From contig OZ245817.1 of NCBI GenBank assembly GCA_965228475.1, positions 3,936,001 to 4,000,000 of the forward strand: DNA of 64,000 bases. The letters are read 5' to 3'. This DNA is from Myxococcota bacterium. GTDB lineage: Bacteria; Myxococcota_A; UBA9160; JAFDDA01. Under the pieces are notes generated by a model. It searched no databases, was not told where the DNA came from, and saw nothing but the letters and a program-made list of their open reading frames with translations. This document shows, in pieces, positions 1 to 64,000 of the stretch (its first letter is position 1; every line of letters starts with the position of its first letter). The position numbers were made by a program, and so were the translations under genes.

Positions 1-160
1 CGTCCGCCGCCTCGAGCCCGAACTCGACGCGCCGCACGATCTCGTCGGGGATCGGGAGGCGGAGGACGGAGGCGCCGGGCGCGCGCGCCGGCAGGCTCGC
101 GAAGGAGCGGCGGCGCCGGGGGGCGAGGCGGGGGGTTCCGGAGGGCGAGGTGAGCACCAT
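1..160 (-). CDS. Possible N-terminus of a gene running off the left edge (MVLTSPSGTPRLAPRRRRSF...)
   Basis: ATG at 160 on the minus strand, frame open to the window edge, GATGCT 6 nt upstream (resembles the leaderless pattern seen elsewhere). No recognisable motif. Confidence 0.35.
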   Translation of the reverse strand, partial: MVLTSPSGTPRLAPRRRRSFASLPARAPGASVLRLPIPDEIVRRVEFGLEAAD

Positions 161-234
161 GACCGGAGCATCGGCCGGCCCCGTGTCAGGGGCGGTCACA
201 GCCCGGTGCCGCTGCCCGGAGGGCCCTGCCTCGG

Positions 235-1890
235 CTAGCCCGTCGGGGTCGGATCGCCGCTCGTCGCGGGCGGAAAGAGCTCCTCGGCGGAGGTGACCCG
301 GCCACTCCCGTCCTTGTACACGGCGTGGTGGCGGCGGAACTGGGTCGGCGCCTCGATCCCGCAGGCCGCGGTCAGCGAGTTCAGCCCGGCGCGCAGGGTG
401 ATCACGTAGTTCATGACGCGCCAGCGCTTCTCGTCGACCACGAGCCCCTGCATCAGCTTCTCGTCCGTCGTGGCGACGCCGACCGGGCACCCGTTCGAGT
501 GACACTTCTGCGCCTGGATGCAGCCGACGGAGACCATCAGCCCGCGGGCGATGTTGACCGCGTCCGCGCCGAGGCACAGGGCGATCGCGATGGCGTCGGG
601 CGAAAAGAGCTTGCCAGAGGCGATCAGGCGCACGCGGTCGCGCACGCCGGCGCGGCGCAGGGCGTCGTCGGCTTCGGCGAGGCCCGAGCGAAGCGGCATG
701 CCCATGGTGTCGGCCATCTCGCGATAGGTCGCGCCGGAGCCGCCCTCGCCGCCGTCGACCGAGAGCCAATCCGGCCCGTCGCCGCGCCAGGCGATGGCCG
801 CCGCGAGTTCGTCGAGGGAGCCCGGGCCACCGACGACGACCTTCAGGCCGACGGGCTTCCCGCCCTCGGCGCGCATGCGCTTGACCCAGTCGAGCACGTC
901 GTCGAGGTCGTGGAAGAACGGGAAGCGGTTCGGCGAATCGATCGTCTCGCCCTCGCGAACGCCGCGCAGGGCCGCGATCTCGGCGGTGACCTTCTCCCCC
1001 TCGACGTGGCCGCCGCGGATCTTCGCCCCCTGGTGCATCTTGAGTTCGAAGGCGCAGACCTCCGGGATCGCCGCCTTCTTCGCGAACTGGTTCCAGTCCC
1101 ACTCGCCGTCCTCGGTGCGCACGCCGGCGAGGCCCGGGCCGATCTGGTAGACGACGGGCCCGCCGCCGACCAGGTGATGCGGCGAGATCGCGCCTTCGCC
1201 CGTGTTCATCCAGCTCCCGGTGGCGTCGGCGAGACCGTAGGAGAGCGCCTGGATCGCGTTGCGACCGAGGGCGCCGTAGGACATCCCGCTCATGCCGATC
1301 TGTCCCGTGAGGCGCCAGGGGTGTTCGAGTTCGCCGCCGATCACGATGTGGTGCTCGGGGCTGAGCGTCCACGGCGAGACCTCGACCGTCTCCTTGCGCT
1401 CGCGCCGCGAGAAGAGCCCTTCGTCGTCGATCACGTAGCGATGGGTCTCGAGCTTGGGCTCGAGCACGGTGCCCATGTTCTCGGCGAGGGTCGGCAGCAT
1501 GGCGTTGCGCAGGTACCAGCCGGGCTTCTCGAAGTCCCGCTTCGAACCGAAGGAGACGAGGGTCTTCAGGTACTTCCCCGCCAGCACGACGGTGCCGTAG
1601 TCGTCGCGCGAGAACGGCTTGCCGGCGCGGTCGGCGTCGAAGAGGTACTGGCGAAGCTCCGGCCCGATGTGCTCGAGCAGGTACCGCATGCGGCCGAGCA
1701 GCGGGAAGTTCCGCAGCACGGCGTGCTGCGTCTGCGCGCGGTCGACGAAGCGCAGGTAGAACAGCACGAAGGGCGGGACGGCGAACATCACGACCAGCAG
1801 CGCGAAGGTGCACAGGACGGCGAGGTCGGAGAGTTCGGAAAGGGTGAAATCGCTCAGGGTCACGGCGGGCTCCCGGGTTTCCTGCCTCAT
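235..1890 (-). CDS. FMN-binding glutamate synthase family protein (stand-alone GltB2/YerD-like) with N-terminal membrane anchor
   Basis: MSYGALG, NTGEG, ELKMHQGAK, DGGEGGSGA and 3Fe-4S-type GCIQAQKCHSNGCPVGVAT motifs; hydrophobic N-terminal helix. Confidence 0.9.
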   Translation of the reverse strand: MRQETREPAVTLSDFTLSELSDLAVLCTFALLVVMFAVPPFVLFYLRFVDRAQTQHAVLRNFPLLGRMRYLLEHIGPELRQYLFDADRAGKPFSRDDYGTVVLAGKYLKTLVSFGSKRDFEKPGWYLRNAMLPTLAENMGTVLEPKLETHRYVIDDEGLFSRRERKETVEVSPWTLSPEHHIVIGGELEHPWRLTGQIGMSGMSYGALGRNAIQALSYGLADATGSWMNTGEGAISPHHLVGGGPVVYQIGPGLAGVRTEDGEWDWNQFAKKAAIPEVCAFELKMHQGAKIRGGHVEGEKVTAEIAALRGVREGETIDSPNRFPFFHDLDDVLDWVKRMRAEGGKPVGLKVVVGGPGSLDELAAAIAWRGDGPDWLSVDGGEGGSGATYREMADTMGMPLRSGLAEADDALRRAGVRDRVRLIASGKLFSPDAIAIALCLGADAVNIARGLMVSVGCIQAQKCHSNGCPVGVATTDEKLMQGLVVDEKRWRVMNYVITLRAGLNSLTAACGIEAPTQFRRHHAVYKDGSGRVTSAEELFPPATSGDPTPTG

Positions 1891-1968
1891 CGGCGCTCCG
1901 GCGCCGGATGGAGACGGGCGAAACCCGCAGCTTCGGGGTTAACCCTCAGTCGATCCCGCGCCGCGCGT

Positions 1969-3030
1969 TCAGGCGGCCGGGAAGACGTAGCCCTCCGCGT
2001 CGACGTGGCCCCGACGTCCGGTGCGGACGTAGCCGCCGAGACGGAGCGCGCGCGTCGCCTCCGGCCGGTTCCAGCAGCCGAGCGGGGCCGAGTAGGCCCC
2101 GGCGAAGGTCCCGGAGCCGGCCGGGCCGAGGGCGAGCTCGCCCTCCTCGCCGTCGGGAACGCTTCGGCCCTCGGCGTCGAGGACGACGATCTCGAGGTGG
2201 TCCGAAGCGCGGCCGAGGCTTCCCGCCGGGTCGTCCTCGGCGCGGCGCGTCACCTCCCCCGGCGCCGCAGCGCAGACCAGGCCCGGCGCCCGCGCGGCCG
2301 GCGCCGAGGCGGTCTGGAGCTCGAGCAGGGGCCCCAGGGCGAGGGCGGAGGGATCGTCCCAGCTCCCGAGGGCGACCGGCCCGGCCGGCACGCCGCTCGC
2401 CGCTGCGGCGTGGCCCGGCAGGAGCAGGCCATGCTGGCTGTGCACGAGGCCCTGGGGCCCGGCGTCGGGGTCCGCCGCAAAGCCGATCCACGCCGGCGCG
2501 AAGGGGTCCACCTCCTGGTACGCGTCGAGATCGGTTTCGCGCTCGAGCTCGAGCTGCCACTCGCCGGCATCGTCGGCCACGGTCACGCGCGCGAGGTCGC
2601 GCAGCTGCGCGCGGTGGGGCTCGATCGCGTCGTGGGTTGCCCGGTCCGCGAGGAGCCAACACGCTTCGGTGTCCGCGAGGATCTCGAGCTTGCGCTCGAG
2701 GGGCGCGGCGGCGGGCAGCGCGACCCAGACCGCGCCGAGCCGCATGGCGCCGAGGAACGCCACCCATCCCGGGAAGCCATCCGGAAGCCCGCCGGCCACG
2801 CGGTCGCCGGCCGCGACGCCCCAATCCGAGAGAACCGCGGCGGCAGTCTGGGAGCCGCGAAAGACCTCGTCGTAGGAGTGGGAGCCCTCGGCGGTGGTGA
2901 GGGCCGTGGCTTCCGGATGCTCCATGAAGCCGCGGTTCAGGAGGACCGGGAGCGTCTGGGGAAGCCCTTCGAGCGCCGGGCGGCGGCGGGACGGCGCGAG
3001 GCCGTGGCGGAACAGATAGGCATCTTCCAT
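1969..3030 (-). CDS. Degenerate, truncated AMP-binding (acyl-CoA ligase-like) protein; possible pseudoenzyme or pseudogene
   Basis: ANL-family remnants (GVAAGDRVA, GAMRLGAVWV, VPDGEEGEL, RTGRRGHVDAEGYV). The P-loop is replaced by GFAADPDAGPQG and there is no C-terminal domain. Confidence 0.7.
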   Translation of the reverse strand: MEDAYLFRHGLAPSRRRPALEGLPQTLPVLLNRGFMEHPEATALTTAEGSHSYDEVFRGSQTAAAVLSDWGVAAGDRVAGGLPDGFPGWVAFLGAMRLGAVWVALPAAAPLERKLEILADTEACWLLADRATHDAIEPHRAQLRDLARVTVADDAGEWQLELERETDLDAYQEVDPFAPAWIGFAADPDAGPQGLVHSQHGLLLPGHAAAASGVPAGPVALGSWDDPSALALGPLLELQTASAPAARAPGLVCAAAPGEVTRRAEDDPAGSLGRASDHLEIVVLDAEGRSVPDGEEGELALGPAGSGTFAGAYSAPLGCWNRPEATRALRLGGYVRTGRRGHVDAEGYVFPAA

Positions 3031-3066
3031 CGCGCGGGCAGCTTACAGCGCCGGTATCATCGCGGC

Positions 3067-3690
3067 ATGCCCGACGCGAACGACACCGCGCTCCTGACGC
3101 TGGTCCGCCACGGCGAGACCTCCGCCAACCTGACCGGCGTATGGCACGGCTCGACGGACACGCCGCTCACCGAGCGCGGCCACGCCCAGGCCGCGCGGGT
3201 GGCCGAACACATCGCCGAGACCCGCGAGGGGGCCGCGGTGCTCTACGCGAGCCCGCTGCAGCGCGCGCGGCACACCGCCGAGGCGATCGGCCGGAGCCTC
3301 GGTCTCGAGCCGCGCATCGAAGCCGGCATCGCGGAGTACGACCTCGGGAGCTGGGAAGAGAAGCCCTACCGGGAGCTGATCGAGGAGCGGAAGCTCTGGC
3401 AGCACATGGCCGAGGACCCCGACTACGCACCCCACGGCGGCGAGAGCCCGCGCCAGGTCGTCGAGCGGTTCGACGCGAGCCTCGAACGCATCGCGGGAGA
3501 GCATGCCGGCGAGCGCGTGCTGCTCGTGAGCCACGGCGGCGCCATGGCCATGTGGATGGGCGCCGTGCTGCGCGGAACGCTCGGCCAGTGGTACGAGCCG
3601 ATGCACAACTGCGCGATCAGCGAACTCGTGCTCCACCCGGAGCCGACGCTCCGAAGCTTCAACCTGCACGATCACCTCGAAGGCGTCTAG
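3067..3690 (+). CDS. Histidine phosphatase (phosphoglycerate mutase-like) family protein
   Basis: LVRHGET, SPLQRARHTA, GGES and VSHGG motifs; ATG at 3067 preceded by TATCAT. Confidence 0.9.
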   Translation: MPDANDTALLTLVRHGETSANLTGVWHGSTDTPLTERGHAQAARVAEHIAETREGAAVLYASPLQRARHTAEAIGRSLGLEPRIEAGIAEYDLGSWEEKPYRELIEERKLWQHMAEDPDYAPHGGESPRQVVERFDASLERIAGEHAGERVLLVSHGGAMAMWMGAVLRGTLGQWYEPMHNCAISELVLHPEPTLRSFNLHDHLEGV

Positions 3691-4385
3691 GTCGCGGCGG
3701 CCCGGGCGCGCTCGACGAGCCAGGCGTAGACCGACGCGCCGGTCTCATCCTGTTCGGGATGCCATTCGACACCGAGCAGGTCGCCCTTCCCCACCGCCTC
3801 GACGATCCCGTCCGGCGCCTCGGCCAGAACGTCGAGACCCGGCGCAACGCGGTCGATGCACTGACGATGGGAGGAGGCGACCTCCGCGGCGCCGGTGAGC
3901 CCGTCGAGCGCCGGGTGCGGCGCCGTCCGGCGGATCCCGTGCTCGGTGAAGCGGCCGGCACCGCCGTGGTCGATCTCGCTCGAGAAGCTCTCGTGGAGCG
4001 TCCCGCCGAGGTGGAGGTTCAGGAGCTGCATCCCGTAGCAGACGCCGAGCAGCGGACGGCCGCCGGACCTCGCCGCATCGATGAGCCGGCGCTCCCAGGC
4101 GATGCGCTCGGGCAGCTCGGGCGCGGCGCCCTCGACGCTCGGCGCGAGGAGCGCTCCGTCGGCCTCGGCACGCGCGGGAAGATCGTCGCCGCCGGAGATC
4201 ACGAAGCCGGCGCAGGCCGCGACGGCGTCCGCCACGTCGGCCTCGGGAACGAGGAGGACGGGCATCCCCCCCGCCCGCGCCACCGCGCGGCCGTAGCTCC
4301 GCTTCAGATACGCATAGTCGACGCCCTCACGGAGCCGCACGCCGGGATCGAGGCTCACGGTGATCCCGATCGTCGGTCTCACCAC
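3687..4385 (-). CDS. Peptidase C26 / gamma-glutamyl-gamma-aminobutyrate hydrolase (PuuD-like) class I glutamine amidotransferase
   Basis: RPTIGIT, SGGDD, LGVCYGMQLLN (catalytic Cys) and GVEWHPE (His-x-Glu). Confidence 0.88.
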   Translation of the reverse strand: MVRPTIGITVSLDPGVRLREGVDYAYLKRSYGRAVARAGGMPVLLVPEADVADAVAACAGFVISGGDDLPARAEADGALLAPSVEGAAPELPERIAWERRLIDAARSGGRPLLGVCYGMQLLNLHLGGTLHESFSSEIDHGGAGRFTEHGIRRTAPHPALDGLTGAAEVASSHRQCIDRVAPGLDVLAEAPDGIVEAVGKGDLLGVEWHPEQDETGASVYAWLVERARAAAT

Positions 4386-4477
4386 GGGCGGGAACCGGGG
4401 AGCAGCGGGCCAAAGGGCATCGGCCGACCATAGTGAACCGATGGTCCACCGGCCGGGCGCGGTAAGGTCTCGGCCCG

Positions 4478-5386
4478 ATGTGGGTCGAACTCTCTCTCGC
4501 CGGCGGACTCTTCCAGACGACGCGCAACGCCCTCGCGCGGAGCCTCTCCGGCCAGATTTCCCCGACCCTCAACAGCTGGTCGCGCTTCGCCTTCAACCTG
4601 CCGTTCTCGACGGCGCTCGTCGCCGCGCTCGTCTACCGCGAAGGCGCGCCCGCGCTCCCGCCCGCCTTCTTCCTCTACGCCGCGGCGACGGGCGTGACCC
4701 AGCTCCTCGGGAACGTCGCGCTGGTCGCCGCCTTCCGGCACGCGAACTTCGCCCAGTCGATCGTGCTCCATAAGCTCGAGATCGCCTTCACGGCGGTGAT
4801 CGGCGTCGCGCTCTTCGGGGAGAGCCCGAGCCTCGCGGGCTGGATGGGCGTCGCCGCCTGCACGGCCGGGGTGCTGGCCATGAACCTCGGCCGGGATTCG
4901 GGACCGAGCGGCTGGCGCCGCGCGTTCCACTTCGACGCCGGCGCCGCACTCGCCCTGGCGTGCGGCATCCTGCTCGTCTTCGCGAGCTTCATGCTGAAGG
5001 AAGGCGTCGCCGTGTTCGTCGAGGCGAACCCGCGCGTCGGAGCCGGCCGCTTCGAGGCGGCCGCGCACACCCTCTTCCACACGACGTGGATCGAGGTCGC
5101 GATCCTGAGCCTCGTGATCGGGCTTCGCTCGCCCGGCGAGTTCCGGCACGTCGGCGCGCACTGGCGCCGCATGCTCGGCATCGGCTTCACCGGGTTCTGC
5201 GGCAGCATCTGCTGGTTCTGGGCCTACCCGCTGACGCTCGTCGCCTACGTGAAGGCCGTCGGCCAGATCGAGGCCGTGCTTTCCGTCGTGCTGGCCCTCG
5301 CGGTCTGGCGCGAACGCGAAGTGTGGCGGCAGCTCCCGGGGCTCGTGCTCGTCATGGCGGGGATCGCTATCGTGCTGCTCGCCTGA
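4478..5386 (+). CDS. DMT/EamA family transporter
   Basis: About 10 hydrophobic segments in 302 aa; EamA-like LFGES motif and a two-repeat layout. Confidence 0.8.
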   Translation: MWVELSLAGGLFQTTRNALARSLSGQISPTLNSWSRFAFNLPFSTALVAALVYREGAPALPPAFFLYAAATGVTQLLGNVALVAAFRHANFAQSIVLHKLEIAFTAVIGVALFGESPSLAGWMGVAACTAGVLAMNLGRDSGPSGWRRAFHFDAGAALALACGILLVFASFMLKEGVAVFVEANPRVGAGRFEAAAHTLFHTTWIEVAILSLVIGLRSPGEFRHVGAHWRRMLGIGFTGFCGSICWFWAYPLTLVAYVKAVGQIEAVLSVVLALAVWREREVWRQLPGLVLVMAGIAIVLLA

Positions 5387-5481
5387 ATTCGGCGCCGCGG
5401 CTTCGGCGGAGGCGGACGCGCACCGCTTGCCGGCCGTTTGCCGGTGACGCGAGCGCCTCCCGCTTCGAGTAGAATCCCGGC

Positions 5482-6198
5482 ATGGTTCGCCTCGCCTCGC
5501 TCCTGCTCGCTTCGCTCCTGCTCGCCGGGCCGGCCGCGGCCTCCGACGCGAAAGGCACGGAGTCCATGACGGTCGCCGCCTACGGGGACCGCGCCCTCGA
5601 CCATCTGCTGAAGGCGCGCGAGCAGCTCGGCCAGCGCGAGGCCTTCGCCGCGGGCCAGGAACTCGTTCACGCACGGACGCTGCTCGGCCTCGCGCGAAGC
5701 GCGACGCCGGAAGGCGCGGTCCAGGAGGCGCTCGACGAAGCGCTCCGCCGGCTCGACGATCCGAAGACGAAGGCGGTCCGGACCCTGATCGCGCCGGTCT
5801 TCGAAGCGCTCGAAGCGAGCGGCCTGCCGGAGAAGCCCGGGTACACGCGCCGCTACGTCGAGCGCGCGCGCTACGAACTCCACCGCGGCAACCGCGCCGG
5901 CGCGGTCAAGGAGCTCGCCGCCGCCTCCGCCCGGCTTCCGGGCTCGAAGCTCGACCTGCCCCTGGCCACCTGCATCGACCAGGTGAACCGCGCCCTCGCG
6001 GCGCTCACCCGGCGCGACCTCGCCTCCGCCCGCCAGCTCGTGGCCGGAGCCGAGCGCTCGACCCTCGGCGTGGTCCGGGTGGCCGGCGGGCTCGACGAGG
6101 TCTTCGTCGGAGACGTCGCCGCGCCCCCGCCGCTCGCGGGGGAGACCCCGACCGAGTCGGACATCGAGCGCACCCCGGACTTCAGCGAAGGCTTCTAG
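5482..6198 (+). CDS. Secreted all-helical protein, YfdX-like
   Basis: Sec signal peptide ending AAA-S; three similar helical-hairpin segments (HLLKAREQL..., YVERARYEL..., QVNRALAAL...). Confidence 0.6.
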   Translation: MVRLASLLLASLLLAGPAAASDAKGTESMTVAAYGDRALDHLLKAREQLGQREAFAAGQELVHARTLLGLARSATPEGAVQEALDEALRRLDDPKTKAVRTLIAPVFEALEASGLPEKPGYTRRYVERARYELHRGNRAGAVKELAAASARLPGSKLDLPLATCIDQVNRALAALTRRDLASARQLVAGAERSTLGVVRVAGGLDEVFVGDVAAPPPLAGETPTESDIERTPDFSEGF

Positions 6199-6261
6199 CC
6201 CGCACGGCTCCGGCTCCCCAGGTCGCCGTAACCCTTCGTTTCTGCTCGCAAGATTCGCAAT

Positions 6262-6289
6262 TTGTCACACGATGTATACGTTGTATACT
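6262..6289 (+). promoter_or_regulatory. Sigma70-type promoter overlapped by tandem TGTATAC boxes (putative operator)
   Basis: TTGTCA (6262-6267), 16 nt, TATACT (6284-6289); TGTATAC at 6273-6279 and 6282-6288, in an AT-rich island. Confidence 0.65.
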
Positions 6290-6318
6290 TCGCATCACAC
6301 CGCGCCGGAGGAGCCCCG

Positions 6319-6834
6319 ATGCCCGGAGCCAACGACGAACGCAAGGAGCGGGTGATCCACAGCCGCGTCCCCGAATCCCTCGACGACGAGATCAAGGCCA
6401 AGGCCCAGCGCCTCGGCCTCTCGGTCTCGAACCTCGTCCGGAACGTGCTCGAGAACGCCTTCGGCCTGGTGGAAGACATCGTGGCCGACGGGGCGGACAT
6501 CGCCCGGGCGGCGCAGGAGGGCCGGCCCGGAAAGGCCGCGCGGCCCGGTGCGCGCACGCGCGCAGCGGCCGCGACGGACGAAATGGCCGGAACGCCGGAG
6601 GCCGCGGTGCTCGGCTGGCAGCCCGCCGTCCTCGAACTCAATGCCGTGTGCGAACGATGCAACGCGATCCTGCCGCGCGGGAGCGAGGCGAGCATCGGAA
6701 TCTCCGCGGGCGGGCCGCCGAGCTTCCGCTGCCGCAGCTGCGTGCCCGCCGCGCCGGCGCCGAGCGACGCCGCCGCCCCGAACGAACCCGACGAGAGCGC
6801 CCGCACCGAAGAAGGAGTCCGCCATGACGGCTAA
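6319..6834 (+). CDS. Putative ribbon-helix-helix DNA-binding protein with C-terminal CxxC...CxxC zinc finger
   Basis: GGAGGAG RBS; RVIHSRVPESLDDEIKAKAQRLGLSVSNLVRNVL fits the RHH strand-helix-helix pattern; CERC...CRSC. Confidence 0.7.
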   Translation: MPGANDERKERVIHSRVPESLDDEIKAKAQRLGLSVSNLVRNVLENAFGLVEDIVADGADIARAAQEGRPGKAARPGARTRAAAATDEMAGTPEAAVLGWQPAVLELNAVCERCNAILPRGSEASIGISAGGPPSFRCRSCVPAAPAPSDAAAPNEPDESARTEEGVRHDG

Positions 6835-8353
6835 CGCACGCAACGAGGACCTGTTCGCGGAAGCCGCCGGACGGGTCGCCGAGATCGCCGGCGTGGCGAC
6901 GTCCCTCGTGCGCAACGTCGCCGGCCACGTCGAGGCGCTCGTCGAAGACGTGGTGGACGACTCCCTCGACGTCGCCCGCGAAGCGGAGGATCTCTACGAC
7001 TCCGCGCGGACCCGCATCGACGACGCCGCCGAACTCTTCCGCGCGGCGCCGCGCATCACGCGGGTCGCGAGCGAGTTCCTCTCGATCCTCGCGCGCTACC
7101 GCGTCCACGGCGCCCTCGACGCCGCCCGCAGCGAGTGGACGGGAGAGCCGCGGAGCGACCTCTCGCGCCTCCACCGCCGGTCCGCGCGGCGCGCGCGGCG
7201 CATGGCCGAGGAGCTGCGGGGCGGCGTCCTGAAGCTTGGCCAGTTCGCGTCGACGCGCATGGACCTCCTGCCGACGGAGTGGACGCGGGAGCTCTCGAAG
7301 CTCCAGGATCGCGTGAAGCCGCTTCCCGCGAGCGAGATCACCGCGCGTCTGGCCCGCGAGCTCGGCGAGGACTGGCGCGGCCAGTTCCGGGACTTCGAAG
7401 CCGCCCCGATCGCCGCCGCCTCCCTCGCCCAGGTCCACCGGGCGACCCTCGCGGACGGAACGCCGGTGGCGGTGAAGGTGCTGGTGCCCGACATCGAGGC
7501 GACCCTCGAGGCCGACCTCGTCGCAATGCGGACCCTCCTCCCGACCCTGCGGGACCTGCTGCCGCGCGTCGACCTCGACACCCTGATCGAAGAGCTCGCA
7601 GCGTCGATCCGGCGCGAGGTCGATCTCGGCGCCGAAGCCGCCGCCGTCGCCGAAATGCGCGAAGCCTTCCGCGACGACCCGGACGTGATCGTCCCGGCGC
7701 CGCACCCCGAGGCCTCGAGCCGCGGCGTCCTGGTGCTCGACCTCGTCGAGGGCGAGCGGCTCGTCGATTTCCTCGACGGCTGCGCGGCGCGCGGGGAAGC
7801 GGGCGCCCGGGATCGCGACCGCGTCTGCCAGATCCTGATCCGGACCCTCTGCAGCCAGGTCCTCGTCCACGGCCTCTTCCAGGGCGACCCCCACCCGGGG
7901 AACTTCCTCGTCGCCCCCGGCCCCGAAGGCCCCCGCCTGGTGCTGCTCGATTTCGGCTGCGTCGAGCGGTACGAGCCGGCGCTGCGCCGAAGCTACGCCC
8001 AGCTCGCCATGGCGATCCTCGCCCGCAACACCGAGGGCATGGTCGCGGGCTTCGCGGGGCTCGGGTTCCGCAGCCGCGACGGGGGCACCGAGGGGCTCGA
8101 CGCCTACGCCGAGCTCTTCCTCTCGGCCTTCCGCGACGGCACCAACCTGGAGGAGGAAATGGATCACGGCGAGCAGATCGCCCGGATCCTCGAGCTGACC
8201 GAAGCCAACCCGATCGCCGAGATCCCGGGCCACTTCGTGCTGCTCGGGCGGATGTTCGCCTCCGTCGGGGGGCTGCTGCTCCACTACCGCCCGCGCATCG
8301 AACTCGCGGGCATCCTGCGGCCGGAACTCGCCTCGGCCCTGCGCCCAATCTGA
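6824..8353 (+). CDS. ABC1/AarF/UbiB family atypical kinase
   Basis: KLGQ, AAASLAQVH, VAVKV, DPHPGN and LLDFG motifs; AAGGAG RBS; overlaps the upstream gene by 11 nt. Confidence 0.92.
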   Translation: MTANARNEDLFAEAAGRVAEIAGVATSLVRNVAGHVEALVEDVVDDSLDVAREAEDLYDSARTRIDDAAELFRAAPRITRVASEFLSILARYRVHGALDAARSEWTGEPRSDLSRLHRRSARRARRMAEELRGGVLKLGQFASTRMDLLPTEWTRELSKLQDRVKPLPASEITARLARELGEDWRGQFRDFEAAPIAAASLAQVHRATLADGTPVAVKVLVPDIEATLEADLVAMRTLLPTLRDLLPRVDLDTLIEELAASIRREVDLGAEAAAVAEMREAFRDDPDVIVPAPHPEASSRGVLVLDLVEGERLVDFLDGCAARGEAGARDRDRVCQILIRTLCSQVLVHGLFQGDPHPGNFLVAPGPEGPRLVLLDFGCVERYEPALRRSYAQLAMAILARNTEGMVAGFAGLGFRSRDGGTEGLDAYAELFLSAFRDGTNLEEEMDHGEQIARILELTEANPIAEIPGHFVLLGRMFASVGGLLLHYRPRIELAGILRPELASALRPI

Positions 8354-8518
8354 GGGATTTCCGCAACGGCACGGCCGAGTTCCATCGAAGCGAAATTCCT
8401 CTTGCATTAACCGGGGCGAAAGGCGGATTCTTCCATTAAGGTTTTCGCTCGGTTGGGTCTGGAGTTGCGTTTTTCCCGCAGCGGCACGCCCACGGTTGAA
8501 CAAACAGGGGGGAGCGAT

Positions 8519-9832
8519 ATGAAGAGCGCGACGATGGGTTCGCGACTCGAGGGTCTCGGCTTGGTGGCGGTGGTTGCCGCGGTGATGCTGCTGGCGATGC
8601 CGAATTCGGCGCATGCGACGGCAGACCCGCCGAATCCCTGCTTCAACAACACGATGATGTACATGTCGTTCTTCGTCGGCGACAGCTCCGACTCGGGCCC
8701 GACGCAGCTCGACCAGTGCTCGCCCGCGAGTGAAGAAGGTGGCGTCGGCCACAACATCTTCCGCGACACCACGAACCAGGCGGCGAACGCTCTCCGCTAC
8801 ACGTTCTACGGCCGCTACCTCGAGAACAACGAGCGCAGCCCGCTCCGCCAGTTCTATCGCCGCGGCGCGATCGACGAGCACTCGGCCGGCCACCTCGCGC
8901 ACTGGGGCAACGGCGAGAACGACCTGGCCGCCGGCTACACGCCGACGGAGACGACCGGCGAGTTCATCCAGCGCTGGCTCCAGCCGCTCCGCGACCACAA
9001 CGTCAGCACCTGGTTCAACACCTCGTGGACGAGCCCGCGCGATACGCACCGCCCGACGCGGTACGACTCGGACGTGTGGACGCTGACCTGGGGCGCCGAC
9101 ATGCCGATCCTGAACGACGACCTGCTCGTCGGCGTGTTCGGCTCGTACACGAACTCGGACGTCGACACGACCTTCAACAACGGCGACGTCGAGTCGAAGC
9201 TCGGAACGGTCGGTCCCTACTTCGTGTACACGCTGAACGACTACATCGGCTTCGACACCACGGTGGCGGGCATTTTCGGTCAGCAGGAGAACGTGGTCGG
9301 CTCGCCGGTCCCGGGCTTCCGCGATTCGCGCGGTGAGCAGGACGTCGACGGCTTCTTCGTCGCCATCAACGCGAACGCCAGCTACTGGATGGGCAACTGG
9401 GGCATCAACGGCCGCGTGGGCTTCCTCCACTCGGACGTCGAGACCGAGTCCTACGACCTCGGCCCGCAGCTGGGCGGCGGCGCGACGCCGAGCACCACGG
9501 TGCGCGTCCCCGGCACCAACAGCGAGCTCACCCAGATCGCCGTGGCGACCCAGTTCAACTACTTCATGGACCAGGGCATCCCGTTCTGTGAAGAGGTGAA
9601 GGCGATGCCGTTCGTGCGGGTCACCTGGAACTACGATCTCGACCACGAGAACATCCAGCTGCCGCGCGGCGTCTCGCAGCACCCGAACGACGACGACGAG
9701 GTGGTCGTGAACTGGGGCATGTCGCTGTTCGGCAACGGCCCCTTCTCGGGCTCCTTCGAAGCCGGCCGGACCTTCGCGCGCTCGCGCTTCGAGGCCTGGT
9801 CGGTGACGGGCACCCTCTCCTACGCATTCTGA
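8519..9832 (+). CDS. Outer-membrane beta-barrel protein, autotransporter-beta-like, with short N-terminal domain
   Basis: Signal peptide ending AHA; alternating amphipathic strands rich in Y/F/W/G/N; C-terminal TLSYAF (BAM beta-signal). Confidence 0.75.
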   Translation: MKSATMGSRLEGLGLVAVVAAVMLLAMPNSAHATADPPNPCFNNTMMYMSFFVGDSSDSGPTQLDQCSPASEEGGVGHNIFRDTTNQAANALRYTFYGRYLENNERSPLRQFYRRGAIDEHSAGHLAHWGNGENDLAAGYTPTETTGEFIQRWLQPLRDHNVSTWFNTSWTSPRDTHRPTRYDSDVWTLTWGADMPILNDDLLVGVFGSYTNSDVDTTFNNGDVESKLGTVGPYFVYTLNDYIGFDTTVAGIFGQQENVVGSPVPGFRDSRGEQDVDGFFVAINANASYWMGNWGINGRVGFLHSDVETESYDLGPQLGGGATPSTTVRVPGTNSELTQIAVATQFNYFMDQGIPFCEEVKAMPFVRVTWNYDLDHENIQLPRGVSQHPNDDDEVVVNWGMSLFGNGPFSGSFEAGRTFARSRFEAWSVTGTLSYAF

Positions 9833-9860
9833 TCTGTCCCGCGTAGGAGACCAGAGACCG

Positions 9861-9892
9861 AGGGCCCGCCGGCGACGGCGGGCCCTTTTTCT
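9861..9892 (+). terminator. Rho-independent terminator
   Basis: AGGGCCCGCCG-GCGA-CGGCGGGCCCT perfect 11-bp stem followed by TTTTCTT. Confidence 0.85.
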
Positions 9893-9908
9893 TGGCGCCG
9901 TCCTCACC

Positions 9909-10673
9909 GTGAGCCTCGGCCTCGGCGGCTGCGCCACGACGACGTCGCTCGGCCGCGCCGCATCGTCGGCGGAGGCGGCCGGGCTCGTGCGGAGCGAGGT
10001 CGATGCGGGACCGTTCGAGCTCCCCGTGTACCGGCGCGACGCGCCGCGGGCCTTCCGGCTCGTCGTGTACCTCGAAGGCGACGCACCCGCCTGGCGCGAA
10101 GGCGGCCAGGTCCGCACCACGCCTCCGCCGCCCGCCCCCCTCGCGCTCACGCTGGCGAGCCTCGACCCGGCGCCGGCCGTCGCGTGGCTCGGCCGCCCGT
10201 GCCAGGGCGTCGCGGCCGGAACCCGCGCCTGCGACGCCTCGGTCTGGACCCACGCGCGCTTCTCGGAACGCGTCGTCGATGCCCTGGACGAAGCCCTCGA
10301 CCGGCTGCGGCGCAGCTCCGGCGCGCGCGAGCTCGTGCTGGTCGGCTATTCCGGGGGCGGCGTGCTCGCGGCCCTGCTCGCGGCGCGGCGGGACGACGTC
10401 GTCCGCCTCGTCACGGTCTCCGCGCCGCTCGCCCTCGCGGCCTGGCGCGAACACCATGGGCTCGCCCCGCTCGATGCGGTGGACCCGGCAACGATCGAAG
10501 CCCCCCGGCTCGACGCCGTCGACCAACACCACCTGGTGGGCCTCGCGGACGAAGTCGTTCCCCCGATGATCCTCGAGCGGTACTGCGCGGCGCGCCGCGC
10601 CGCCCACCGCTGCAGCGTCGAACGCCACGCCACGGACCACTCGGGCTGGGCGCGGCTCTGGCCCCTTCGCTAG
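9909..10673 (+). CDS. Alpha/beta hydrolase lipoprotein (true start possibly CTG at 9834)
   Basis: GYSGG nucleophile elbow, VYLEGD, Asp (ADEVVP) and His (TDHSGW); lipobox LGGC. Confidence 0.8.
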   Translation: MSLGLGGCATTTSLGRAASSAEAAGLVRSEVDAGPFELPVYRRDAPRAFRLVVYLEGDAPAWREGGQVRTTPPPPAPLALTLASLDPAPAVAWLGRPCQGVAAGTRACDASVWTHARFSERVVDALDEALDRLRRSSGARELVLVGYSGGGVLAALLAARRDDVVRLVTVSAPLALAAWREHHGLAPLDAVDPATIEAPRLDAVDQHHLVGLADEVVPPMILERYCAARRAAHRCSVERHATDHSGWARLWPLR

Positions 10674-11713
10674 CCCCGGGCCTGGCGGCCCTGGGCCGCG
10701 TAGAAGATGCAGTCCTGGACCGCGATCTCCGCGTCGGTGGTCATCATGATCGGCACGAACGGACGGCGGGCCCGCACGTGCCCCGCATCGACCTCGAAGA
10801 GTTCGCGCGAGACCTCCGCGCCGTCGGCGCGCGTGGCCACGAAGGGCCACGGGCCGCCGCTGCGGACCCAGCCGAGGGAGTCTCCGGGAACGAGCGGCTC
10901 GAAGTTGTGGCGGTCGACGGCGGCATCGACGACGAGGTCGGCGCCCTCGTCCGGGCCCTCGCCGTAGCGAAGCACGAGGCCCGGCTGGAGACACACCCGC
11001 ACGGGGCTCCCGACCACCGTCATGGCGGGCGCTTGCGCGGGCTCGAGGGACTCCGCGAGAAGGAAGCGCTCGAGCCCGGCGCGCGCGATCTCGTCCGCCG
11101 CGGACGACCCGGCCCGCCCGCACTCGATGACGACGCTCGGGAGTTCCTCCTGCACCGCCTCGACGAGCGCCCCGAGGCGCAGATCGCTGTGGACGTAGCG
11201 CCCGGCGAAGAGCGAGGTCAGGGCCAGCCGCGCCGGGTCGTCGCGCGGTCCGACGCCGTAGGCGGGCGTATCGCCCGTCGTGTTGTGGAGGTCGACCAGG
11301 GCTTCGGAGGAGCGCTTGCGCACGTGCTCGAGCACGGCCTCGGCGAGCCCGCCCTCCTCCCCGGCGTAGGGGGGGCGGAAGCAGCGGTTCAGATCCGCGT
11401 GGCCGAACAGGACGCGGTGCCCGAAGACCGGCGGCGTGAGCGCCGCCTCGACGGACGCGATGAAGAAGCTCGTATCGACGGCCGGCGTCGCGCCGGAGCG
11501 CAGCCACGCGAGGATGGCGCGCGTGCCCGAGGGTTCGTTCCCGTGCAGGAGCGTCGACACCGTGCGGTGCCGGCTCGGGTCCCGCCCCGGCTGGTCGATC
11601 CAGGTCGGACCGGTCAGCGAGCGCAGGAACGCCTCGGCATCGGCGGGCCAGCTCTCGGGGGCGGGCGCCGATCGCGTGTGCAGTTTCAGGGTCGGAACGG
11701 CAGCGGTGGTCAC
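10670..11713 (-). CDS. Succinylglutamate desuccinylase/aspartoacylase (M14-like zinc hydrolase) family protein
   Basis: HGNE, DLNRCF, VDLHNT and IECG motifs; GTG start at 11713 is approximate. Confidence 0.85.
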   Translation of the reverse strand: MTTAAVPTLKLHTRSAPAPESWPADAEAFLRSLTGPTWIDQPGRDPSRHRTVSTLLHGNEPSGTRAILAWLRSGATPAVDTSFFIASVEAALTPPVFGHRVLFGHADLNRCFRPPYAGEEGGLAEAVLEHVRKRSSEALVDLHNTTGDTPAYGVGPRDDPARLALTSLFAGRYVHSDLRLGALVEAVQEELPSVVIECGRAGSSAADEIARAGLERFLLAESLEPAQAPAMTVVGSPVRVCLQPGLVLRYGEGPDEGADLVVDAAVDRHNFEPLVPGDSLGWVRSGGPWPFVATRADGAEVSRELFEVDAGHVRARRPFVPIMMTTDAEIAVQDCIFYAAQGRQARG

Positions 11714-11730
11714 GGTGAGGAAGGCGGAGG

Positions 11731-12603
11731 CTAGCGCGGCGACCGGAAGGTGACGATCCAGGCGGCGTAGGGCGCGCGCACCCCGTCCTCGCCGAGCCAG
11801 GGGCGGACGGCCTCGGCGGCGCGCTCGACGGCGCGGCGGCGGAGCTCCGGCCCGGCGCCGGCCTCGCGCAGGGCACGCGCGGCCGGGCCGAGCTCGATCA
11901 AGAACTCCCCGGCCTCCTCGACGGTCCGGGCACCGCCGACGTGAAGCCGGCCCTCGAGGGCCTCGGCCCGGGGCGCCTCGAAGCCCGCGGCGAGCAGGAT
12001 GGAGCGGACGCGGTCCGCATCGGCAAAGGAGAAGGGGCCCGGCGCTTCCGGCGGCGGGGGCGGCGGCATCGGGACGAGCTCCGCCACCGCCGCGGCGGGC
12101 TCGGCCATCCACGGGTTGAGCGCCATCGGCTGCCAGCAGAGGAAGCCGCCGCGCGCCCCCGGGGCAAGGGCCGATCGCAGGTTGCGGAAGGCCTCCTCCG
12201 GGGACGCGAAGAACATCACCCCGAAGCGCGAGAGCAGGACGTCGAAGGAGTCCGGCTCGAAGCGCTGGGTCTGGGCGTCGCCCATCTGGAACCGGACCGC
12301 CTCGAGCCCTGCCCGGGCCGCGCGCTCCCGGGCGCGTGCCAACATCGGCTCGCTCACGTCGAGGCCGAGCACGCTCCCGCCCGGCGCGACGGCCTCGGCC
12401 GCCGCAAGGGAACTTTCGCCACAGCCGCAGCCGACGTCGAGGACACGCTCCCCCGGCGCGAGATCGATGCGCTCGAGAAGAGCCCTTCCGAGCGGACCGA
12501 GCTGGGCGTCGAGCCCCTCCTGGAGCGCCACCCAGCGCGGCCCCGCCTGCGAATTCCAGTAGGCCCTCTGTTCGGAATTGTCCGCTGCCGGCGGGGCGCT
12601 CAT
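11731..12603 (-). CDS. Class I SAM-dependent methyltransferase
   Basis: VLDVGCGCG, GLDVSEPML, FDVLLSRFGVMFF; GAGGAG RBS before ATG at 12603. Confidence 0.9.
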   Translation of the reverse strand: MSAPPAADNSEQRAYWNSQAGPRWVALQEGLDAQLGPLGRALLERIDLAPGERVLDVGCGCGESSLAAAEAVAPGGSVLGLDVSEPMLARARERAARAGLEAVRFQMGDAQTQRFEPDSFDVLLSRFGVMFFASPEEAFRNLRSALAPGARGGFLCWQPMALNPWMAEPAAAVAELVPMPPPPPPEAPGPFSFADADRVRSILLAAGFEAPRAEALEGRLHVGGARTVEEAGEFLIELGPAARALREAGAGPELRRRAVERAAEAVRPWLGEDGVRAPYAAWIVTFRSPR

Positions 12604-12799
12604 GGGGCCTCCTCGGGGACTCGCCGCGATCCTGCCTCGGCTCCGGGGGGTGCGCCAGCGCACGCGGGCATCCGGGCGGGCGGCCGATCGCTTCCGAGGG
12701 TGGAACCGGTCCGGGTGGGACGCGGATGGGCCCGGCTTCCCCTGCGAGACCCCGAAAGCGGCGTTAGATTCCCACTCCGTCCCACGGTTGCGGAAGGAC

Positions 12800-13924
12800 A
12801 TGCGCTCGACCTCAGAAAGACGCCGCTCGACGCTCTTCGCCGCTCCGCTTGCGGTGCTCCTCGTCGCCCTGGTCTCCGGTTGCGTCGGCAACCGGCCGCG
12901 CTGGGAAGAACTCACGCCGGCCCCGCGCCCGGAAGTGGTCCGCGTGGACGATCTGCTGCGCGTGCGCTGGCCCGCCTCCTTCGCCCTCGGACCCGTCCAG
13001 ATCTTCGCGAGCCCGAAGCCCGACGAGTTCGACCGCGAGCAGCCCGTCGCCCGCACGCGCGCGCTGGCGACCGCCGCGACCATCGAAGGCCTCGACCCGA
13101 CGCGGCGCTTCTACTTCGAACTCGTCCCCGAATCCGGCGCGACGCCGCGCGTCGTCGCCGAGCGCCGGCTCCCGCTGGCCGGGGGCGACAACTTCCGCGA
13201 CATCGGCGGCTACTCGACCGAAGACGGCCACGTCGTGCGCTGGGGCCTGCTCTACCGCTCGAACAACCTCGCGGAACTCTCGCGGGACGACCTCCGCTAC
13301 CTCTCCCGCCTGCGTGTGCGCCTGGTGTGCGACTTCCGTTCGGAGCCCGAGCGCGTGCGCGACCCGAGCCGGACGGCCGGAGAGAAGCCCGCCACCGAGG
13401 AGCTCTCGATTTCGAGCGAAGGCCTCGACCCGCGCTCGATGCAGGAGCGGATCCGCACCGGCATCACGAAGGACGAGCTCGAAGAGATCATGATCAAGTC
13501 CTACCAGGGCTTCGTGACCCACCACAGCGATCAGTGGGCCACGATGTTCGAGCGCATCTTGAAGCCCGGGAACCTGCCGACCATCGTGCATTGCACGGCG
13601 GGCAAGGACCGCACCGGCTTCGCCTCGGCCATGGTGCTCGCCGCCCTCGGCGTGCCGGAGAAGACGATCTTCGAGGACTACATGGCCACGAACAAGTACC
13701 GCGCCGGGGGCTACCGCTGGATCAAGCGGGCGGTGCCGATCTACTCGCTCTTCCGCACCCGGGGCCAGGATCTCGATGCCCTCATCGAGGCGCGGCGCCC
13801 CTACCTGCAGGCCTCCTTCGACGTGATCAACGAGCAGTACGGCTCGGTCGACGCCTACCTCGAGCAGCGTCTCGGCCTGACCCCGGACAAGCGGGAGCAG
13901 CTCCGCCAGACCTTCCTCCAGTGA
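12800..13924 (+). CDS. Tyrosine-protein phosphatase (IphP/MptpB-like) lipoprotein
   Basis: NFRDIGGY and HCTAGKDRTG active site; lipobox VSGC. Confidence 0.9.
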   Translation: MRSTSERRRSTLFAAPLAVLLVALVSGCVGNRPRWEELTPAPRPEVVRVDDLLRVRWPASFALGPVQIFASPKPDEFDREQPVARTRALATAATIEGLDPTRRFYFELVPESGATPRVVAERRLPLAGGDNFRDIGGYSTEDGHVVRWGLLYRSNNLAELSRDDLRYLSRLRVRLVCDFRSEPERVRDPSRTAGEKPATEELSISSEGLDPRSMQERIRTGITKDELEEIMIKSYQGFVTHHSDQWATMFERILKPGNLPTIVHCTAGKDRTGFASAMVLAALGVPEKTIFEDYMATNKYRAGGYRWIKRAVPIYSLFRTRGQDLDALIEARRPYLQASFDVINEQYGSVDAYLEQRLGLTPDKREQLRQTFLQ

Positions 13925-15777
13925 CCGGGGAAGAGAGCCCGACCGCCGTCTACGCGGAGCGTCTGGCCCACTGGCACGGCGAAGGCGAGGGCCTGGCCCG
14001 CGTGGCGAGCCTCTTCTCGAACGCGCGCCTCGCGGTCTTCTTCGTCCTCGTCGTCCTGGCCTGGTTCACCCTCGGCGTCCGGACCCTTCACCCGGGCTGG
14101 CTCGCGCCGGCGGCCCTCGGCTTCGTGGCCCTGGTGGTCGGCCACGATCGCGTGCTTCGACGCAAGGAACATGCGGAGCGCGCGGCCCGCTACTACGCGG
14201 CCGGGCTGGCCCGCATCGCCGACCCGCTCGACCCGGCTGGCTCGGGGCCCGACGGTGCGGGCTTCCTCGATGCCGAGCACCCCTACGCCCCGGACCTCGA
14301 CCTGTTCGGCCCGGCTTCGCTGTTCGCCCTGCTCTGCCGCGCCCGCTCGCGCGCCGGGCGCGAGACCCTCGCGGCCTGGCTTTGCGAGCCGGCCGATCCC
14401 GAGACCCTGCGCGAACGGCAGCGCGCCGTCGCCGAACTCGCCCGCGACCTCGACTTCCGCGAGTCCCTGGCGCTGATCGACGTCGGGGGCGACGACGCGG
14501 AGACGGCCTTCGCCGTCGACCGCTTCGTGGCGTTCTGCAAGGCGCCCGCGATCGGCCCCACCCGCTTCCTTCGCATCTTCGGCGCGCTGCTCTCGCTGGC
14601 CTCGGTGCTCGCGCTCGCGGGCGGCGCGGTGGCCTTCGGAACGGGCGCACTCGGGTTCGCTTCTCCGCTGCTCGCGGCCCAGGCCATCTTCTTCGCCTGG
14701 CTCGGCGGGCGGCGGCGCGCGGTCCTCTCCTCCGTCGAAAAAGCCACGGGAGATCTCTCGCCGCTCGCGAAGCTCGTCGAGCGGCTCGAGGACGCGCGCT
14801 TCGAGAGCCCGCTGCTCGTCGCCCTGCGCGATCGGATCGAGACCGGGGGCGTCCCGGCCTCCCGACAGCTCGCGCGCCTGCGCCGGGCCATCGATCTGTG
14901 CGACGCGCGGCGCAACCAGATGTACTGGGTGCCGCCGATCGGGCCGCTGCTCGGCCTCGTCACCCAGGCCGCCCTCTCCATCGAGGCCTGGCGCGCCCGG
15001 GCCGGCGCGGACGCGGCGGACTGGATCCGCGTGATCGGGGAGCTCGAAGCCCTCTCCTGCCTCGCCACCCAGGCCTACGAGCATCCGGCGGATCGCTTTC
15101 CCGAGATCGTGGAGCGCGGCGCCGTCTTCGAGGCCGAGGGGCTCGGCCACCCCCTGCTCGCCGAGGAAGCGAGCATCCGCAACGGCGTGCACCTGTGCGC
15201 CGGCGCCGGGGACGGGGAAGCGGGGAACGAACCGGCCGTCCTGGTCGTTTCGGGCTCGAACATGTCGGGCAAGAGCACGCTGCTTCGCTCCGTCGGCACC
15301 AACGCCGTCCTCGCCCTCGCCGGCGGGCCCGTGCGCGCCACGCGGCTGCGGATCAGCCCGCTCCACGTCGGCGCCTCGATCCGCGTCCAAGACTCCCTGC
15401 GCGAGGGCGCCTCGCGCTTCTACGCGGAGATCCGCCGCATCGCCCAGGTCGTCGAGGCGACCGAGGGCGAGCAGCCCGTCCTGTTCCTGCTCGACGAGAT
15501 CTTCCACGGCACGAACTCGCACGACCGGCGGATCGGGGCCGAGGCGATCGTCCGACGGCTCGTCGCCCAGAACGCGATCGGCCTGGTGACCACCCACGAT
15601 CTCGCGCTCGCCAAACTCGCGGACGGACTCGCTCCCCGCGTCCGCAACGTGCACTTCGAAGATCAGCTCGTCGAAGGCCGCATCCACTTCGACTACCAGA
15701 TGCGGGAAGGCGTGATCACGCGGAGCAACGCGCTCGCCCTGATGCGCGCCGTGGGCCTCGACGTCCCGGACGCCTGA
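13921..15777 (+). CDS. Membrane-anchored MutS-family ATPase (domain V only; not mismatch-repair MutS1)
   Basis: GSNMSGKST Walker A, SRFYAE, LLDEIFHGTNS, VTTHD; hydrophobic N-terminal helices; GTGA overlap with the phosphatase gene. Confidence 0.88.
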   Translation: MTGEESPTAVYAERLAHWHGEGEGLARVASLFSNARLAVFFVLVVLAWFTLGVRTLHPGWLAPAALGFVALVVGHDRVLRRKEHAERAARYYAAGLARIADPLDPAGSGPDGAGFLDAEHPYAPDLDLFGPASLFALLCRARSRAGRETLAAWLCEPADPETLRERQRAVAELARDLDFRESLALIDVGGDDAETAFAVDRFVAFCKAPAIGPTRFLRIFGALLSLASVLALAGGAVAFGTGALGFASPLLAAQAIFFAWLGGRRRAVLSSVEKATGDLSPLAKLVERLEDARFESPLLVALRDRIETGGVPASRQLARLRRAIDLCDARRNQMYWVPPIGPLLGLVTQAALSIEAWRARAGADAADWIRVIGELEALSCLATQAYEHPADRFPEIVERGAVFEAEGLGHPLLAEEASIRNGVHLCAGAGDGEAGNEPAVLVVSGSNMSGKSTLLRSVGTNAVLALAGGPVRATRLRISPLHVGASIRVQDSLREGASRFYAEIRRIAQVVEATEGEQPVLFLLDEIFHGTNSHDRRIGAEAIVRRLVAQNAIGLVTTHDLALAKLADGLAPRVRNVHFEDQLVEGRIHFDYQMREGVITRSNALALMRAVGLDVPDA

Positions 15778-15838
15778 GGGCCACACGCCCGAGAGGCACC
15801 CGGCGCCCTCGCGCGCGCTCTGCTACTCACGCTGTCGC

Positions 15839-16729
15839 ATGAGAGCCTTCACGAAGCCGGCCGCCCTGCTCCTGCTCGGGTCCCTCGTGGCGTGCGCCGG
15901 CTCGCCGCCGCCCCGCTTCGTCCCCTACGACACCCCGCTCTCGTGGGAGGCCCTCGAGCCGGAGAGCGGCGCGCCGGTCTACCTCCTGGGCTCGATCCAC
16001 ATCGGCACGCCGGACATGGGCAAGCTCCATCCGGCGATCCACGAAGCCTACGAACGGTCGAGCGAGCTGGTCGTCGAGGTCGATCTCAACCGGAACCGCG
16101 ACGCCATGGCCGCGATCTACGCGAAGCGGGCCTACCTGCCGCCGGGCGAGCGGCTGCCCGATCGCGTTTCCGCCGAGACCTGGACCCGGCTGCGCGCCTG
16201 GCTCGCCGAACGCGGCCTCGAGACCGAACCCTACACGCGGCTCAAGCCCTGGGCCGTGATGCTGCGGCTCGCGGGCATGCAGTTCGAGGACTCCGGCTTT
16301 CCGACCCGCTACGGCGTCGACCGGCGCTTTCTCTCGAACGCCGGGCCGCGGCCGATCGTCGCCCTCGAGAGCTACGAGCTCCAGCTCGACCTCTACGACG
16401 GATTCCCCGACGACGTCCAGGAGATGATGCTCCGGGACTTCCTCGAACCCGAAGACCCCTACCAGACCCAGGCGCTCGTCGATGCCTGGCGCCAGGGCGA
16501 CGAGCGCACCTTCGTGCGGCTCCTGTTCCCCGAAGCGGACCGCTGGGAGGTCTACCGCGAGCGCTTCTTCTACGAGCGCAACGAGAACATGGCGCGGCGG
16601 ATCACCGAGCTCGCGCGCGACGGGCGCAGCCGCTTCGTCGTGCTCGGCGTGGGCCACATGGTCGGGCCCCGGGGCATCCCGGCCCTGCTCTCGGAGCACG
16701 GCTTCGAGGTCCGGCGCGTCACGCCGTAG
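15839..16729 (+). CDS. TraB/GumN family lipoprotein
   Basis: YLLGSIH, GVD, LES, ERNENM and GVGHM motifs; lipobox LVAC. Confidence 0.88.
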   Translation: MRAFTKPAALLLLGSLVACAGSPPPRFVPYDTPLSWEALEPESGAPVYLLGSIHIGTPDMGKLHPAIHEAYERSSELVVEVDLNRNRDAMAAIYAKRAYLPPGERLPDRVSAETWTRLRAWLAERGLETEPYTRLKPWAVMLRLAGMQFEDSGFPTRYGVDRRFLSNAGPRPIVALESYELQLDLYDGFPDDVQEMMLRDFLEPEDPYQTQALVDAWRQGDERTFVRLLFPEADRWEVYRERFFYERNENMARRITELARDGRSRFVVLGVGHMVGPRGIPALLSEHGFEVRRVTP

Positions 16730-16750
16730 CCGCGCTCCTGCGAGCTCGTC

Positions 16751-17344
16751 CTAGGGAAGACGCGCGATTGCTTCGCCGAAGCGTCCGTAGATGCTCGCCA
16801 GGGCTCGGCCGAACGCATCGACGGTCGCATCCATCGACGCGTCCGCGGCGGCCTCGCGAACCTCGTAGCGCTCGCTCAGCCGGACCTCCCGCGTATCGAG
16901 ATCGCGCAGCGTGAGTTCGACTTCGACGACGGCGCGGGCCGAGCCTCCGCCGGCGACGCGCTCGAAGCGGTAGAGGTACCCGGAGACGCGATGGCGGGCG
17001 TCGGCGCGCACTTCGGGCAGGACCGCGCGCTCCGCGTGGCCGCCCTCGCGCAGGAAGGTGGCGAGGCTCTGCTGCACCAGGGTCGCGGGCGGATCGGACC
17101 AGAAGTGGTAGGCCGACTTCTCGAGCCGGCCCTCGCGGCCGGCATCCGCCGAGACGATGGCCCGGCCGCGCAGGACGGCACTCGCCTCGAGGCGCGAGAC
17201 GACGACGGTTCCGGACAGCGCGGCTTCGCTGCGTTCCGCCGGCGCCGGCACCGCGAGCCGATGGAAGGCATCCCGCGGCGGCGGCGACCCGGCACAGGAA
17301 ACGAGCCCCATCGCCAGGGCGAGCGCTGCGAACCCCCTCGTCAC
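16751..17344 (-). CDS. ABC-transport auxiliary outer-membrane lipoprotein (PqiC-like)
   Basis: Lipobox LVSC, W-x-D-P-P motif; last gene of the MCE operon. Confidence 0.8.
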   Translation of the reverse strand: MTRGFAALALAMGLVSCAGSPPPRDAFHRLAVPAPAERSEAALSGTVVVSRLEASAVLRGRAIVSADAGREGRLEKSAYHFWSDPPATLVQQSLATFLREGGHAERAVLPEVRADARHRVSGYLYRFERVAGGGSARAVVEVELTLRDLDTREVRLSERYEVREAAADASMDATVDAFGRALASIYGRFGEAIARLP

Positions 17345-18255
17345 GGCGAGCCTTCCTCGTCCGCCGAGGCGCCGTTGCCGCGGATCAGCACCGCGGGGTT
17401 GCGCCGCAGCTGGCCGCTGAACTCGTCCATGTTGTGCGAGGCGGATTCGAGGCTCGCCGTGATCTCGTCGATCCGGCTCGCGATGGCCTCGAGGGTGTGC
17501 TCGAGATCCTGGATCATGCGTTCGACGCCGTCAGTGTTGTTCGTCACGAGCCCGTTCACGCTGCCGACCATGCCGTCGACCTGGGAGAGGCTCGACTCGA
17601 GGTGCGTCGTCAGCTCGCCGAGGTTCGCAGAGGCGGCCGAGAGGTTGCCGATCATCGTGTCGATCTCGCCGGTGTTCTCGGTCGAGAAGACCGCCGTCAC
17701 CTGGGCGGTCACGCGTGCGAGGTCCTCGGTCACGACCTCGAGGTTGGCGAGGATCTCGGGCGTCGCCGTGGCCACGGCCGAGAGGAGCGGCCGGATCTCG
17801 TTCTCGAGCAGGCCCTCGACCTCTCCGGTCAGCGTCGCGACGAAGCCGAAGAGCGATTGGAGATCCCGGCCGGCGAACTCCGAGCCGGGCTCGAGGAACG
17901 TCTCGCTCTGTCCCGCGCGGATGTCGACGGTGATCGAAGCCAGCAGGCTCGGCTCGGTGATCCACGCGACCGAGTCCTCGGGGATCCGGGTGCCGCGGTC
18001 CACGGCGAAGGTCACGCGATAGCGGCCCTTCTCGGGGTCTTCGCTCGGCGCGACCTCGACCACCTGGCCGACCCGGTAGCCCTCGAAGAGGAGCTGGGTC
18101 CCGGGCACGACGCCCATCACGTTGTCGTAGTGCGTGTAGTAGGGGTCCGTCGCGCCGGTGCGGCCCGTGAGGATGGCGAGCACCCCGACGAAGACCACGA
18201 TCATCGCCGCCACGAAGGCGCCGACGGCGACGTAGTTCACTCTCGGGCTTCTCAT
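17341..18255 (-). CDS. mlaD: MlaD/MCE domain protein with C-terminal helical region
   Basis: N-terminal TM helix, MCE motif (GVVPGTQLLFEGYRVGQV), long coiled coil ending LRRNPAVLIRG. Confidence 0.88.
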   Translation of the reverse strand: MRSPRVNYVAVGAFVAAMIVVFVGVLAILTGRTGATDPYYTHYDNVMGVVPGTQLLFEGYRVGQVVEVAPSEDPEKGRYRVTFAVDRGTRIPEDSVAWITEPSLLASITVDIRAGQSETFLEPGSEFAGRDLQSLFGFVATLTGEVEGLLENEIRPLLSAVATATPEILANLEVVTEDLARVTAQVTAVFSTENTGEIDTMIGNLSAASANLGELTTHLESSLSQVDGMVGSVNGLVTNNTDGVERMIQDLEHTLEAIASRIDEITASLESASHNMDEFSGQLRRNPAVLIRGNGASADEEGSP

Positions 18256-18271
18256 CGGTGCCAGGCCCGCT

Positions 18272-19096
18272 TCATCGTCTCGCCCCGCTGCCGGTCAGGC
18301 GGCTCAGGTACTCGTTCGGATCCACCTGCTGGGGTTCCGCCCGCCGGTGGATGAGGTTCTGGATGCGCTCGTTCGGACTGTTGCGAATCGCTTCCGGCGA
18401 GTCGACGACGAGGATCTTCCCCCGGTCCAATACGGTGATCCGGTCGGCGATCTTGAACGCGCTTTCAACCTCGTGGGTGACCACCACGATCGTCATGCCG
18501 AGCGCCTCGCGGAGCTTCAGGATCAGGTCGTCGAGCGCCGAGGCCACGACGGGATCGAGCCCGGAGCTCGGCTCGTCGCAGAAGAGGATCTTCGGGTCCA
18601 TGATGATGGCCCGGGCCATGGCGGCCCGCTTCACCATGCCGCCCGAGAGCTCCGAGGGCATCAGGTCCTCGAAGCCCGCGAGATCGACCAGCTCGAGCTT
18701 GAGCCGCATCATGATCTCCATCGTCTTCGGGTCGAGCTCGGCGAGCTCCTCGAGCGGGAGCATGATGTTCTCGCCGACGGTCATCGAGCTGAAGAGCGCG
18801 CCGGTCTGGAAAGCCACGCCCATCTTGCGGCGGAGCGCGGCGCTGCGCTCCGGGTCGAGCCGCGCGATGTCCTCCCCGAGCACGCGGATGCGACCCTCGG
18901 CGGGGATCTCGAGGCCCATCACGTGGCGCAGCAGCGTGCTCTTGCCCGAGCCGCTGCCGCCCATGATGACCATGATCTCCCCGGCCCGGATCTCGAGGCT
19001 CACGCCCTTCAGGATCTCGCGGTCTCCGTAGCGGACGAAGACGTCGGTGGCCTCGATGACCGCACTCGTCTCGATGACCGGACTCGCCTCGCTCAT
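18272..19096 (-). CDS. mlaF: MlaF-type ABC transporter ATP-binding protein
   Basis: GGSGSGKST, PSELSGGMVKR, FCDEPSSGLDP and VVTHE. Confidence 0.92.
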   Translation of the reverse strand: MSEASPVIETSAVIEATDVFVRYGDREILKGVSLEIRAGEIMVIMGGSGSGKSTLLRHVMGLEIPAEGRIRVLGEDIARLDPERSAALRRKMGVAFQTGALFSSMTVGENIMLPLEELAELDPKTMEIMMRLKLELVDLAGFEDLMPSELSGGMVKRAAMARAIIMDPKILFCDEPSSGLDPVVASALDDLILKLREALGMTIVVVTHEVESAFKIADRITVLDRGKILVVDSPEAIRNSPNERIQNLIHRRAEPQQVDPNEYLSRLTGSGARR

Positions 19097-19902
19097 CCGA
19101 GGGTCGTCACCCAGACGAAGAGCATGTCGGTCAGGATGATGGCGGAGATCGCGTGGACGACCGTGCGGGTGGTCCGCTGGCCGACGCCCTCGGCGCCGCC
19201 CGTGACCGAGGCGCCGTTCACCACCGCGATCAGCACGATCAGCACGGCGAAGATCACGGACTTCGTCAGGCCGTGCAGGAAGTCCTCGGTGCGCAGGATC
19301 TCGAAGGTCTGGCTCACGTACACGGCGAGGTCGATGCCGAGCTCGGCCTGGACGTAGAGGCCCGCCGCGAGCTGGGCGATGACCATGCTGAAGAGGGTGA
19401 GCGCCGGCACCATCACGAGGGCCGCGACGAGCGGCGGGACGACCAGGAAGCGAACGGGGTCGACGCCCATCACGCGCAGGGCGTCCACCTCCTGGTTGAT
19501 GGTCATGGTCGCGAGGCGCGCCGCGAGCGCGGAGCCCGAGCGGCCCGCCACGAGGATCCCGGTGATGAGCGGAGCGAACTCGCGCGTCACGCCGAAGGCG
19601 ACCCCGATCACGACCTGAGCTTCGGCGCCGAAGGTGCGCAGCGTGTCGATGCCCTGCAGGGCCAGCATCAGGCCGATGGTCGCCGAGAGCAGCGTGGTGA
19701 TCGGCAGCGCGGCAATGCCGATCTGCATCATCTCCTCGACCGTCGCCGAGAGCCGCACGGGCTGCCCACGGAAGCGGCCGAGGCTCAGGTAGAAGGCGCT
19801 GCGGCCGAGCAGCCAGCCCGCCATGCCGAGCTCTTCGACGCCCTCGGTCGTGCGCCGGCCCACGCGCTCGAGCCACGCCTGGGAGCCCGGGCTAGCCGCC
19901 AT
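19093..19902 (-). CDS. mlaE: MlaE-type ABC transporter permease
   Basis: REFAPLITGILVAGRSGSALAA, EVDALRVMGVDP and GAEGVG motifs. Confidence 0.92.
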   Translation of the reverse strand: MAASPGSQAWLERVGRRTTEGVEELGMAGWLLGRSAFYLSLGRFRGQPVRLSATVEEMMQIGIAALPITTLLSATIGLMLALQGIDTLRTFGAEAQVVIGVAFGVTREFAPLITGILVAGRSGSALAARLATMTINQEVDALRVMGVDPVRFLVVPPLVAALVMVPALTLFSMVIAQLAAGLYVQAELGIDLAVYVSQTFEILRTEDFLHGLTKSVIFAVLIVLIAVVNGASVTGGAEGVGQRTTRTVVHAISAIILTDMLFVWVTTLG

Positions 19903-20242
19903 CGGCGAGCGCTTCGTCGAGGGTTTCGTGGATGGTGAAGACCTGATCGAGGCGGGCGAGCTCGAAGACGCGGAGCGCCCCGGGGCTCACGGCGGCCAGG
20001 GCGAAGCCGGTGCCGCCCTTGCGCGCCTGCTGGAAGGCTTCGACGAGGCTCGCGATGCCCGAGCTGTCGATGTAGGACACCTCGGAGAGATCGACGACGA
20101 CGTCGCGGCGGGCCTCGACGTGGCGCAGCAGCACCTCGCGAGCGGTCGGCGAGTGCTCGAGATCGAACTCCCCGCGGAAGGACACCACACAGGTCGGACC
20201 GACCTCCCGGCTCTCGTGAGCGAACGCGGCGGCCTCGGTCAT
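19892..20242 (-). CDS. STAS-domain anti-sigma-factor antagonist (RsbV/SpoIIAA-like)
   Basis: GEFD...VDLSEVSYIDSSGIASL with the conserved phosphoacceptor Ser; about 116 aa. Confidence 0.9.
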   Translation of the reverse strand: MTEAAAFAHESREVGPTCVVSFRGEFDLEHSPTAREVLLRHVEARRDVVVDLSEVSYIDSSGIASLVEAFQQARKGGTGFALAAVSPGALRVFELARLDQVFTIHETLDEALADGG

Positions 20243-21915
20243 CCCTGGATCCTCTTCTTCATGCGCAGCAGATTGCCCTCGCCGGTCTCCGGCACGCCGT
20301 ATTCCCGCTCGTCCATGAGTTCCTGGATGAAGTGGGTCCCGAGCCCGCCGGGCCGGACGTCCTCGAGCCGCCGCGGGCGGATGCGGCTCGGGTCGACGCG
20401 TTCCGCGAAGTCGCGAAGGTAGACGACGAGGTCGCCGCCGTCGCGGAGGATCGTGAGTTCGATCTCGCCGTCGGCGCCCCGGTAGGCGTGGCGGATCACG
20501 TTCTGGCAGGCCTCGTCGACGGCGAGCACGACGTCCTGGCTGCAGTCGCCGCCGGCTCCGACGGCCCGGCACGCGGCGAGCACGCGGCGGCGCACCTCGC
20601 CCAGGGCCTCGGCCCGGGCGGCGAAGCGGTGGGTCAGGAGCGACTCCTGCGCGGGCGGCTCGGCGGAGACGATCAGCCAGGTGACGTCGTCGCCCGCCCT
20701 GCCCTCGTGGGTCGTTCGCTGCACCAGCTCCGTCAGGCGTTCGCGGATGGGCAGGCTCGCGCACTCGTGGATGGCGCGCTCGATGCCGGCCAGGCCGAGT
20801 TCTTCGCCGGCTTCGTCGCGGACGTCCGTGGCGCCGTCCGTGAAGAGGTAGAGGGCGCCGGACGGGAACGAGAGCGTCACCTCCGGGAAGCCGGCCGGGA
20901 CGGGCCCGATGCCGAGGGGCGGGCCCCCGCTTTCGATGGCTTCGAGCGGCTTGCCCTCGGCCCCGTGGAAGGCCGGCGGGTGGCCGGCCAGGGCCAGGCG
21001 CACGCGGTCGAAGGCGGCGCCTTCCCCGCGCTCGAGACAGCCCACCGCCAGCGTCACGAACATCCCGCGCGTCGCGGTTTCGACGAGCTCCGAGTTCAAG
21101 CGCGCGAGGATCGCCCCCGGCGAGGGCTCCTCCCGCGCGATGCAGCGGAAGAGGCTCGCGGTCTTCGCCATCAGGAGCGCCGCGTTCGTGCCCTTGCCCG
21201 AGACGTCGCCGACGCAGAAGGGGATCCGAGGCCGCTCGCCCCCGCGCAGGTCGAGCCAGTCGTAGAAGTCGCCGGAGACGCCGCGGGCCGGAACGTTGGC
21301 GCCGACGATCGGGAACGGCGCCGGCCTCGGGTCGGGCAGCATGCTGCGCTGGATCTCGGCGGCGAGCTCCACTTCGCGGGCGAGCCGTTCGCGTTCGACC
21401 AGCGCCCGCGCCATGCGCGCGTTGTGCAGGGCGAGCGCCGCCGACGCCGCCAGAGCCGCGAGGAGCTGGCCGTCCTCCTCGGAGAAGAGACCGTCGCCGG
21501 ATTGCTTGTTCACCAGCTCGATGGCCCCGAGGCGCTGGTCGTGGACGCGCAGGGGCGCACACAGGATGGAGCGCGTGGTGAAGCCGGTCTCGGCGTCGAC
21601 GGCGGGCTCCCAGTTCGGGTCTTCGCGGACGTCGCGAACGAGTTCGAGGGAGTCGTCGCGGCAGCAGCGGCCGACGATGCCCTGATCGGCGGCGAGCCGG
21701 AGGCCCGTGATGCGGACCGGGCCGGTGCAGGCGCGGCAGACCAGCACCCGGCCTTCTTCTTCGAACAGGAAGAGCGCGCCGCCCTCCGCCCCGACCTGCT
21801 CGGCGATGCGCTCGACGGCGGCGACGAGCGTCGCCTCGAGCTCACCGGTCGAGGCGAACGAGCTCGAGAGTTCGGCAACGAGGCCGAGCGGGTCGAGGCC
21901 GTCCGGGCGAATCAC
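20239..21915 (-). CDS. GAF - PP2C/SpoIIE phosphatase - HATPase_c (RsbW-like kinase) fusion protein
   Basis: GAF (TRSILCAPL); PP2C (SGDFYD, GDVSGKG, FTDG, DDVT); RsbW-like (AVDEACQNVIRHAY, GGLGTHFI); GTGA overlap at the start. Confidence 0.88.
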   Translation of the reverse strand: MIRPDGLDPLGLVAELSSSFASTGELEATLVAAVERIAEQVGAEGGALFLFEEEGRVLVCRACTGPVRITGLRLAADQGIVGRCCRDDSLELVRDVREDPNWEPAVDAETGFTTRSILCAPLRVHDQRLGAIELVNKQSGDGLFSEEDGQLLAALAASAALALHNARMARALVERERLAREVELAAEIQRSMLPDPRPAPFPIVGANVPARGVSGDFYDWLDLRGGERPRIPFCVGDVSGKGTNAALLMAKTASLFRCIAREEPSPGAILARLNSELVETATRGMFVTLAVGCLERGEGAAFDRVRLALAGHPPAFHGAEGKPLEAIESGGPPLGIGPVPAGFPEVTLSFPSGALYLFTDGATDVRDEAGEELGLAGIERAIHECASLPIRERLTELVQRTTHEGRAGDDVTWLIVSAEPPAQESLLTHRFAARAEALGEVRRRVLAACRAVGAGGDCSQDVVLAVDEACQNVIRHAYRGADGEIELTILRDGGDLVVYLRDFAERVDPSRIRPRRLEDVRPGGLGTHFIQELMDEREYGVPETGEGNLLRMKKRIQG

Positions 21916-23804
21916 GACTCGTCTCCACCCAGGCCGTCTCCACCCAGACCATCCCCACCCAGATGGAGGGCGGCCAGGCTGATGTCGTCGTGGGGTTCGA
22001 TGGCGCCGGCGAAGGCGGCGAGGCGGCGGCGCAGACCGGCGAGCAGATCCGCTGCGCCCTCGCAGGCCAACGCGTCGACGGCGGCGGCGAGCCGCTCGCG
22101 TCCGAACTCCTCGCCCGCGGCGTTGCGCATCTCGGCGGCCCCGTCGGTGGCGAGCACCAGCCAGTCGCCGTCCTCGAGCGAGACTTCCCGGGCCGGGAAC
22201 TCGGCCTCGGGGAGGATCGCCAGCGGCGGTCCGGTCGCGTCGAGCGTGCGCACGGTGCCGTCGGCGCGGCGCAGGAGCGGCGGCTCGTGACCCGCCGAGG
22301 CGTAGACGATCCGCTCCTTGCGCGGCGCGACCACGCCGACGAAGAGCGTCACGAAGCGGCCGCGCTGGACGTCCGCCGCGAGCAGCGCGTTCAACCGCGC
22401 CATCACCGCCGGCAGATCCGTCGACTGCGCGAGCAGGCCGCGCAGGAAGGCGCGGGCCGTCGCCATCACGAGGGCGGCGCCCACGCCGTGGCCCGAGACG
22501 TCGCCGATCACGACGAGCCACTCGCCGGTGGGTTCGCCGTCGGCGCCGAGGCGCGGCCAGAAATCGACGTAGTCGCCGCCGGCGCCCGAGCAGGCCATGG
22601 AGCGCGCCGCGAGCTGGAGGCCGCCCTCGACGTCCTCGGCCCGGACGTCCTCGGGGACGAAGGATTGCTGGATGTCGCGCGCCACGGCGAGCGCCTGGTG
22701 CGCCTCCGCCGCTGCGACGGACTCCTCGCGCAGCTCGGCGTTCCAGATCGCGACGGCCGCCTGATTCGCCACGATCTGCGCGACGAAGAGATCTTCGGGC
22801 CCGAGCTCCTTGCCGTCGGCGCGGTCGTTCAGGTTGAGCACGCCGAGCACCTCCCCCCGCAGCACGAGGGGAACGCACACGGCGCTCTTGTTCCGGTAGT
22901 CGTGGCCGTGGGCGCCGACGCCGGGGACGTCCCCGCGCAGCGTCTCGATGTCTTCGACGAGCAGCGGCTCGGCCGTCTCGGCGCAGTAGCCCGCCACCCC
23001 CTCGCCGAAGGGGATGCGCGTCGTCGCGACGACCTCGCTCGGGATGCCGACGGCGGCCTGCATGCGAAGCACCCGCTCCCCCGGCTCGCGCAGGAGCAGC
23101 GAGCCGCGCCGCGCGCCGAGCAGCGCCGTCGTGTGCTGCACGATCCCTTCGAGGATCTCGTCGAGGCTGCCCGCGCCGGTGAGCGAGTCGGTGACGAGCT
23201 GGATCACCGAGAGCGCGCCGTTGCGCGCTTCGAGCGAGAGCACGTGCTCCTGGAGCGAGGACAGCGTCTCCTGGAGACGCTGGTGTTCCGTCTGGGTGGC
23301 GGTCGCGTCCTCGGCGAGGAGCGCGAGGGCCGCCTGGTTCGCGAGCAGCACCGCCGCCTGCAGATTGCCCTCGTGGAACTCCGCGGGCCCACCGGTTGGG
23401 CCGCGCTTGTTCGAGAGGTTCACGACGCCGAGCACGTCGTCGCGCGCGCGCAGGGGAACGCAGAGCGCCGAAGATCCGGCGTAGACGCTCGCCGAGAGCG
23501 CGGCCCCGCGCGAAGCCGCCGCGTGGGAGAGGAGCCGGGGCGTGCCGCTTGCGGCCACCTCGCCCGCGATCCCGTGCCCCACCAGCACGACCGTGCGCTC
23601 GACCACCCAGGGCGGGAGCCCCCGCGCCGCGCGGATGCGTAGCCGCCCGCGCCCGGCCCGCAGGAGGATCGAGCAGCGCTCGGCACCGGTCGCCGCGCAC
23701 ATTCCCTCGACCACCCCATCGAGGGTCGTCTGTAGATCGCCGCCGTCGATGATCGCCCCGCTGATGCGGGAGAGGTCGTCGACGAGGCGCTTCTCCTCGG
23801 CCAA
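21912..23804 (-). CDS. GAF-GAF-PP2C/SpoIIE (RsbU-like) phosphatase
   Basis: Two GAF repeats (GIAGEVA...ALCVPL and GVAGYCA...AVCVPL); PP2C motifs GGDYVD, GDVSGHG, ATDG, HDDIS; TTG start with GAGGAG RBS is approximate. Confidence 0.88.
   Translation of the reverse strand: MAEEKRLVDDLSRISGAIIDGGDLQTTLDGVVEGMCAATGAERCSILLRAGRGRLRIRAARGLPPWVVERTVVLVGHGIAGEVAASGTPRLLSHAAASRGAALSASVYAGSSALCVPLRARDDVLGVVNLSNKRGPTGGPAEFHEGNLQAAVLLANQAALALLAEDATATQTEHQRLQETLSSLQEHVLSLEARNGALSVIQLVTDSLTGAGSLDEILEGIVQHTTALLGARRGSLLLREPGERVLRMQAAVGIPSEVVATTRIPFGEGVAGYCAETAEPLLVEDIETLRGDVPGVGAHGHDYRNKSAVCVPLVLRGEVLGVLNLNDRADGKELGPEDLFVAQIVANQAAVAIWNAELREESVAAAEAHQALAVARDIQQSFVPEDVRAEDVEGGLQLAARSMACSGAGGDYVDFWPRLGADGEPTGEWLVVIGDVSGHGVGAALVMATARAFLRGLLAQSTDLPAVMARLNALLAADVQRGRFVTLFVGVVAPRKERIVYASAGHEPPLLRRADGTVRTLDATGPPLAILPEAEFPAREVSLEDGDWLVLATDGAAEMRNAAGEEFGRERLAAAVDALACEGAADLLAGLRRRLAAFAGAIEPHDDISLAALHLGGDGLGGDGLGGDES
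21921..21965. repeat. 15-bp tandem repeat x3 encoding (LGGDG)n at the C-terminus of the RsbU-like protein
   Basis: gtctccacccaggcc / gtctccacccagacc / atccccacccagatg. Confidence 0.75.
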
Positions 23805-24015
23805 GGCGGAGGACTCCTCGAGTTGTTGGCATTCTAGGGCCCCTTCCCGTATCGGAACGGCCCCTCGTGCCCAAGAGCCCAAAGCCCGCGATCCGTAGCC
23901 GACAAAACGGCGCAAATCAGGGGACTTCGGCTACGCGGCCGCGCTCGGCTGTGGGTGATGCCCCTCCCTCCAGCGGAGGGAACGGGGAACGAGGCGGGGT
24001 CGGCGTTCGGCGGCC

Positions 24016-25059
24016 CTACACGCTCGCGTAGACGACGGTCTCTTCGCGGTGGATCGTGTGGTGATCGAGCCAGAAGCCGTACTCGGGGTTGATCGCCCGA
24101 ACGAGGCGCGGCAGCGCGTAGAGATCGTCGTGGAGGTGGTAGGCGGAAATGGCGAGGCGCGGCGCGTGCTCGCGCAGGATCCGCGCGGCGCCGGCGATCG
24201 CATCGCGTTCAGCGCCTTCGACGTCCATCTTGATGAAGTCCACCTTCTCGATGCCGCGCTCCGCGACGAAGTCGTCGAGGGCGACGGAGGTGGCCTCGAG
24301 CGAGCCCTTGCCCGAGACGCGCGTGCTCACGCTCGCGTCTTCGTAGCGGAGCGCCTCGCCGCTCTTCGACCAGACGCCGAGGGGCACCTCGACGATCCGG
24401 TCCGCGAGCTCGGGGTTGAGGCCGCGGTTCAGCGCCGAGAGCCGCTGGTTCTCCTCGACGAACTCGAAGACGAACACGCGCCCGGACGGCCCGACCCGGT
24501 TCGCGAAGAGCACGGCCGTGTCGCCGAGCCCGCCGCCGCAGTCGAGCACGGTGTCGCCGGGCTCCGGCTGCACGCGCACGCCGTCGCGTTCGAAGAAGTA
24601 CTGGCGGCCGAAGATCACGTTGGCGAGGAACCCCCGGCGGCAGGCCACCCGGATCCCCTCCTCGACGAGCTCGTAGACGTGGATGGGCTTGGCGCCGCTC
24701 GGGCCGACCTCCCGGGCCACGATCGGCGCCGCCGACCCGGGCTCGCCGATGCGCTCCATGAATCGGGCGAAGCCCGCGCCCCGGTTGCGCGCGTGGCGAA
24801 CCCGGAGATGGCCCAGGCTGTTGAACTGCAGGACGTCGTCGTAGATCTCGCGCGAGCGGTCGTCGACGAACAGGTTGCGGCCCGTCTCGAACTCTTCGAC
24901 GTGATCGAGGATGAAGCGGGTCCACCGCTGGCACGCCGCCAGGTCGACCTGCCCGGGCGACCGGTTCGGGTAGCGGTACTCGGCGAAGTTGTCGCTGTAG
25001 GCGTTGGTCGTGTTCTGGATCAGCCGATCGAGATAGCGGTCCCGGAAGGTCGTCGTCAC
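24016..25059 (-). CDS. FkbM family methyltransferase
   Basis: VLDCGGGLGDT, VFVFE, DFIKMDVEGAE and LAISAYH; GTG start at 25059. Confidence 0.9.
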   Translation of the reverse strand: MTTTFRDRYLDRLIQNTTNAYSDNFAEYRYPNRSPGQVDLAACQRWTRFILDHVEEFETGRNLFVDDRSREIYDDVLQFNSLGHLRVRHARNRGAGFARFMERIGEPGSAAPIVAREVGPSGAKPIHVYELVEEGIRVACRRGFLANVIFGRQYFFERDGVRVQPEPGDTVLDCGGGLGDTAVLFANRVGPSGRVFVFEFVEENQRLSALNRGLNPELADRIVEVPLGVWSKSGEALRYEDASVSTRVSGKGSLEATSVALDDFVAERGIEKVDFIKMDVEGAERDAIAGAARILREHAPRLAISAYHLHDDLYALPRLVRAINPEYGFWLDHHTIHREETVVYASV

Positions 25060-25272
25060 GGTGGCCCCCTGCGGCCCCGATCGGGGCTCAGCGACACGCA
25101 ACGGATCGGCAACCGGGGCCCGCCGGTTGACCCAAAACCGGCCAGCACGCCTCGGGCGACCGCGGCCCGGGCTCGCTCCCGGCTTTCCCGGCGAGGTGCT
25201 ATCCCGACTCCTGGCGCGGTGGCCCTGGGACGAAACGAAGTGAAGGCCTTTCACCACATTCGAATGCCATCC

Positions 25273-25308
25273 TCCGGAAGCGAAACCCCGTCCGGAAGCG
25301 GAACCCCG
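25273..25308. repeat. 18-bp near-perfect tandem duplication immediately upstream of the cyclase start
   Basis: tccggaagcgaaaccccg followed by tccggaagcggaaccccg. Confidence 0.75.
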
Positions 25309-25309
25309 C

Positions 25310-27199
25310 GTGGCGCTGCGCTTCCGTAGCTTCCGCGCGCGGCTGCTCGTGTTCGTCCTGGGCCTGCTCATCCTGGTCCAGGGCGCCGTGCTGCTCGCGG
25401 TGGGGCGGGTGAACGTCGAGGAGGCCCGGCGCCACGTCGACGAGGCCCTGGGCGTCACGGCCGAGACGTTCCGCCGGGAGCTCGCCTCGCGCAACGAGAG
25501 CCTGCTCGAGAAGGCCCAGCTCCTTTCGGCCGACTTCGCCTTCAAGCAGGCCGTGGCCACCGGCGAGGCCGAGACGATCCGCTCGGCCCTCGAGAACCAC
25601 CGCGACCGCGTGATGGCCGACGTGATGATGCTCGTCTCGATGGACGGCCTCTACGCGATCGACACCCTGCACCCCGACCACGCGGTCGGCGAATGTCCCC
25701 TCGAAAAGCCCGTCACCCTCGCCGAGGACAGCGAGTTCGGCGAAGCGGACGCCATCGAGTTCGTCGACGGGAAGCCCTACCAGCTCGTGGTCGTCCCGCT
25801 CTTCACGCCGGAGCCGACGGCGTGGATCCTGATCGGCTTCGCGATCGACGACCGCTTCGCCGCGGCGCTGCGCGAGGTCACCGGGACGCACGTCTCGCTC
25901 CTGCACTGGGAGGCGGAGGGCCTGCCGTTCGCGAGCACGCTCCCCGCGCCCTGGCGCAAGGACGTGCGCGCGGACCGCGTCAACACGCTCGAGCCGGACA
26001 CGAGCCACATCCTCACGATCGGCCGGCAGGAGCACGTCACCTGGGTCGTGCCGGTCGAGAACAGCGGGGGCACGCGCGTGGCTGCGGTCCTGCAGCGCTC
26101 GCTCGCCAAGGCGCTCGAGCCCTACCTGCGGCTGCGCTTCTTCCTGTTCCTGCTGTTCGGTGCGGGGCTCGTGCTCTCGCTCGTCGGCGGGAGCCTGCTC
26201 GCGGCCGGCGTCACGCGGCCGGTCGCGCAGCTCGCCGAGGCCGCCCGGCGCGTCTCCCGCGGCGAGTACGAGGAGAGCGTCGAGCTCGCGAGCCGCGACG
26301 AACTCGGCCTCCTCGCCGACTCCTTCAACGGCATGATGAAGGGCCTCTCGGAGCGCGACCGTGTGCGTGACCTGCTCGGCAAGGTCGTCTCGCCCGAGGT
26401 CGCCGAGGAGCTCCTCTCGCGCGGCATCGAACTCGGCGGCGAGGAGCGCCGCGTCTCGGTGCTCTTCACCGACGTGCGCGACTTCACCTCGATCTCAGAG
26501 CAGAAGTCCGCCCACGAGCTCGTCGACTTCCTGAACCGCTACCTGACCCAGGCGAGCGACGTCGTCGAGCGCAACGGCGGCGTCGTCGACAAGTACATCG
26601 GCGATGCCGTGATGGCGGTCTTCGGCGCGCCGATCGCGGGCGAAGACGATGCGACGCGCGCCGTCCGCAGCGCGCTCGAGATGTCGGCCGCCCTCGCGCG
26701 CAGCGAGGATGGGCTCTCGATCGGCGTCGGCGTGAACACGGACGTCGTCGTCGCCGGCAACATGGGCTCGCAGACGCGGCTCAACTACACGGTGATCGGC
26801 GACGGCGTGAACCTCGCCGCGCGCCTCGAAGGATTGACGAAGCGCTACGGCGTCGGCGTGATCGTCTCCGAGAGCACGCGCGACGCCTGCCCGAGCCTCG
26901 CCTTCCGCGAGCTCGACCGCGTCCGGGTGAAGGGCAAGGAGCGGCCGGTGCGGATCTTCGAGCCCATCGGGCCGGACGAGACCCTGCCCGACGACGTCCG
27001 AGAACGCCTCGAACGGCACGCCGAAGGGCTGGCGCACTTCCAGGCCGGGCGTTTCGACGAGGCCGCGGCCGTCTTCCGCGAGCTCGACCGGCCCGAGGAC
27101 GCCACGCTCTACGCGCTCTACCGCAGCCGCATCGAGCGCTTCGCGAACGAGCCGCCGCCCGCGGACTGGGACGGAATCATCGTCTTCGACGAGAAATGA
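25310..27199 (+). CDS. Membrane class III adenylate cyclase (extracytoplasmic sensor - HAMP - cyclase)
   Basis: Two TM helices; HAMP (RDELGLLADSFN); VLFTDVRDFT, DKYIGDAVMA and YTVIGDGVNLAARLE (Lys/Thr indicate ATP specificity). Confidence 0.92.
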   Translation: MALRFRSFRARLLVFVLGLLILVQGAVLLAVGRVNVEEARRHVDEALGVTAETFRRELASRNESLLEKAQLLSADFAFKQAVATGEAETIRSALENHRDRVMADVMMLVSMDGLYAIDTLHPDHAVGECPLEKPVTLAEDSEFGEADAIEFVDGKPYQLVVVPLFTPEPTAWILIGFAIDDRFAAALREVTGTHVSLLHWEAEGLPFASTLPAPWRKDVRADRVNTLEPDTSHILTIGRQEHVTWVVPVENSGGTRVAAVLQRSLAKALEPYLRLRFFLFLLFGAGLVLSLVGGSLLAAGVTRPVAQLAEAARRVSRGEYEESVELASRDELGLLADSFNGMMKGLSERDRVRDLLGKVVSPEVAEELLSRGIELGGEERRVSVLFTDVRDFTSISEQKSAHELVDFLNRYLTQASDVVERNGGVVDKYIGDAVMAVFGAPIAGEDDATRAVRSALEMSAALARSEDGLSIGVGVNTDVVVAGNMGSQTRLNYTVIGDGVNLAARLEGLTKRYGVGVIVSESTRDACPSLAFRELDRVRVKGKERPVRIFEPIGPDETLPDDVRERLERHAEGLAHFQAGRFDEAAAVFRELDRPEDATLYALYRSRIERFANEPPPADWDGIIVFDEK

Positions 27200-27251
27200 T
27201 CCGCGAGCGCGCGCCGTGCTAGGGTGCGCGCCGGGTTCCGAGGGAGCAGCC

Positions 27252-28001
27252 ATGGATCGTTTCGAGGGAAAGGTCGCACTCGTCACGGGAGCCGCCTCGG
27301 GCATCGGCCGCGCGACGGCGGAGCGGCTCGCCGCCGAGGGCGCCCGCGTCGTCTGCGGCGACGTCCAGGAGGAGGCGCTCTCGGCGACGGTCGGCGCCAT
27401 CATGAAGGCCGGCGGCACCGCTACGGCCCTCGCCTGCGACGTCTCGGACAACGCGGCATGCGTCGGGGCCGTCGAACGGGCGATCGAGACCTACGGCCAG
27501 CTCGACGTGCTCTGCAACATCGCGGGCATCCTCCACTTCGAGCACAGCCACGAGCACACGCTCGACGTCTGGAAGCGGGTCCTCGACGTGAACCTCACGG
27601 GCACGTTCCAGCTCTGCCAGGCGGCGCTGCCCGAGCTGCTCCGCACGAAGGGCAACATCGTGAACATGGCCTCGGTCGCCGCGAGCAAGGGCCACGCCTG
27701 GTCGGCCGCGTACGCCGCTTCGAAGGGCGGCGTCGTCGGCCTGACGCTCACGCTGGCCGTCGAGTACGGCAAGCAGGGCGTCCGGACCAACGCGATCAGC
27801 CCCGGCTCGATCGACACGCCGATCCAGAAGGCCTTCCGCCTGCCCGACGGCGCCAACCCGAAGCTCCTCGAGCGCATCCTGCCGCTCTCCGGATTCGGCT
27901 CGCCCGAGACCTGCGCCGCCGCCATCGCCTTCCTCGCCTCCGACGACGCCGTGCACGTGAACGGCGCGAACCTCGTCGTCGACGGCGGCATGAGCATCTA
28001 G
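27252..28001 (+). CDS. SDR family oxidoreductase
   Basis: TGAASGIG, NIAGI and YAASK motifs. Confidence 0.93.
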   Translation: MDRFEGKVALVTGAASGIGRATAERLAAEGARVVCGDVQEEALSATVGAIMKAGGTATALACDVSDNAACVGAVERAIETYGQLDVLCNIAGILHFEHSHEHTLDVWKRVLDVNLTGTFQLCQAALPELLRTKGNIVNMASVAASKGHAWSAAYAASKGGVVGLTLTLAVEYGKQGVRTNAISPGSIDTPIQKAFRLPDGANPKLLERILPLSGFGSPETCAAAIAFLASDDAVHVNGANLVVDGGMSI

Positions 28002-28004
28002 GCC

Positions 28005-28814
28005 ATGTCAGCGGGGGTGTCAGCGGGAAGCCTCGCCCTTCCGCCGCGCATCGGCCGCTACGAGCGGACCGTGGACGGCTCGCTCGAGCGGGTCTGGGAG
28101 AACGTCCACGATTGGGAACACCTCCCCTGGCTCCACCGCTCGAGCTTCCGCTCGATTGCGCTCCTCGAATCCGGCGACTGGGGATGGCGGGCGCGGCTCG
28201 GCCTGCCCGGCCAGCCCGACGATGCCGGCGTCGTGATCGAGCTCCGCCGCCGCCCGGGCGAGCTCGCCTACGACGTCACGACGCTCGAAGGCGCCGGGAC
28301 CGGCAACGTTGTGGCGACGCGGCTCGAGGAGCTCGGACCGGAGCGCGTGGGCGTCGAGGTGGGCTTCCACGCGCCGGGCATCGGCGACGCGGCGGCGGGC
28401 CCGATCGGCGACGCCTTCGCCGCGCTCTACGAACGGCTCTGGGACGAAGACCAGGAGATGATCGCGGGCCGAGCCGCGGCCCTCGCCTGCCCTCCGCCGC
28501 GCGTCCCTTCCGGAGCCGAGGCCGAGCTCGGAGAGCGCGCCCGCCTAGAGACGCCCCTCGATTTCGCCCTCGCGGGCCGGCGCTTCCGGCTCGTCGAGAT
28601 CGACGGGGAACTGTTCGCGCACGACGCCACCTGCCCGCACCGGCTCGGCCCGCTCACCGGTGCGCCGGACGAGCAGGGGCACGTCGTCTGCCCCTGGCAC
28701 GGATACGCCTTCGATGTGCGCAGCGGCCGCTCCGCCGACGGACGCGGATTGCGCCTCGCCCCCGCGCCGCGCGTCGAGATCGTCGACGGCCGGGTCCGCG
28801 TCGTCGCCCCTTAG
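28005..28814 (+). CDS. Rieske oxygenase-like protein with catalytic-type domain N-terminal and Rieske [2Fe-2S] domain C-terminal
   Basis: ENVHDWEHLPWLH and DEDQEMI in the N-terminal half; CPH-x16-CPWH in the C-terminal half. Confidence 0.8.
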   Translation: MSAGVSAGSLALPPRIGRYERTVDGSLERVWENVHDWEHLPWLHRSSFRSIALLESGDWGWRARLGLPGQPDDAGVVIELRRRPGELAYDVTTLEGAGTGNVVATRLEELGPERVGVEVGFHAPGIGDAAAGPIGDAFAALYERLWDEDQEMIAGRAAALACPPPRVPSGAEAELGERARLETPLDFALAGRRFRLVEIDGELFAHDATCPHRLGPLTGAPDEQGHVVCPWHGYAFDVRSGRSADGRGLRLAPAPRVEIVDGRVRVVAP

Positions 28815-28817
28815 GCG

Positions 28818-30179
28818 CTAGGCGGTCAGCTGCGCGAGGGAGAGCGTCGCGAAGGAAAGCGCCAGGAAGAATCCGCACATGTCCGTCACGGTGGTCAGGA
28901 TCGGGCCCGAGGCGAGCGCCGGGTCGAAGCCGAAGCGCCGGAGCAGCAGCGGCACGATCCCCCCGATCGAGACGGCGACGAGCGTGTTCAACGCGAGCGC
29001 GGCGCCGACGACGACGCCGAGCACCAGGCTGCCCTTCCAGAACCACGCCACGCCGCCGATCAGCGTCCCGAGCACGAGGCCGTTCAAGCAGCCGACCGAC
29101 GCCTCCTGCCACCACACGCGCAGGTACTCCTTCGGCTTGAGCACGCCGAGGGTCAGCTCCCGCAGACTGACCGCGACCGCTTGGTTCCCCGAGCAGCCGC
29201 TCATGTCCGAGATGATCGGCAGGAACATGGCCAGGGTGATCACCGCAGCGAGGGTCTCTTCGTAGGCCGCGATCACGCTCGCGGCGATCAGGTTCAGGAA
29301 GATGTTGATCGAGAGCCACGCGAGCCGCCGGCGCGAACGGTGCAGCACCGGCATGGAGCGGAGCTCCTCGCCGCCGACGATGCCGCGGGCCTTGCGCTGA
29401 TCCGCCTGCACGCTTTCGAGCCGCGCCTCGTCGACGTCTTCGCGGAGCAGGATCCCGACCATCCGGTCCGTCTCGTCGACGACGGGAATCCCGAGGAAGC
29501 GGTTCTGCTCGAAGACCTCGAAGATCTCATCGAGGTTCGCCGTCGCGAGCAGCGTCGTGGGAGAGGGGATCATGAGCGACGCCAGGGAGACATCCGGGCG
29601 CGCAAGCAGCAGCCCCCGCAGCGGCAGCACGCCGAGCAGTTCGCCGCGCACGCCGAGCGCGTAGACGTACTGCACCGAGTAGTCCGAGTAGCGCTCCGCG
29701 TTCTCCTGGAGATGGCCGACCAGCTCGCGCACCGTCGCCGACGCCGGGACCGCGACGTACTCGGTGATCATGCGCCCGCCGGCGCTGTCCTCCGGGTAGC
29801 GGAGGATGGCCCGCAGCGATTCCGCCGCCTCGGGCTCGGCCGCCTCGAGGATCGCCTCGGCGGTCGCATCGGGAAGGTGCCCGACGATGTCCGCTCGATC
29901 GTCGCTGTGGACCGCCTCGAGGATGTCGGCCGCGTCCTCGGCCGGCAGCACCTCCACCGCCTCCGCCGCCTGCTGCTCCGGAAGCTCCTCGAGCAGATCC
30001 GCGGCCTGCTCGACGGGCAGGGCCCCGAGCACCTTGGCCCGGTCCTCGGCTTCGAGGTGGGCCAGGGCGTGGGCGCCGTCCCCTTCCTCGGCCTGGTCGA
30101 GCTGGGAGGCGAGCGCCTCCGCATCGCCGGCCTCCGCGGCCTCGAGCAGGTCGTCCCACAGTTCGTTTTCTTCGGCCAA
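28818..30179 (-). CDS. mgtE: Magnesium transporter MgtE
   Basis: Acidic N-domain, YPEDSAGGRM, CBS pair, GCSGNQ and DPALASGPILTTVTD. Confidence 0.95.
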   Translation of the reverse strand: MAEENELWDDLLEAAEAGDAEALASQLDQAEEGDGAHALAHLEAEDRAKVLGALPVEQAADLLEELPEQQAAEAVEVLPAEDAADILEAVHSDDRADIVGHLPDATAEAILEAAEPEAAESLRAILRYPEDSAGGRMITEYVAVPASATVRELVGHLQENAERYSDYSVQYVYALGVRGELLGVLPLRGLLLARPDVSLASLMIPSPTTLLATANLDEIFEVFEQNRFLGIPVVDETDRMVGILLREDVDEARLESVQADQRKARGIVGGEELRSMPVLHRSRRRLAWLSINIFLNLIAASVIAAYEETLAAVITLAMFLPIISDMSGCSGNQAVAVSLRELTLGVLKPKEYLRVWWQEASVGCLNGLVLGTLIGGVAWFWKGSLVLGVVVGAALALNTLVAVSIGGIVPLLLRRFGFDPALASGPILTTVTDMCGFFLALSFATLSLAQLTA

Positions 30180-30301
30180 GGTGATCTCCTTGCCTTGGGG
30201 GATAGCGGCGACACCGGAGTCTGGCGAGGCGAAACGTCGAAGTTGACAGGGACCTCGGCGACCCGATACTCGGGCCGTCCCGCCGGGATGGAGGCCGATC
30301 G

Positions 30302-30526
30302 GTGAGCTGGGCCCGCGTGAAGTTCTGGTCCGCCCTCGCGTGGATCCTCCTCCTGCTCGTCTTCACGGTGCAAAACACCGAGGTCGTCGAGGTCCGGTTC
30401 CTCTTCTGGAGCCTCGCGATCTCCCGGGCCACCCTGCTGGTCGGCGTGTTCGCGATGGGCCTCGCACTCGGCTGGATCGTGAGCGGACTTCGGCACGGCC
30501 ATCGCGAGGCGAAACAAGAGAAGTGA
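30302..30526 (+). CDS. LapA-family (DUF1049) small membrane protein
   Basis: FTVQNTEVVEVRFLFW between two TM helices; 74 aa. Confidence 0.8.
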   Translation: MSWARVKFWSALAWILLLLVFTVQNTEVVEVRFLFWSLAISRATLLVGVFAMGLALGWIVSGLRHGHREAKQEK

Positions 30527-30536
30527 GGCGGACCCG

Positions 30537-32798
30537 TTGAGCGAATCGCGAAGGACCCGAGCGGGCATACGGATCGCATCGAGCCTGCTGGCGGGGATGC
30601 TCCTGTTCGCTCCGGCCTCGGCCCAGGTCCGCCTCCCCGGAACGGACGCGGGTTCCTCGAGCAAGGAAGAGGCCGCTCCCGTCAGCCCCGAGACGCTCGC
30701 CGAAGAGCGGGCCCGGCTGGCCGAGGCGGTCGAGGCGCTTCGCGCGACCGCCAACGGGGGTGAGGCGGGAACCGCGGCCCGGGAGCGTCTGGCCCTGCTC
30801 GAACGCCTGGACCGGACGCTCGCGGCCCACCAGGAAAGTCTCGAGCGGCTGGCCGAGCAGTCGCGGCCCGATCTGTCGGGAACCAACCTGCTCGGCGGCG
30901 AGCCGCCCTACCCCTTCGCGCTCTACGAAGCGACCAGCCAGGCCCTCGACATCCATCGGCGCCAGCTGCGCCTGCTCGAAGGCCAGGCAAAGTCGCGACG
31001 CGACGAGATCGAGCGCCTGGCCACGCAGGTCGAGATCGCCGAGCGGGACCGCCGCCGGGCCAAGGAGCGCGTCGAGACGGAGGCCGACGTTCTCGCGCGG
31101 GCGGAGTGGACCGAGACCCTGCGACGGCTCGAGATCGAGAGCCGGCTCGCCCAGGCCGAGCTCGCCCGGGTCCGCACCGAGGCCGCTCTCGAAGGCAGCG
31201 AACTCGAGGCCCAGCGGGAGCAGGCCGACCTCCTCGAGGCCACGCTCTCGCAGATCCGATCCCGGCTCGCCGTCACCCGATTCGACCTCGACGAGCCGCT
31301 GAACCGGATCACCCTGCGCGAAGAGAAGGCCAAGGAACAGAGCGAGCGCGCCCGGACGCAGCTCGCGGCAGCCGAGCAACGCCTCGCTGCCCTGCAGGAG
31401 CGCATCGATGGCTTGACCGCCCTGCCCGAGCCGCTCCGGGCGGAGCTCGAGGCGCGGCGCGCGCAGCGCCGCCTGGCCGAGACCCGCATCGCGGTCGCCG
31501 AGTCCCGCCTCGAGCAGCTCTCTCTCGAGCGCACGATCTGGGAGCGCAGGGTCCAGGCGCTGCGGGGCGCTTCCCGGGAAGAGGTCACGGCCTGGGCCGG
31601 CGAAGCGGACCGCGAGCTCGACCGCATGCGGCGGATCGAGCGCCTCGAGGCCACGCACCGCGACGCTCTGGACCAGGAGCTCGGACGGCTGCGGGCGAAC
31701 CTCGAGACCGCGGACGCCGCGAGTCTCCCGTGGGTCCGGGAGGAACTCCAGGCCGTCGAGTCCATGCGCGGTGAGCACGACACTGCCGTCGGCGACGCCG
31801 CAGCGAGCCGCGCGTTTCTCCAGCGCACGATCGCCGACTTCCGGCCGGAGGAGCGGGACCTCGATGCCGGCGCACGGATGCGCTCGCTTGCGACGCGCGC
31901 CCGCGACCTGTGGGATCGGGAACTGTTCGTCGTCGACGACCGTTCGATCACGCTCGGCAAGGTCGCGATCGCCTCGATCCTGTTCATCCTCGGCATCTCC
32001 GCCTCGCGACTCATCTCCCGCCTGATCTGGCGATTGATCTACCGGCGCGCCTTCGAGCCCGGAGCCGCGCTCGCCTTCCAGAGCCTGACGTTCTATGCGC
32101 TCCTGGTCGCCTTCTTCCTGATCGCGCTTCGTACGGTGAACATTCCGCTGACGGCCTTCGCGCTGCTCGGCGGTGCGCTCGCCATCGGCCTGGGTTTCGG
32201 CAGCCAGAACGTGATCGGGAACTTCATCGGCGGCCTGATCCTGCTCGTGGAGCGGCCGATCAAGGTGGGCGACATCGTCGAGGTCGACGGCGTGACGGGC
32301 ATCATCGACCGCGTCGGCCCACGCAGCACCCAGATCCGGACCTTCGACAATCTCCACATCATCGTTCCGAACAGCCTCCTGCTCGAGCAGAAGGTCGTGA
32401 ACTGGAACCTCACGGACGACACCGTTCGGCGTCAGGTGATGGTGGGCGTCGCCTACGACGCGCCCGTCCGGGAGGTCACGAAGCTCATCCGTCGCGCCAT
32501 CGACGAGCACGGCCGAATCCTGAACCAGCCCGAACCACGCATCCTCTTCCACGACTTCGGCGACAGCGCCCTCGTGTTCCGCGCCCTCTTCTGGCTGAAG
32601 ATCGAGACGAACGTCAGCATGATCGAGATCGAGAGCGATCTGCGTCACCGCATCTTCAACCTCTTCAACGAGGCGGGGATCACGATCTCGTTCCCGCAGC
32701 GGGACGTCCACCTCGACGCCACGGGCCCGATCGAGGTACGGATGCTCCCGCCCGACGCGCCGCAGGAGAGCGGCGGGAAGGCCGGGGAAGAGCGCTAG
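30537..32798 (+). CDS. Mechanosensitive channel of small conductance with large periplasmic coiled coil (MscK-like)
   Basis: Signal peptide, long coiled coil, GLGFGSQNVIGNFIGG, ERPIKVGD, IIVPNS and GITISFPQRDVH. Confidence 0.92.
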   Translation: MSESRRTRAGIRIASSLLAGMLLFAPASAQVRLPGTDAGSSSKEEAAPVSPETLAEERARLAEAVEALRATANGGEAGTAARERLALLERLDRTLAAHQESLERLAEQSRPDLSGTNLLGGEPPYPFALYEATSQALDIHRRQLRLLEGQAKSRRDEIERLATQVEIAERDRRRAKERVETEADVLARAEWTETLRRLEIESRLAQAELARVRTEAALEGSELEAQREQADLLEATLSQIRSRLAVTRFDLDEPLNRITLREEKAKEQSERARTQLAAAEQRLAALQERIDGLTALPEPLRAELEARRAQRRLAETRIAVAESRLEQLSLERTIWERRVQALRGASREEVTAWAGEADRELDRMRRIERLEATHRDALDQELGRLRANLETADAASLPWVREELQAVESMRGEHDTAVGDAAASRAFLQRTIADFRPEERDLDAGARMRSLATRARDLWDRELFVVDDRSITLGKVAIASILFILGISASRLISRLIWRLIYRRAFEPGAALAFQSLTFYALLVAFFLIALRTVNIPLTAFALLGGALAIGLGFGSQNVIGNFIGGLILLVERPIKVGDIVEVDGVTGIIDRVGPRSTQIRTFDNLHIIVPNSLLLEQKVVNWNLTDDTVRRQVMVGVAYDAPVREVTKLIRRAIDEHGRILNQPEPRILFHDFGDSALVFRALFWLKIETNVSMIEIESDLRHRIFNLFNEAGITISFPQRDVHLDATGPIEVRMLPPDAPQESGGKAGEER

Positions 32799-33241
32799 CG
32801 GCGGCCCGCGGGCTTGCCGAGCAGGTTCCGGTGCGCGACGTCGACGTAGACGCGTCCGAGCGCCGTTCTGCCGAGCAGCACGCGGTGGATCATCTTGCTG
32901 CGGTCGACGAGGCTGAACTCGACCTCGCGCTCGAGCGGGCCGAGACGCATCGTCGTGCTGACGAACCAGCGGGTCTCGTACTCGCCGTTGCTCGAGCGGA
33001 CCCGGGAGCGGCGGCGGACCCGGGCCGTCACGCGCTTGCGCCGGCTCCGCTTCTTGCGGTCGAGGACGACGTCGAAGGCCACGCGGCCCCGGCCGAGCTG
33101 CTCGATCTCGTCGACGTGGAGAGCGCTCGAGCGAGCGCCGGTGTCCATCTTGGCGCGAACGGCGCGGATGCCCCACTCGGGGAGGGCCACGTACTCCGTC
33201 CAGCCCACGATGAGCGCGCCGTCGGGCCAGGCCCGGCGCAC
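32795..33241 (-). CDS. RimK-associated putative protease (RimB-like, retropepsin-like fold); start may be 33316
   Basis: [30 protein letters not shown] and LLGRTAL. Confidence 0.85.
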
Positions 33242-33310
33242 GGCCGGTTTCTCGCCGGGGACGCCCGGAAGCCGGGAGCGCGCCTTCTTTGCCCTGCTAC
33301 CGTCGGGTCC

Positions 33311-34360
33311 GTGCACGACGGCGGCGATCCTATCACAGTGGCGGGGGTCCGAGTCGATCCGGGCGAACGCGAACGCATCGACGTCCCGGTCGCCCGGTCC
33401 TACGGGCGGGAGTCGACGCTCCCCGTGATCGTCGTCAACGGAAGGCACCCGGGCCCGCACCTTTTCGTCTCGGCGGCGATCCACGGCGACGAGATCAACG
33501 GCGTCGAGATCATCCGCCGGCTGCTCGGCACCCAGTTCATGAAGCGCATCCACGGAGCGCTGATCGCCGTCCCGGTGGTGAACGTCTATGGGTTCACCGC
33601 GCAGAGCCGCTACCTGCCCGACCGGCGCGACCTGAACCGGGCGTTTCCCGGCTCACCGAAGGGCTCCCTCGCCTCGCGCCTCGCCCACGCCTTCATGGGC
33701 GAAGTCGTGAGCCAGGCCACCCACGGGATCGATCTCCACACCGGCTCGAACCACCGCACCAACCTGCCCCAGATCCGCGCCTGCCTCGACCAGAAGGAGA
33801 CCGCCCGGCTGGCGATGGCCTTCGGCTGCCCGGTCGTCCTGAACGCGGATCTCCGGGACGGGTCGCTCCGCCAGGCGGTCATGGAAAAGCAGGTCCCGAT
33901 GCTGCTCTACGAAGCCGGCGAGGCGCTGCGCTTCGACGAGGTCGCCATCCGCGCCGGCGTGCGGGGCGTGCTTTCGGTGATGCGCGCGATCGGCATGCTG
34001 AAGGCGGGGGCGAAGAAGCCGACCGACGTGAAGCCGCTCGTGGCGCGGCGCAGCCAGTGGGTCCGGGCCGCCTCGAGCGGCACGCTCCGCACCCACGTCG
34101 CCCTCGGCGCTCGCGTGGCGCGCGGAGACGAGCTCGGGTTCATCGCGGACCCCCTCGCGGGCGGCGAGACCGCCGTGACCGCACCGGCGGCGGGCATCGT
34201 GATCGGCCGCACGAACCTGCCGCTCGTGAACGAAGGCGATGCCCTCTATCATCTCGCGCTGTTCGGCCGGCCGCGGAAGGCGGCGGCCGGCATCGAAACC
34301 TTCCACGCAGAGCTCGACGTCGGACAGCCGTCGCCCTCTGGGGAGCCTCCGATCGTCTGA
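33311..34360 (+). CDS. Succinylglutamate desuccinylase/aspartoacylase family protein
   Basis: [23 protein letters not shown] and YEAGE; C-terminal biotinyl-lipoyl-like segment. Confidence 0.9.
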
Positions 34361-35280
34361 TGGGTGACAAGAAACTGAAGATCGCCGTTCTTTCACGGGG
34401 GCCGCAGCTCTACTCGACCCGCCGACTCGTCGAGGCCGCCGAGAAGGCGGGCCATGAGGCCCACGTCATGGACCCGCTGCGCTGCTACATGGACATCACG
34501 TCCCACGACCCGGCGATCCACTACAAGGGCAAGGAGCTCGAGGGCTTCGACGCGGTGATCCCGCGCATCGGCGCGTCCATCACGTTCTACGGGACGGCGG
34601 TACTTCGCCAGTTCGAGATGATGAACGTGTTCACGGTGAACGAATCCGTGGCCATCTCTCGCTCCCGCGACAAGCTGCGGTCCCTTCAGCTGCTCTCGCG
34701 CAAGGGGATCGGCCTGCCGGTCACGGGCTTCGCGCACTCGACGCGTTACACGGCGGACCTGATCGACCTCGTCGGCGGTGCACCACTGGTCGTGAAGCTG
34801 CTCGAGGGCACCCAGGGCATGGGCGTCGTCCTGTGCGAAACCAAGAAGGCCGCCGAGAGCGTGATCGACGCCTTCCGGGAACTCGACGCCCAGTTCATGG
34901 TGCAGGAGTTCATCAAGGAGGCCGGCGGTTCGGACATCCGCGCGCTCGTCGTCGGCGGAAAGGTCGTCGGCGCCATGATGCGCACCGGCCAGGAGGGGGA
35001 GTTCCGCTCGAACCTCCATCGCGGTGGATCGGCCAAGGTCATCAAGATCACGCCGGAAGAACGCAGCACGGCGGTGCGATCGGCGAAGATCATGGGCCTG
35101 AACGTTGCCGGCGTCGACATCCTCCGCTCGAAGCACGGGCCGGTCGTGATGGAGGTGAACTCCTCTCCCGGGCTCGAGGGCATCGAGGCGGCCACCGAGA
35201 AGGACATCGCCGGCAAGATCATCGACTTCATCGAGAGCAACGCGAGCCCCGGCAAGACGAAGACCCGCGGAAAGGGCTGA
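34360..35280 (+). CDS. rimK: Ribosomal protein S6--L-glutamate ligase RimK (ATP-grasp)
   Basis: [40 protein letters not shown] and [12 protein letters not shown]. Confidence 0.95.
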
Positions 35281-35292
35281 GCCCACGCGGGA

Positions 35293-38037
35293 TCAATCGA
35301 TCCGGCTGGTGTTCTCGACGAGCCGCCGGGCCTGGATCTTGTTCAGGTTGTAGAGGATCGTCGCCGCGATGCGCGGGTGGCGGCGGCGCACGCGGTCGAG
35401 ATCGTCCTCGTCGAAGACGAGGAGCCTCGCCGCCGTCTCGGTATCCACGTCGGCGGAGCGCTTGCGCTGGAAGAGCGCGACCTCGCCGAGCACGTCGCCC
35501 CGCTTCATGTGCGAGAGCGTCGTGCGCTCGCCGTCGCGTTCGAGCGAGGCGACGAGCGAGCCGTCGATGATCACGAACATCTCGCTGCCCTCTTCCCCCT
35601 CGGTGATCAGCCGCTCGCCGGCCTCGATCTCACGCACCTCGGAGAGCAGGGCGAAGATCCGCGCCTGGCGTGGACGCAGGCCGCGGAAGAGCGGGATCGT
35701 TTCGTTCGGCGCGCGGCCGAGGTCGAGCGTCAGCGCGTCCCAGAGGGTCACGATCTTCACGCCCGAGGCCAGCGCCGGGGTCAACGTGACGTCGACGAGC
35801 CAGGCCACGGCCAGGGTGAAGGCCGCGAGCATGCCGAAGTCGGCCTGGCTCTGGAGCTCGCTCGAGAGCAGGACGCCGAAGCCGAGGCACAGGCCGAGCG
35901 TCGTGAACGTCACCGGCCCGATGACGTCGCGAAGCGCTTCTCCGGTGGCGGCATGTTCGTCGGCCAGCCGCTTCGCATCGGCATTGAAGCGCGCGAGGTA
36001 GTGGACGGTGTCGTCGACGGCGATGCCGAGGGCGATGCAGGCGATGAGGCTCGTCGAGGGGTTCAGCGTGATTCCGGTGAAGCCGAGGGCGCCGAAGTAC
36101 GCGGCGATCGGCAGGACGTTCGGGAAGAGCGCGAGCAGGCCGATGCGCAGCGAGGTGAACATCGTCGCCAGGATCACGTAGATCACCAGGAGGGCCAGGC
36201 CGAGGCTCTGGGCCTGCCCGCGCACGATGTCGTCGAGGGTGCGGTTCAGGAGCACGATCTCTCCCGTCACGGTGGCGTCGACGTAGTCCGGGAGCGTCGC
36301 CACGTGCGCCTCGACCCGCGCGACGAGATCCGTCACCGCCTCGGAGTTCGGCGCCCGGGCGCGGACGAAGACGTTCACCGCGCCGAACCCCCGCTCGACG
36401 AAGGACCACGCTTCGTCGTTCGATCCGAACAGGAAGATCTGCTTCGTGGCGTTCTTGCTCGGCGGCAGGCGATAGGCGGCCGGGTCGCCGTCGTTCATCT
36501 CCCGGTGCAGGAGCATCAGGTAGTCCGCGAAGGACGTCGTGGTCGCGATCTCGGGCTGGGCTTCGAGCCACTCCTGGAGCCCCTTCACCACCGCGAGATG
36601 CTCCGGGTCGAGGAAGGCCTCGGGGACGCTGCTCTCGAGCACGATGTAGAACGGCTCGGAGCCGCGGAAGCGCTCGCCGATCGCCTCGTAGTCCGCCCGC
36701 ACCACGGAGTCCGCCTCGAAGTTCTCGACGTACTCCGTACCGACGTGGATGCGGGTCATGCCGAAGACGGCGAGGCCGAGGGCCAGCCCGCCCGCGGTGA
36801 GGACCGCGGTGCGGTGCTTCAGGTCGAAGACGGCCAGCCGGTCCGCGGCGCGCAGGAGCGCGCGGTCGATGCGGCCGTCTTCGCGAAGCCGCGTCGGCCC
36901 GGCGCAGGCCAGCGCCGCGGGCGCGAAGGTCAGCGAGGCCAGGACCGTGAAGGCGACGCCCATCACCGCGAGCACGCCGAATTCGCGGATCGCGGTCATG
37001 TCGTTGGTCGCGAGCGAGAGGAACCCGGCCGCCGTGGTCACGCCCGTGATGAGGACGGGCACGCCCACGTCCTTCAGTGCGGCGAGGACGAGCGCCCTTC
37101 GGTCGGGCGCCCCGGCGGCGTGGCGGAGAGCCGTCCGGTACTCGGACATCACGTGGATCGCGTAGGCGAAGCCCACGGTGGCGACGAGCGGCGGAACGAT
37201 CGCCGTCACCAGGTTCAGGGACCAGCCGAGGAAGGCCGCGAAGCCGAGGGTCCAGACGAGCGCGACGGCGATCGTCGCGAGCGGCACCACGACCCCCACC
37301 GCCGAGCGGAACGCCAGGACCAGCACGCCCGCCGCGGCGAGGAAGACGAGCGGCAGGGTGCGGAGGAGATCCGCCTGGAGTGCGCGATTCAGCGCCACCT
37401 TCACGACGGGCGTCCCCGTCACCCGCGCGAGGAGCGGCCCGCGCTCCGCTTCGAGGACCGCGGCGATCTCCCGGTCGATGCTTCGCGCGACGAGCTCCCG
37501 GTCCGGGATCTCGTCGAAGTAGACGAGGATCGCGGCGGCCTTGGCGTCGGGGCTCGCGAGCAGGCCTTCGTAGATGGGATTGCGCGCGAGCGCCTCCCGA
37601 ACGGCCGCCGCCTCCTCGGGCGTCTGCGGCGCCGGCTCGAGGAAGCCCTCGATCCGCAGGTCGCCCTCGACGCCGCGCACGTCGAGGGCGGTCGAGAGCG
37701 AGAGCACCCGCGCCACGCCGTCGAGCGCCGCGAGCCCTTCGCTCACGCGGGCGACCCGCGCGAGCGCGTCCGGCGCGAAGATGCTGCCGGACGGCTCCTG
37801 CGCCTCGAGCGTCACGAGCACGATCTCGTCGTTCCCGAACCGCTGCCGGACGCTCTCGTAGAAGGCGACCTCCGGGTCGTCGCCCGGAAGCAGGCGATGG
37901 ATCGACGGGTCGACCCACAGACGGAGCGCCCCGGTCCGGAAATCGACCAGGCCGTGGAGCGCGATCAGGGTCAGGGCGCCGACGGCCGCCAGCACGAGCC
38001 GCGGGCGGGATGCGACGAGGGTGAACAGTCGGTTCAA
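35293..38037 (-). CDS. MMPL/RND family transporter with C-terminal cyclic-nucleotide-binding domain
   Basis: Two MMPL halves (TTAAGFLSL; GIAVDDTVH); C-terminal cNMP motifs EGEEGSEMF, GDVLGEVAL and RSADV; TTG start approximate. Confidence 0.88.
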   Translation of the reverse strand: MNRLFTLVASRPRLVLAAVGALTLIALHGLVDFRTGALRLWVDPSIHRLLPGDDPEVAFYESVRQRFGNDEIVLVTLEAQEPSGSIFAPDALARVARVSEGLAALDGVARVLSLSTALDVRGVEGDLRIEGFLEPAPQTPEEAAAVREALARNPIYEGLLASPDAKAAAILVYFDEIPDRELVARSIDREIAAVLEAERGPLLARVTGTPVVKVALNRALQADLLRTLPLVFLAAAGVLVLAFRSAVGVVVPLATIAVALVWTLGFAAFLGWSLNLVTAIVPPLVATVGFAYAIHVMSEYRTALRHAAGAPDRRALVLAALKDVGVPVLITGVTTAAGFLSLATNDMTAIREFGVLAVMGVAFTVLASLTFAPAALACAGPTRLREDGRIDRALLRAADRLAVFDLKHRTAVLTAGGLALGLAVFGMTRIHVGTEYVENFEADSVVRADYEAIGERFRGSEPFYIVLESSVPEAFLDPEHLAVVKGLQEWLEAQPEIATTTSFADYLMLLHREMNDGDPAAYRLPPSKNATKQIFLFGSNDEAWSFVERGFGAVNVFVRARAPNSEAVTDLVARVEAHVATLPDYVDATVTGEIVLLNRTLDDIVRGQAQSLGLALLVIYVILATMFTSLRIGLLALFPNVLPIAAYFGALGFTGITLNPSTSLIACIALGIAVDDTVHYLARFNADAKRLADEHAATGEALRDVIGPVTFTTLGLCLGFGVLLSSELQSQADFGMLAAFTLAVAWLVDVTLTPALASGVKIVTLWDALTLDLGRAPNETIPLFRGLRPRQARIFALLSEVREIEAGERLITEGEEGSEMFVIIDGSLVASLERDGERTTLSHMKRGDVLGEVALFQRKRSADVDTETAARLLVFDEDDLDRVRRRHPRIAATILYNLNKIQARRLVENTSRID

Positions 38038-38127
38038 GGAACGGCTCCGGGCGCCCGGCTCGGCGGGTCGCCCAACCTTACGCGAAACCACGGATTTTTG
38101 AGCCGGAACCTGGGTCCTGGGCGTCGG

Positions 38128-38163
38128 TTGACGATCATAGTCATCACTCTTATAGTAGTGACT
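38128..38163 (+). promoter_or_regulatory. Sigma70-type promoter with overlapping inverted repeat upstream of the merR-men operon
   Basis: TTGACG, 17 nt, TATAGT; imperfect inverted repeat AGTCATCACT-CTTAT-AGTAGTGACT at 38139-38163. Confidence 0.7.
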
Positions 38164-38166
38164 CTC

Positions 38167-38937
38167 ATGAAAGAACCGCGAGAATACCGGGTGGAGGAGC
38201 TGGCGGCGGCCGCGGGGGTCGGGGTCGACACGCTCCGCTTCTATCAGGCCCGCGGACTGCTTCCTTCGCCTGCGCGGGTCGGCCGGCGGGCCGTCTACGG
38301 CGAGCGTCACCTCGAGCGCCTGCAGCGGGTCCGCGAACTCCAACAGCAGGGCTTCTCCCTCGCCCAGATCGCGCGCCTCGTCGAACGGCCCAAGGCCCGC
38401 GCCGAGGCTCCACTCCTTCGCGCACTCGTGGAAGAAGGCGGCGGTGGTGGACGCAGGCTCACCCGGGCCGAACTCGCCGCGGAAGCCGGCGTCCCGGAGG
38501 CGCTCGTGCGCGCGGTCGAAGCCTCGGGCATCGCGGAACCGCTCGGCGTGGGAGACGAAGCCACCTTCGGCGAAGCGGACCTCGACATGGCCCGCGCCGC
38601 GATGCGCGTGCTCGAAGCCGGTTTCCCGCTCACCACGCTGATGCAGCTGGCCTTGCGCCACGCGCACGAAGTGAACGAGACCTGCGAAGCGGCCATCGAC
38701 CTCTTCGACGAGCACGTCCGCCGGGCCGGCCCCGCGGAAGACGACCCGGACGCCATCACCGAAGCCTTCCGAACGCTCCTGCCCCAGGTGACGCGCCTGG
38801 TCGCCCTGCACTTCCAGAGGACCCTGGTGAACCGGGCCCTCGAACGCCTTTCGGGAAGCGACGACGCCGACGCGCTCGCCGCTGCCCGAGCCGCCACCGA
38901 AGCCGCCCGTCTGGAGGTCGCCGTCCGTTGGCGCTAG
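38167..38937 (+). CDS. MerR family transcriptional regulator (two HTH-like segments)
   Basis: YRVEELAAAAGVGVDTLRFYQARGLL; second segment LTRAELAAEAGVPEALVRAVEASGI. Confidence 0.9.
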   Translation: MKEPREYRVEELAAAAGVGVDTLRFYQARGLLPSPARVGRRAVYGERHLERLQRVRELQQQGFSLAQIARLVERPKARAEAPLLRALVEEGGGGGRRLTRAELAAEAGVPEALVRAVEASGIAEPLGVGDEATFGEADLDMARAAMRVLEAGFPLTTLMQLALRHAHEVNETCEAAIDLFDEHVRRAGPAEDDPDAITEAFRTLLPQVTRLVALHFQRTLVNRALERLSGSDDADALAAARAATEAARLEVAVRWR

Positions 38938-39650
38938 AGGCACTTCCGGCCCCAAGCGAAAAACGCCGGGCCGTCCGCGCGATGTTCGACCGCATCGCTC
39001 CCCGCTACGACCGCATGAACCGCTTGCTCACCGCCGGGCTCGACCAGCGCTGGCGCCGGGAAGCGCTCGACCTGGTCGCCGTCGGCCCCGGGGACCGGCT
39101 CGTGGACGTCGCGTGCGGTACGGGCGACCTCTCGGAGCTCGCCGCCGCGCGCGGGGCCCGGGTGCTCGGCGCCGACTTCGCCCTCGAGATGCTGCGCGGC
39201 GCCGAGCGGCGCCGGGTCGACGCCGGGCTCGTTCTCGCGGACGGCGCGAGGCTCCCGCTCGCCGACGGCGCCGCCACCGTCGCCACCTGCGGGTTCGCCC
39301 TGCGGAACTTCGAGGCGCTGCCGCCGGTCTTCGCCGAGATGGCACGCGTGCTCGAGCCGGGCGGGCGGCTCGCGATCCTCGAAGTCGACCGCCCGCGCTC
39401 GCGCTGGCTGCGCGCGGGCCACGGTTTCTACTTCGACCGGGTGGTCCCGTTCGTCGGCGGCCTGCTCTCGGACCGCCGGGCCTACGCCTATCTCCCCCAG
39501 TCGACGGTCTACCTGCCCGAGCCCGAGGTGGTCTCGGCCTGGCTCGAGGCCGCGGGGTTCGAGCGCGTCGAGCGGCGCGTCCGGGGATTCGGCGCGGTCC
39601 AGATCCTGACCGCGATCCGAACGGAGGAGGCCGCGCCGTGCGCTACCTGA
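38928..39650 (+). CDS. menG: Demethylmenaquinone methyltransferase (UbiE/MenG)
   Basis: VRAMFDRIAPRYDRMN, DVACGTGD and FALRN; men operon context. Confidence 0.9.
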   Translation: MALEALPAPSEKRRAVRAMFDRIAPRYDRMNRLLTAGLDQRWRREALDLVAVGPGDRLVDVACGTGDLSELAAARGARVLGADFALEMLRGAERRRVDAGLVLADGARLPLADGAATVATCGFALRNFEALPPVFAEMARVLEPGGRLAILEVDRPRSRWLRAGHGFYFDRVVPFVGGLLSDRRAYAYLPQSTVYLPEPEVVSAWLEAAGFERVERRVRGFGAVQILTAIRTEEAAPCAT

Positions 39651-40954
39651 TGCTCGCGCGGCGGGTCCCGGCCCTCGACGCGCTGCACGCGTGGGCGGCG
39701 GCGCCAGCGGGCGACGCGTTCTACCTCGAACATCCCGCCGAGGGGACGGCCCGGCTCGCCCTCGGCCGGCGCGCGACGATCACCGCCTCCGGGCCCGAGC
39801 GCTTCGAGAGCTGCGCGCGCGGCGGCCACGAACTCCTTTCCCGCATCGAACGATGCGGCGACCCCGGGGCGCCCGACCCGTTCCTCGCCGGGGGTTTCGC
39901 CTTCGCCGACGGCCCGGCCCGAGCGCCCTGGCGCCGCTTCCCGAGTGCCGAGTGGGTCCTTCCGGAGCGCGCCCTTCTCCGCCGCGGCGAAGAGACCTGG
40001 CTGACCGCGACGGCGCCGCTTCGCGATGGCCCCGCGAAGCGCCAGCAGGAAGCCCTCAATGCGGTCGTGGAAGACTGGCGTCGGCGGATCGAGGTGACCC
40101 GTCTCTTGCCGGCGGAACCGGCGGCGCCCCTGCACCGCGTCGTTGCGGACGAAGCGCCGGCCGGCTTCATGGAACGCGTCGAGGACGCCCTCGCCGCGAT
40201 CGCGGAGGGCGAGGCCGAGAAGCTGGTCCTGGCGCGTGGGATCCGGGTCGAACGCGAACACGGCTTCGACCGGACGGCGCTTCTCGCGGAGCTGCGTGAG
40301 CACGCGCCCTCGAGCGCCACCTTCGCCGTCGCGCGCGGCGGAACCTGCTTCCTCGGCGCGACGCCCGAGCGGCTTCTCCGGCGCCGGGGCCTCGAGGCGG
40401 AGTCCATGGCGCTCGCGGGAACGATGCCCCGAGGCCGCAACCCGGAGGAAGACGCCGAGTTCGCCCGCCGCCTGCGCGAGAGCAAGAAGGAGCAGGAGGA
40501 GCACGCGGTGGTCGTGCGCTTTCTGCGCGAGCAGCTCTCGCAGGAAGCGGAAGACGTCACGGCACTCGAAGCGCCGGAGATCCTGCCGCTCGAAGCGATG
40601 CAGCACCTGAAGACGCGGGTCTCGGCGCGGCTCGAGCGGCCCGTTCCCCTCCTCCGCCTCGCGGGCCGGCTCCATCCGACCCCGGCCACGGCGGGCATGC
40701 CGCGCAGCGAGGCGCTCGCCTGGCTGCGGCGCAACGAACCGCTCGAGCGGGGCTGGTACGCGGGCCCGCTCGGCTTCACGGACGCGAACGGCGATGGCGA
40801 ACTCTGGGTCGCGCTCCGCTGCGGCCTCCTGCGCGAAGCCCGGGCGCACCTGTTCGCGGGCGTGGGCATCGTCGCCGGCTCGCAGCCGGGCGCCGAGCTG
40901 CGCGAGACCCGCCTGAAGTTCGGAACCCTCCTCTCGCGCCTGCTCGAGGTCTGA
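39638..40954 (+). CDS. menF: Isochorismate synthase
   Basis: KLVLAR, FLGATPERL, ALAGT, KEQEEH, LHPTPA, RGWYAG and ETRLK; GGAGGAGG RBS. Confidence 0.92.
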   Translation: MRYLMLARRVPALDALHAWAAAPAGDAFYLEHPAEGTARLALGRRATITASGPERFESCARGGHELLSRIERCGDPGAPDPFLAGGFAFADGPARAPWRRFPSAEWVLPERALLRRGEETWLTATAPLRDGPAKRQQEALNAVVEDWRRRIEVTRLLPAEPAAPLHRVVADEAPAGFMERVEDALAAIAEGEAEKLVLARGIRVEREHGFDRTALLAELREHAPSSATFAVARGGTCFLGATPERLLRRRGLEAESMALAGTMPRGRNPEEDAEFARRLRESKKEQEEHAVVVRFLREQLSQEAEDVTALEAPEILPLEAMQHLKTRVSARLERPVPLLRLAGRLHPTPATAGMPRSEALAWLRRNEPLERGWYAGPLGFTDANGDGELWVALRCGLLREARAHLFAGVGIVAGSQPGAELRETRLKFGTLLSRLLEV

Positions 40955-40956
40955 GC

Positions 40957-42720
40957 ATGTTCGAAACCCGGGCGGCTTCGCCCTCCGACGAATCCCCGGC
41001 CGGCGCCTTCGCGGCCGCGCTGGTGGACGAACTCGCGACCCACGGCGTCCGCGAGGCATGCATCGCTCCGGGCTCCCGATCGACACCGCTCGCGCTGGCC
41101 TGCTACCGCCATCCGGGCATCCGGGTGCACGTCCACCTCGACGAGCGCAGCGCTGGCTTCTTCGCGCTCGGGCTCGCAAAGGCGTCGCGCGTGCCCGTGG
41201 CGGTCGTCTGCACCTCCGGCACGGCGGCGGCGAACCTTCTCCCGGCGGTCGTCGAAGCGGATCTCGGCCGGGTCCCCCTCGTCGTGCTCACCGCGGACCG
41301 CCCTCCCGAACTCCAGGACTGGGGCGCCGCGCAGACCATCGACCAGAAGCACCTGTTCGGGCGCCACGCGCGCTGGTTCGCCGACGCGCCGGTTCCGGAT
41401 GGCACCTCGGGCGTGTTCCGGACGGCCGCGGCGCTCGGCGCACGGGCGGCCGTGGTTGCCGCCGGGAGCCCTGCCGGCGCCGTCCACCTGAACCTGCCCT
41501 TCCGCGAGCCGCTGGCTTCGCCGCCACCCCCGGAAGACGCGCGGCGCTCGGGTCTGGAGGGGCACTCGGCGCGAGAATGGCGCGCCGGCCCGGGCGTCGA
41601 CCCGGAGGCCATCGCGCTCCTGCACGAACTCTCCCGCGAACACGAACACGGGCTGATCCTCTGTGGCCCGCTCGACGAACCCGACGCCGCCGACGCCATC
41701 GCGGATCTGGCCGCGCGAATCGGGTGGCCGGTACTCGCCGACCCGGCGAGCCAGCTTCGCTGCGGTCCCCACGCCGGGGCCGACGTCCTCGGTCACGCCG
41801 ACCTGCTGCTCGGAACGGACGCGTTCTCGAACCTTCGGCCCTCGGTCGTCCTGCGTTTCGGTGCTCCGATGACGAGCAAGGCCATCACCCGATGGCTCCT
41901 CGCCCACCCGCCCGAGCACGACGTCCGCGTCGACCTCCCGGGCGCGTTCCGGGACCCCGACCATACGGCGACGGACTACGTGCGCGGCTCGGCCGCGGAG
42001 GTCGCGGGAAGTCTCGCGCGCCGATGGTTCGAACCGCGCAAGCCATCGGCCTTCGCCGCCGCGTTCGCACGGGCGGACCGGATCGCCGAACGGACTCTCG
42101 AAGAGGCGCTCGACGCCGGCCCCGCGTTCCTCGCCGCCGGCGTCGCCCGCGCCCTCGGCGCCGCGCTCCCGCCCTGCGAGCAGCTCTATGCCGCGAGCAG
42201 CATGGCCATCCGGGATCTCGACGCCTTCCTCCCGAAGCGGGCGCAGCCCCTTCGCGTTCTCGCGAACCGGGGCGCGAACGGCATCGATGGCCTCGTCTCG
42301 AGCGCGCTCGGTGCCGCGTACGCCGGCCCGACCACCCTGCTCACCGGCGATCTCGGTTTCCTCCACGACGCGAGCGGCCTTCTCCGCGCTGGCCCCTCGC
42401 AGGTCCCCCTCGTGATCGTCGTCTTGAACGACGATGGGGGGGGGATCTTTTCCTACCTGCCCGCCGCCGGAATCGTCGAGCCCGAAGCGTTCGAGACCCT
42501 CTTCCGGACCCCACATGGCCGCGACCTCGGCGCCCTCTGCCGCGGGTTCGGCCTGCCGCACGCCCGCGTCGACTCACGCGGCGCCTTCCTCGAAGCCTTC
42601 GAAGCGGCTCGGGGAGCGGGCGGACCCGCAGTCGTCGAAGTCCCGATCGACGCCGAAGCGAACGTCGCCGAACACCGCACTCTCCGAGCGAGGGTCGCCC
42701 GCGCGCTGGCCTCCGGATGA
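40957..42720 (+). CDS. menD: SEPHCHC synthase (ThDP-dependent)
   Basis: PGSRSTPL, DERSAGFFALG, TSGTAAAN, NRGANGIDG, GDLGFLHD and NDDGGGIF. Confidence 0.96.
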   Translation: MFETRAASPSDESPAGAFAAALVDELATHGVREACIAPGSRSTPLALACYRHPGIRVHVHLDERSAGFFALGLAKASRVPVAVVCTSGTAAANLLPAVVEADLGRVPLVVLTADRPPELQDWGAAQTIDQKHLFGRHARWFADAPVPDGTSGVFRTAAALGARAAVVAAGSPAGAVHLNLPFREPLASPPPPEDARRSGLEGHSAREWRAGPGVDPEAIALLHELSREHEHGLILCGPLDEPDAADAIADLAARIGWPVLADPASQLRCGPHAGADVLGHADLLLGTDAFSNLRPSVVLRFGAPMTSKAITRWLLAHPPEHDVRVDLPGAFRDPDHTATDYVRGSAAEVAGSLARRWFEPRKPSAFAAAFARADRIAERTLEEALDAGPAFLAAGVARALGAALPPCEQLYAASSMAIRDLDAFLPKRAQPLRVLANRGANGIDGLVSSALGAAYAGPTTLLTGDLGFLHDASGLLRAGPSQVPLVIVVLNDDGGGIFSYLPAAGIVEPEAFETLFRTPHGRDLGALCRGFGLPHARVDSRGAFLEAFEAARGAGGPAVVEVPIDAEANVAEHRTLRARVARALASG

Positions 42721-43571
42721 GAAAGGAAGCCATCCGGGTCGACGGGATTTCGCTGTGGGTGGAGAGCGAAGGCGAAGGCACGCCGCTCGTCCTGCTCCAC
42801 GGGTTCACGGGAACGAGCCGGACGATGCGCGAGACGGCCGAGCGCTTTCCCGGTTTCCGAACGATCCGCCTCGACCTGCTCGGCCACGGCCGAAGCGATG
42901 CCCCCGGCGAGACCGCACCCTATGCGATGGAACGCTGCGCATCCCAGGTCGCGGGCGTGATCAACGAAGTGTGCGGCGAGCCGGCGCACGTGCTCGGCTA
43001 CTCGATGGGCGCTCGTGTCGCCCTGGCCCTCGCCTGCTTCCAGCCGGCGTCCGTCCGGTCGGCGATCCTCGTCGGCGGCCGGGCAGGCTTTGCGGACGCG
43101 ACGGAGCGCCAGCAACGCATCGCCGCGGACGAGGCCCTGGCCGACCGCATCGAACGCGACGGCATCGAGCCCTTCGTCGATCGTTGGATGGCGCTGCCGC
43201 TGTTCGCGAGCCAGGCGCGGCTCGGCGAGGCGTTCCTCGCCCGGGCCCGGCGCGGCCGGCTGGCCCAGCGCCCGCACGGCCTGGCCGGCTCCCTGCGCGG
43301 CATGGGCGCCGGCGCGCAGCCGCCTCTGCACGATCGTCTGACGCGCGTGAAGTCGCCGGTCCTCGTCGCGGTCGGCAGCGAAGACGAGCGGTTCGCTCCC
43401 GTGGCCCGCGACCTCGCGGACCGCCTGCCGCAGGGTCGGCTCGCCATCGTGCCCGATGCCGGCCACGCGGCGCATCTCGAGAACCCGGAAGCCTTTGCAC
43501 GAATCGCGTCGGCCTTCCTCGCCGATGCGACCTCCCTTGCACGAGGCGACGAGGAAGCGGTGGCGTCATGA
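42717..43571 (+). CDS. menH: SHCHC synthase (alpha/beta hydrolase)
   Basis: LLHGFTG, GYSMGAR, W..LPLFASQ and GHAAHLE; directly after menD. Confidence 0.9.
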   Translation: MRKEAIRVDGISLWVESEGEGTPLVLLHGFTGTSRTMRETAERFPGFRTIRLDLLGHGRSDAPGETAPYAMERCASQVAGVINEVCGEPAHVLGYSMGARVALALACFQPASVRSAILVGGRAGFADATERQQRIAADEALADRIERDGIEPFVDRWMALPLFASQARLGEAFLARARRGRLAQRPHGLAGSLRGMGAGAQPPLHDRLTRVKSPVLVAVGSEDERFAPVARDLADRLPQGRLAIVPDAGHAAHLENPEAFARIASAFLADATSLARGDEEAVAS

Positions 43572-44446
43572 GCCCGGCCCCCGGGCGATGGCACGCGTGG
43601 TGGATCGCCGCGAGGCCGCGGACCCTGCCGCTCGCCGCGGCTCCGGTCGCGGTGGGCACCGCCCTGGCGATCGCCGACGGTTCGTGGGCGCCGGCGCTCG
43701 CGATCGCCGCCCTCGTCGGCGCACTCCTGCTCCAGATCGGCGCGAACCTCGCGAACGATGCCTTCGATCATCTCCGGGGTGCGGACGGACCGGCCCGGCT
43801 CGGTCCCACACGTGCCGCGGCTTCGGGCTTGATCTCGCCGCGCGCCCTGCTCTTCGCGACGGCGGGGGTCTTCGCCGCGGCGGCCGCTGCCGGGGTCTAC
43901 CTGGCCCAGGCCACCGGCTGGCCCGTGATCGCCATCGGCGCGGGCGGGATCGTCGCGGCGGTGGGCTACGTCGGCCCCGGTGCCTATGGCTACCGCGGCC
44001 TCGGCGATCTCGCCGTCTTCGTGTTCTTCGGACTCGTGGCGGTGGTCGGAACGTACTGGGTCCTGGCCGGAAGCGTCCGCCCGGACGCGTGGCTCGCCGC
44101 CGTGCCGGTCGGGGCCCTCGCGACGGCCGTCCTGGTCGTGAACAACCTCCGGGATCGCACGGAGGACGAGCGCAGCGGAAAGCGAACGCTCGCGGTCACG
44201 CTCGGAGCGAACGGAGCGCGGGCCGAGTACGCGCTGCTCGTCGCCTTCGCCTTCGCCACGGTCTTCGCGCTCGGCTTCCGCAGAGGCCCGGCCCTGCTCC
44301 TGCCGATCCTGCTCGCACCCTGGGCCCTGATCCTCACCCGGCGGGTGTTCTCCCTCGACGGCGCGGCCCTGAACCCGGTCCTCGCCGCGACCGCGGCGCT
44401 GGCCGGCGCCTTCTCGCTGCTGCTCGCGGCCGGCTTCCTGCTGTGA
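43568..44446 (+). CDS. menA: 1,4-dihydroxy-2-naphthoate polyprenyltransferase
   Basis: [15 protein letters not shown] and VNNLRD..ED..GKRTLAV. Confidence 0.93.
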
Positions 44447-45498
44447 AGCTTCGGCACGCGGAAGTGCAGCCCTACCGGCTTCCGCTCTCGCGGCCGCTCG
44501 CGACGTCGCGCGGCCTCGTTCGAGAGCGGTGCGGCGCTCTGCTTCACGTGCAGGAGGAAGGCGGCCAGCGGGGCGTCGGGGAGGCCGCGCCCCTCGCGGG
44601 CTTCGGCGGCGAACCGCTCGAGGAGACGCTGGCGGAACTCGAACGCTTCGCCGCGTCGCTCCCGGGGCGTTCGATCGACGAGGCCGAAGCCGTCGCCCGC
44701 GAGTTCGCACGGCGCGCGCCGGCCGCCTTCGCCGCTGCCGAGACCGCAGCGGCCGACCTGCGCTCCCGGGACGCGGGGCTTCCCCTTGCCGCGTGGCTCG
44801 GCGCGAAGCGGTCCGTCCGCGCGGTTCCGGTGAACGCCCTCCTCGCCGTCGAGCCCGGCGCGGCGTGGATCCCGGCGGCGCGGGCGGCGATCGCCCTGGG
44901 CTTCCGCACGCTGAAGCTGAAGCTCGGCATCCGGCCGTGGCCCGAAGAGATCCGCCGGGTCCGTGAGCTTCGCACGGCGCTGGAGCCCGGCATCGCCCTG
45001 CGCATCGACGTGAACGGGGCATGGCCCGAGACCGAGGCCCGCCGCGCACTCGGGGAGCTCGGCGGCCTCGGCGTGGAGTTCGTCGAGCAGCCCGTAGCCG
45101 CCGAGGCGATCGATGCCATGGCTCGCCTTCGAAAGGAGGCACCGGTCCCGATCGCCGCCGACGAATCCGTTCGCGGGGCGGACTCCGCCCGGCGGCTGCT
45201 CGACGCGGGCGCGGCCGACGTGCTGATCCTGAAGCCCTCCTGGCTCGGCGGGCCACGCGAAACGCTGCGAATCGCGGAGCTCGCACGTGACGAGGACATC
45301 GACGTCGTCGTGACCTCGGCCCTCGACGGCGCGATCGGACGGGCCGCGGCGCTTCACCTCGCGGCCGCCGTCGCGAGCCCGTACGCTGCGGGACTCGCGA
45401 CGGGAGGACTCTTCCGAGCGGACCTCGCCGAGCTCGCGGCACCCAGCCGGGGACGCCTCGCGCTTCCATCGGGTCCAGGCCTGGGCGTCCGGCCGTGA
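44443..45498 (+). CDS. menC: o-succinylbenzoate synthase (enolase superfamily)
   Basis: KLK, RIDVNG, EQP, AADES and ILKP; men operon context. Confidence 0.9.
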
Positions 45499-46973
45499 GT
45501 GCACCGGCGACGAAGCGAGCCCCGTGGCTGATCGAACGCGCGCAGCGCACGCCGGAACGGACCGCCGTCGAGTGGCTCGGCGGCGCGGTCTCCTTCGAGC
45601 AACTTGCCGAGCGCACCCTGCGCCGGGCCAGCGCGCTGCAAGACCGGGGCGTGCGGCGGTCCGATCGCGTGGCGGCGCTCCTGCCGAACGGTCTCGACTT
45701 CGTCGAGCTCTTCCATGCGGTCGACGCCCTCGGAGCGACCCTCGTTCCGCTGAACGCGAGGCTCACCGTCCCGGAGCTTCGCTTCCAGCTCGCCGATGCC
45801 GAGCCTCGGATCCTCACCCAGGGAACCGACGCCGCCGGGGAACGCGCCAGGGAGGCGGCCGCTCGAACCGGGATCCCCTCCGTCCCCATCGAGGCGCTTC
45901 GTTCCGAAGGGGCGCCCGCGCTCGAGACGACCCCGGAGGAGACTCCGGTCGCCCTCCTCTACACGTCCGGAACGACCGGCGAGCCCAAGGGCGCGCTGCT
46001 CTCCCGGCGCGCCATGGCCGCGAGCGCCCGAGCTTCGTCCGAGCATCTTGGGACGGGGCCCGAAGACCGCTGGCTCGCCTGCCTGCCGCTCTATCACGTG
46101 GGCGGGCTCTCGCTGCTCGTGCGCAGCGCCCTCGATGGCAGCCCACTCGTCGTGCACGAACGCTTCGACGCCAGCGCGGTGGCCGCCCGCCTGGCCGCTG
46201 GCGACGTCAGCGGAATCTCCCTCGTGCCCACCCAGCTCGAGCGGCTGCTCGACACCACGCGGGACCGGACGGCGCCCGCTCCCCTGCGAATCGTGCTGCT
46301 CGGCGGAGCACCGGTCTCGACCGCGCTCGAGGCGCGCGCCGCGGCGGCGGGCTACCCGATCGCGCCGACCTACGGCCTGACCGAGGCCTCCTCCCAGGTC
46401 GCGACGCGTACTCCCGGGTCCGCGCGAAGCGGGCTCACGCCGCTCCCCGGGATCGCCCTCCGCATCCTCGACGAAGCGGGCCACCCGTGCGCAGCGGCGG
46501 ACGTCGGGGAGATCGCGGTGCACGGCGCGACCGTGATGAGCGGATACTGGCGCCGCGAGCCGGCGACGTGCGCGGTCCTCCGCGATGGCTGGCTGCGCGC
46601 GGGCGACGCGGGCTGGCTCGACGCCGAGGGCGACCTCCACGTCGTCGACCGACGCCGGGACCTGATCGTCTCCGGCGGAGAGAACGTCTACCCCGCCGAG
46701 ATCGAACGCGTCCTCGCAGGCCACCCCGGGGTCGAAGAGGCCGCGGTTCGCGGCGTGGCGGACGCCGCGTTCGGCGAGCGCCCGGTGGCGTGGATCGTCC
46801 CGCGCGGCGAAGGCGTCGATGCCACCGGACTCATCGCGCACTGTCGAAACGAACTCGCGGGGTACAAGATCCCGATCCGCTTTCACGCCGTCGAGTCGTT
46901 GCCCCGCAACGCCCTGGGCAAGCTCCTACGCCGCGCCCTCGAGGAGCCCTCGGCTAGCGAAGGCGCAGGCTGA
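45495..46973 (+). CDS. menE: o-succinylbenzoate--CoA ligase
   Basis: [37 protein letters not shown] and GKLLR. Confidence 0.9.
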
Positions 46974-49506
46974 GGAGACCCTGGGGACGGAGGTCCGCAC
47001 GAACCTCCCGGCCCTCCCGGGTGAAGGCGGCGGAATCGGGCGCTTCGTCGAGGCGCACGGCCGAGACCTCGCTCGTGCCCGGCGGAAGCAGGAGCCGGCC
47101 CGCCACCGCTTCGCCACTCGGATTCAGGACGCGCAGGATGGTGCCGTCCCCGTCCTCGGCGGGCTTCCAGGCGGAGAGCACGAGCGGCGCCGAGAGTTCG
47201 AGCGACGCCGTGCCGGCCTCGAGCAATGGCGCATCGCCGGCCGCGACGGCCCGCAGGCCGAGCTCCGCCGCGCGCGCGGCGGCGGCGTCCTCCCCCGCAA
47301 AGAGGGAAAGCCTCGCGCGCAGCGGGCCGGGGCACTGCGCCAGCGGCGTCGCGTTGCCCGGGCCGGCCGGGCCCGGGCGCGAACGCAGGTCATGGCGCGA
47401 GAGATCGCCGACGCAGCGCAACAGGGTCAGCGCGATCGCGCCCTCCGCATCGACCTCGGCCTCGTTCAGGCCGGGCGCCACGACGGTGAGACCGCCGGCG
47501 TGCACCCAGCCCTGGGCGGGGAAGGTGGCGGGTGCGGGATGGATCCAGTCTTCGCTCGGGAGGGGCCCGGGTGCCCTCGACTCCGCCCCGAAGGTCGTGG
47601 CGGCCTGGAACGCGGACGCGGGGCTTCCGGAAGGGAAGAGCAGCCGCAGGCGGTGGTCCTCGGCCCGGTTCTCCACCGCGACTTCCAGGTCGACGCGCGG
47701 AACGCCCGGCGCGACGCGCAAGGTCATCTCCACCACGAACGAACCTTCGCCCACCCGCGCCTCGCGTTCGGCATCGAGGGCGGCGCCAAGGGCGAACTCA
47801 CGGCGGACGAGGATCCGCTCGATCCCGGACGCGTGCCGGAAGCGGCGGATCGCGACCGCGACGAGACGCACTTCGTCCGGGGCGAGGAGGTCCGCGTCGT
47901 AGGTATCGCCGCGGTCGCCGAGATCCTCGATCGCGCCGAGGCCGCGGAAGACCCGGCCCGCGAGATCGACGTCGAAGCGGCCGTCGTCCTGGACGGTCAC
48001 CGCGACGTCCTCGGCGCGGATCGTCCGCCCCTCGTCGGCTTTTTCTTCGCAACGCTCCGCCAGGCGCAGGGGAACGCGCTTCCACCCGAAAGCCGGCACG
48101 TCGCGCACGACGAACTCGAGGTCGACGGGAGGCCGATCCGGCAGCAGGGCCATGCGCCCCTCGCGAGCCGCCTCCACCCGAACGGGAACGCCGTCGACGG
48201 TGAAGCCGGGAGGGTCGAGGCTGCGCAGCGCGGCGGGGTGCATCCCGCCGACCGGGTCGCCCTCTTCGACCGGCGCCATCCACGGGTGGGGATCGATGGC
48301 GAACCGGACGACGTCGGTCCGGGGGCATGGCGACGGGTTGAAGACGGCGAGGTCCGGCTCCGCGGTCCACGGGCTCACGCGGTCGGGGCCGAGACCCGCG
48401 AGGCGCTCGAGCATGCGCTGGGTCGTCGCCTCGGCGAGCCCCTCGGCGGCATCGAAACGGCCCCGCATCTGCTCGTGGACTTCGTCGTGGGAGCAGCCGC
48501 AGATGGAATCGTGGGCGTGATTCGGGAGGAGCGTCCGCCACGCCAGGCGCAGGGACGGCCGCTCGTCCGGAAGGCCGTGCCCCAGGCCGAGAGCGACGAA
48601 GGGCTCGGCCCAACCTTCGAGCGCGGCTTCGCACGCGCGGTTGCGCAGCTTGATCCAGGTCCGGGCGGACCAGACGCCCGGCAGCAGGTTCGCCTCCCGC
48701 CCGCCGACGAGCTCGCCGCGATGGACGGCGTCTTCCGCCGGCGCCGGCATGCCCTCGAGAAAATCCTCCAGGAGACCGCGCTCGACCTCGTGGCCGGTCT
48801 CCTTCGCCAGCGCCTCGGCCAGCTCGCCGGTCCGCGCTTCGGGCAGCGCATGGTCGATCCCGTTCATCAGGAGCTGGCGGCCGCTCCGGCAGCGCGCCGC
48901 CCCCTCGCGCGCCGTCGCGGCGATCCGCCGCGCGGCGGCGGCGGGCTCACTCGCGAGGCCCGTCGCGGCGTTGAAGTAGCCCCGGGCGAGGTGGCAGGCG
49001 AGCAGCCGGGTTCCGTCCGCTCCCTCCCACCAGTACTCGGTCGGAAGTTCGTCGAGCTCGCTCCCGTTGCCCCGCCAATAGACGAAGGCGCTCATCCCGA
49101 AACCGGCGAAGAGCTGCGGGAACTGCGAGGGGTGACCGAAGGAGTCCGGCGTGTAGGCCACGCGCGAGGCCGGACCGATCTCCTCCGCGGCCCGGCGCCC
49201 CTCGAGCAGGTTCCGCACGTGGGCTTCGCCCGAGGGCAGGAGCGAATCCGGCTGGACGTACCACGGCCCGATGGCGATGCGGCCGGCACGGCACAGGGCG
49301 GAGAGGGTCTCGCGCTGGTCCGGACGGACTTCGAGGTAGTCCTCGATCACGATCGACTGGCCGTCGAGCAGGAAGCGGTATCCGGGATCCCGGGCACACA
49401 GTTCGAGCAGGCGGTCGACGGCATCGACGAGCCGGCCCCGGAAATCCTGATGGGTCCGATACCATTCGCGGTCCCAGTGCGTGTGGGTGACGAGCGTGCA
49501 GCGCAT
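46954..49506 (-). CDS. Glycoside hydrolase family 38 (alpha-mannosidase/MngB-like)
   Basis: HTHWDREWY, FLLDGQ, GPWYVQPD, PDSFGH, GIDH and HDSICGCS. Confidence 0.92.
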   Translation of the reverse strand: MRCTLVTHTHWDREWYRTHQDFRGRLVDAVDRLLELCARDPGYRFLLDGQSIVIEDYLEVRPDQRETLSALCRAGRIAIGPWYVQPDSLLPSGEAHVRNLLEGRRAAEEIGPASRVAYTPDSFGHPSQFPQLFAGFGMSAFVYWRGNGSELDELPTEYWWEGADGTRLLACHLARGYFNAATGLASEPAAAARRIAATAREGAARCRSGRQLLMNGIDHALPEARTGELAEALAKETGHEVERGLLEDFLEGMPAPAEDAVHRGELVGGREANLLPGVWSARTWIKLRNRACEAALEGWAEPFVALGLGHGLPDERPSLRLAWRTLLPNHAHDSICGCSHDEVHEQMRGRFDAAEGLAEATTQRMLERLAGLGPDRVSPWTAEPDLAVFNPSPCPRTDVVRFAIDPHPWMAPVEEGDPVGGMHPAALRSLDPPGFTVDGVPVRVEAAREGRMALLPDRPPVDLEFVVRDVPAFGWKRVPLRLAERCEEKADEGRTIRAEDVAVTVQDDGRFDVDLAGRVFRGLGAIEDLGDRGDTYDADLLAPDEVRLVAVAIRRFRHASGIERILVRREFALGAALDAEREARVGEGSFVVEMTLRVAPGVPRVDLEVAVENRAEDHRLRLLFPSGSPASAFQAATTFGAESRAPGPLPSEDWIHPAPATFPAQGWVHAGGLTVVAPGLNEAEVDAEGAIALTLLRCVGDLSRHDLRSRPGPAGPGNATPLAQCPGPLRARLSLFAGEDAAAARAAELGLRAVAAGDAPLLEAGTASLELSAPLVLSAWKPAEDGDGTILRVLNPSGEAVAGRLLLPPGTSEVSAVRLDEAPDSAAFTREGREVRADLRPQGLLSLRLR

Positions 49507-49619
49507 GGGGACATTGTCTCCCGGCCGTGGTGCAGGAACAAGACGCATGCAGGGGCGGCGCTGCACGCATCCCCACGCCCCATGCGCCATCCTCTGGACC
49601 GTTTCACATGGAGAACGAC

Positions 49620-49934
49620 ATGCAGCGACGATCGGTACCCGCCTGGCCGGCCCTCCTGGCCATCGCCCCGCTCCTGGCGACGGGCTGTTTCAACGACGCC
49701 TTCTCGACGGTGAAGCACGAGGGCTCCGACGGGCCCGGACGCTTCTCCCTGGTGATCGAGCCGGCGAGGACCGACGTCGACGGGAGCCATTTCCTGCTCG
49801 ATACGGCGACCGGGGACGTCTGGCGCCTGGAGACCCGGGACGGCGAGACGGGCGAATGGGTCCGGGTCGGTGAAGCGCCGCGGGACGTGCGCTCGCTCGA
49901 GCCCGAAGCTCCGGCCGCGCCCGAAGAAGGCTAG
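49620..49934 (+). CDS. Small hypothetical lipoprotein
   Basis: GGAG RBS, lipobox ATGC, LLDTATGDVW motif. Confidence 0.65.
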   Translation: MQRRSVPAWPALLAIAPLLATGCFNDAFSTVKHEGSDGPGRFSLVIEPARTDVDGSHFLLDTATGDVWRLETRDGETGEWVRVGEAPRDVRSLEPEAPAAPEEG

Positions 49935-50845
49935 GCCGACGGCGCGCGCCGCGACCAGCGAGCGGCGACGAGCGACCCCGACACGTTGTGCCACACGCTG
50001 AAGAGCGCACCCGGCAGCGCTGCCAGGGCGTTCAGGTGCTGCACCGCCAGGGCCACGGCGAGACCGGAGTTCTGCATGCCGACCTCGATCGCGAGCGTCC
50101 GCCGCTGGGCTTCCGGCAACCCGAAGCCGGCCGCCGCGAAGTAGCCGAGGGCGAGGCCGGCCGTGTTGTGCAGAACGACCCCGGCGACGAGCACGCCCGA
50201 GAGCGCCGCCAGACGTTCGTGGGAGAGCGCGACGACGATCGCGATGATCACCGCGATGGCGACCACCGAAGCGAGCGGCAGCGCGGCCTTCACGCGGCCG
50301 AGCCGCTCACCGAGCCAGACGTTCGCCGCGACGCCGAGCGAGACGGGCACCAGCACGATCTTGAAGATGCTCTGCATCATTCCGCCGACGTCGACCTCGA
50401 CCGTGGTTCCGATCCAGAAGCCCGCGAGCACCGGCGTCGCGAGCACGGCCAGCACCGTCGAGACCGCGGTCAGCGTGATCGAGAGCGCGACGTCCGCCCG
50501 CGCCAGGTAGCAGATCACGTTCGACGCGGTGCCCCCCGGACAGCTACCGACGAGGATGAGGCCCGCCGCGATCTCGTCGGGCAGCCCGAGCGCGCGCGCG
50601 ATGACGAACGCGAGGGCGGGCATCCCCGCGAACTGGAGCGCGGCCCCGAGCGCCAGCACGCGCGGCCTCTCGGCGACGGCGCGGAAGTCGCGGGGCAGGA
50701 GCGTCGCTCCCATGCCGAACATGACGAGGCCGAGCAGCGGGACGATCGCGGGCCGGAGAGGAACGAAGACCTCGGGGCGAACGAAGGCCGCCGCCGCGAA
50801 CAGGACGGCCCAGACCGGAAAGAGATCCGTCAGGCGCTTCACCAT
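49931..50845 (-). CDS. Bile acid:sodium symporter (BASS) family protein
   Basis: MFGMG, CPGGTASNV and EVGMQNSGLA. Confidence 0.93.
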   Translation of the reverse strand: MVKRLTDLFPVWAVLFAAAAFVRPEVFVPLRPAIVPLLGLVMFGMGATLLPRDFRAVAERPRVLALGAALQFAGMPALAFVIARALGLPDEIAAGLILVGSCPGGTASNVICYLARADVALSITLTAVSTVLAVLATPVLAGFWIGTTVEVDVGGMMQSIFKIVLVPVSLGVAANVWLGERLGRVKAALPLASVVAIAVIIAIVVALSHERLAALSGVLVAGVVLHNTAGLALGYFAAAGFGLPEAQRRTLAIEVGMQNSGLAVALAVQHLNALAALPGALFSVWHNVSGSLVAARWSRRAPSA

Positions 50846-50918
50846 GCGCGGGCCCCGGGCTTCGACATGTGCCTGTGTTAGCGGATCGCGAGGAAGGTGC
50901 AGGTGCTAGATTCGGGAG

Positions 50919-51191
50919 ATGGCCGAGATCATCGTCGAAGTTCGCGGAGAGGAAGAGTTCCGGGTCCGGGTCAGCGAGGGCGAGACCCACACCACCCATC
51001 GCGTGACCGCACGCCGGGACCAGCAGCAACGCTACGCACCGGACGCACCGCCCGAGAAGCTGATCGAGGAGTCCTTCCGGTTCCTGCTCGAACGCGAGCC
51101 GAAAGAATCGATCCTCCAGGTCTTCGAGCTGCCGGTGATCGAGCAGTACTTCCCGGAGTTCCCGGCGGAGATCGCCAGGCGTCTCGGCTAG
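50919..51191 (+). CDS. Small hypothetical protein (90 aa)
   Basis: Protein-like composition (SFRFLLEREPKESIL); TAGATT 6 nt upstream of ATG. Confidence 0.7.
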   Translation: MAEIIVEVRGEEEFRVRVSEGETHTTHRVTARRDQQQRYAPDAPPEKLIEESFRFLLEREPKESILQVFELPVIEQYFPEFPAEIARRLG

Positions 51192-51198
51192 ACCGGCA

Positions 51199-52170
51199 CT
51201 AGCGCGCGAGGCGTTCGTTCAGGAAGACCCCCACGTCGTCGACCGCTTCCTGCCCCTCGGGCAGAAGCGACGTCGCCACCATCCAATCGTGGAACATCGC
51301 GGGCCACTCGCGCGCCTGCACGTCGACGCTCGCGGTCTTCAGCCGCTCGACGAAGTCCCGGATCTGATCGGCCAGCACCTCGGCGCCCGCCCACTGGACG
51401 AGCAGCGGCGGGAGGCCCGCGAGTTCCGCCCCGGCGGGCGTCCAGCGCGGATCGCGCGGGTCGCCGTCGCCGAGGGCCTGGGCGAACCAGAAGCCGAGGA
51501 GCTCCGCATCGAGGCAGTCCGTCCCCGCGTTGCTTTCGAGACTTCCGCCTTGCGCCGGAGGGTCGACCCACGGACACAGGAGGACCCCGGCCGCCGGCAG
51601 AGGCTCTCCGGCGTCCCGCGCCTGGAGCAGCGTCGCGAGGGTGAGACCGCCGCCGGCCGAGTCTCCCGCGACGGCGAGGGACGCGGGCGGGACTCCCTCG
51701 GCGAGCAGCGCCCGGTAGACGGCGAAGCAATCGTCCTGCGCCGCCGGCAGGAGGTGCTCGGGCCCGAGCCGGTAGTCGGGCGCCACCACGCGTGCGCCGG
51801 TCGCCTCGGCAAAGTGCGCGATCAGGCCTCGATAGGCCTGGGCGGTGCCGATCACGTAACCGCCGCCGTGGAGATAGAGCAGGGTTCGCCCCGAGGTTCG
51901 CGAGGGCGTGCAGACCAGGCACGCGACGCCCGCGAACTCCGCGTCCTCGAGGCGCACGCGCGCCAGGATCGGCTCGCGGACCGGGAACCGGCCTTGCGCC
52001 TCTCGCAGCCAGGGGATCCCGTGCTCCTTCGAGCGGTGCATCAACCGGCGGATCGCGCTCACGAGGATCTCCGCGCGCAGCGCCCGGCCCGGCGGGTGCG
52101 GCCCGCGGCGAAGGTGTCGAAACGAGGCATCGAACAGGGCGGCGATGGCGTCGAGGAGCATCCCGATCAT
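51199..52170 (-). CDS. HSL-family esterase/lipase (alpha/beta hydrolase)
   Basis: HGGGY, DYRLGPE, GDSAGG and MFH. Confidence 0.92.
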   Translation of the reverse strand: MIGMLLDAIAALFDASFRHLRRGPHPPGRALRAEILVSAIRRLMHRSKEHGIPWLREAQGRFPVREPILARVRLEDAEFAGVACLVCTPSRTSGRTLLYLHGGGYVIGTAQAYRGLIAHFAEATGARVVAPDYRLGPEHLLPAAQDDCFAVYRALLAEGVPPASLAVAGDSAGGGLTLATLLQARDAGEPLPAAGVLLCPWVDPPAQGGSLESNAGTDCLDAELLGFWFAQALGDGDPRDPRWTPAGAELAGLPPLLVQWAGAEVLADQIRDFVERLKTASVDVQAREWPAMFHDWMVATSLLPEGQEAVDDVGVFLNERLAR

Positions 52171-52199
52171 CGCCCGAGGCTACACGCTACGCTCGGCCC

Positions 52200-53084
52200 A
52201 TGCAGCAAGCCCCCCCGTGGTTCACCGAAGCCATCACGACGCCCTACGAGGAGCACACCGTCCGGGTCGACGGCTGTGACATCCACTACCTGGCCTGGGG
52301 CGACGCACGAAAGCCCGGCCTCGTCCTGGTGCACGGCGGGGCCGCGCACGCCCACTGGTGGAGCTTCATCGCGCCGCACCTCACGCGGGACTACCGCGTC
52401 GTCGCGCTCGACCTCTCGGGCCACGGCGAGAGTGGGCGCCGCGAGGACTACCCGCGCGACCAGTTCGCCCGCGAAGTCTTCGGCGTGATCGAGGACGCGA
52501 GCTTCACCGGCAAGCCGATCGTCGTCGGGCACAGCCTCGGCGGCATCGTCACGATCATCACCGCCGCGACCTTCGGGGAGCAGCTCGCCGGTGCCGTCAT
52601 CGTCGACTCCCCCGTCCGCAAGCCGGACCCGGAGACCCAGGAGGGCACGCGCGGCAAGGCGTTCCGCAACCCGAAGGTCTACCCGAGCGAGGAGGAGGCG
52701 CTCGCCCACTTCCGGCTCGTCCCTTCCCAGCCTTGTGACAACGACTTCATCGTCGACCACATCGCCCGGCACTCGCTGCGCGAGACGGACCACGGGTTCA
52801 CCTGGAAGTTCGACAAGCGGGTCTTTCCCTCGACGGCGCCGCTGCCGATGTCGGACTACCTGAAGCAGGTGCCGTGTCGCATCGCCCTCATGCGCGGCGA
52901 GTGGAGCGTCGTGGTGCTGCCGGAAACGGCCGAATACATGTACGAGCTGCTCGAGAGAAACGCGCCGCTGGTGGAGATTCCCCAGGCCCACCACCACCTC
53001 TTCCTGGACCAGCCCCTGGCCTTCATCGCCGCGCTCCGGACCCTGCTCGCGGATTGGGAGCACTCGATCCCCCGCCGCCGCTAG
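52200..53084 (+). CDS. Alpha/beta hydrolase
   Basis: VHGG, DLSGHGES, GHSLGG and HHLFLDQP. Confidence 0.9.
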   Translation: MQQAPPWFTEAITTPYEEHTVRVDGCDIHYLAWGDARKPGLVLVHGGAAHAHWWSFIAPHLTRDYRVVALDLSGHGESGRREDYPRDQFAREVFGVIEDASFTGKPIVVGHSLGGIVTIITAATFGEQLAGAVIVDSPVRKPDPETQEGTRGKAFRNPKVYPSEEEALAHFRLVPSQPCDNDFIVDHIARHSLRETDHGFTWKFDKRVFPSTAPLPMSDYLKQVPCRIALMRGEWSVVVLPETAEYMYELLERNAPLVEIPQAHHHLFLDQPLAFIAALRTLLADWEHSIPRRR

Positions 53085-53099
53085 CGCTCGCCTCGGTCC

Positions 53100-53128
53100 T
53101 TGCCGGCCGCCGAGCCATCCGTTGTAAT
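53100..53128 (+). promoter_or_regulatory. Putative sigma70 promoter for the DUF3015-DUF4105 pair
   Basis: TTGCCG, 17 nt, TGTAAT; short hairpin CGCTCCG-CTT-CGGAGCG in the leader. Confidence 0.45.
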
Positions 53129-53194
53129 TACGAGGCGCTCCACTTCCGGGGCGTTTCGCGCTCCGCTTCGGAGCGTTCGGAAAGGAACGGTGTC

Positions 53195-53701
53195 ATGAGA
53201 ATTGGGGGGATGACTCGGTGGCTCGTCGCGACGGGCGCTTTGGCGCTGGTGGTGACGGCCCCGTTCCAGGCTGCGCAGGCAGACGACGACATCGGCTGCG
53301 GCGTGGGTACCACGATCATGGAAGGCGAAAACGGACTGATCCCGCACCTGCTGGGTTCGTTCACAAACGGCATCACGTTCCAGTCGATCTCGCTGACGTT
53401 CGGGCTGATGGGCTGCGATGCCAACGACACGATCACGGCCGACGCCCAGCTCCGAAAGTTCGCGAGCGGCAACATCGACCGGCTCTCGCGAGACATGGCG
53501 ATGGGCAGTGGCGAGAGCCTCGATGCCTTCGCCACGCTGCTCGGCGTGGCCCCCGAGCACCGCGCGGCTTTCGGCCGCACGGTCCAGGCGGGCTTCGGTG
53601 AGCTCTTCCCGGCCGAGACCACGACGGTCGGCGAGATGCTCCACGCGCTCGACGGCGTGCTGGCGCGCGACGCCCAGCTCGCCCGCTACGTGCGGAGCTA
53701 G
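53195..53701 (+). CDS. DUF3015 family exported protein
   Basis: Signal peptide, GCGVG motif, GC and DMAMGSGESL; typical neighbour of DUF4105. Confidence 0.8.
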   Translation: MRIGGMTRWLVATGALALVVTAPFQAAQADDDIGCGVGTTIMEGENGLIPHLLGSFTNGITFQSISLTFGLMGCDANDTITADAQLRKFASGNIDRLSRDMAMGSGESLDAFATLLGVAPEHRAAFGRTVQAGFGELFPAETTTVGEMLHALDGVLARDAQLARYVRS

Positions 53702-53709
53702 CGCACGCA

Positions 53710-55686
53710 ATGGCGCCCGCTCCGGGCGGCTCCGGCCGTCCGGAGCGGGCCGTCCTTCTCGCCCTCGCCCTCTCGGGCCTCGCGGCGGCCCTCCTCGGCC
53801 CCGCCCCGCCCGCCGAAGCCGCAAACCCCGCAGCCGACGCGGCCCTCCTCTTCGAACGCGCCGAACGCCTCGAGCTCGCCGAGCACCCGAGCTGGCGCGC
53901 GCTCCTTCACTACGAACGACGCTGGCTCCCGCCGGGATTCCGCAGCGCAGCCCAGTCGCCCGAGCTCTTCCTCGACGAACGCGGACACGCCGACGCCCGG
54001 GCCGAGCTCGAAGCGACCCTGCGCGGCCTCCTCGACCCGGCGGCGCGCTCCCGACGTGGTGAACCCGTGCGCTGCTCCTTCCCGGCGCGCGCGCTCTGGC
54101 TGACGAAGCAGCTCGGAGTCCCCGACGGGCTCTTCCCCGACGTGCCCTGCCCCGAGCTCTCCGCCTGGCGCAAGGAAGTGAAGGCCGAGACGCTCACCAT
54201 CGTCTTCCCCGAGGCGTACATGGACAGCCCGGCTTCGATGTTCGGGCACACGCTCCTTCGGCTCGATCCCGGCGGCGACGAGCCCGCGAACGAGCTCCTC
54301 GGGCACGCCATCGACTTCACCGCCGACTCGGGCGGCGAACAGGGCCCGGTCTATCTGATCAAGGGGGTCACCGGGCGCTATCCGGCCCGCTTCGGCCTGA
54401 ATCCGTTCTGGGAAAAGCTCAAGCAGTACGCCGACTGGCAGAACCGCGACCTCTGGGAGTACCCGCTCGACCTCACGCCCGGGGAGATCGAACTCGTCAT
54501 CCTCCACCTCTGGGAGCTGCGCGACGTCGAGTTCCCGTACTGGTTCTTCGACGAGAACTGCTCCTACCACCTCGTGCGGGTCCTGCAGGTGGCGCGGCCG
54601 GACATCGCCGTCACCCACGGCTTCCCGATCAGCGTGATGCCGATCGACACGGTCCGCGACGTGATCGATCCCGTGGGAACGAGCGGGCCGACCGAGTTCC
54701 GTCCCTCCCCCGCCACGCGCCTCCGCCACGCGATGGCGACCCTGCCGCGCATCGAGGTCGGACGCGCGCGCGCCCTCGCCGATGGCGCCCTCGAACCGGA
54801 TGCCCCGGAGCTCGCGGCGCTACCCGCCCCGGTGCGGGCGCGCATCCTCGGCCTCGCCTACGACACGCTCCGCTTCCGCTTCCTCGACGAAGGCGTGCGC
54901 CAGGACGACGCCCGGAAACGCGCCCACCGCCTGCTGCTCGCACGAAGCAGGCTCGGGAAGGCGGCGCCGCTCCCCGCGGTGCCGACCCCCGCGACCCGTC
55001 CCGACGAGGGCCACGGGTCGGCCATGGCCGCGCTCGCCGCCGGCGTCGAGGACGACCGGCCCTACCTCGACCTCCGCATCCGCCCGGCCCTCCACGACCG
55101 GCTCGACCCGACCCGCGGCCACTCCCCGAACGCCACCATCCGCGTGCTCGATGCCACCGTTCGCTGGTACCCCGCGCTCGGCCGCTTCCGATTCCACGAA
55201 CTCGTCGCTCTCGAGATCCGCTCGGAACCGCCGATCGACCGGCTCGCCGCCTCTCCCTCCTGGCACTTCGACACCGGCCTGCGCACCCGGCTCCGCCCCC
55301 GCAGCGATGGCGACCTCGACGCCGAACCCGTCTGGCGCAGCGAAGGCGGCGTCGGCGTGACCTTCGCCATGGCCGACGAGCTGCGCTTCAACCTCTTCGC
55401 GGAACTGCGCGCCGAGACCGGCGGCTCCCTCGACCGCGGCGGCGCCTTCGGGCCGGGCATCGCCGCCCAACTCGCCCTCGGCGCGCCCGACGAACCCTCG
55501 CGCCTTCAGTTCGGGTTCCGCGCGCACCGCTTCCTCGCCGGCGACACCGCGACGGTCCTCGAGGGCCGCGCCAACCACACGATGCGCCTCGGCGAGCACT
55601 TCGCGCTCGTCTCGGGCTTCGGCTGGAACCGCGACTCGGACAAGTCCTGGCTCGACGGCCGCCTCGAACTCCGCTTCTACTACTAG
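53710..55686 (+). CDS. DUF4105 (Lnb N-terminal-like) domain protein with probable C-terminal beta-barrel
   Basis: W..LLHY, CSFPAR, SMFGHTLLR and YWFFDENCS; amphipathic C-terminal strands ending LRFYY. Confidence 0.82.
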   Translation: MAPAPGGSGRPERAVLLALALSGLAAALLGPAPPAEAANPAADAALLFERAERLELAEHPSWRALLHYERRWLPPGFRSAAQSPELFLDERGHADARAELEATLRGLLDPAARSRRGEPVRCSFPARALWLTKQLGVPDGLFPDVPCPELSAWRKEVKAETLTIVFPEAYMDSPASMFGHTLLRLDPGGDEPANELLGHAIDFTADSGGEQGPVYLIKGVTGRYPARFGLNPFWEKLKQYADWQNRDLWEYPLDLTPGEIELVILHLWELRDVEFPYWFFDENCSYHLVRVLQVARPDIAVTHGFPISVMPIDTVRDVIDPVGTSGPTEFRPSPATRLRHAMATLPRIEVGRARALADGALEPDAPELAALPAPVRARILGLAYDTLRFRFLDEGVRQDDARKRAHRLLLARSRLGKAAPLPAVPTPATRPDEGHGSAMAALAAGVEDDRPYLDLRIRPALHDRLDPTRGHSPNATIRVLDATVRWYPALGRFRFHELVALEIRSEPPIDRLAASPSWHFDTGLRTRLRPRSDGDLDAEPVWRSEGGVGVTFAMADELRFNLFAELRAETGGSLDRGGAFGPGIAAQLALGAPDEPSRLQFGFRAHRFLAGDTATVLEGRANHTMRLGEHFALVSGFGWNRDSDKSWLDGRLELRFYY

Positions 55687-55708
55687 CTGCCCGGCGCGCG
55701 GGCCGGGT

Positions 55709-56437
55709 TCAACCCGCGGCGGAAGGCGACGCGGGCGCGATCGGCCGGCCCGCAGCGGCGCCGCGCGCGAGCTGCGGCGTCGCCCAGGCGTAGAAGAACC
55801 GCCAGTGCAGGAACAACGCGGCGAGCACCGCGCAGTGGAAGAACTCGTGGGGCCCGAAGACCCCCGGGATCAGCCAGAAGAGTTCGAAGTGGTCGACGAG
55901 CGCGCCCACGACGTAGGTCACGGCGCCCGCGGCCATGAGGTCGTAGGCGCGCCAGTGGAGCGTGAGCGGAAGGAAGAGGATCGAGGAGAGCCCGACGATC
56001 GACAGGAGGATGTAGAGCAGGAGGCCCACCCCATCCCCGAGCGAGGTCCACAGCGCGATCTTACCGAACAGGGCCGACCACGTGATCGCCCAGATCAGGC
56101 AGACCATCCACCATCGCCCGCGCCCCGAGAATCCCACCGCGTGGAACGCCGTGAGCGTGCCCGCGATCAGCAGGAAGATGGCCGAGTGGTCGATGCGCTG
56201 GAACGTGAACTTCCACGGGTGCTCGGCCGCGAGCGCGTGGTACGTCCCGCTGAACCCGAGCGCCAACACCGCCGTCAAGGAAAACAGGTAGAGCGCCGCC
56301 GCCCGCCAACGCCGCTCCCCCGCCCGACGCGCCAGCCGAACCGCCCGCCAGGCAAAGAACACCGCCCCCGCGAGATGCAAAACGCTCGACGCCGGATCCG
56401 CCACGCCAAAAAACGGCGCCGTCAACTCCCCCGACAT
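55709..56437 (-). CDS. Hemolysin III / PAQR family membrane protein
   Basis: SGTYH, RIDHSAIFLLIAGT and HEFFH; about 7 TM helices. Confidence 0.9.
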   Translation of the reverse strand: MSGELTAPFFGVADPASSVLHLAGAVFFAWRAVRLARRAGERRWRAAALYLFSLTAVLALGFSGTYHALAAEHPWKFTFQRIDHSAIFLLIAGTLTAFHAVGFSGRGRWWMVCLIWAITWSALFGKIALWTSLGDGVGLLLYILLSIVGLSSILFLPLTLHWRAYDLMAAGAVTYVVGALVDHFELFWLIPGVFGPHEFFHCAVLAALFLHWRFFYAWATPQLARGAAAGRPIAPASPSAAG

Positions 56438-56627
56438 CCGCATCCGACCCATTCAAAACGATCCCAACGAGAAACACAACCCGAGGTCGCCGAAGGCGAA
56501 ACCAGGAAGGCTGGCCTGGCTGCTCAGAATCTTGGATAGGCGGGCGATCTCCGATTCCGCCGTTGGCGGGGGCGAGCCATGAGCCGGAGCCCACCCCGCC
56601 CGCGAACGCGGAGTCCCGAGCCGCCGG

Positions 56628-58178
56628 TCAGATCTGCCGAGACTTCCCTTCCCAATAAGGATCCCGAAGCTTCCTCTTATAAAGCTTCCCATTCGGATCC
56701 CGAGGCATCTCCTCGATGAAGTCGATCGACTTCGGCGTCTTGTACTTCGCCAGATGGTCCTTGCAGAACGCGTAGATCTTCTCGCGGAAGGCGTCGTCGG
56801 GCGCGACGCCCTCTTCGGGCTGCACGACGGCCTTCACCTCCTCGCCCCAGTCGTCGTTCGGGATCCCGAAGACCGCGATGTCCGCGATGCCCGGGCAGGC
56901 CTGCATGTCCTTCTCGATCTCGGCCGGGTAGATGTTGGCGCCGCCGGAGATGATCATGTCGTTCTTGCGGTCGCTGAGGAAGAGGTAGCCGTCCTCGTTC
57001 AGGTACCCCACGTCCCCGACGGTGAAGTACTCGCCGCGGCGGCTCTCGGACGTCTTCTCCGGCGCCTTGTGGTACTCGAACTCCGCCGCACCCATGCGCA
57101 TCCAGACGGTGCCGATCTCGCCCGTGGGCACGTCGTTGCCGTCGTCGTCGAGGATGCGCAGTTCGCTGTTGGCCCAGGCCTTGCCGACCGTCCCCGGGTA
57201 CTTCTTCCACTCCTCGGGCGTCACGAGCGAGCCGCCCCCCTCGCTCGCCGCGTAGTACTCGTAGATCGTGTCACCCCACCACTCGAGCATCTTCCACTTC
57301 GTGTCCTGCGGGCAGGGCGCGGCCGCGTGGACCATGCAGCGAAGGGAGGAGACGTCGTAGCGCTGCTTCGTTTCGTCGGGCAGCGCGAGCAGACGGTTGA
57401 ACTGCGTCGGCACCATGTGGCTGTTCGTGACGCGGTACTTCTCGATCCACTCGAGCATGCTCTCGGGCGTCCACTTGTCCATGATGGCGACGGCGTGACC
57501 GAGATGGAGCGCCGACGAAGCGAACATCAGGACGGCCGTGTGATAGAGCGGCGAACCGCAGATGTGGACGTTCTCGTCTTCCTCGGTCATCCCGAACATC
57601 ATCAGGAACACGCTCTGCAGCGTGCACGTCGTGTCCGGGTCGAGCGGCGACTGCTTGCGGCGCACGCCCTTCGGCCGCCCCGTCGTGCCGGAGGTGTAGT
57701 TCATCACCAGGCCGGAGGCGCGGTCCTCGGGGAGGGTCTCCGGCTGTCCGGCTTTCAGGCTCTCGTAGTCGCGGAAGCCCTCGATGGCGCCGACGGAGAA
57801 GCACTGCTCGGGCTTCATCCCCGCCTCGTCGGCCGCCTTCTTCGCGATGTCGGCGAAGCGGGCGTCGGTGAAGAAGGCCTTCGCGTCGCAGTCCTCGAGG
57901 ATGTAGGCGGCCTCGGGTCCGGTGAGGTGCCAGTTGATCGGCACGAGGTAGAGCCCCGTCTGCGCCGCCGCGAGGTAGAGCTCGATCATCGGCGCGCCGT
58001 TGGGCAGGAAGGTCGCGATGCAGTCGCCCGGAGCGAGACCGAGCTCGCGCAGGCCGTGCGCCAGCTGGTTGTTCGCGGCGAACAGTTCGCCGCGCGTGAC
58101 CTCGGCACCCTCGGGCGTCACCAGCCCGAGCGCCGAGGGGTTCTTCTGCGCCATCACCCAGAAACCGCGATCCGCCAT
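56628..58178 (-). CDS. Acyl-CoA synthetase (AMP-binding)
   Basis: YTSGTTGRPKG, PLYH, HAAAPCP, EYYAASEGG, SGGANIYPAE and GKLYKR. Confidence 0.93.
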   Translation of the reverse strand: MADRGFWVMAQKNPSALGLVTPEGAEVTRGELFAANNQLAHGLRELGLAPGDCIATFLPNGAPMIELYLAAAQTGLYLVPINWHLTGPEAAYILEDCDAKAFFTDARFADIAKKAADEAGMKPEQCFSVGAIEGFRDYESLKAGQPETLPEDRASGLVMNYTSGTTGRPKGVRRKQSPLDPDTTCTLQSVFLMMFGMTEEDENVHICGSPLYHTAVLMFASSALHLGHAVAIMDKWTPESMLEWIEKYRVTNSHMVPTQFNRLLALPDETKQRYDVSSLRCMVHAAAPCPQDTKWKMLEWWGDTIYEYYAASEGGGSLVTPEEWKKYPGTVGKAWANSELRILDDDGNDVPTGEIGTVWMRMGAAEFEYHKAPEKTSESRRGEYFTVGDVGYLNEDGYLFLSDRKNDMIISGGANIYPAEIEKDMQACPGIADIAVFGIPNDDWGEEVKAVVQPEEGVAPDDAFREKIYAFCKDHLAKYKTPKSIDFIEEMPRDPNGKLYKRKLRDPYWEGKSRQI

Positions 58179-58208
58179 GTGTCCTCTCGATCTCGAATGT
58201 CGAAAAAT

Positions 58209-58222
58209 TGATACGTGTTCTA
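58209..58222. promoter_or_regulatory. Putative TetR/KstR-like operator between divergent acyl-CoA genes
   Basis: TGATACGTGTTCTA is one mismatch from TnnAACnnGTTnnA; TACAAT at 58235-58240. Confidence 0.4.
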
Positions 58223-58299
58223 GTCGGGCGAGGATACAATGCCCTTGCGCCCCTGTGGAGCGCATTCGGCCGCCGCGCCCGGCCGCCCGAGGAGACCCC

Positions 58300-59511
58300 A
58301 TGGATCTCGAATACGGCAAGGAATACGACGATTTTCGCGCGGAGGTGCAGGCCTTCCTGGCGGCGGAGTGGCCGCCGAAGGGCGAAGGCGACCGCCAGGC
58401 CCAGACCCTGGCCTTCCGCGAGAAGGCCGTCGCCAAGGGCTACCTCGCCCGCAGCATCCCGAAGCAGTACGGCGGCTCCGAGCAGGAGCCCGACGCCATC
58501 CGCGCACGCATCATCCGCGAGGAGTTCGGCAAGGCCCGGGCCCCGGGCGACCCGCGCGGCATCGGCACGATGATGCTCGTCCCGACGCTGCTCGAGAAGG
58601 GCGCGGAGTGGCAGAAGGAGAAGTGGGTCGGCCCGACGGTGATGGGTGACGTCACCTGGTGTCAGGGCTACAGCGAGCCGGGCTCGGGCAGCGACCTCGC
58701 CTCCCTGAAGACGAAGGCGGAACTCGTCGACGACGAATGGGTGATCAACGGCCAGAAGATCTGGACGAGCGGCGCCCACCACGCCGACTACATGTTCTGC
58801 CTCTGCCGCACGGAGCCCGATGCGCCGAAGCACGCCGGCATCTCCTACCTGCTCATCGACATGAAGCAGCCGGGCGTCGAAGTCCGCCCCCTGCGCATGA
58901 TGAGCGGCACCGCCGAGTTCAATGAGGTCTTCCTGAACGACGCGCGCACGCCGGCGGATTGGATCGTCGGCAAGCGCGGCGAGGGCTGGCTGGTCTCGCG
59001 CGCGACCCTCAAGCACGAGCGCGATTCGATCGGCTCGGCCGCCCAGACCGTGGCGCTCTTCAAGGGCCTCGTCCGGCTGGCCAAGACGCGAACGCGCAAC
59101 GGCAAGCCCGCCATCGAGGACCCGGAGATCCGCCAGCGCCTCGCGGCGATCGAAGGGCGCGTCCGCTCCCACGAGTACTCGGGCTACATCCAGCTCACGC
59201 GCGGGAGCCAGGGCAAGAGCCCGGGGCCGATCGGGGCGATGAACAAGATCGTCTCCACCAACATCGGCCACGAGGTCGCGAAGCTCGCCCTCGACCTGCT
59301 CGACGAAGACGGCCTTCTCTCGGCCCAGAGCGCGGCCATGGGCGGAAACATCCCGAAGGACGCCCCCGCCTGGCTCACCCAGTACATGTGGAGCCTCGGC
59401 ATCGCGATCGCCGGCGGCACCGCCAACGTCCAGCGCAACATCATCGCCGAGCGGGTGCTCGGCCTGCCGCGCGACTACTACCAGCAGGCTTCGAAGGGAG
59501 CGGCCCGATGA
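58300..59511 (+). CDS. Acyl-CoA dehydrogenase family protein (first subunit of a tandem pair)
   Basis: WCQGYSEPGSGSDLAS, NGQKIWTS, FNEVF and IAGGTANVQRNIIAERVLGLPR. Confidence 0.93.
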   Translation: MDLEYGKEYDDFRAEVQAFLAAEWPPKGEGDRQAQTLAFREKAVAKGYLARSIPKQYGGSEQEPDAIRARIIREEFGKARAPGDPRGIGTMMLVPTLLEKGAEWQKEKWVGPTVMGDVTWCQGYSEPGSGSDLASLKTKAELVDDEWVINGQKIWTSGAHHADYMFCLCRTEPDAPKHAGISYLLIDMKQPGVEVRPLRMMSGTAEFNEVFLNDARTPADWIVGKRGEGWLVSRATLKHERDSIGSAAQTVALFKGLVRLAKTRTRNGKPAIEDPEIRQRLAAIEGRVRSHEYSGYIQLTRGSQGKSPGPIGAMNKIVSTNIGHEVAKLALDLLDEDGLLSAQSAAMGGNIPKDAPAWLTQYMWSLGIAIAGGTANVQRNIIAERVLGLPRDYYQQASKGAAR

Positions 59512-60581
59512 ACTTCGATCTTTCCGAAGAGCAGGAGCTGCTCCAGCAGACCATCCGCCAGTTCATCGAGAACGAGTGCCCGGTGACGGGCGTCCGCGAG
59601 CGGTTCGACGCCGAGGACGAGTTCGACAAGGAGCTCTGGCAGGGGCTCGTCGAGGTCGGCGTCGGCGGACTGCACCTGCCGGAAGAACACGGCGGCGCCG
59701 GGCTCGGCTTCCTCGACCTCGCCCTCGCCGCGGAGGTGCTCGGCTGGGGCGCGACGCCCGGCCCCTTCCTCGGTCACTCGCTCGCCGGTCTCGCCATCGC
59801 GCTCGGCGGGAGCGACGCCCAGAAGAAGGCGTGGCTCCCGAAGCTCGCCACCGGCGACGCCCTCGGCACCGTGGCCTTCCGGGACGAGGGCGGCTGGCTC
59901 CCGGGAGATTGGTCCCTCGCCTCCGGAGACCGCCTCGACGGAACGAAGCAGCACGTGCCCTACGGCGCCCAGGCCGACGTGCTCGTCGTCGGCACGGCGG
60001 GTGGCGGCCTCGCGCTCGTCGAGGGCGGCGCAGCCGGCATGGAAGCCAAGGCTGTCGAGGGCACCGACCGCTCGCGCCGGCTCCACGACCTGACCCTCTC
60101 CGGCGTCGCCGCCGAGGCGCTCCCCGAAGGCGCCTCCGCCTCCGGGCGGGTGCGCGACGCAGCGCTCGTGCTGCTGGCCGCCGATGCCTTCGGCGGAGCG
60201 AGCCGGCTCGTCGAGATGTCGGCGGAGTACGCGAAGACGCGGGAGCAGTTCGGCGTCACGATCGGACACTTCCAGGCCCTGAAGCACCAGCTCGCCAACA
60301 TGGCCATCGAGGTCGAACCCTCGCGCGGCCTGCTCTGGTACGCGAGCCACGCCTTCGACCGGGTCCCCGAGGAGTCGGAGCGCTACGCGGCGCTCGCCAA
60401 GGCCCACATCACGGACCTCTACATGCAGGTCGCGCGCGACGCCGTCGAGGCCCACGGCGGCATCGGCTTCACCTGGGAGTGCGACGTCCAGATCTGGTTC
60501 AAGCGCGCCATGTTCGACCGCGCGTTCCTCGGCCAGCCCGCGCAGCATCGGGAGCGCGCCGCGCAGCTCGCGGACTGGTAG
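59508..60581 (+). CDS. Acyl-CoA dehydrogenase family protein (partner subunit)
   Basis: MNFDLSEEQ, REQFG..IG.FQALKH and HGGIGFTWE; ATGA overlap with the previous gene. Confidence 0.92.
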   Translation: MNFDLSEEQELLQQTIRQFIENECPVTGVRERFDAEDEFDKELWQGLVEVGVGGLHLPEEHGGAGLGFLDLALAAEVLGWGATPGPFLGHSLAGLAIALGGSDAQKKAWLPKLATGDALGTVAFRDEGGWLPGDWSLASGDRLDGTKQHVPYGAQADVLVVGTAGGGLALVEGGAAGMEAKAVEGTDRSRRLHDLTLSGVAAEALPEGASASGRVRDAALVLLAADAFGGASRLVEMSAEYAKTREQFGVTIGHFQALKHQLANMAIEVEPSRGLLWYASHAFDRVPEESERYAALAKAHITDLYMQVARDAVEAHGGIGFTWECDVQIWFKRAMFDRAFLGQPAQHRERAAQLADW

Positions 60582-60611
60582 CGAAGCCCGGGGCGTTTCC
60601 CTCGCGGGCCG

Positions 60612-63600
60612 TCACACGGCCTGCGAGGGTGCCCTCCCCCGGCGCAGCCGCTCGACGAGCAGGTAGGCCGAGGGCAGGACGATCAGGGTCAGGACGGTCG
60701 AGGCTCCCAGCCCGAAGATCATCGCGAACCCGAAGGGCGACCAGAAGGCGCCGCCCCCGATGGCCAGCGGCAGCAGCCCGCCGATGGTCGTGACCGAGGT
60801 CATGACCACCGCGCGCAGGCGCAGCCGGCCCGCCTCGCGGACCGCATCCTCCACCGCCGTGCCGTCGCGTCGCAGGCGATTGACCGTGTCCACGAGCACG
60901 ATCGAATCGTTCACCGCGATACCCGCGAGCGAGATCATGCCGAGGAAGGCCATGAAGGAGAACGGGTTCCCCGTCGCCGCCAGGCCGAGGCTCGCTCCCA
61001 TCAGCGACATCGGGATCGCCAGCACGATGAGACACGGCTGCGCGATCGATTGGAAGCGCACGACCAGGATGATGTAGATCAGGAACACCGCGAAGACGGC
61101 CGCCTGGAGCAGCGAGACGAAGGATTCCGTCACGTCCTTCGGCTGCCCGTGGAAAGAGGCGTGGTAGCCCGGCGGGAAATCGATCTGGGAACGCACCGCC
61201 TCCTCGACCGCCTCGGCCACCGCGAGCAAGGCGGCGTCGCCTTCGATCGAAGCGCGCACGACGGACTCCCGCTGCCGCTGGAAGCGGAGGATGGCGCCCG
61301 TCGTGAAGCCGGGTTCGAGCGTCGCCACCTGGGAGAGCGGAACCGTGCGGCCGTGGGCCGGGCTGTGGAGCGGAAGGCTCGAGAGCGCCGCGACGCTGCC
61401 GCGCTGCCCTTCGGCGAGGCGCACGCGGATCGGGATCTCTTCGTCCTCCTCGCGCAGGGTCGTCGCGACGACGCCGTCCACCGCCGAGCGCAGGTTCGTC
61501 GCGACGGCCCGGTGCGGGATGCCGAGCCAGTTGGCTCGGGCATCGTCGACGACGGCCTGGATGGTGATCGGGTCGTATCCGAAGGAGTCCCAGACGTCGC
61601 GCACGCCGGCGACGCCTTCGATGATCTCCCGCACCCGCGAGGCCAGCGTGCGCAGCACGTCGAGGTCGTCCCCCATGACGTAGACCACGATCGCGTCGCC
61701 GCCCGCGTAGCCCTGCTTCAACGGGTTCGCGCGCACGAACGCCCCGGGGATGTTCGCCTTCAGGTCCGCGTCGATGCGGTCGACGACCCCGCGCGTCTCG
61801 TGGAAGGCGACGTGCTCGTGCGTGTTCACGATGACCTGCCCGACGGACTTCGAACGTTCGCCCTTGAACTCGTTGTAGTAGAACTTCGGCGCATCCTCCC
61901 CGACGAAGACCGTGAAACTCGCCACGTCCGGGTCCCCCTCGAGCCGGGCCTCGATGGCCGACATGACGGCGTCGGTCTCGGTGAGGGGCGCCCCCGGAGG
62001 CAGGCTCGCGCGGATCATGAACTGATGCCGATCCGCATCCGGGAAGAACGCCGGCGGCCAGAGCACGGCGCCGAACAGCCCGATCGCCGCGACGAAGCCC
62101 GCGAAGAACCCCGCCAGGACGAAGCCGGGCCGCCGCACCGCCGCCGCGATCACCCGGCGGTAGGCCCCTTCCAGGGGAAGGCGTGCCCAGAGCCCTCCGC
62201 TCCCGCGCGTGGGCGCGACGCGATGGACGGCGACCGAGAGGAGCGGCGTCAGGAAGTGCGAGACGAGGACCGAGCCGAGCAGCATCGCCGAGACCACGAC
62301 CGGGATGGAACGGATGAAGTCGCCGACGTCGCCGCGCATGATCATCAGCGGAATGAAGGCCGCGACGGTCGTCGCCGCGCCTGCGATCACCGCGAGGTGG
62401 ATCTCGCCGAGCCCGTTCACCGCCGCCTCCCGGGGTGAGCTCCCGCGGTCGAGGTGACGCTGGATGTTGTCGGTCACGACGATCGATTCGTCGACGACGA
62501 TGCCGATCGCGATCACGAGCGCCGCGATCGAGATCTGGTGGAGCGGGATCCCGAGAAGGCCCTGGAAGGCCATCGCCACCGTCATGGCCAGGGGGATCGT
62601 GAGCGAGACGACCGCACCCGAGCGCCAGCCGAGGCCGAGGAACGAGAGCGTGACGACGATGCCGAGCCCGAACAGGAGGCTCCCGAACAGGAGGGAGAGG
62701 CGAGCCCCCACGTAGGCCGGCTCGTCGGCGACGATCTCGATGCGCATCCCCGGCGGAAGGCGCGGCTCGTGTTCGGCGAGGAAGCCGCGGATGCGCTCGC
62801 CGAACGCGAGCGCGCTGCGGCCGGGCATCATCTCGAGGCCGAAGGCGACGGCGCGTTTCCCCCCGGCGCGCACGATCGCGTCGGGCTCGGCGACCTGGCG
62901 GCTCACCCGCGCGACGTCGCCGAGCCGGATCGGAAGCCCGCGCGGCCCGGCGCCGAGGAACACGCCGGAGAGTTCCGCGACGGCACCGAGCGCCTCGAAG
63001 GAGCCGCTCGTCTGGATCGTCGAACGCAGATCGCCGACTTCGAGCTCGCCGCTCGGCAGCTGCACGTTGCGGGCGGCCAGGGCATCGACCACGTCGGCCA
63101 GCGTGAGCCCGCGCTGCGAGAGCGCGCGGAGGTCGACCGCGACGGAGACCTCCTCGCTCGGCAGGCCGACGTGCTCCACGCGCCGCACGTCCGCGAGCCG
63201 CTCGAGGCGGCGCTCGAGGTCCCGCGCCTGATGGCGCAGCGCCGGCGCCGAGACGCCTTCGCCGACCAGGGCGAGGACGAGCGTGTTCGTCCGCGTCACG
63301 CGCGTATCGACGCTCGGCTCGCTCGCCTCGTCCGGAAGCCGCTCGCGCGCCTCCTGGACCTTCTGGCGGATCTCCTGCAGCCGCTCCTCCCCCGGCGCGG
63401 ACTTGTCCACGACGATGAGGAGCCAGCTCGCTCCCGTGACCGAGCGGCTCACGATCTCCTCGATGTCGTCGACCTCGGCAATGGCGTCCTCGAGGACCTC
63501 CGAGACGAGGCGCTCGACCTTCTCCGGCTCGGCACCGGGCAGGTACGTCACCACCTGGGCGAAGCGGTCCCGCAGCGCCGGGTTCTCCTGGCGCGGCAGC

Positions 63601-63695
63601 GACAGGAAGCTCAGATAGCCGTGGATCAGGAGCAGCAGAGCGACCAGCGCCACCACCATGGGCCGCTTCACCGCGAAGCTTGCGGGATTGCTCAC
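60612..63695 (-). CDS. RND efflux transporter permease (AcrB/CusA family)
   Basis: 1027 aa; GIVVDESIVVTDN, GIAVNDSIVLVD and RLRAVVMTSVTT. Confidence 0.94.
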   Translation of the reverse strand: MSNPASFAVKRPMVVALVALLLLIHGYLSFLSLPRQENPALRDRFAQVVTYLPGAEPEKVERLVSEVLEDAIAEVDDIEEIVSRSVTGASWLLIVVDKSAPGEERLQEIRQKVQEARERLPDEASEPSVDTRVTRTNTLVLALVGEGVSAPALRHQARDLERRLERLADVRRVEHVGLPSEEVSVAVDLRALSQRGLTLADVVDALAARNVQLPSGELEVGDLRSTIQTSGSFEALGAVAELSGVFLGAGPRGLPIRLGDVARVSRQVAEPDAIVRAGGKRAVAFGLEMMPGRSALAFGERIRGFLAEHEPRLPPGMRIEIVADEPAYVGARLSLLFGSLLFGLGIVVTLSFLGLGWRSGAVVSLTIPLAMTVAMAFQGLLGIPLHQISIAALVIAIGIVVDESIVVTDNIQRHLDRGSSPREAAVNGLGEIHLAVIAGAATTVAAFIPLMIMRGDVGDFIRSIPVVVSAMLLGSVLVSHFLTPLLSVAVHRVAPTRGSGGLWARLPLEGAYRRVIAAAVRRPGFVLAGFFAGFVAAIGLFGAVLWPPAFFPDADRHQFMIRASLPPGAPLTETDAVMSAIEARLEGDPDVASFTVFVGEDAPKFYYNEFKGERSKSVGQVIVNTHEHVAFHETRGVVDRIDADLKANIPGAFVRANPLKQGYAGGDAIVVYVMGDDLDVLRTLASRVREIIEGVAGVRDVWDSFGYDPITIQAVVDDARANWLGIPHRAVATNLRSAVDGVVATTLREEDEEIPIRVRLAEGQRGSVAALSSLPLHSPAHGRTVPLSQVATLEPGFTTGAILRFQRQRESVVRASIEGDAALLAVAEAVEEAVRSQIDFPPGYHASFHGQPKDVTESFVSLLQAAVFAVFLIYIILVVRFQSIAQPCLIVLAIPMSLMGASLGLAATGNPFSFMAFLGMISLAGIAVNDSIVLVDTVNRLRRDGTAVEDAVREAGRLRLRAVVMTSVTTIGGLLPLAIGGGAFWSPFGFAMIFGLGASTVLTLIVLPSAYLLVERLRRGRAPSQAV

Positions 63696-64000
63696 GGCGC
63701 TTCCCCTTCGACCACGCGCACGCGCTCGCCGTCGCGCACGAAGTGCTGTCCGCGGGTCACCAGGCGGTCGCCGACCACGAGCCCTTCACGGGCCTCGACG
63801 CGCTCGCCGTGGAGCGCGCCGAGCACGACCGGACGCCGCGATGCGTGCGGGGCCTCGGCCGCTCCACCGAGCACGAAGACGAACGGCGTGGCATCCGTAT
63901 CGCGCAGCACCGCCGAGGTGGGCACGAGCAGCAGCGACTCGGGCTCGCCGAGCAGGACCTCGACCTCCATGGCGAGCTCCGGCCGCAGGGCGCCATCGGG
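63692..64000 (-). CDS. RND efflux membrane-fusion (periplasmic adaptor) protein, C-terminal part only
   Basis: LLVPTSAV...GLVVGDRLVTRGQ C-terminal MFP motifs; overlaps the permease start. Confidence 0.85.
   Translation of the reverse strand, partial: PDGALRPELAMEVEVLLGEPESLLLVPTSAVLRDTDATPFVFVLGGAAEAPHASRRPVVLGALHGERVEAREGLVVGDRLVTRGQHFVRDGERVRVVEGEAP

Follow-up and report, generated by a model that had tools for sequence, protein, structure and literature searches.

Organization of the locus

The window, meaning the whole 64-kb stretch of DNA analyzed here, holds at 16751–23804 seven minus-strand genes whose junctions overlap or nearly abut, an arrangement described in an earlier note and confirmed by gene models, junctions, and Pfam matches. 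A cyclase gene diverges from them.

21912..23804, minus strand: gene A, GAF-GAF-PP2C (SpoIIE-family) serine phosphatase (Pfam SpoIIE, 5e-50; GAF, two stretches)
20239..21915, minus strand: gene B, GAF-PP2C phosphatase and RsbW-like serine kinase in one protein (Pfam GAF; SpoIIE, 1e-33; HATPase_c_2, 7e-26)
19892..20242, minus strand: STAS protein of RsbV/SpoIIAA type, 116 aa (PF01740, 1e-21)
19093..19902, minus strand: MlaE-family ABC permease without a fused STAS domain, 269 aa (PF02405, 1e-64)
18272..19096, minus strand: MlaF-type ABC ATPase, 274 aa (Pfam ABC_tran)
17341..18255, minus strand: long MlaD/MCE protein, 304 aa (PF02470, 1e-10)
16751..17344, minus strand: PqiC-like outer-membrane lipoprotein (ABC_trans_aux, PF03886, 2.5e-14; lipobox ..LVSC..)
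25310..27199, plus strand: dCache-HAMP-class III nucleotide cyclase, divergent from the operon (Pfam)

The start of gene A is uncertain: the TTG at 23804 was chosen in the first reading, and the frame also stays open from TTG codons at 23882 and 23915. Its stop lies inside the start of B (4-nt overlap, GTGA), and overlaps of 4 nt likewise join B to STAS (ATGA), MlaE to MlaF (ATGA), and MlaD to the lipoprotein (GTGA); STAS and MlaE overlap by 11 nt, and 16 nt separate MlaF from MlaD. The locus is best explained as one operon of two halves, with the switch genes first and the four transporter genes last. A search of 16300–25800 for sigma-70-like promoter and intrinsic-terminator consensus sequences returned none, which is uninformative at 72% G+C.

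A conserved switch enzyme and the adjoining STAS protein

Relatives were collected by a scan seeded with 23 homologues of B, which yielded at least 553 confirmed relatives among at least 600 candidates; the best 80 were kept and are the loci counted throughout. All 80 come from metagenome-assembled genomes, and their labels (Alpha-, Beta-, and Gammaproteobacteria, Myxococcota, and others) may be wrong.

The conserved enzyme of the switch is the product of gene B, which has at least 120 full-length homologues and whose top fold match is to the RsbU and RsbW domains of Rv1364c (3ke6; E 1e-18). The catalytic motifs named in the earlier note are present as claimed, with one qualification. PP2C aspartate motifs can be read from the translations of both A and B, and the kinase N-box of B reads DEACQNVIRHAY; in an alignment of B homologues the PP2C aspartates and the GAF motif NK..F...D are invariant, while conservation of the N-box and G2 box reaches at least 90% over 76 B-family sequences. 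The qualification concerns the G1 box, which is D-F-A in B and D-x-A throughout the B family rather than D-x-G-x-G, so that kinase activity of B is not assured. Among the best 80 of at least 553 relatives, the GAF-PP2C and kinase parts are fused in 39 loci and encoded by two separate genes in 36.

Genes upstream of B are not conserved, and the conserved unit therefore starts at B. The earlier proposal of three GAF sensors gating transport does not survive this comparison: only the GAF of B is conserved, and a gene resembling the two-GAF gene A lies upstream of B in just one of the best 80 loci (L006, 53% identity). Gene A is a lineage-specific accessory phosphatase, extra to the conserved core.

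The phospho-acceptor of the STAS protein is Ser60 within YIDSSG, the motif noted earlier, and D59, S60, S61, and G62 are invariant in 55 sequences. By sequence and by fold this protein is an RsbV/SpoIIAA-type antagonist of the classical anti-sigma kind: it passes the NCBIfam model TIGR00377, and a Foldseek search with its AF2 model (pLDDT 91.9) returned TM1442, RsbV, and SpoIIAA as best matches. Membership of the MlaB family is ruled out by the NCBIfam MlaB model (22.7 against a cut-off of 90), by comparison with solved structures, where MlaB matches at just E 1e-4, and by fold rank (MlaB at 38, TM 0.56). Similarity searches with the window's STAS protein found no other STAS gene in any of the best 80 loci. 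Because the protein resembles a classical anti-sigma antagonist, a sigma factor or anti-sigma factor located elsewhere stays a candidate partner.

An envelope-spanning transporter of the Mpc type

The four remaining genes encode a transporter of the Mla-Pqi chimeric ("Mpc") type known from Brucella, an envelope-spanning system of MlaE, MlaF, a long MlaD, and a PqiC-like lipoprotein. The permease scores 206.7 bits against TIGR00056 (cut-off 212.2) and is 50–70% identical to the MlaE of 60 related loci among the best 80. For MlaF, the top NCBIfam match is MlaF PRK11831, under the cut-off, and the closest solved relatives are MlaF of A. baumannii, P. aeruginosa, and E. coli, together with MceG; its C-terminal tail, ..EYLxRLTG, is family-specific, with Y263, R266, and L267 conserved. 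MlaD consists of an N-terminal membrane helix, an MCE domain (Pfam MlaD, 37–114), and a long helical C-terminal part (Mce4_CUP1-like, 164–282), the last presumed to be a periplasm-spanning needle. By tblastn, 46 of the 60 long loci in the best-80 sample carry all five genes, and in these the lipoprotein gene comes last.

Linkage of switch and transporter across relatives

The association of the two halves recurs in dozens of distant genomes, and is thus far beyond chance. Within the best 80 of at least 553 relatives, STAS directly follows the kinase in 73 of the 74 loci with enough downstream DNA; MlaE follows STAS in 62 of 72 testable loci, and in 60 of these 72 the order STAS-MlaE-MlaF-MlaD(-lipoprotein) is kept. 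Overlap of STAS and MlaE is seen in 20 of 58 loci of the same sample, and a gap of 0–20 nt in 27. The conserved core is kinase/phosphatase-STAS-MlaE-MlaF-MlaD-lipoprotein. Mapped on a tree built from the GAF-PP2C part, linked loci turn up in all regions, with a minimum of six state changes.

The earlier note had proposed a synteny survey and named halves unlinked in relatives as a finding that would count against its idea. The linkage holds in those 62 loci and fails in the other 10 of 72, where the switch has no adjacent MlaE; therefore the switch can persist without a transporter beside it. Eight of these 10 belong to a gammaproteobacterial lineage in which the four transporter genes are cleanly absent from an otherwise conserved frame.

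Two further loci of the 72 (L026 and L043, within the best 80) carry a canonical Mla set in place of Mpc, in the order B-STAS-MlaE-(MlaD)-MlaA-MlaC with a convergent MlaF. The MlaF of these loci has 61% and 59% identity with the window's, ends in the same C-terminal tail, and groups within the family, whereas their MlaE is only 32% and 29% identical and falls far outside. This is a natural component swap: MlaF was kept with the switch, and MlaE and MlaD were replaced. Fusions provide a precedent. According to the passages of PMC12436622 consulted, Brucella MpcE is an MlaE with an N-terminal STAS domain 'homologous to MlaB'; a STAS-MlaE fusion also occurs in Azospirillum thermophilum, with Thr rather than the DSSG motif at the site.

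Predicted contact between STAS and MlaF

A complex model of MlaF with STAS, a check suggested in the earlier note, scored 0.80 (median of three runs) against 0.00 for the best of three controls, which were unrelated proteins and not other STAS paralogues. Of 157 solved complexes 116 reach this mark, as do 2 of 215 mismatched pairs; these counts are only rough, because alignments made for this analysis went into the model. At least 92% of contacts are common to the runs, with partner pLDDT of at least 85. In the model, STAS residues 27–35, 59–68, and 91–97, including D59, S60, and S61, face MlaF residues 119–136, 165–167, and 194–199; STAS is thereby predicted to sit on the MlaF helical subdomain with Ser60 in the interface. 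Solved MlaF-MlaB complexes exist, and the pass may therefore reflect likeness to them.

The modeled STAS face has a conservation of 0.92, against 0.65 overall. SpoIIAA and RsbV bind their kinases through the same face, so this figure does not discriminate. In an exploratory co-variation analysis of 46 complete loci, in which shared ancestry was not fully removed, the STAS-MlaF partial correlation was 0.40 (bootstrap 0.24–0.58), against 0.02 for STAS-MlaE and 0.53 for the known MlaE-MlaD contact; it was the largest partial correlation of STAS in 68% of resamples and of MlaF in 91%. Excerpts of PMC7367683 place Thr52 of E. coli MlaB at the MlaF interface, report that T52E weakens binding, and pose MlaB phosphorylation as an open question.

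A candidate signal

Of the NKFDE motif, the fifth residue is not kept in the GAF of B. The closest solved relatives of this conserved GAF are nonetheless cGMP- or cAMP-binding: PDE5 (3e-17), PDE10, PDE2, CyaB2, and Lcd1 with cAMP. Cyclase domains occur in 15 of the best 80 of at least 553 loci, and several directly flank the operon in differing arrangements. The ligand is probably a cyclic nucleotide from a neighboring class III cyclase, and the product of 25310..27199 is a possible source.

Alternative roles for the switch

Conventional partner switching would have as its output a sigma or anti-sigma factor or other regulator elsewhere, the transporter being merely co-transcribed, for instance in an envelope-stress response. 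HsbA/FlgM exemplifies such an output encoded elsewhere. The RsbV/SpoIIAA-type STAS protein and RsbW-like kinase would suit this role, as would the 10 loci that keep the switch without a transporter and the 36, again among the best 80, in which the kinase is free-standing and anti-sigma-factor-like. Against it, a Pfam scan of all 139 window ORFs of at least 90 aa with GC3-rich stretches (7 + 58 + 75, with small overlap) found no sigma-70 or sigma-54 domain, upholding the earlier note on this point, and the neighbor ORFs scanned at related loci, 58 downstream and 74 upstream, likewise lack any sigma-factor domain. The linkage to MlaE and MlaF through overlapping junctions in distant lineages, the retention of MlaF where MlaE and MlaD were swapped, and a complex model that favors STAS-MlaF binding also leave this explanation unlikely, if still a serious contender.

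It is improbable that the switch mainly serves a cyclic-nucleotide/Hanks-kinase node (CHASE2 cyclase, FHA protein, PP2C, and CHASE2 Ser/Thr kinase) with the transporter as an optional client. The gammaproteobacterial frame Nth-DUF1841-switch-(Mpc)-CHASE2 cyclase-FHA-PP2C-kinase is indeed conserved with or without the transporter, and the recurrent cyclase domains fit, but this frame is limited to one part of the tree; alpha- and betaproteobacterial loci, Myxococcota-labeled loci, and the window itself keep the transporter without the FHA/kinase cluster.

Quite improbable, too, is a STAS protein that is a constitutive MlaB-like subunit, never phosphorylated, with the phosphatase and kinase acting on other substrates or a pseudokinase sequestering STAS. 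The atypical G1 box and the Thr-bearing STAS-MlaE fusions point this way, yet the invariant DSSG and PP2C aspartates, the conserved N-box and G2 box, and the always adjoining or fused kinase, phosphatase, and STAS tell against it. Import by the transporter of the ligand sensed by the GAF domains, the alternative in the earlier note, is scarcely credible, as only co-location favors it, while the GAF looks like a cytoplasmic sensor of cyclic nucleotides, cyclase genes repeatedly adjoin the operon, and MCE/Mpc systems, in the passages of PMC12436622 consulted, move phospholipids between membranes and not into the cytoplasm.

A proposed phosphorylation-gated lipid transporter

We favor the reading, with a probability of about 0.62 and on computational grounds throughout, that the locus encodes an Mpc-type transporter gated by a serine switch of the RsbU/RsbW/RsbV kind, with STAS as a phosphorylation-switchable equivalent of MlaB. 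The evidence suggests that phosphorylation switches a transporter on and off here, in place of the usual control of a sigma factor. The switchable MlaB of the earlier note gains support from five independent computational lines: synteny, the component swap, fusion precedent, the complex model, and exploratory co-variation. Unphosphorylated STAS would bind MlaF at its helical subdomain, the docking site of MlaB in E. coli, and may thereby permit transporter assembly or ATPase activity. As a putative substrate of both the kinase and the phosphatase of B, it would be phosphorylated by the former at Ser60, mid-interface, releasing it and stopping transport; the PP2C domains of A and B would undo this, and the GAF of B, probably cyclic-nucleotide-bound, would set the balance.

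Relatives of each half are known. MlaF is the solved family closest to the ATPase of the window, and in MlaFEDB of E. coli a small STAS protein is likewise encoded with mlaFE; in both, the residue that corresponds to the phospho-site of SpoIIAA (Thr52 in MlaB, Ser60 here by model) lies in the MlaF interface. Unlike MlaB, for which the excerpts of PMC7367683 name no kinase, the window's STAS protein lies outside the MlaB family, has the canonical DSSG sequence, and is accompanied by a kinase and phosphatases of its own; its gene precedes mlaE instead of ending the operon, and the transporter lacks MlaC and MlaA. Brucella abortus MpcEFDA shares MlaE, MlaF, the long MlaD (331 aa against 304 aa here), the PqiC-like lipoprotein (MpcA), and the absence of MlaC, according to parts of PMC12436622, although its MlaB-like STAS is fused to the MlaE N-terminus rather than separate, RsbV-like, and accompanied by a kinase/phosphatase. 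The passages of that paper searched describe no Mpc regulator, kinase and phosphatase not being among the terms covered.

Among partner switches, Mycobacterium tuberculosis Rv1364c, like B, places a PP2C domain before an RsbW-like kinase in one chain (3ke6), whereas in the window the sensor is a GAF, STAS is separate, and the neighbors are transporter genes. In Vibrio fischeri, as covered in parts of PMC8256260, SypE unites an RsbW-like kinase and a PP2C domain that set the phosphorylation of the STAS-only protein SypA, which acts on a non-sigma target; its sensor is a receiver domain rather than a GAF, the domain order differs, and no link to an ABC transporter appears there.

The sensor of Rv1364c is a PAS domain, its STAS domain is fused, and the protein is tied to SigF. 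Pseudomonas HsbR/HsbA also pairs an RsbW-like kinase and PP2C in one protein with a STAS-only partner and a non-sigma target, through a receiver sensor and with no known ABC transporter link. In Pseudomonas SiaABC and Anabaena HenR/STAS-glycosyltransferase, from the portions of the literature consulted, a small switch protein is phosphorylated on Ser/Thr and so governs a non-sigma effector at the post-translational level, that effector being a diguanylate cyclase or glycosyltransferase, whereas the one proposed here is an ABC transporter ATPase. If this reading is correct, an ABC lipid transporter would be a new kind of output for partner switching.

A partner-switching operon without a sigma factor

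Gene models and junctions bear out the earlier note's description of seven overlapping or near-abutting minus-strand genes, in a window of about 72% G+C, and Pfam confirms the domains it had named for each of them. Two GAF- and PP2C-bearing genes, A and B, stand at the head of the operon, ahead of a 116-aa STAS protein and the parts of an Mla-type lipid transporter.

Genes of the operon and a nearby cyclase (window positions; domains by Pfam)
21912-23804, minus strand: A, GAF-GAF-PP2C
20239-21915, minus strand: B, GAF-PP2C-HATPase_c_2
19892-20242, minus strand: STAS
19093-19902, minus strand: MlaE, 269 aa, MlaE domain only
18272-19096, minus strand: MlaF, ABC ATPase
17341-18255, minus strand: MlaD, MCE protein, 304 aa
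16751-17344, minus strand: lipoprotein gene, ABC_trans_aux (PF03886), PqiC-like, with lipobox (Pfam and translation)
25310-27199, plus strand: dCache-HAMP-class III cyclase, divergent from an FkbM-type methyltransferase gene

Four of the junctions are 4-nt overlaps (GTGA or ATGA), STAS and MlaE overlap by 11 nt, and the remaining junction is a 16-nt gap; a promoter and terminator consensus scan around the operon gave no match. Pfam recognizes a SpoIIE domain in each of A and B, at 5e-50 and 1e-33 respectively. YIDSSG in STAS, the N-box of the kinase and the aspartate motifs of PP2C can all be read in the translations, as the earlier note had it. Its statement that the window lacks a sigma factor also stands: among the 139 window ORFs that span 90 aa or more and contain GC3-rich stretches, none gives a Pfam match to a sigma-70 or sigma-54 domain. 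The same holds for 58 downstream and 74 upstream neighbor ORFs of related loci. Judged by sequence, the switch formed by B and STAS is a partner-switching module minus the sigma-factor feature, with PP2C/SpoIIE-family phosphatases predicted in both A and B and, from sequence and modeled fold, a STAS-only antagonist with a conserved phosphorylatable Ser in a DSxG motif.

The FkbM-type methyltransferase gene (24016-c.25200, minus) lies directly upstream of A on the same strand, and a TraB/PrgY/GumN-family protein with a lipobox-like N-terminus (15743-16729, plus) is encoded convergently with the operon, ending 21 nt from its last gene. Elsewhere in the window are genes for a small LapA-domain protein followed by a 771-aa MscS-family channel (30206-32798, plus), and menaquinone-biosynthesis-like genes for a chorismate-binding enzyme, a TPP enzyme, a UbiA prenyltransferase, an enolase-superfamily enzyme and an AMP-binding ligase (38800-47000, plus). 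A 1244-aa MMPL/RND-type (sterol-sensing/Patched-like) transporter with a C-terminal cyclic-nucleotide-binding domain (PF00027, 2.7e-16; 35293-39027, minus) adds a further envelope transporter of lipid type to the window, one that looks cNMP-regulated.

Linkage of switch and transporter across relatives

A genome scan seeded with an alignment of B homologues (A1) yielded at least 553 confirmed relatives among 600 candidate stretches, of which the best 80 were kept (loci L001-L080). All 80 are MAGs, whose record titles name Rhodospirillales or Hyphomicrobiales, Gamma- or Betaproteobacteria, and Myxococcota or Deltaproteobacteria, the remaining labels being 'Spirochaetales' (two) and 'Planctomycetota' (one). 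When the seven window proteins are searched by tblastn against these best 80 of at least 553 loci, the proposed association of switch and transporter is upheld. STAS follows B in 73 of the 74 loci that extend at least 450 nt beyond B, L063 being the exception. Seventy-two loci can be assessed for MlaE, 8 more ending too early; an MlaE gene comes after STAS in 62 of the 72, and the window order STAS-MlaE-MlaF-MlaD recurs in 60, with MlaE 50-70% identical. Two of the 72 carry a canonical Mla set instead, and 10 have no adjacent transporter. Sixty loci have 4 kb or more of downstream sequence, and in 46 of them all five genes are present. Among 58 gene-model pairs, STAS and MlaE overlap in 20 and lie 0-20 nt apart in a further 27. 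A quick maximum-likelihood tree built on the GAF-PP2C part, with 81 rows, has transporter linkage scattered over its whole extent and needs at least 6 changes of linkage state; the window sits on a long branch beside L006.

The genes upstream of B differ among loci—PhaC, sulfite reductase/DUF934, Nth/DUF1841 or a cyclase—and because these neighbors vary, a conserved unit reaching upstream of B was rejected. In 14 Rhodospirillales-labeled loci (L007, L008, L014, L020, L021, L023, L024, L025, L032, L037, L039, L040, L042 and L046), a PhaC (polyhydroxyalkanoate synthase) gene on the strand of B immediately precedes B or is separated from it by one gene. Gene A was likewise ruled out as part of the conserved system, since an A-like gene precedes B in just one of the best 80 of at least 553 loci, L006; of the three GAF sensors that the earlier note put forward as the gate, only the one in B is conserved. 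Other extra PP2C genes are present in L026, L062, L036 and L047.

B itself is a single ORF in 39 of the best 80 of at least 553 loci, and in 36 it is represented by a GAF-PP2C ORF and a ~140-aa RsbW-like ORF in different frames, with at least 9 fusion or fission changes required by the GAF-PP2C tree (81 rows). At least 120 full-length homologues of B are 49-74% identical to it. A tblastn search of a plasmid collection with B returned PP2C-kinase proteins of at most 34% identity only, and no orthologous operon.

An RsbV-like STAS protein beside an Mpc-type transporter

Sequence and model together place the STAS protein in the RsbV/SpoIIAA type by membership and outside the MlaB family, though it is proposed to work like MlaB, the E. 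coli STAS protein that binds the MlaF ATPase. It passes NCBIfam TIGR00377 (79.3 bits, cut-off 53.45) and fails the MlaB equivalog NF033618 (22.7 bits, cut-off 90). It resembles MlaB in being encoded in one operon with mlaE and mlaF, but differs in sequence membership. Against solved structures its profile reaches TM1442 at 2e-23 and MlaB chains at 1e-4 over 48 residues only, and it aligns with TM1442 and RsbV at their phospho-Ser region. Residues D59, S60, S61 and G62 are invariant in 55 sequences. A Foldseek search with the AF2 model (pLDDT 91.9) matches TM1442, RsbV and SpoIIAA at TM 0.81-0.87, and MlaB at rank 38 with TM 0.56.

In B, the PP2C aspartates D216, D237, D360, D409 and D410 are invariant in 23 homologues. 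Its kinase activity is predicted, with an atypical G1 box (D-x-A versus the usual D-x-G-x-G; 76 sequences): the domain matches HATPase_c_2 at 7e-26 (Pfam) and aligns with RsbW (6m36_A) at 7.5e-7, conservation reaches 90% or more for the N-box E/N and for GGLG of the G2 box (76 sequences), and scores against the NCBIfam RsbW models fall below cut-off. An AF2 model of B (pLDDT 86.3), which served the fold search only, finds its best match in the RsbU+RsbW domains of Rv1364c (3ke6, E 1e-18).

The transporter half—MlaE, MlaF, long MlaD and PqiC-like lipoprotein—is of Mpc type (the Mla-Pqi chimeric transporter) without a fused STAS, and within the operon Pfam detects neither MlaC nor MlaA domains. 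Mpc in Brucella comprises MlaE, MlaF, a long MlaD and a PqiC-like lipoprotein without MlaC or MlaA, and its MlaE subunit bears an N-terminal STAS domain 'homologous to MlaB' (PMC12436622). On that account the window operon shares the four transporter parts and the lack of MlaC and MlaA, whereas its STAS is a separate gene rather than fused to the MlaE N-terminus. A fused example comes from an annotated replicon of Azospirillum thermophilum (L081), found in a tblastn search of the plasmid collection with MlaE in which identity was at most 39%. Here a 383-aa MlaE carries STAS_2 at residues 24-101, and after it come an ATPase, a protein of the MlaD family and an auxiliary lipoprotein. At the position of the phospho-site this fused STAS reads LDTVG, and it has no significant BLASTP match to the window STAS; the accompanying MlaF is 44% identical to the window MlaF, with a different C-terminal tail.

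A search among longer proteins for fusions of the window STAS subfamily gave three kinase+STAS fusions, plus a single MlaE of 300 aa whose STAS match is partial, and no clear STAS-MlaE fusion. Among 1.84 billion representatives, the STAS profile has 58 matches at E <= 1e-30, given without genomic context. Fourteen longer matches of the profile show tandem STAS, kinase+STAS, or STAS on TLC/MFS-like transporters, with none of these 14 placing STAS on MlaE. In four proteins of 830-844 aa (P0169, P0197, P0237 and P0254), a TLC/MFS-like membrane transporter carries a close relative of the window STAS domain C-terminally, another STAS-transporter pairing.

MlaF as the candidate target of the switch

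The mechanism we favor, with a probability of roughly 60%, is that unphosphorylated STAS would bind MlaF and thereby license the transporter; that the kinase domain of B would phosphorylate Ser60 and release STAS; and that the PP2C domains of B, joined by A in this lineage, would restore it, with GAF setting the balance. The active state and the sensed ligand are the parts of this scheme that we infer.

A complex model lends support to MlaF as the STAS target, as the earlier note had suggested. Built from alignments A3 and A2, it scores 0.80, the best of three controls scoring 0.00, a pass that may reflect likeness to solved structures because MlaFB structures exist. Of 157 solved complexes 116 attain this mark, as do 2 of 215 mismatched pairs; these counts apply only roughly, since A3 and A2 are our own alignments. 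Contact agreement between runs is at least 92% and partner pLDDT at least 85. The modeled interface involves D59, S60, S61 and helix 63-68 of STAS and residues 119-136, 165-167 and 194-199 of MlaF, with S60 contacting MlaF 129-133 and 165-167. This supports, at the level of a model, binding of STAS to the MlaF helical subdomain with the phospho-site residue in the interface, and the placement of S60 mirrors that of MlaB Thr52 at the MlaF interface as described in the cited part of the MlaFB structure paper (PMC7367683). The modeled STAS face is more conserved than the protein overall (0.92 versus 0.65); this is also the face by which SpoIIAA and RsbV bind their kinases, and its conservation therefore does not discriminate.

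A component swap also points to MlaF. Two hybrid clusters, L026 and L043 (10001-15610 and 10001-15639 of their loci), have the order B-STAS-MlaE-(short MlaD)-MlaA-MlaC with a convergent MlaF. Their MlaF proteins are 61% and 59% identical to the window MlaF, share its C-terminal tail and nest within its family, and their MlaE proteins are 32% and 29% identical to the window MlaE and fall far outside its family. Both clusters are without mlaB; L062 is a close relative whose contig ends too early. No second STAS gene was detected in any locus by tblastn with the window STAS. The solved ATPases closest to the window MlaF family are MlaF and MceG. In an exploratory comparison of distance matrices over 46 complete loci, the partial correlation of STAS with MlaF is 0.40 (bootstrap 0.24-0.58), that with the kinase 0.29, with GAF-PP2C 0.28, with MlaE 0.02 and with MlaD -0.16; the known MlaE-MlaD contact gives 0.53.

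Because STAS is of the classical antagonist type, a sigma or anti-sigma partner encoded elsewhere in the genome is a possible alternative to MlaF, one that would also suit the 10 of 72 assessable loci (from the best 80 of at least 553) without an adjacent transporter. Eight of these 10 belong to one gammaproteobacterial lineage, in which the surroundings of the switch are conserved as Nth-DUF1841-switch-{Mpc}-CHASE2 cyclase-FHA-PP2C-CHASE2 Hanks kinase. From this frame L044, L051, L054, L056, L058, L065, L066 and L077 cleanly lack all four Mpc genes, which seven sister loci (L048, L055, L059, L060, L064, L070 and L078) keep, so in these eight loci the switch survives without an adjoining transporter.

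A possible cyclic-nucleotide input

For STAS-MlaF switching as we favor it, similarity to characterized GAF domains makes a cyclic nucleotide a plausible ligand of B. By sequence, the nearest solved relatives of its GAF domain are PDE5 GAF-A (3e-17), PDE10, PDE2, CyaB2 and Lcd1, and the GAF part of the AF2 model matches the folds of PDE5A, CyaB2, cAMP-bound Lcd1, PDE2A and PDE10A. The NKFDE motif is the signature of cyclic-nucleotide-binding GAF domains; N136, K137, F144 and D148 of B are invariant in 23 homologues, and the final E is not kept. Class III cyclase domains occur in 15 of the best 80 of at least 553 loci. In L013, L016, L017 and L018 the cyclase gene takes the adjacent upstream position in the same orientation; L044, L054 and L065 have it right behind STAS, and L060, L064, L070 and L078 right behind the lipoprotein gene.

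Implications for envelope lipid transport

Little is known of how MCE/Mla-type lipid transporters are regulated. Phospho-regulation of MlaB is raised as a question in the cited part of the MlaFB structure paper, where no kinase is named (PMC7367683), and the words 'kinase' and 'phosphatase' are absent from an Mla phylogenomics paper (PMC10665443). Among open-access papers and bioRxiv, we found no report joining a partner-switching kinase/phosphatase with Mla/MCE. The fuller proposition—a widespread, previously undescribed, cyclic-nucleotide-sensing system in which partner-switching enzymes write and erase phosphate on an RsbV-like STAS that targets MlaF—is a tentative one, to which we give somewhat less than an even chance. 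The operon family offers a natural system in which a STAS subunit is accompanied by a kinase, a phosphatase and a sensor of its own, and the question of phospho-regulation is therefore testable with purified proteins. If the proposition is true, an MlaB-like subunit would here be seen for the first time with a natural kinase/phosphatase pair, and partner switching would have been diverted from its role in transcription to controlling an ABC transporter directly, whose ATPase would constitute a new class of partner-switching output. It would also link second-messenger signaling to outer-membrane lipid homeostasis in many Proteobacteria and their relatives.
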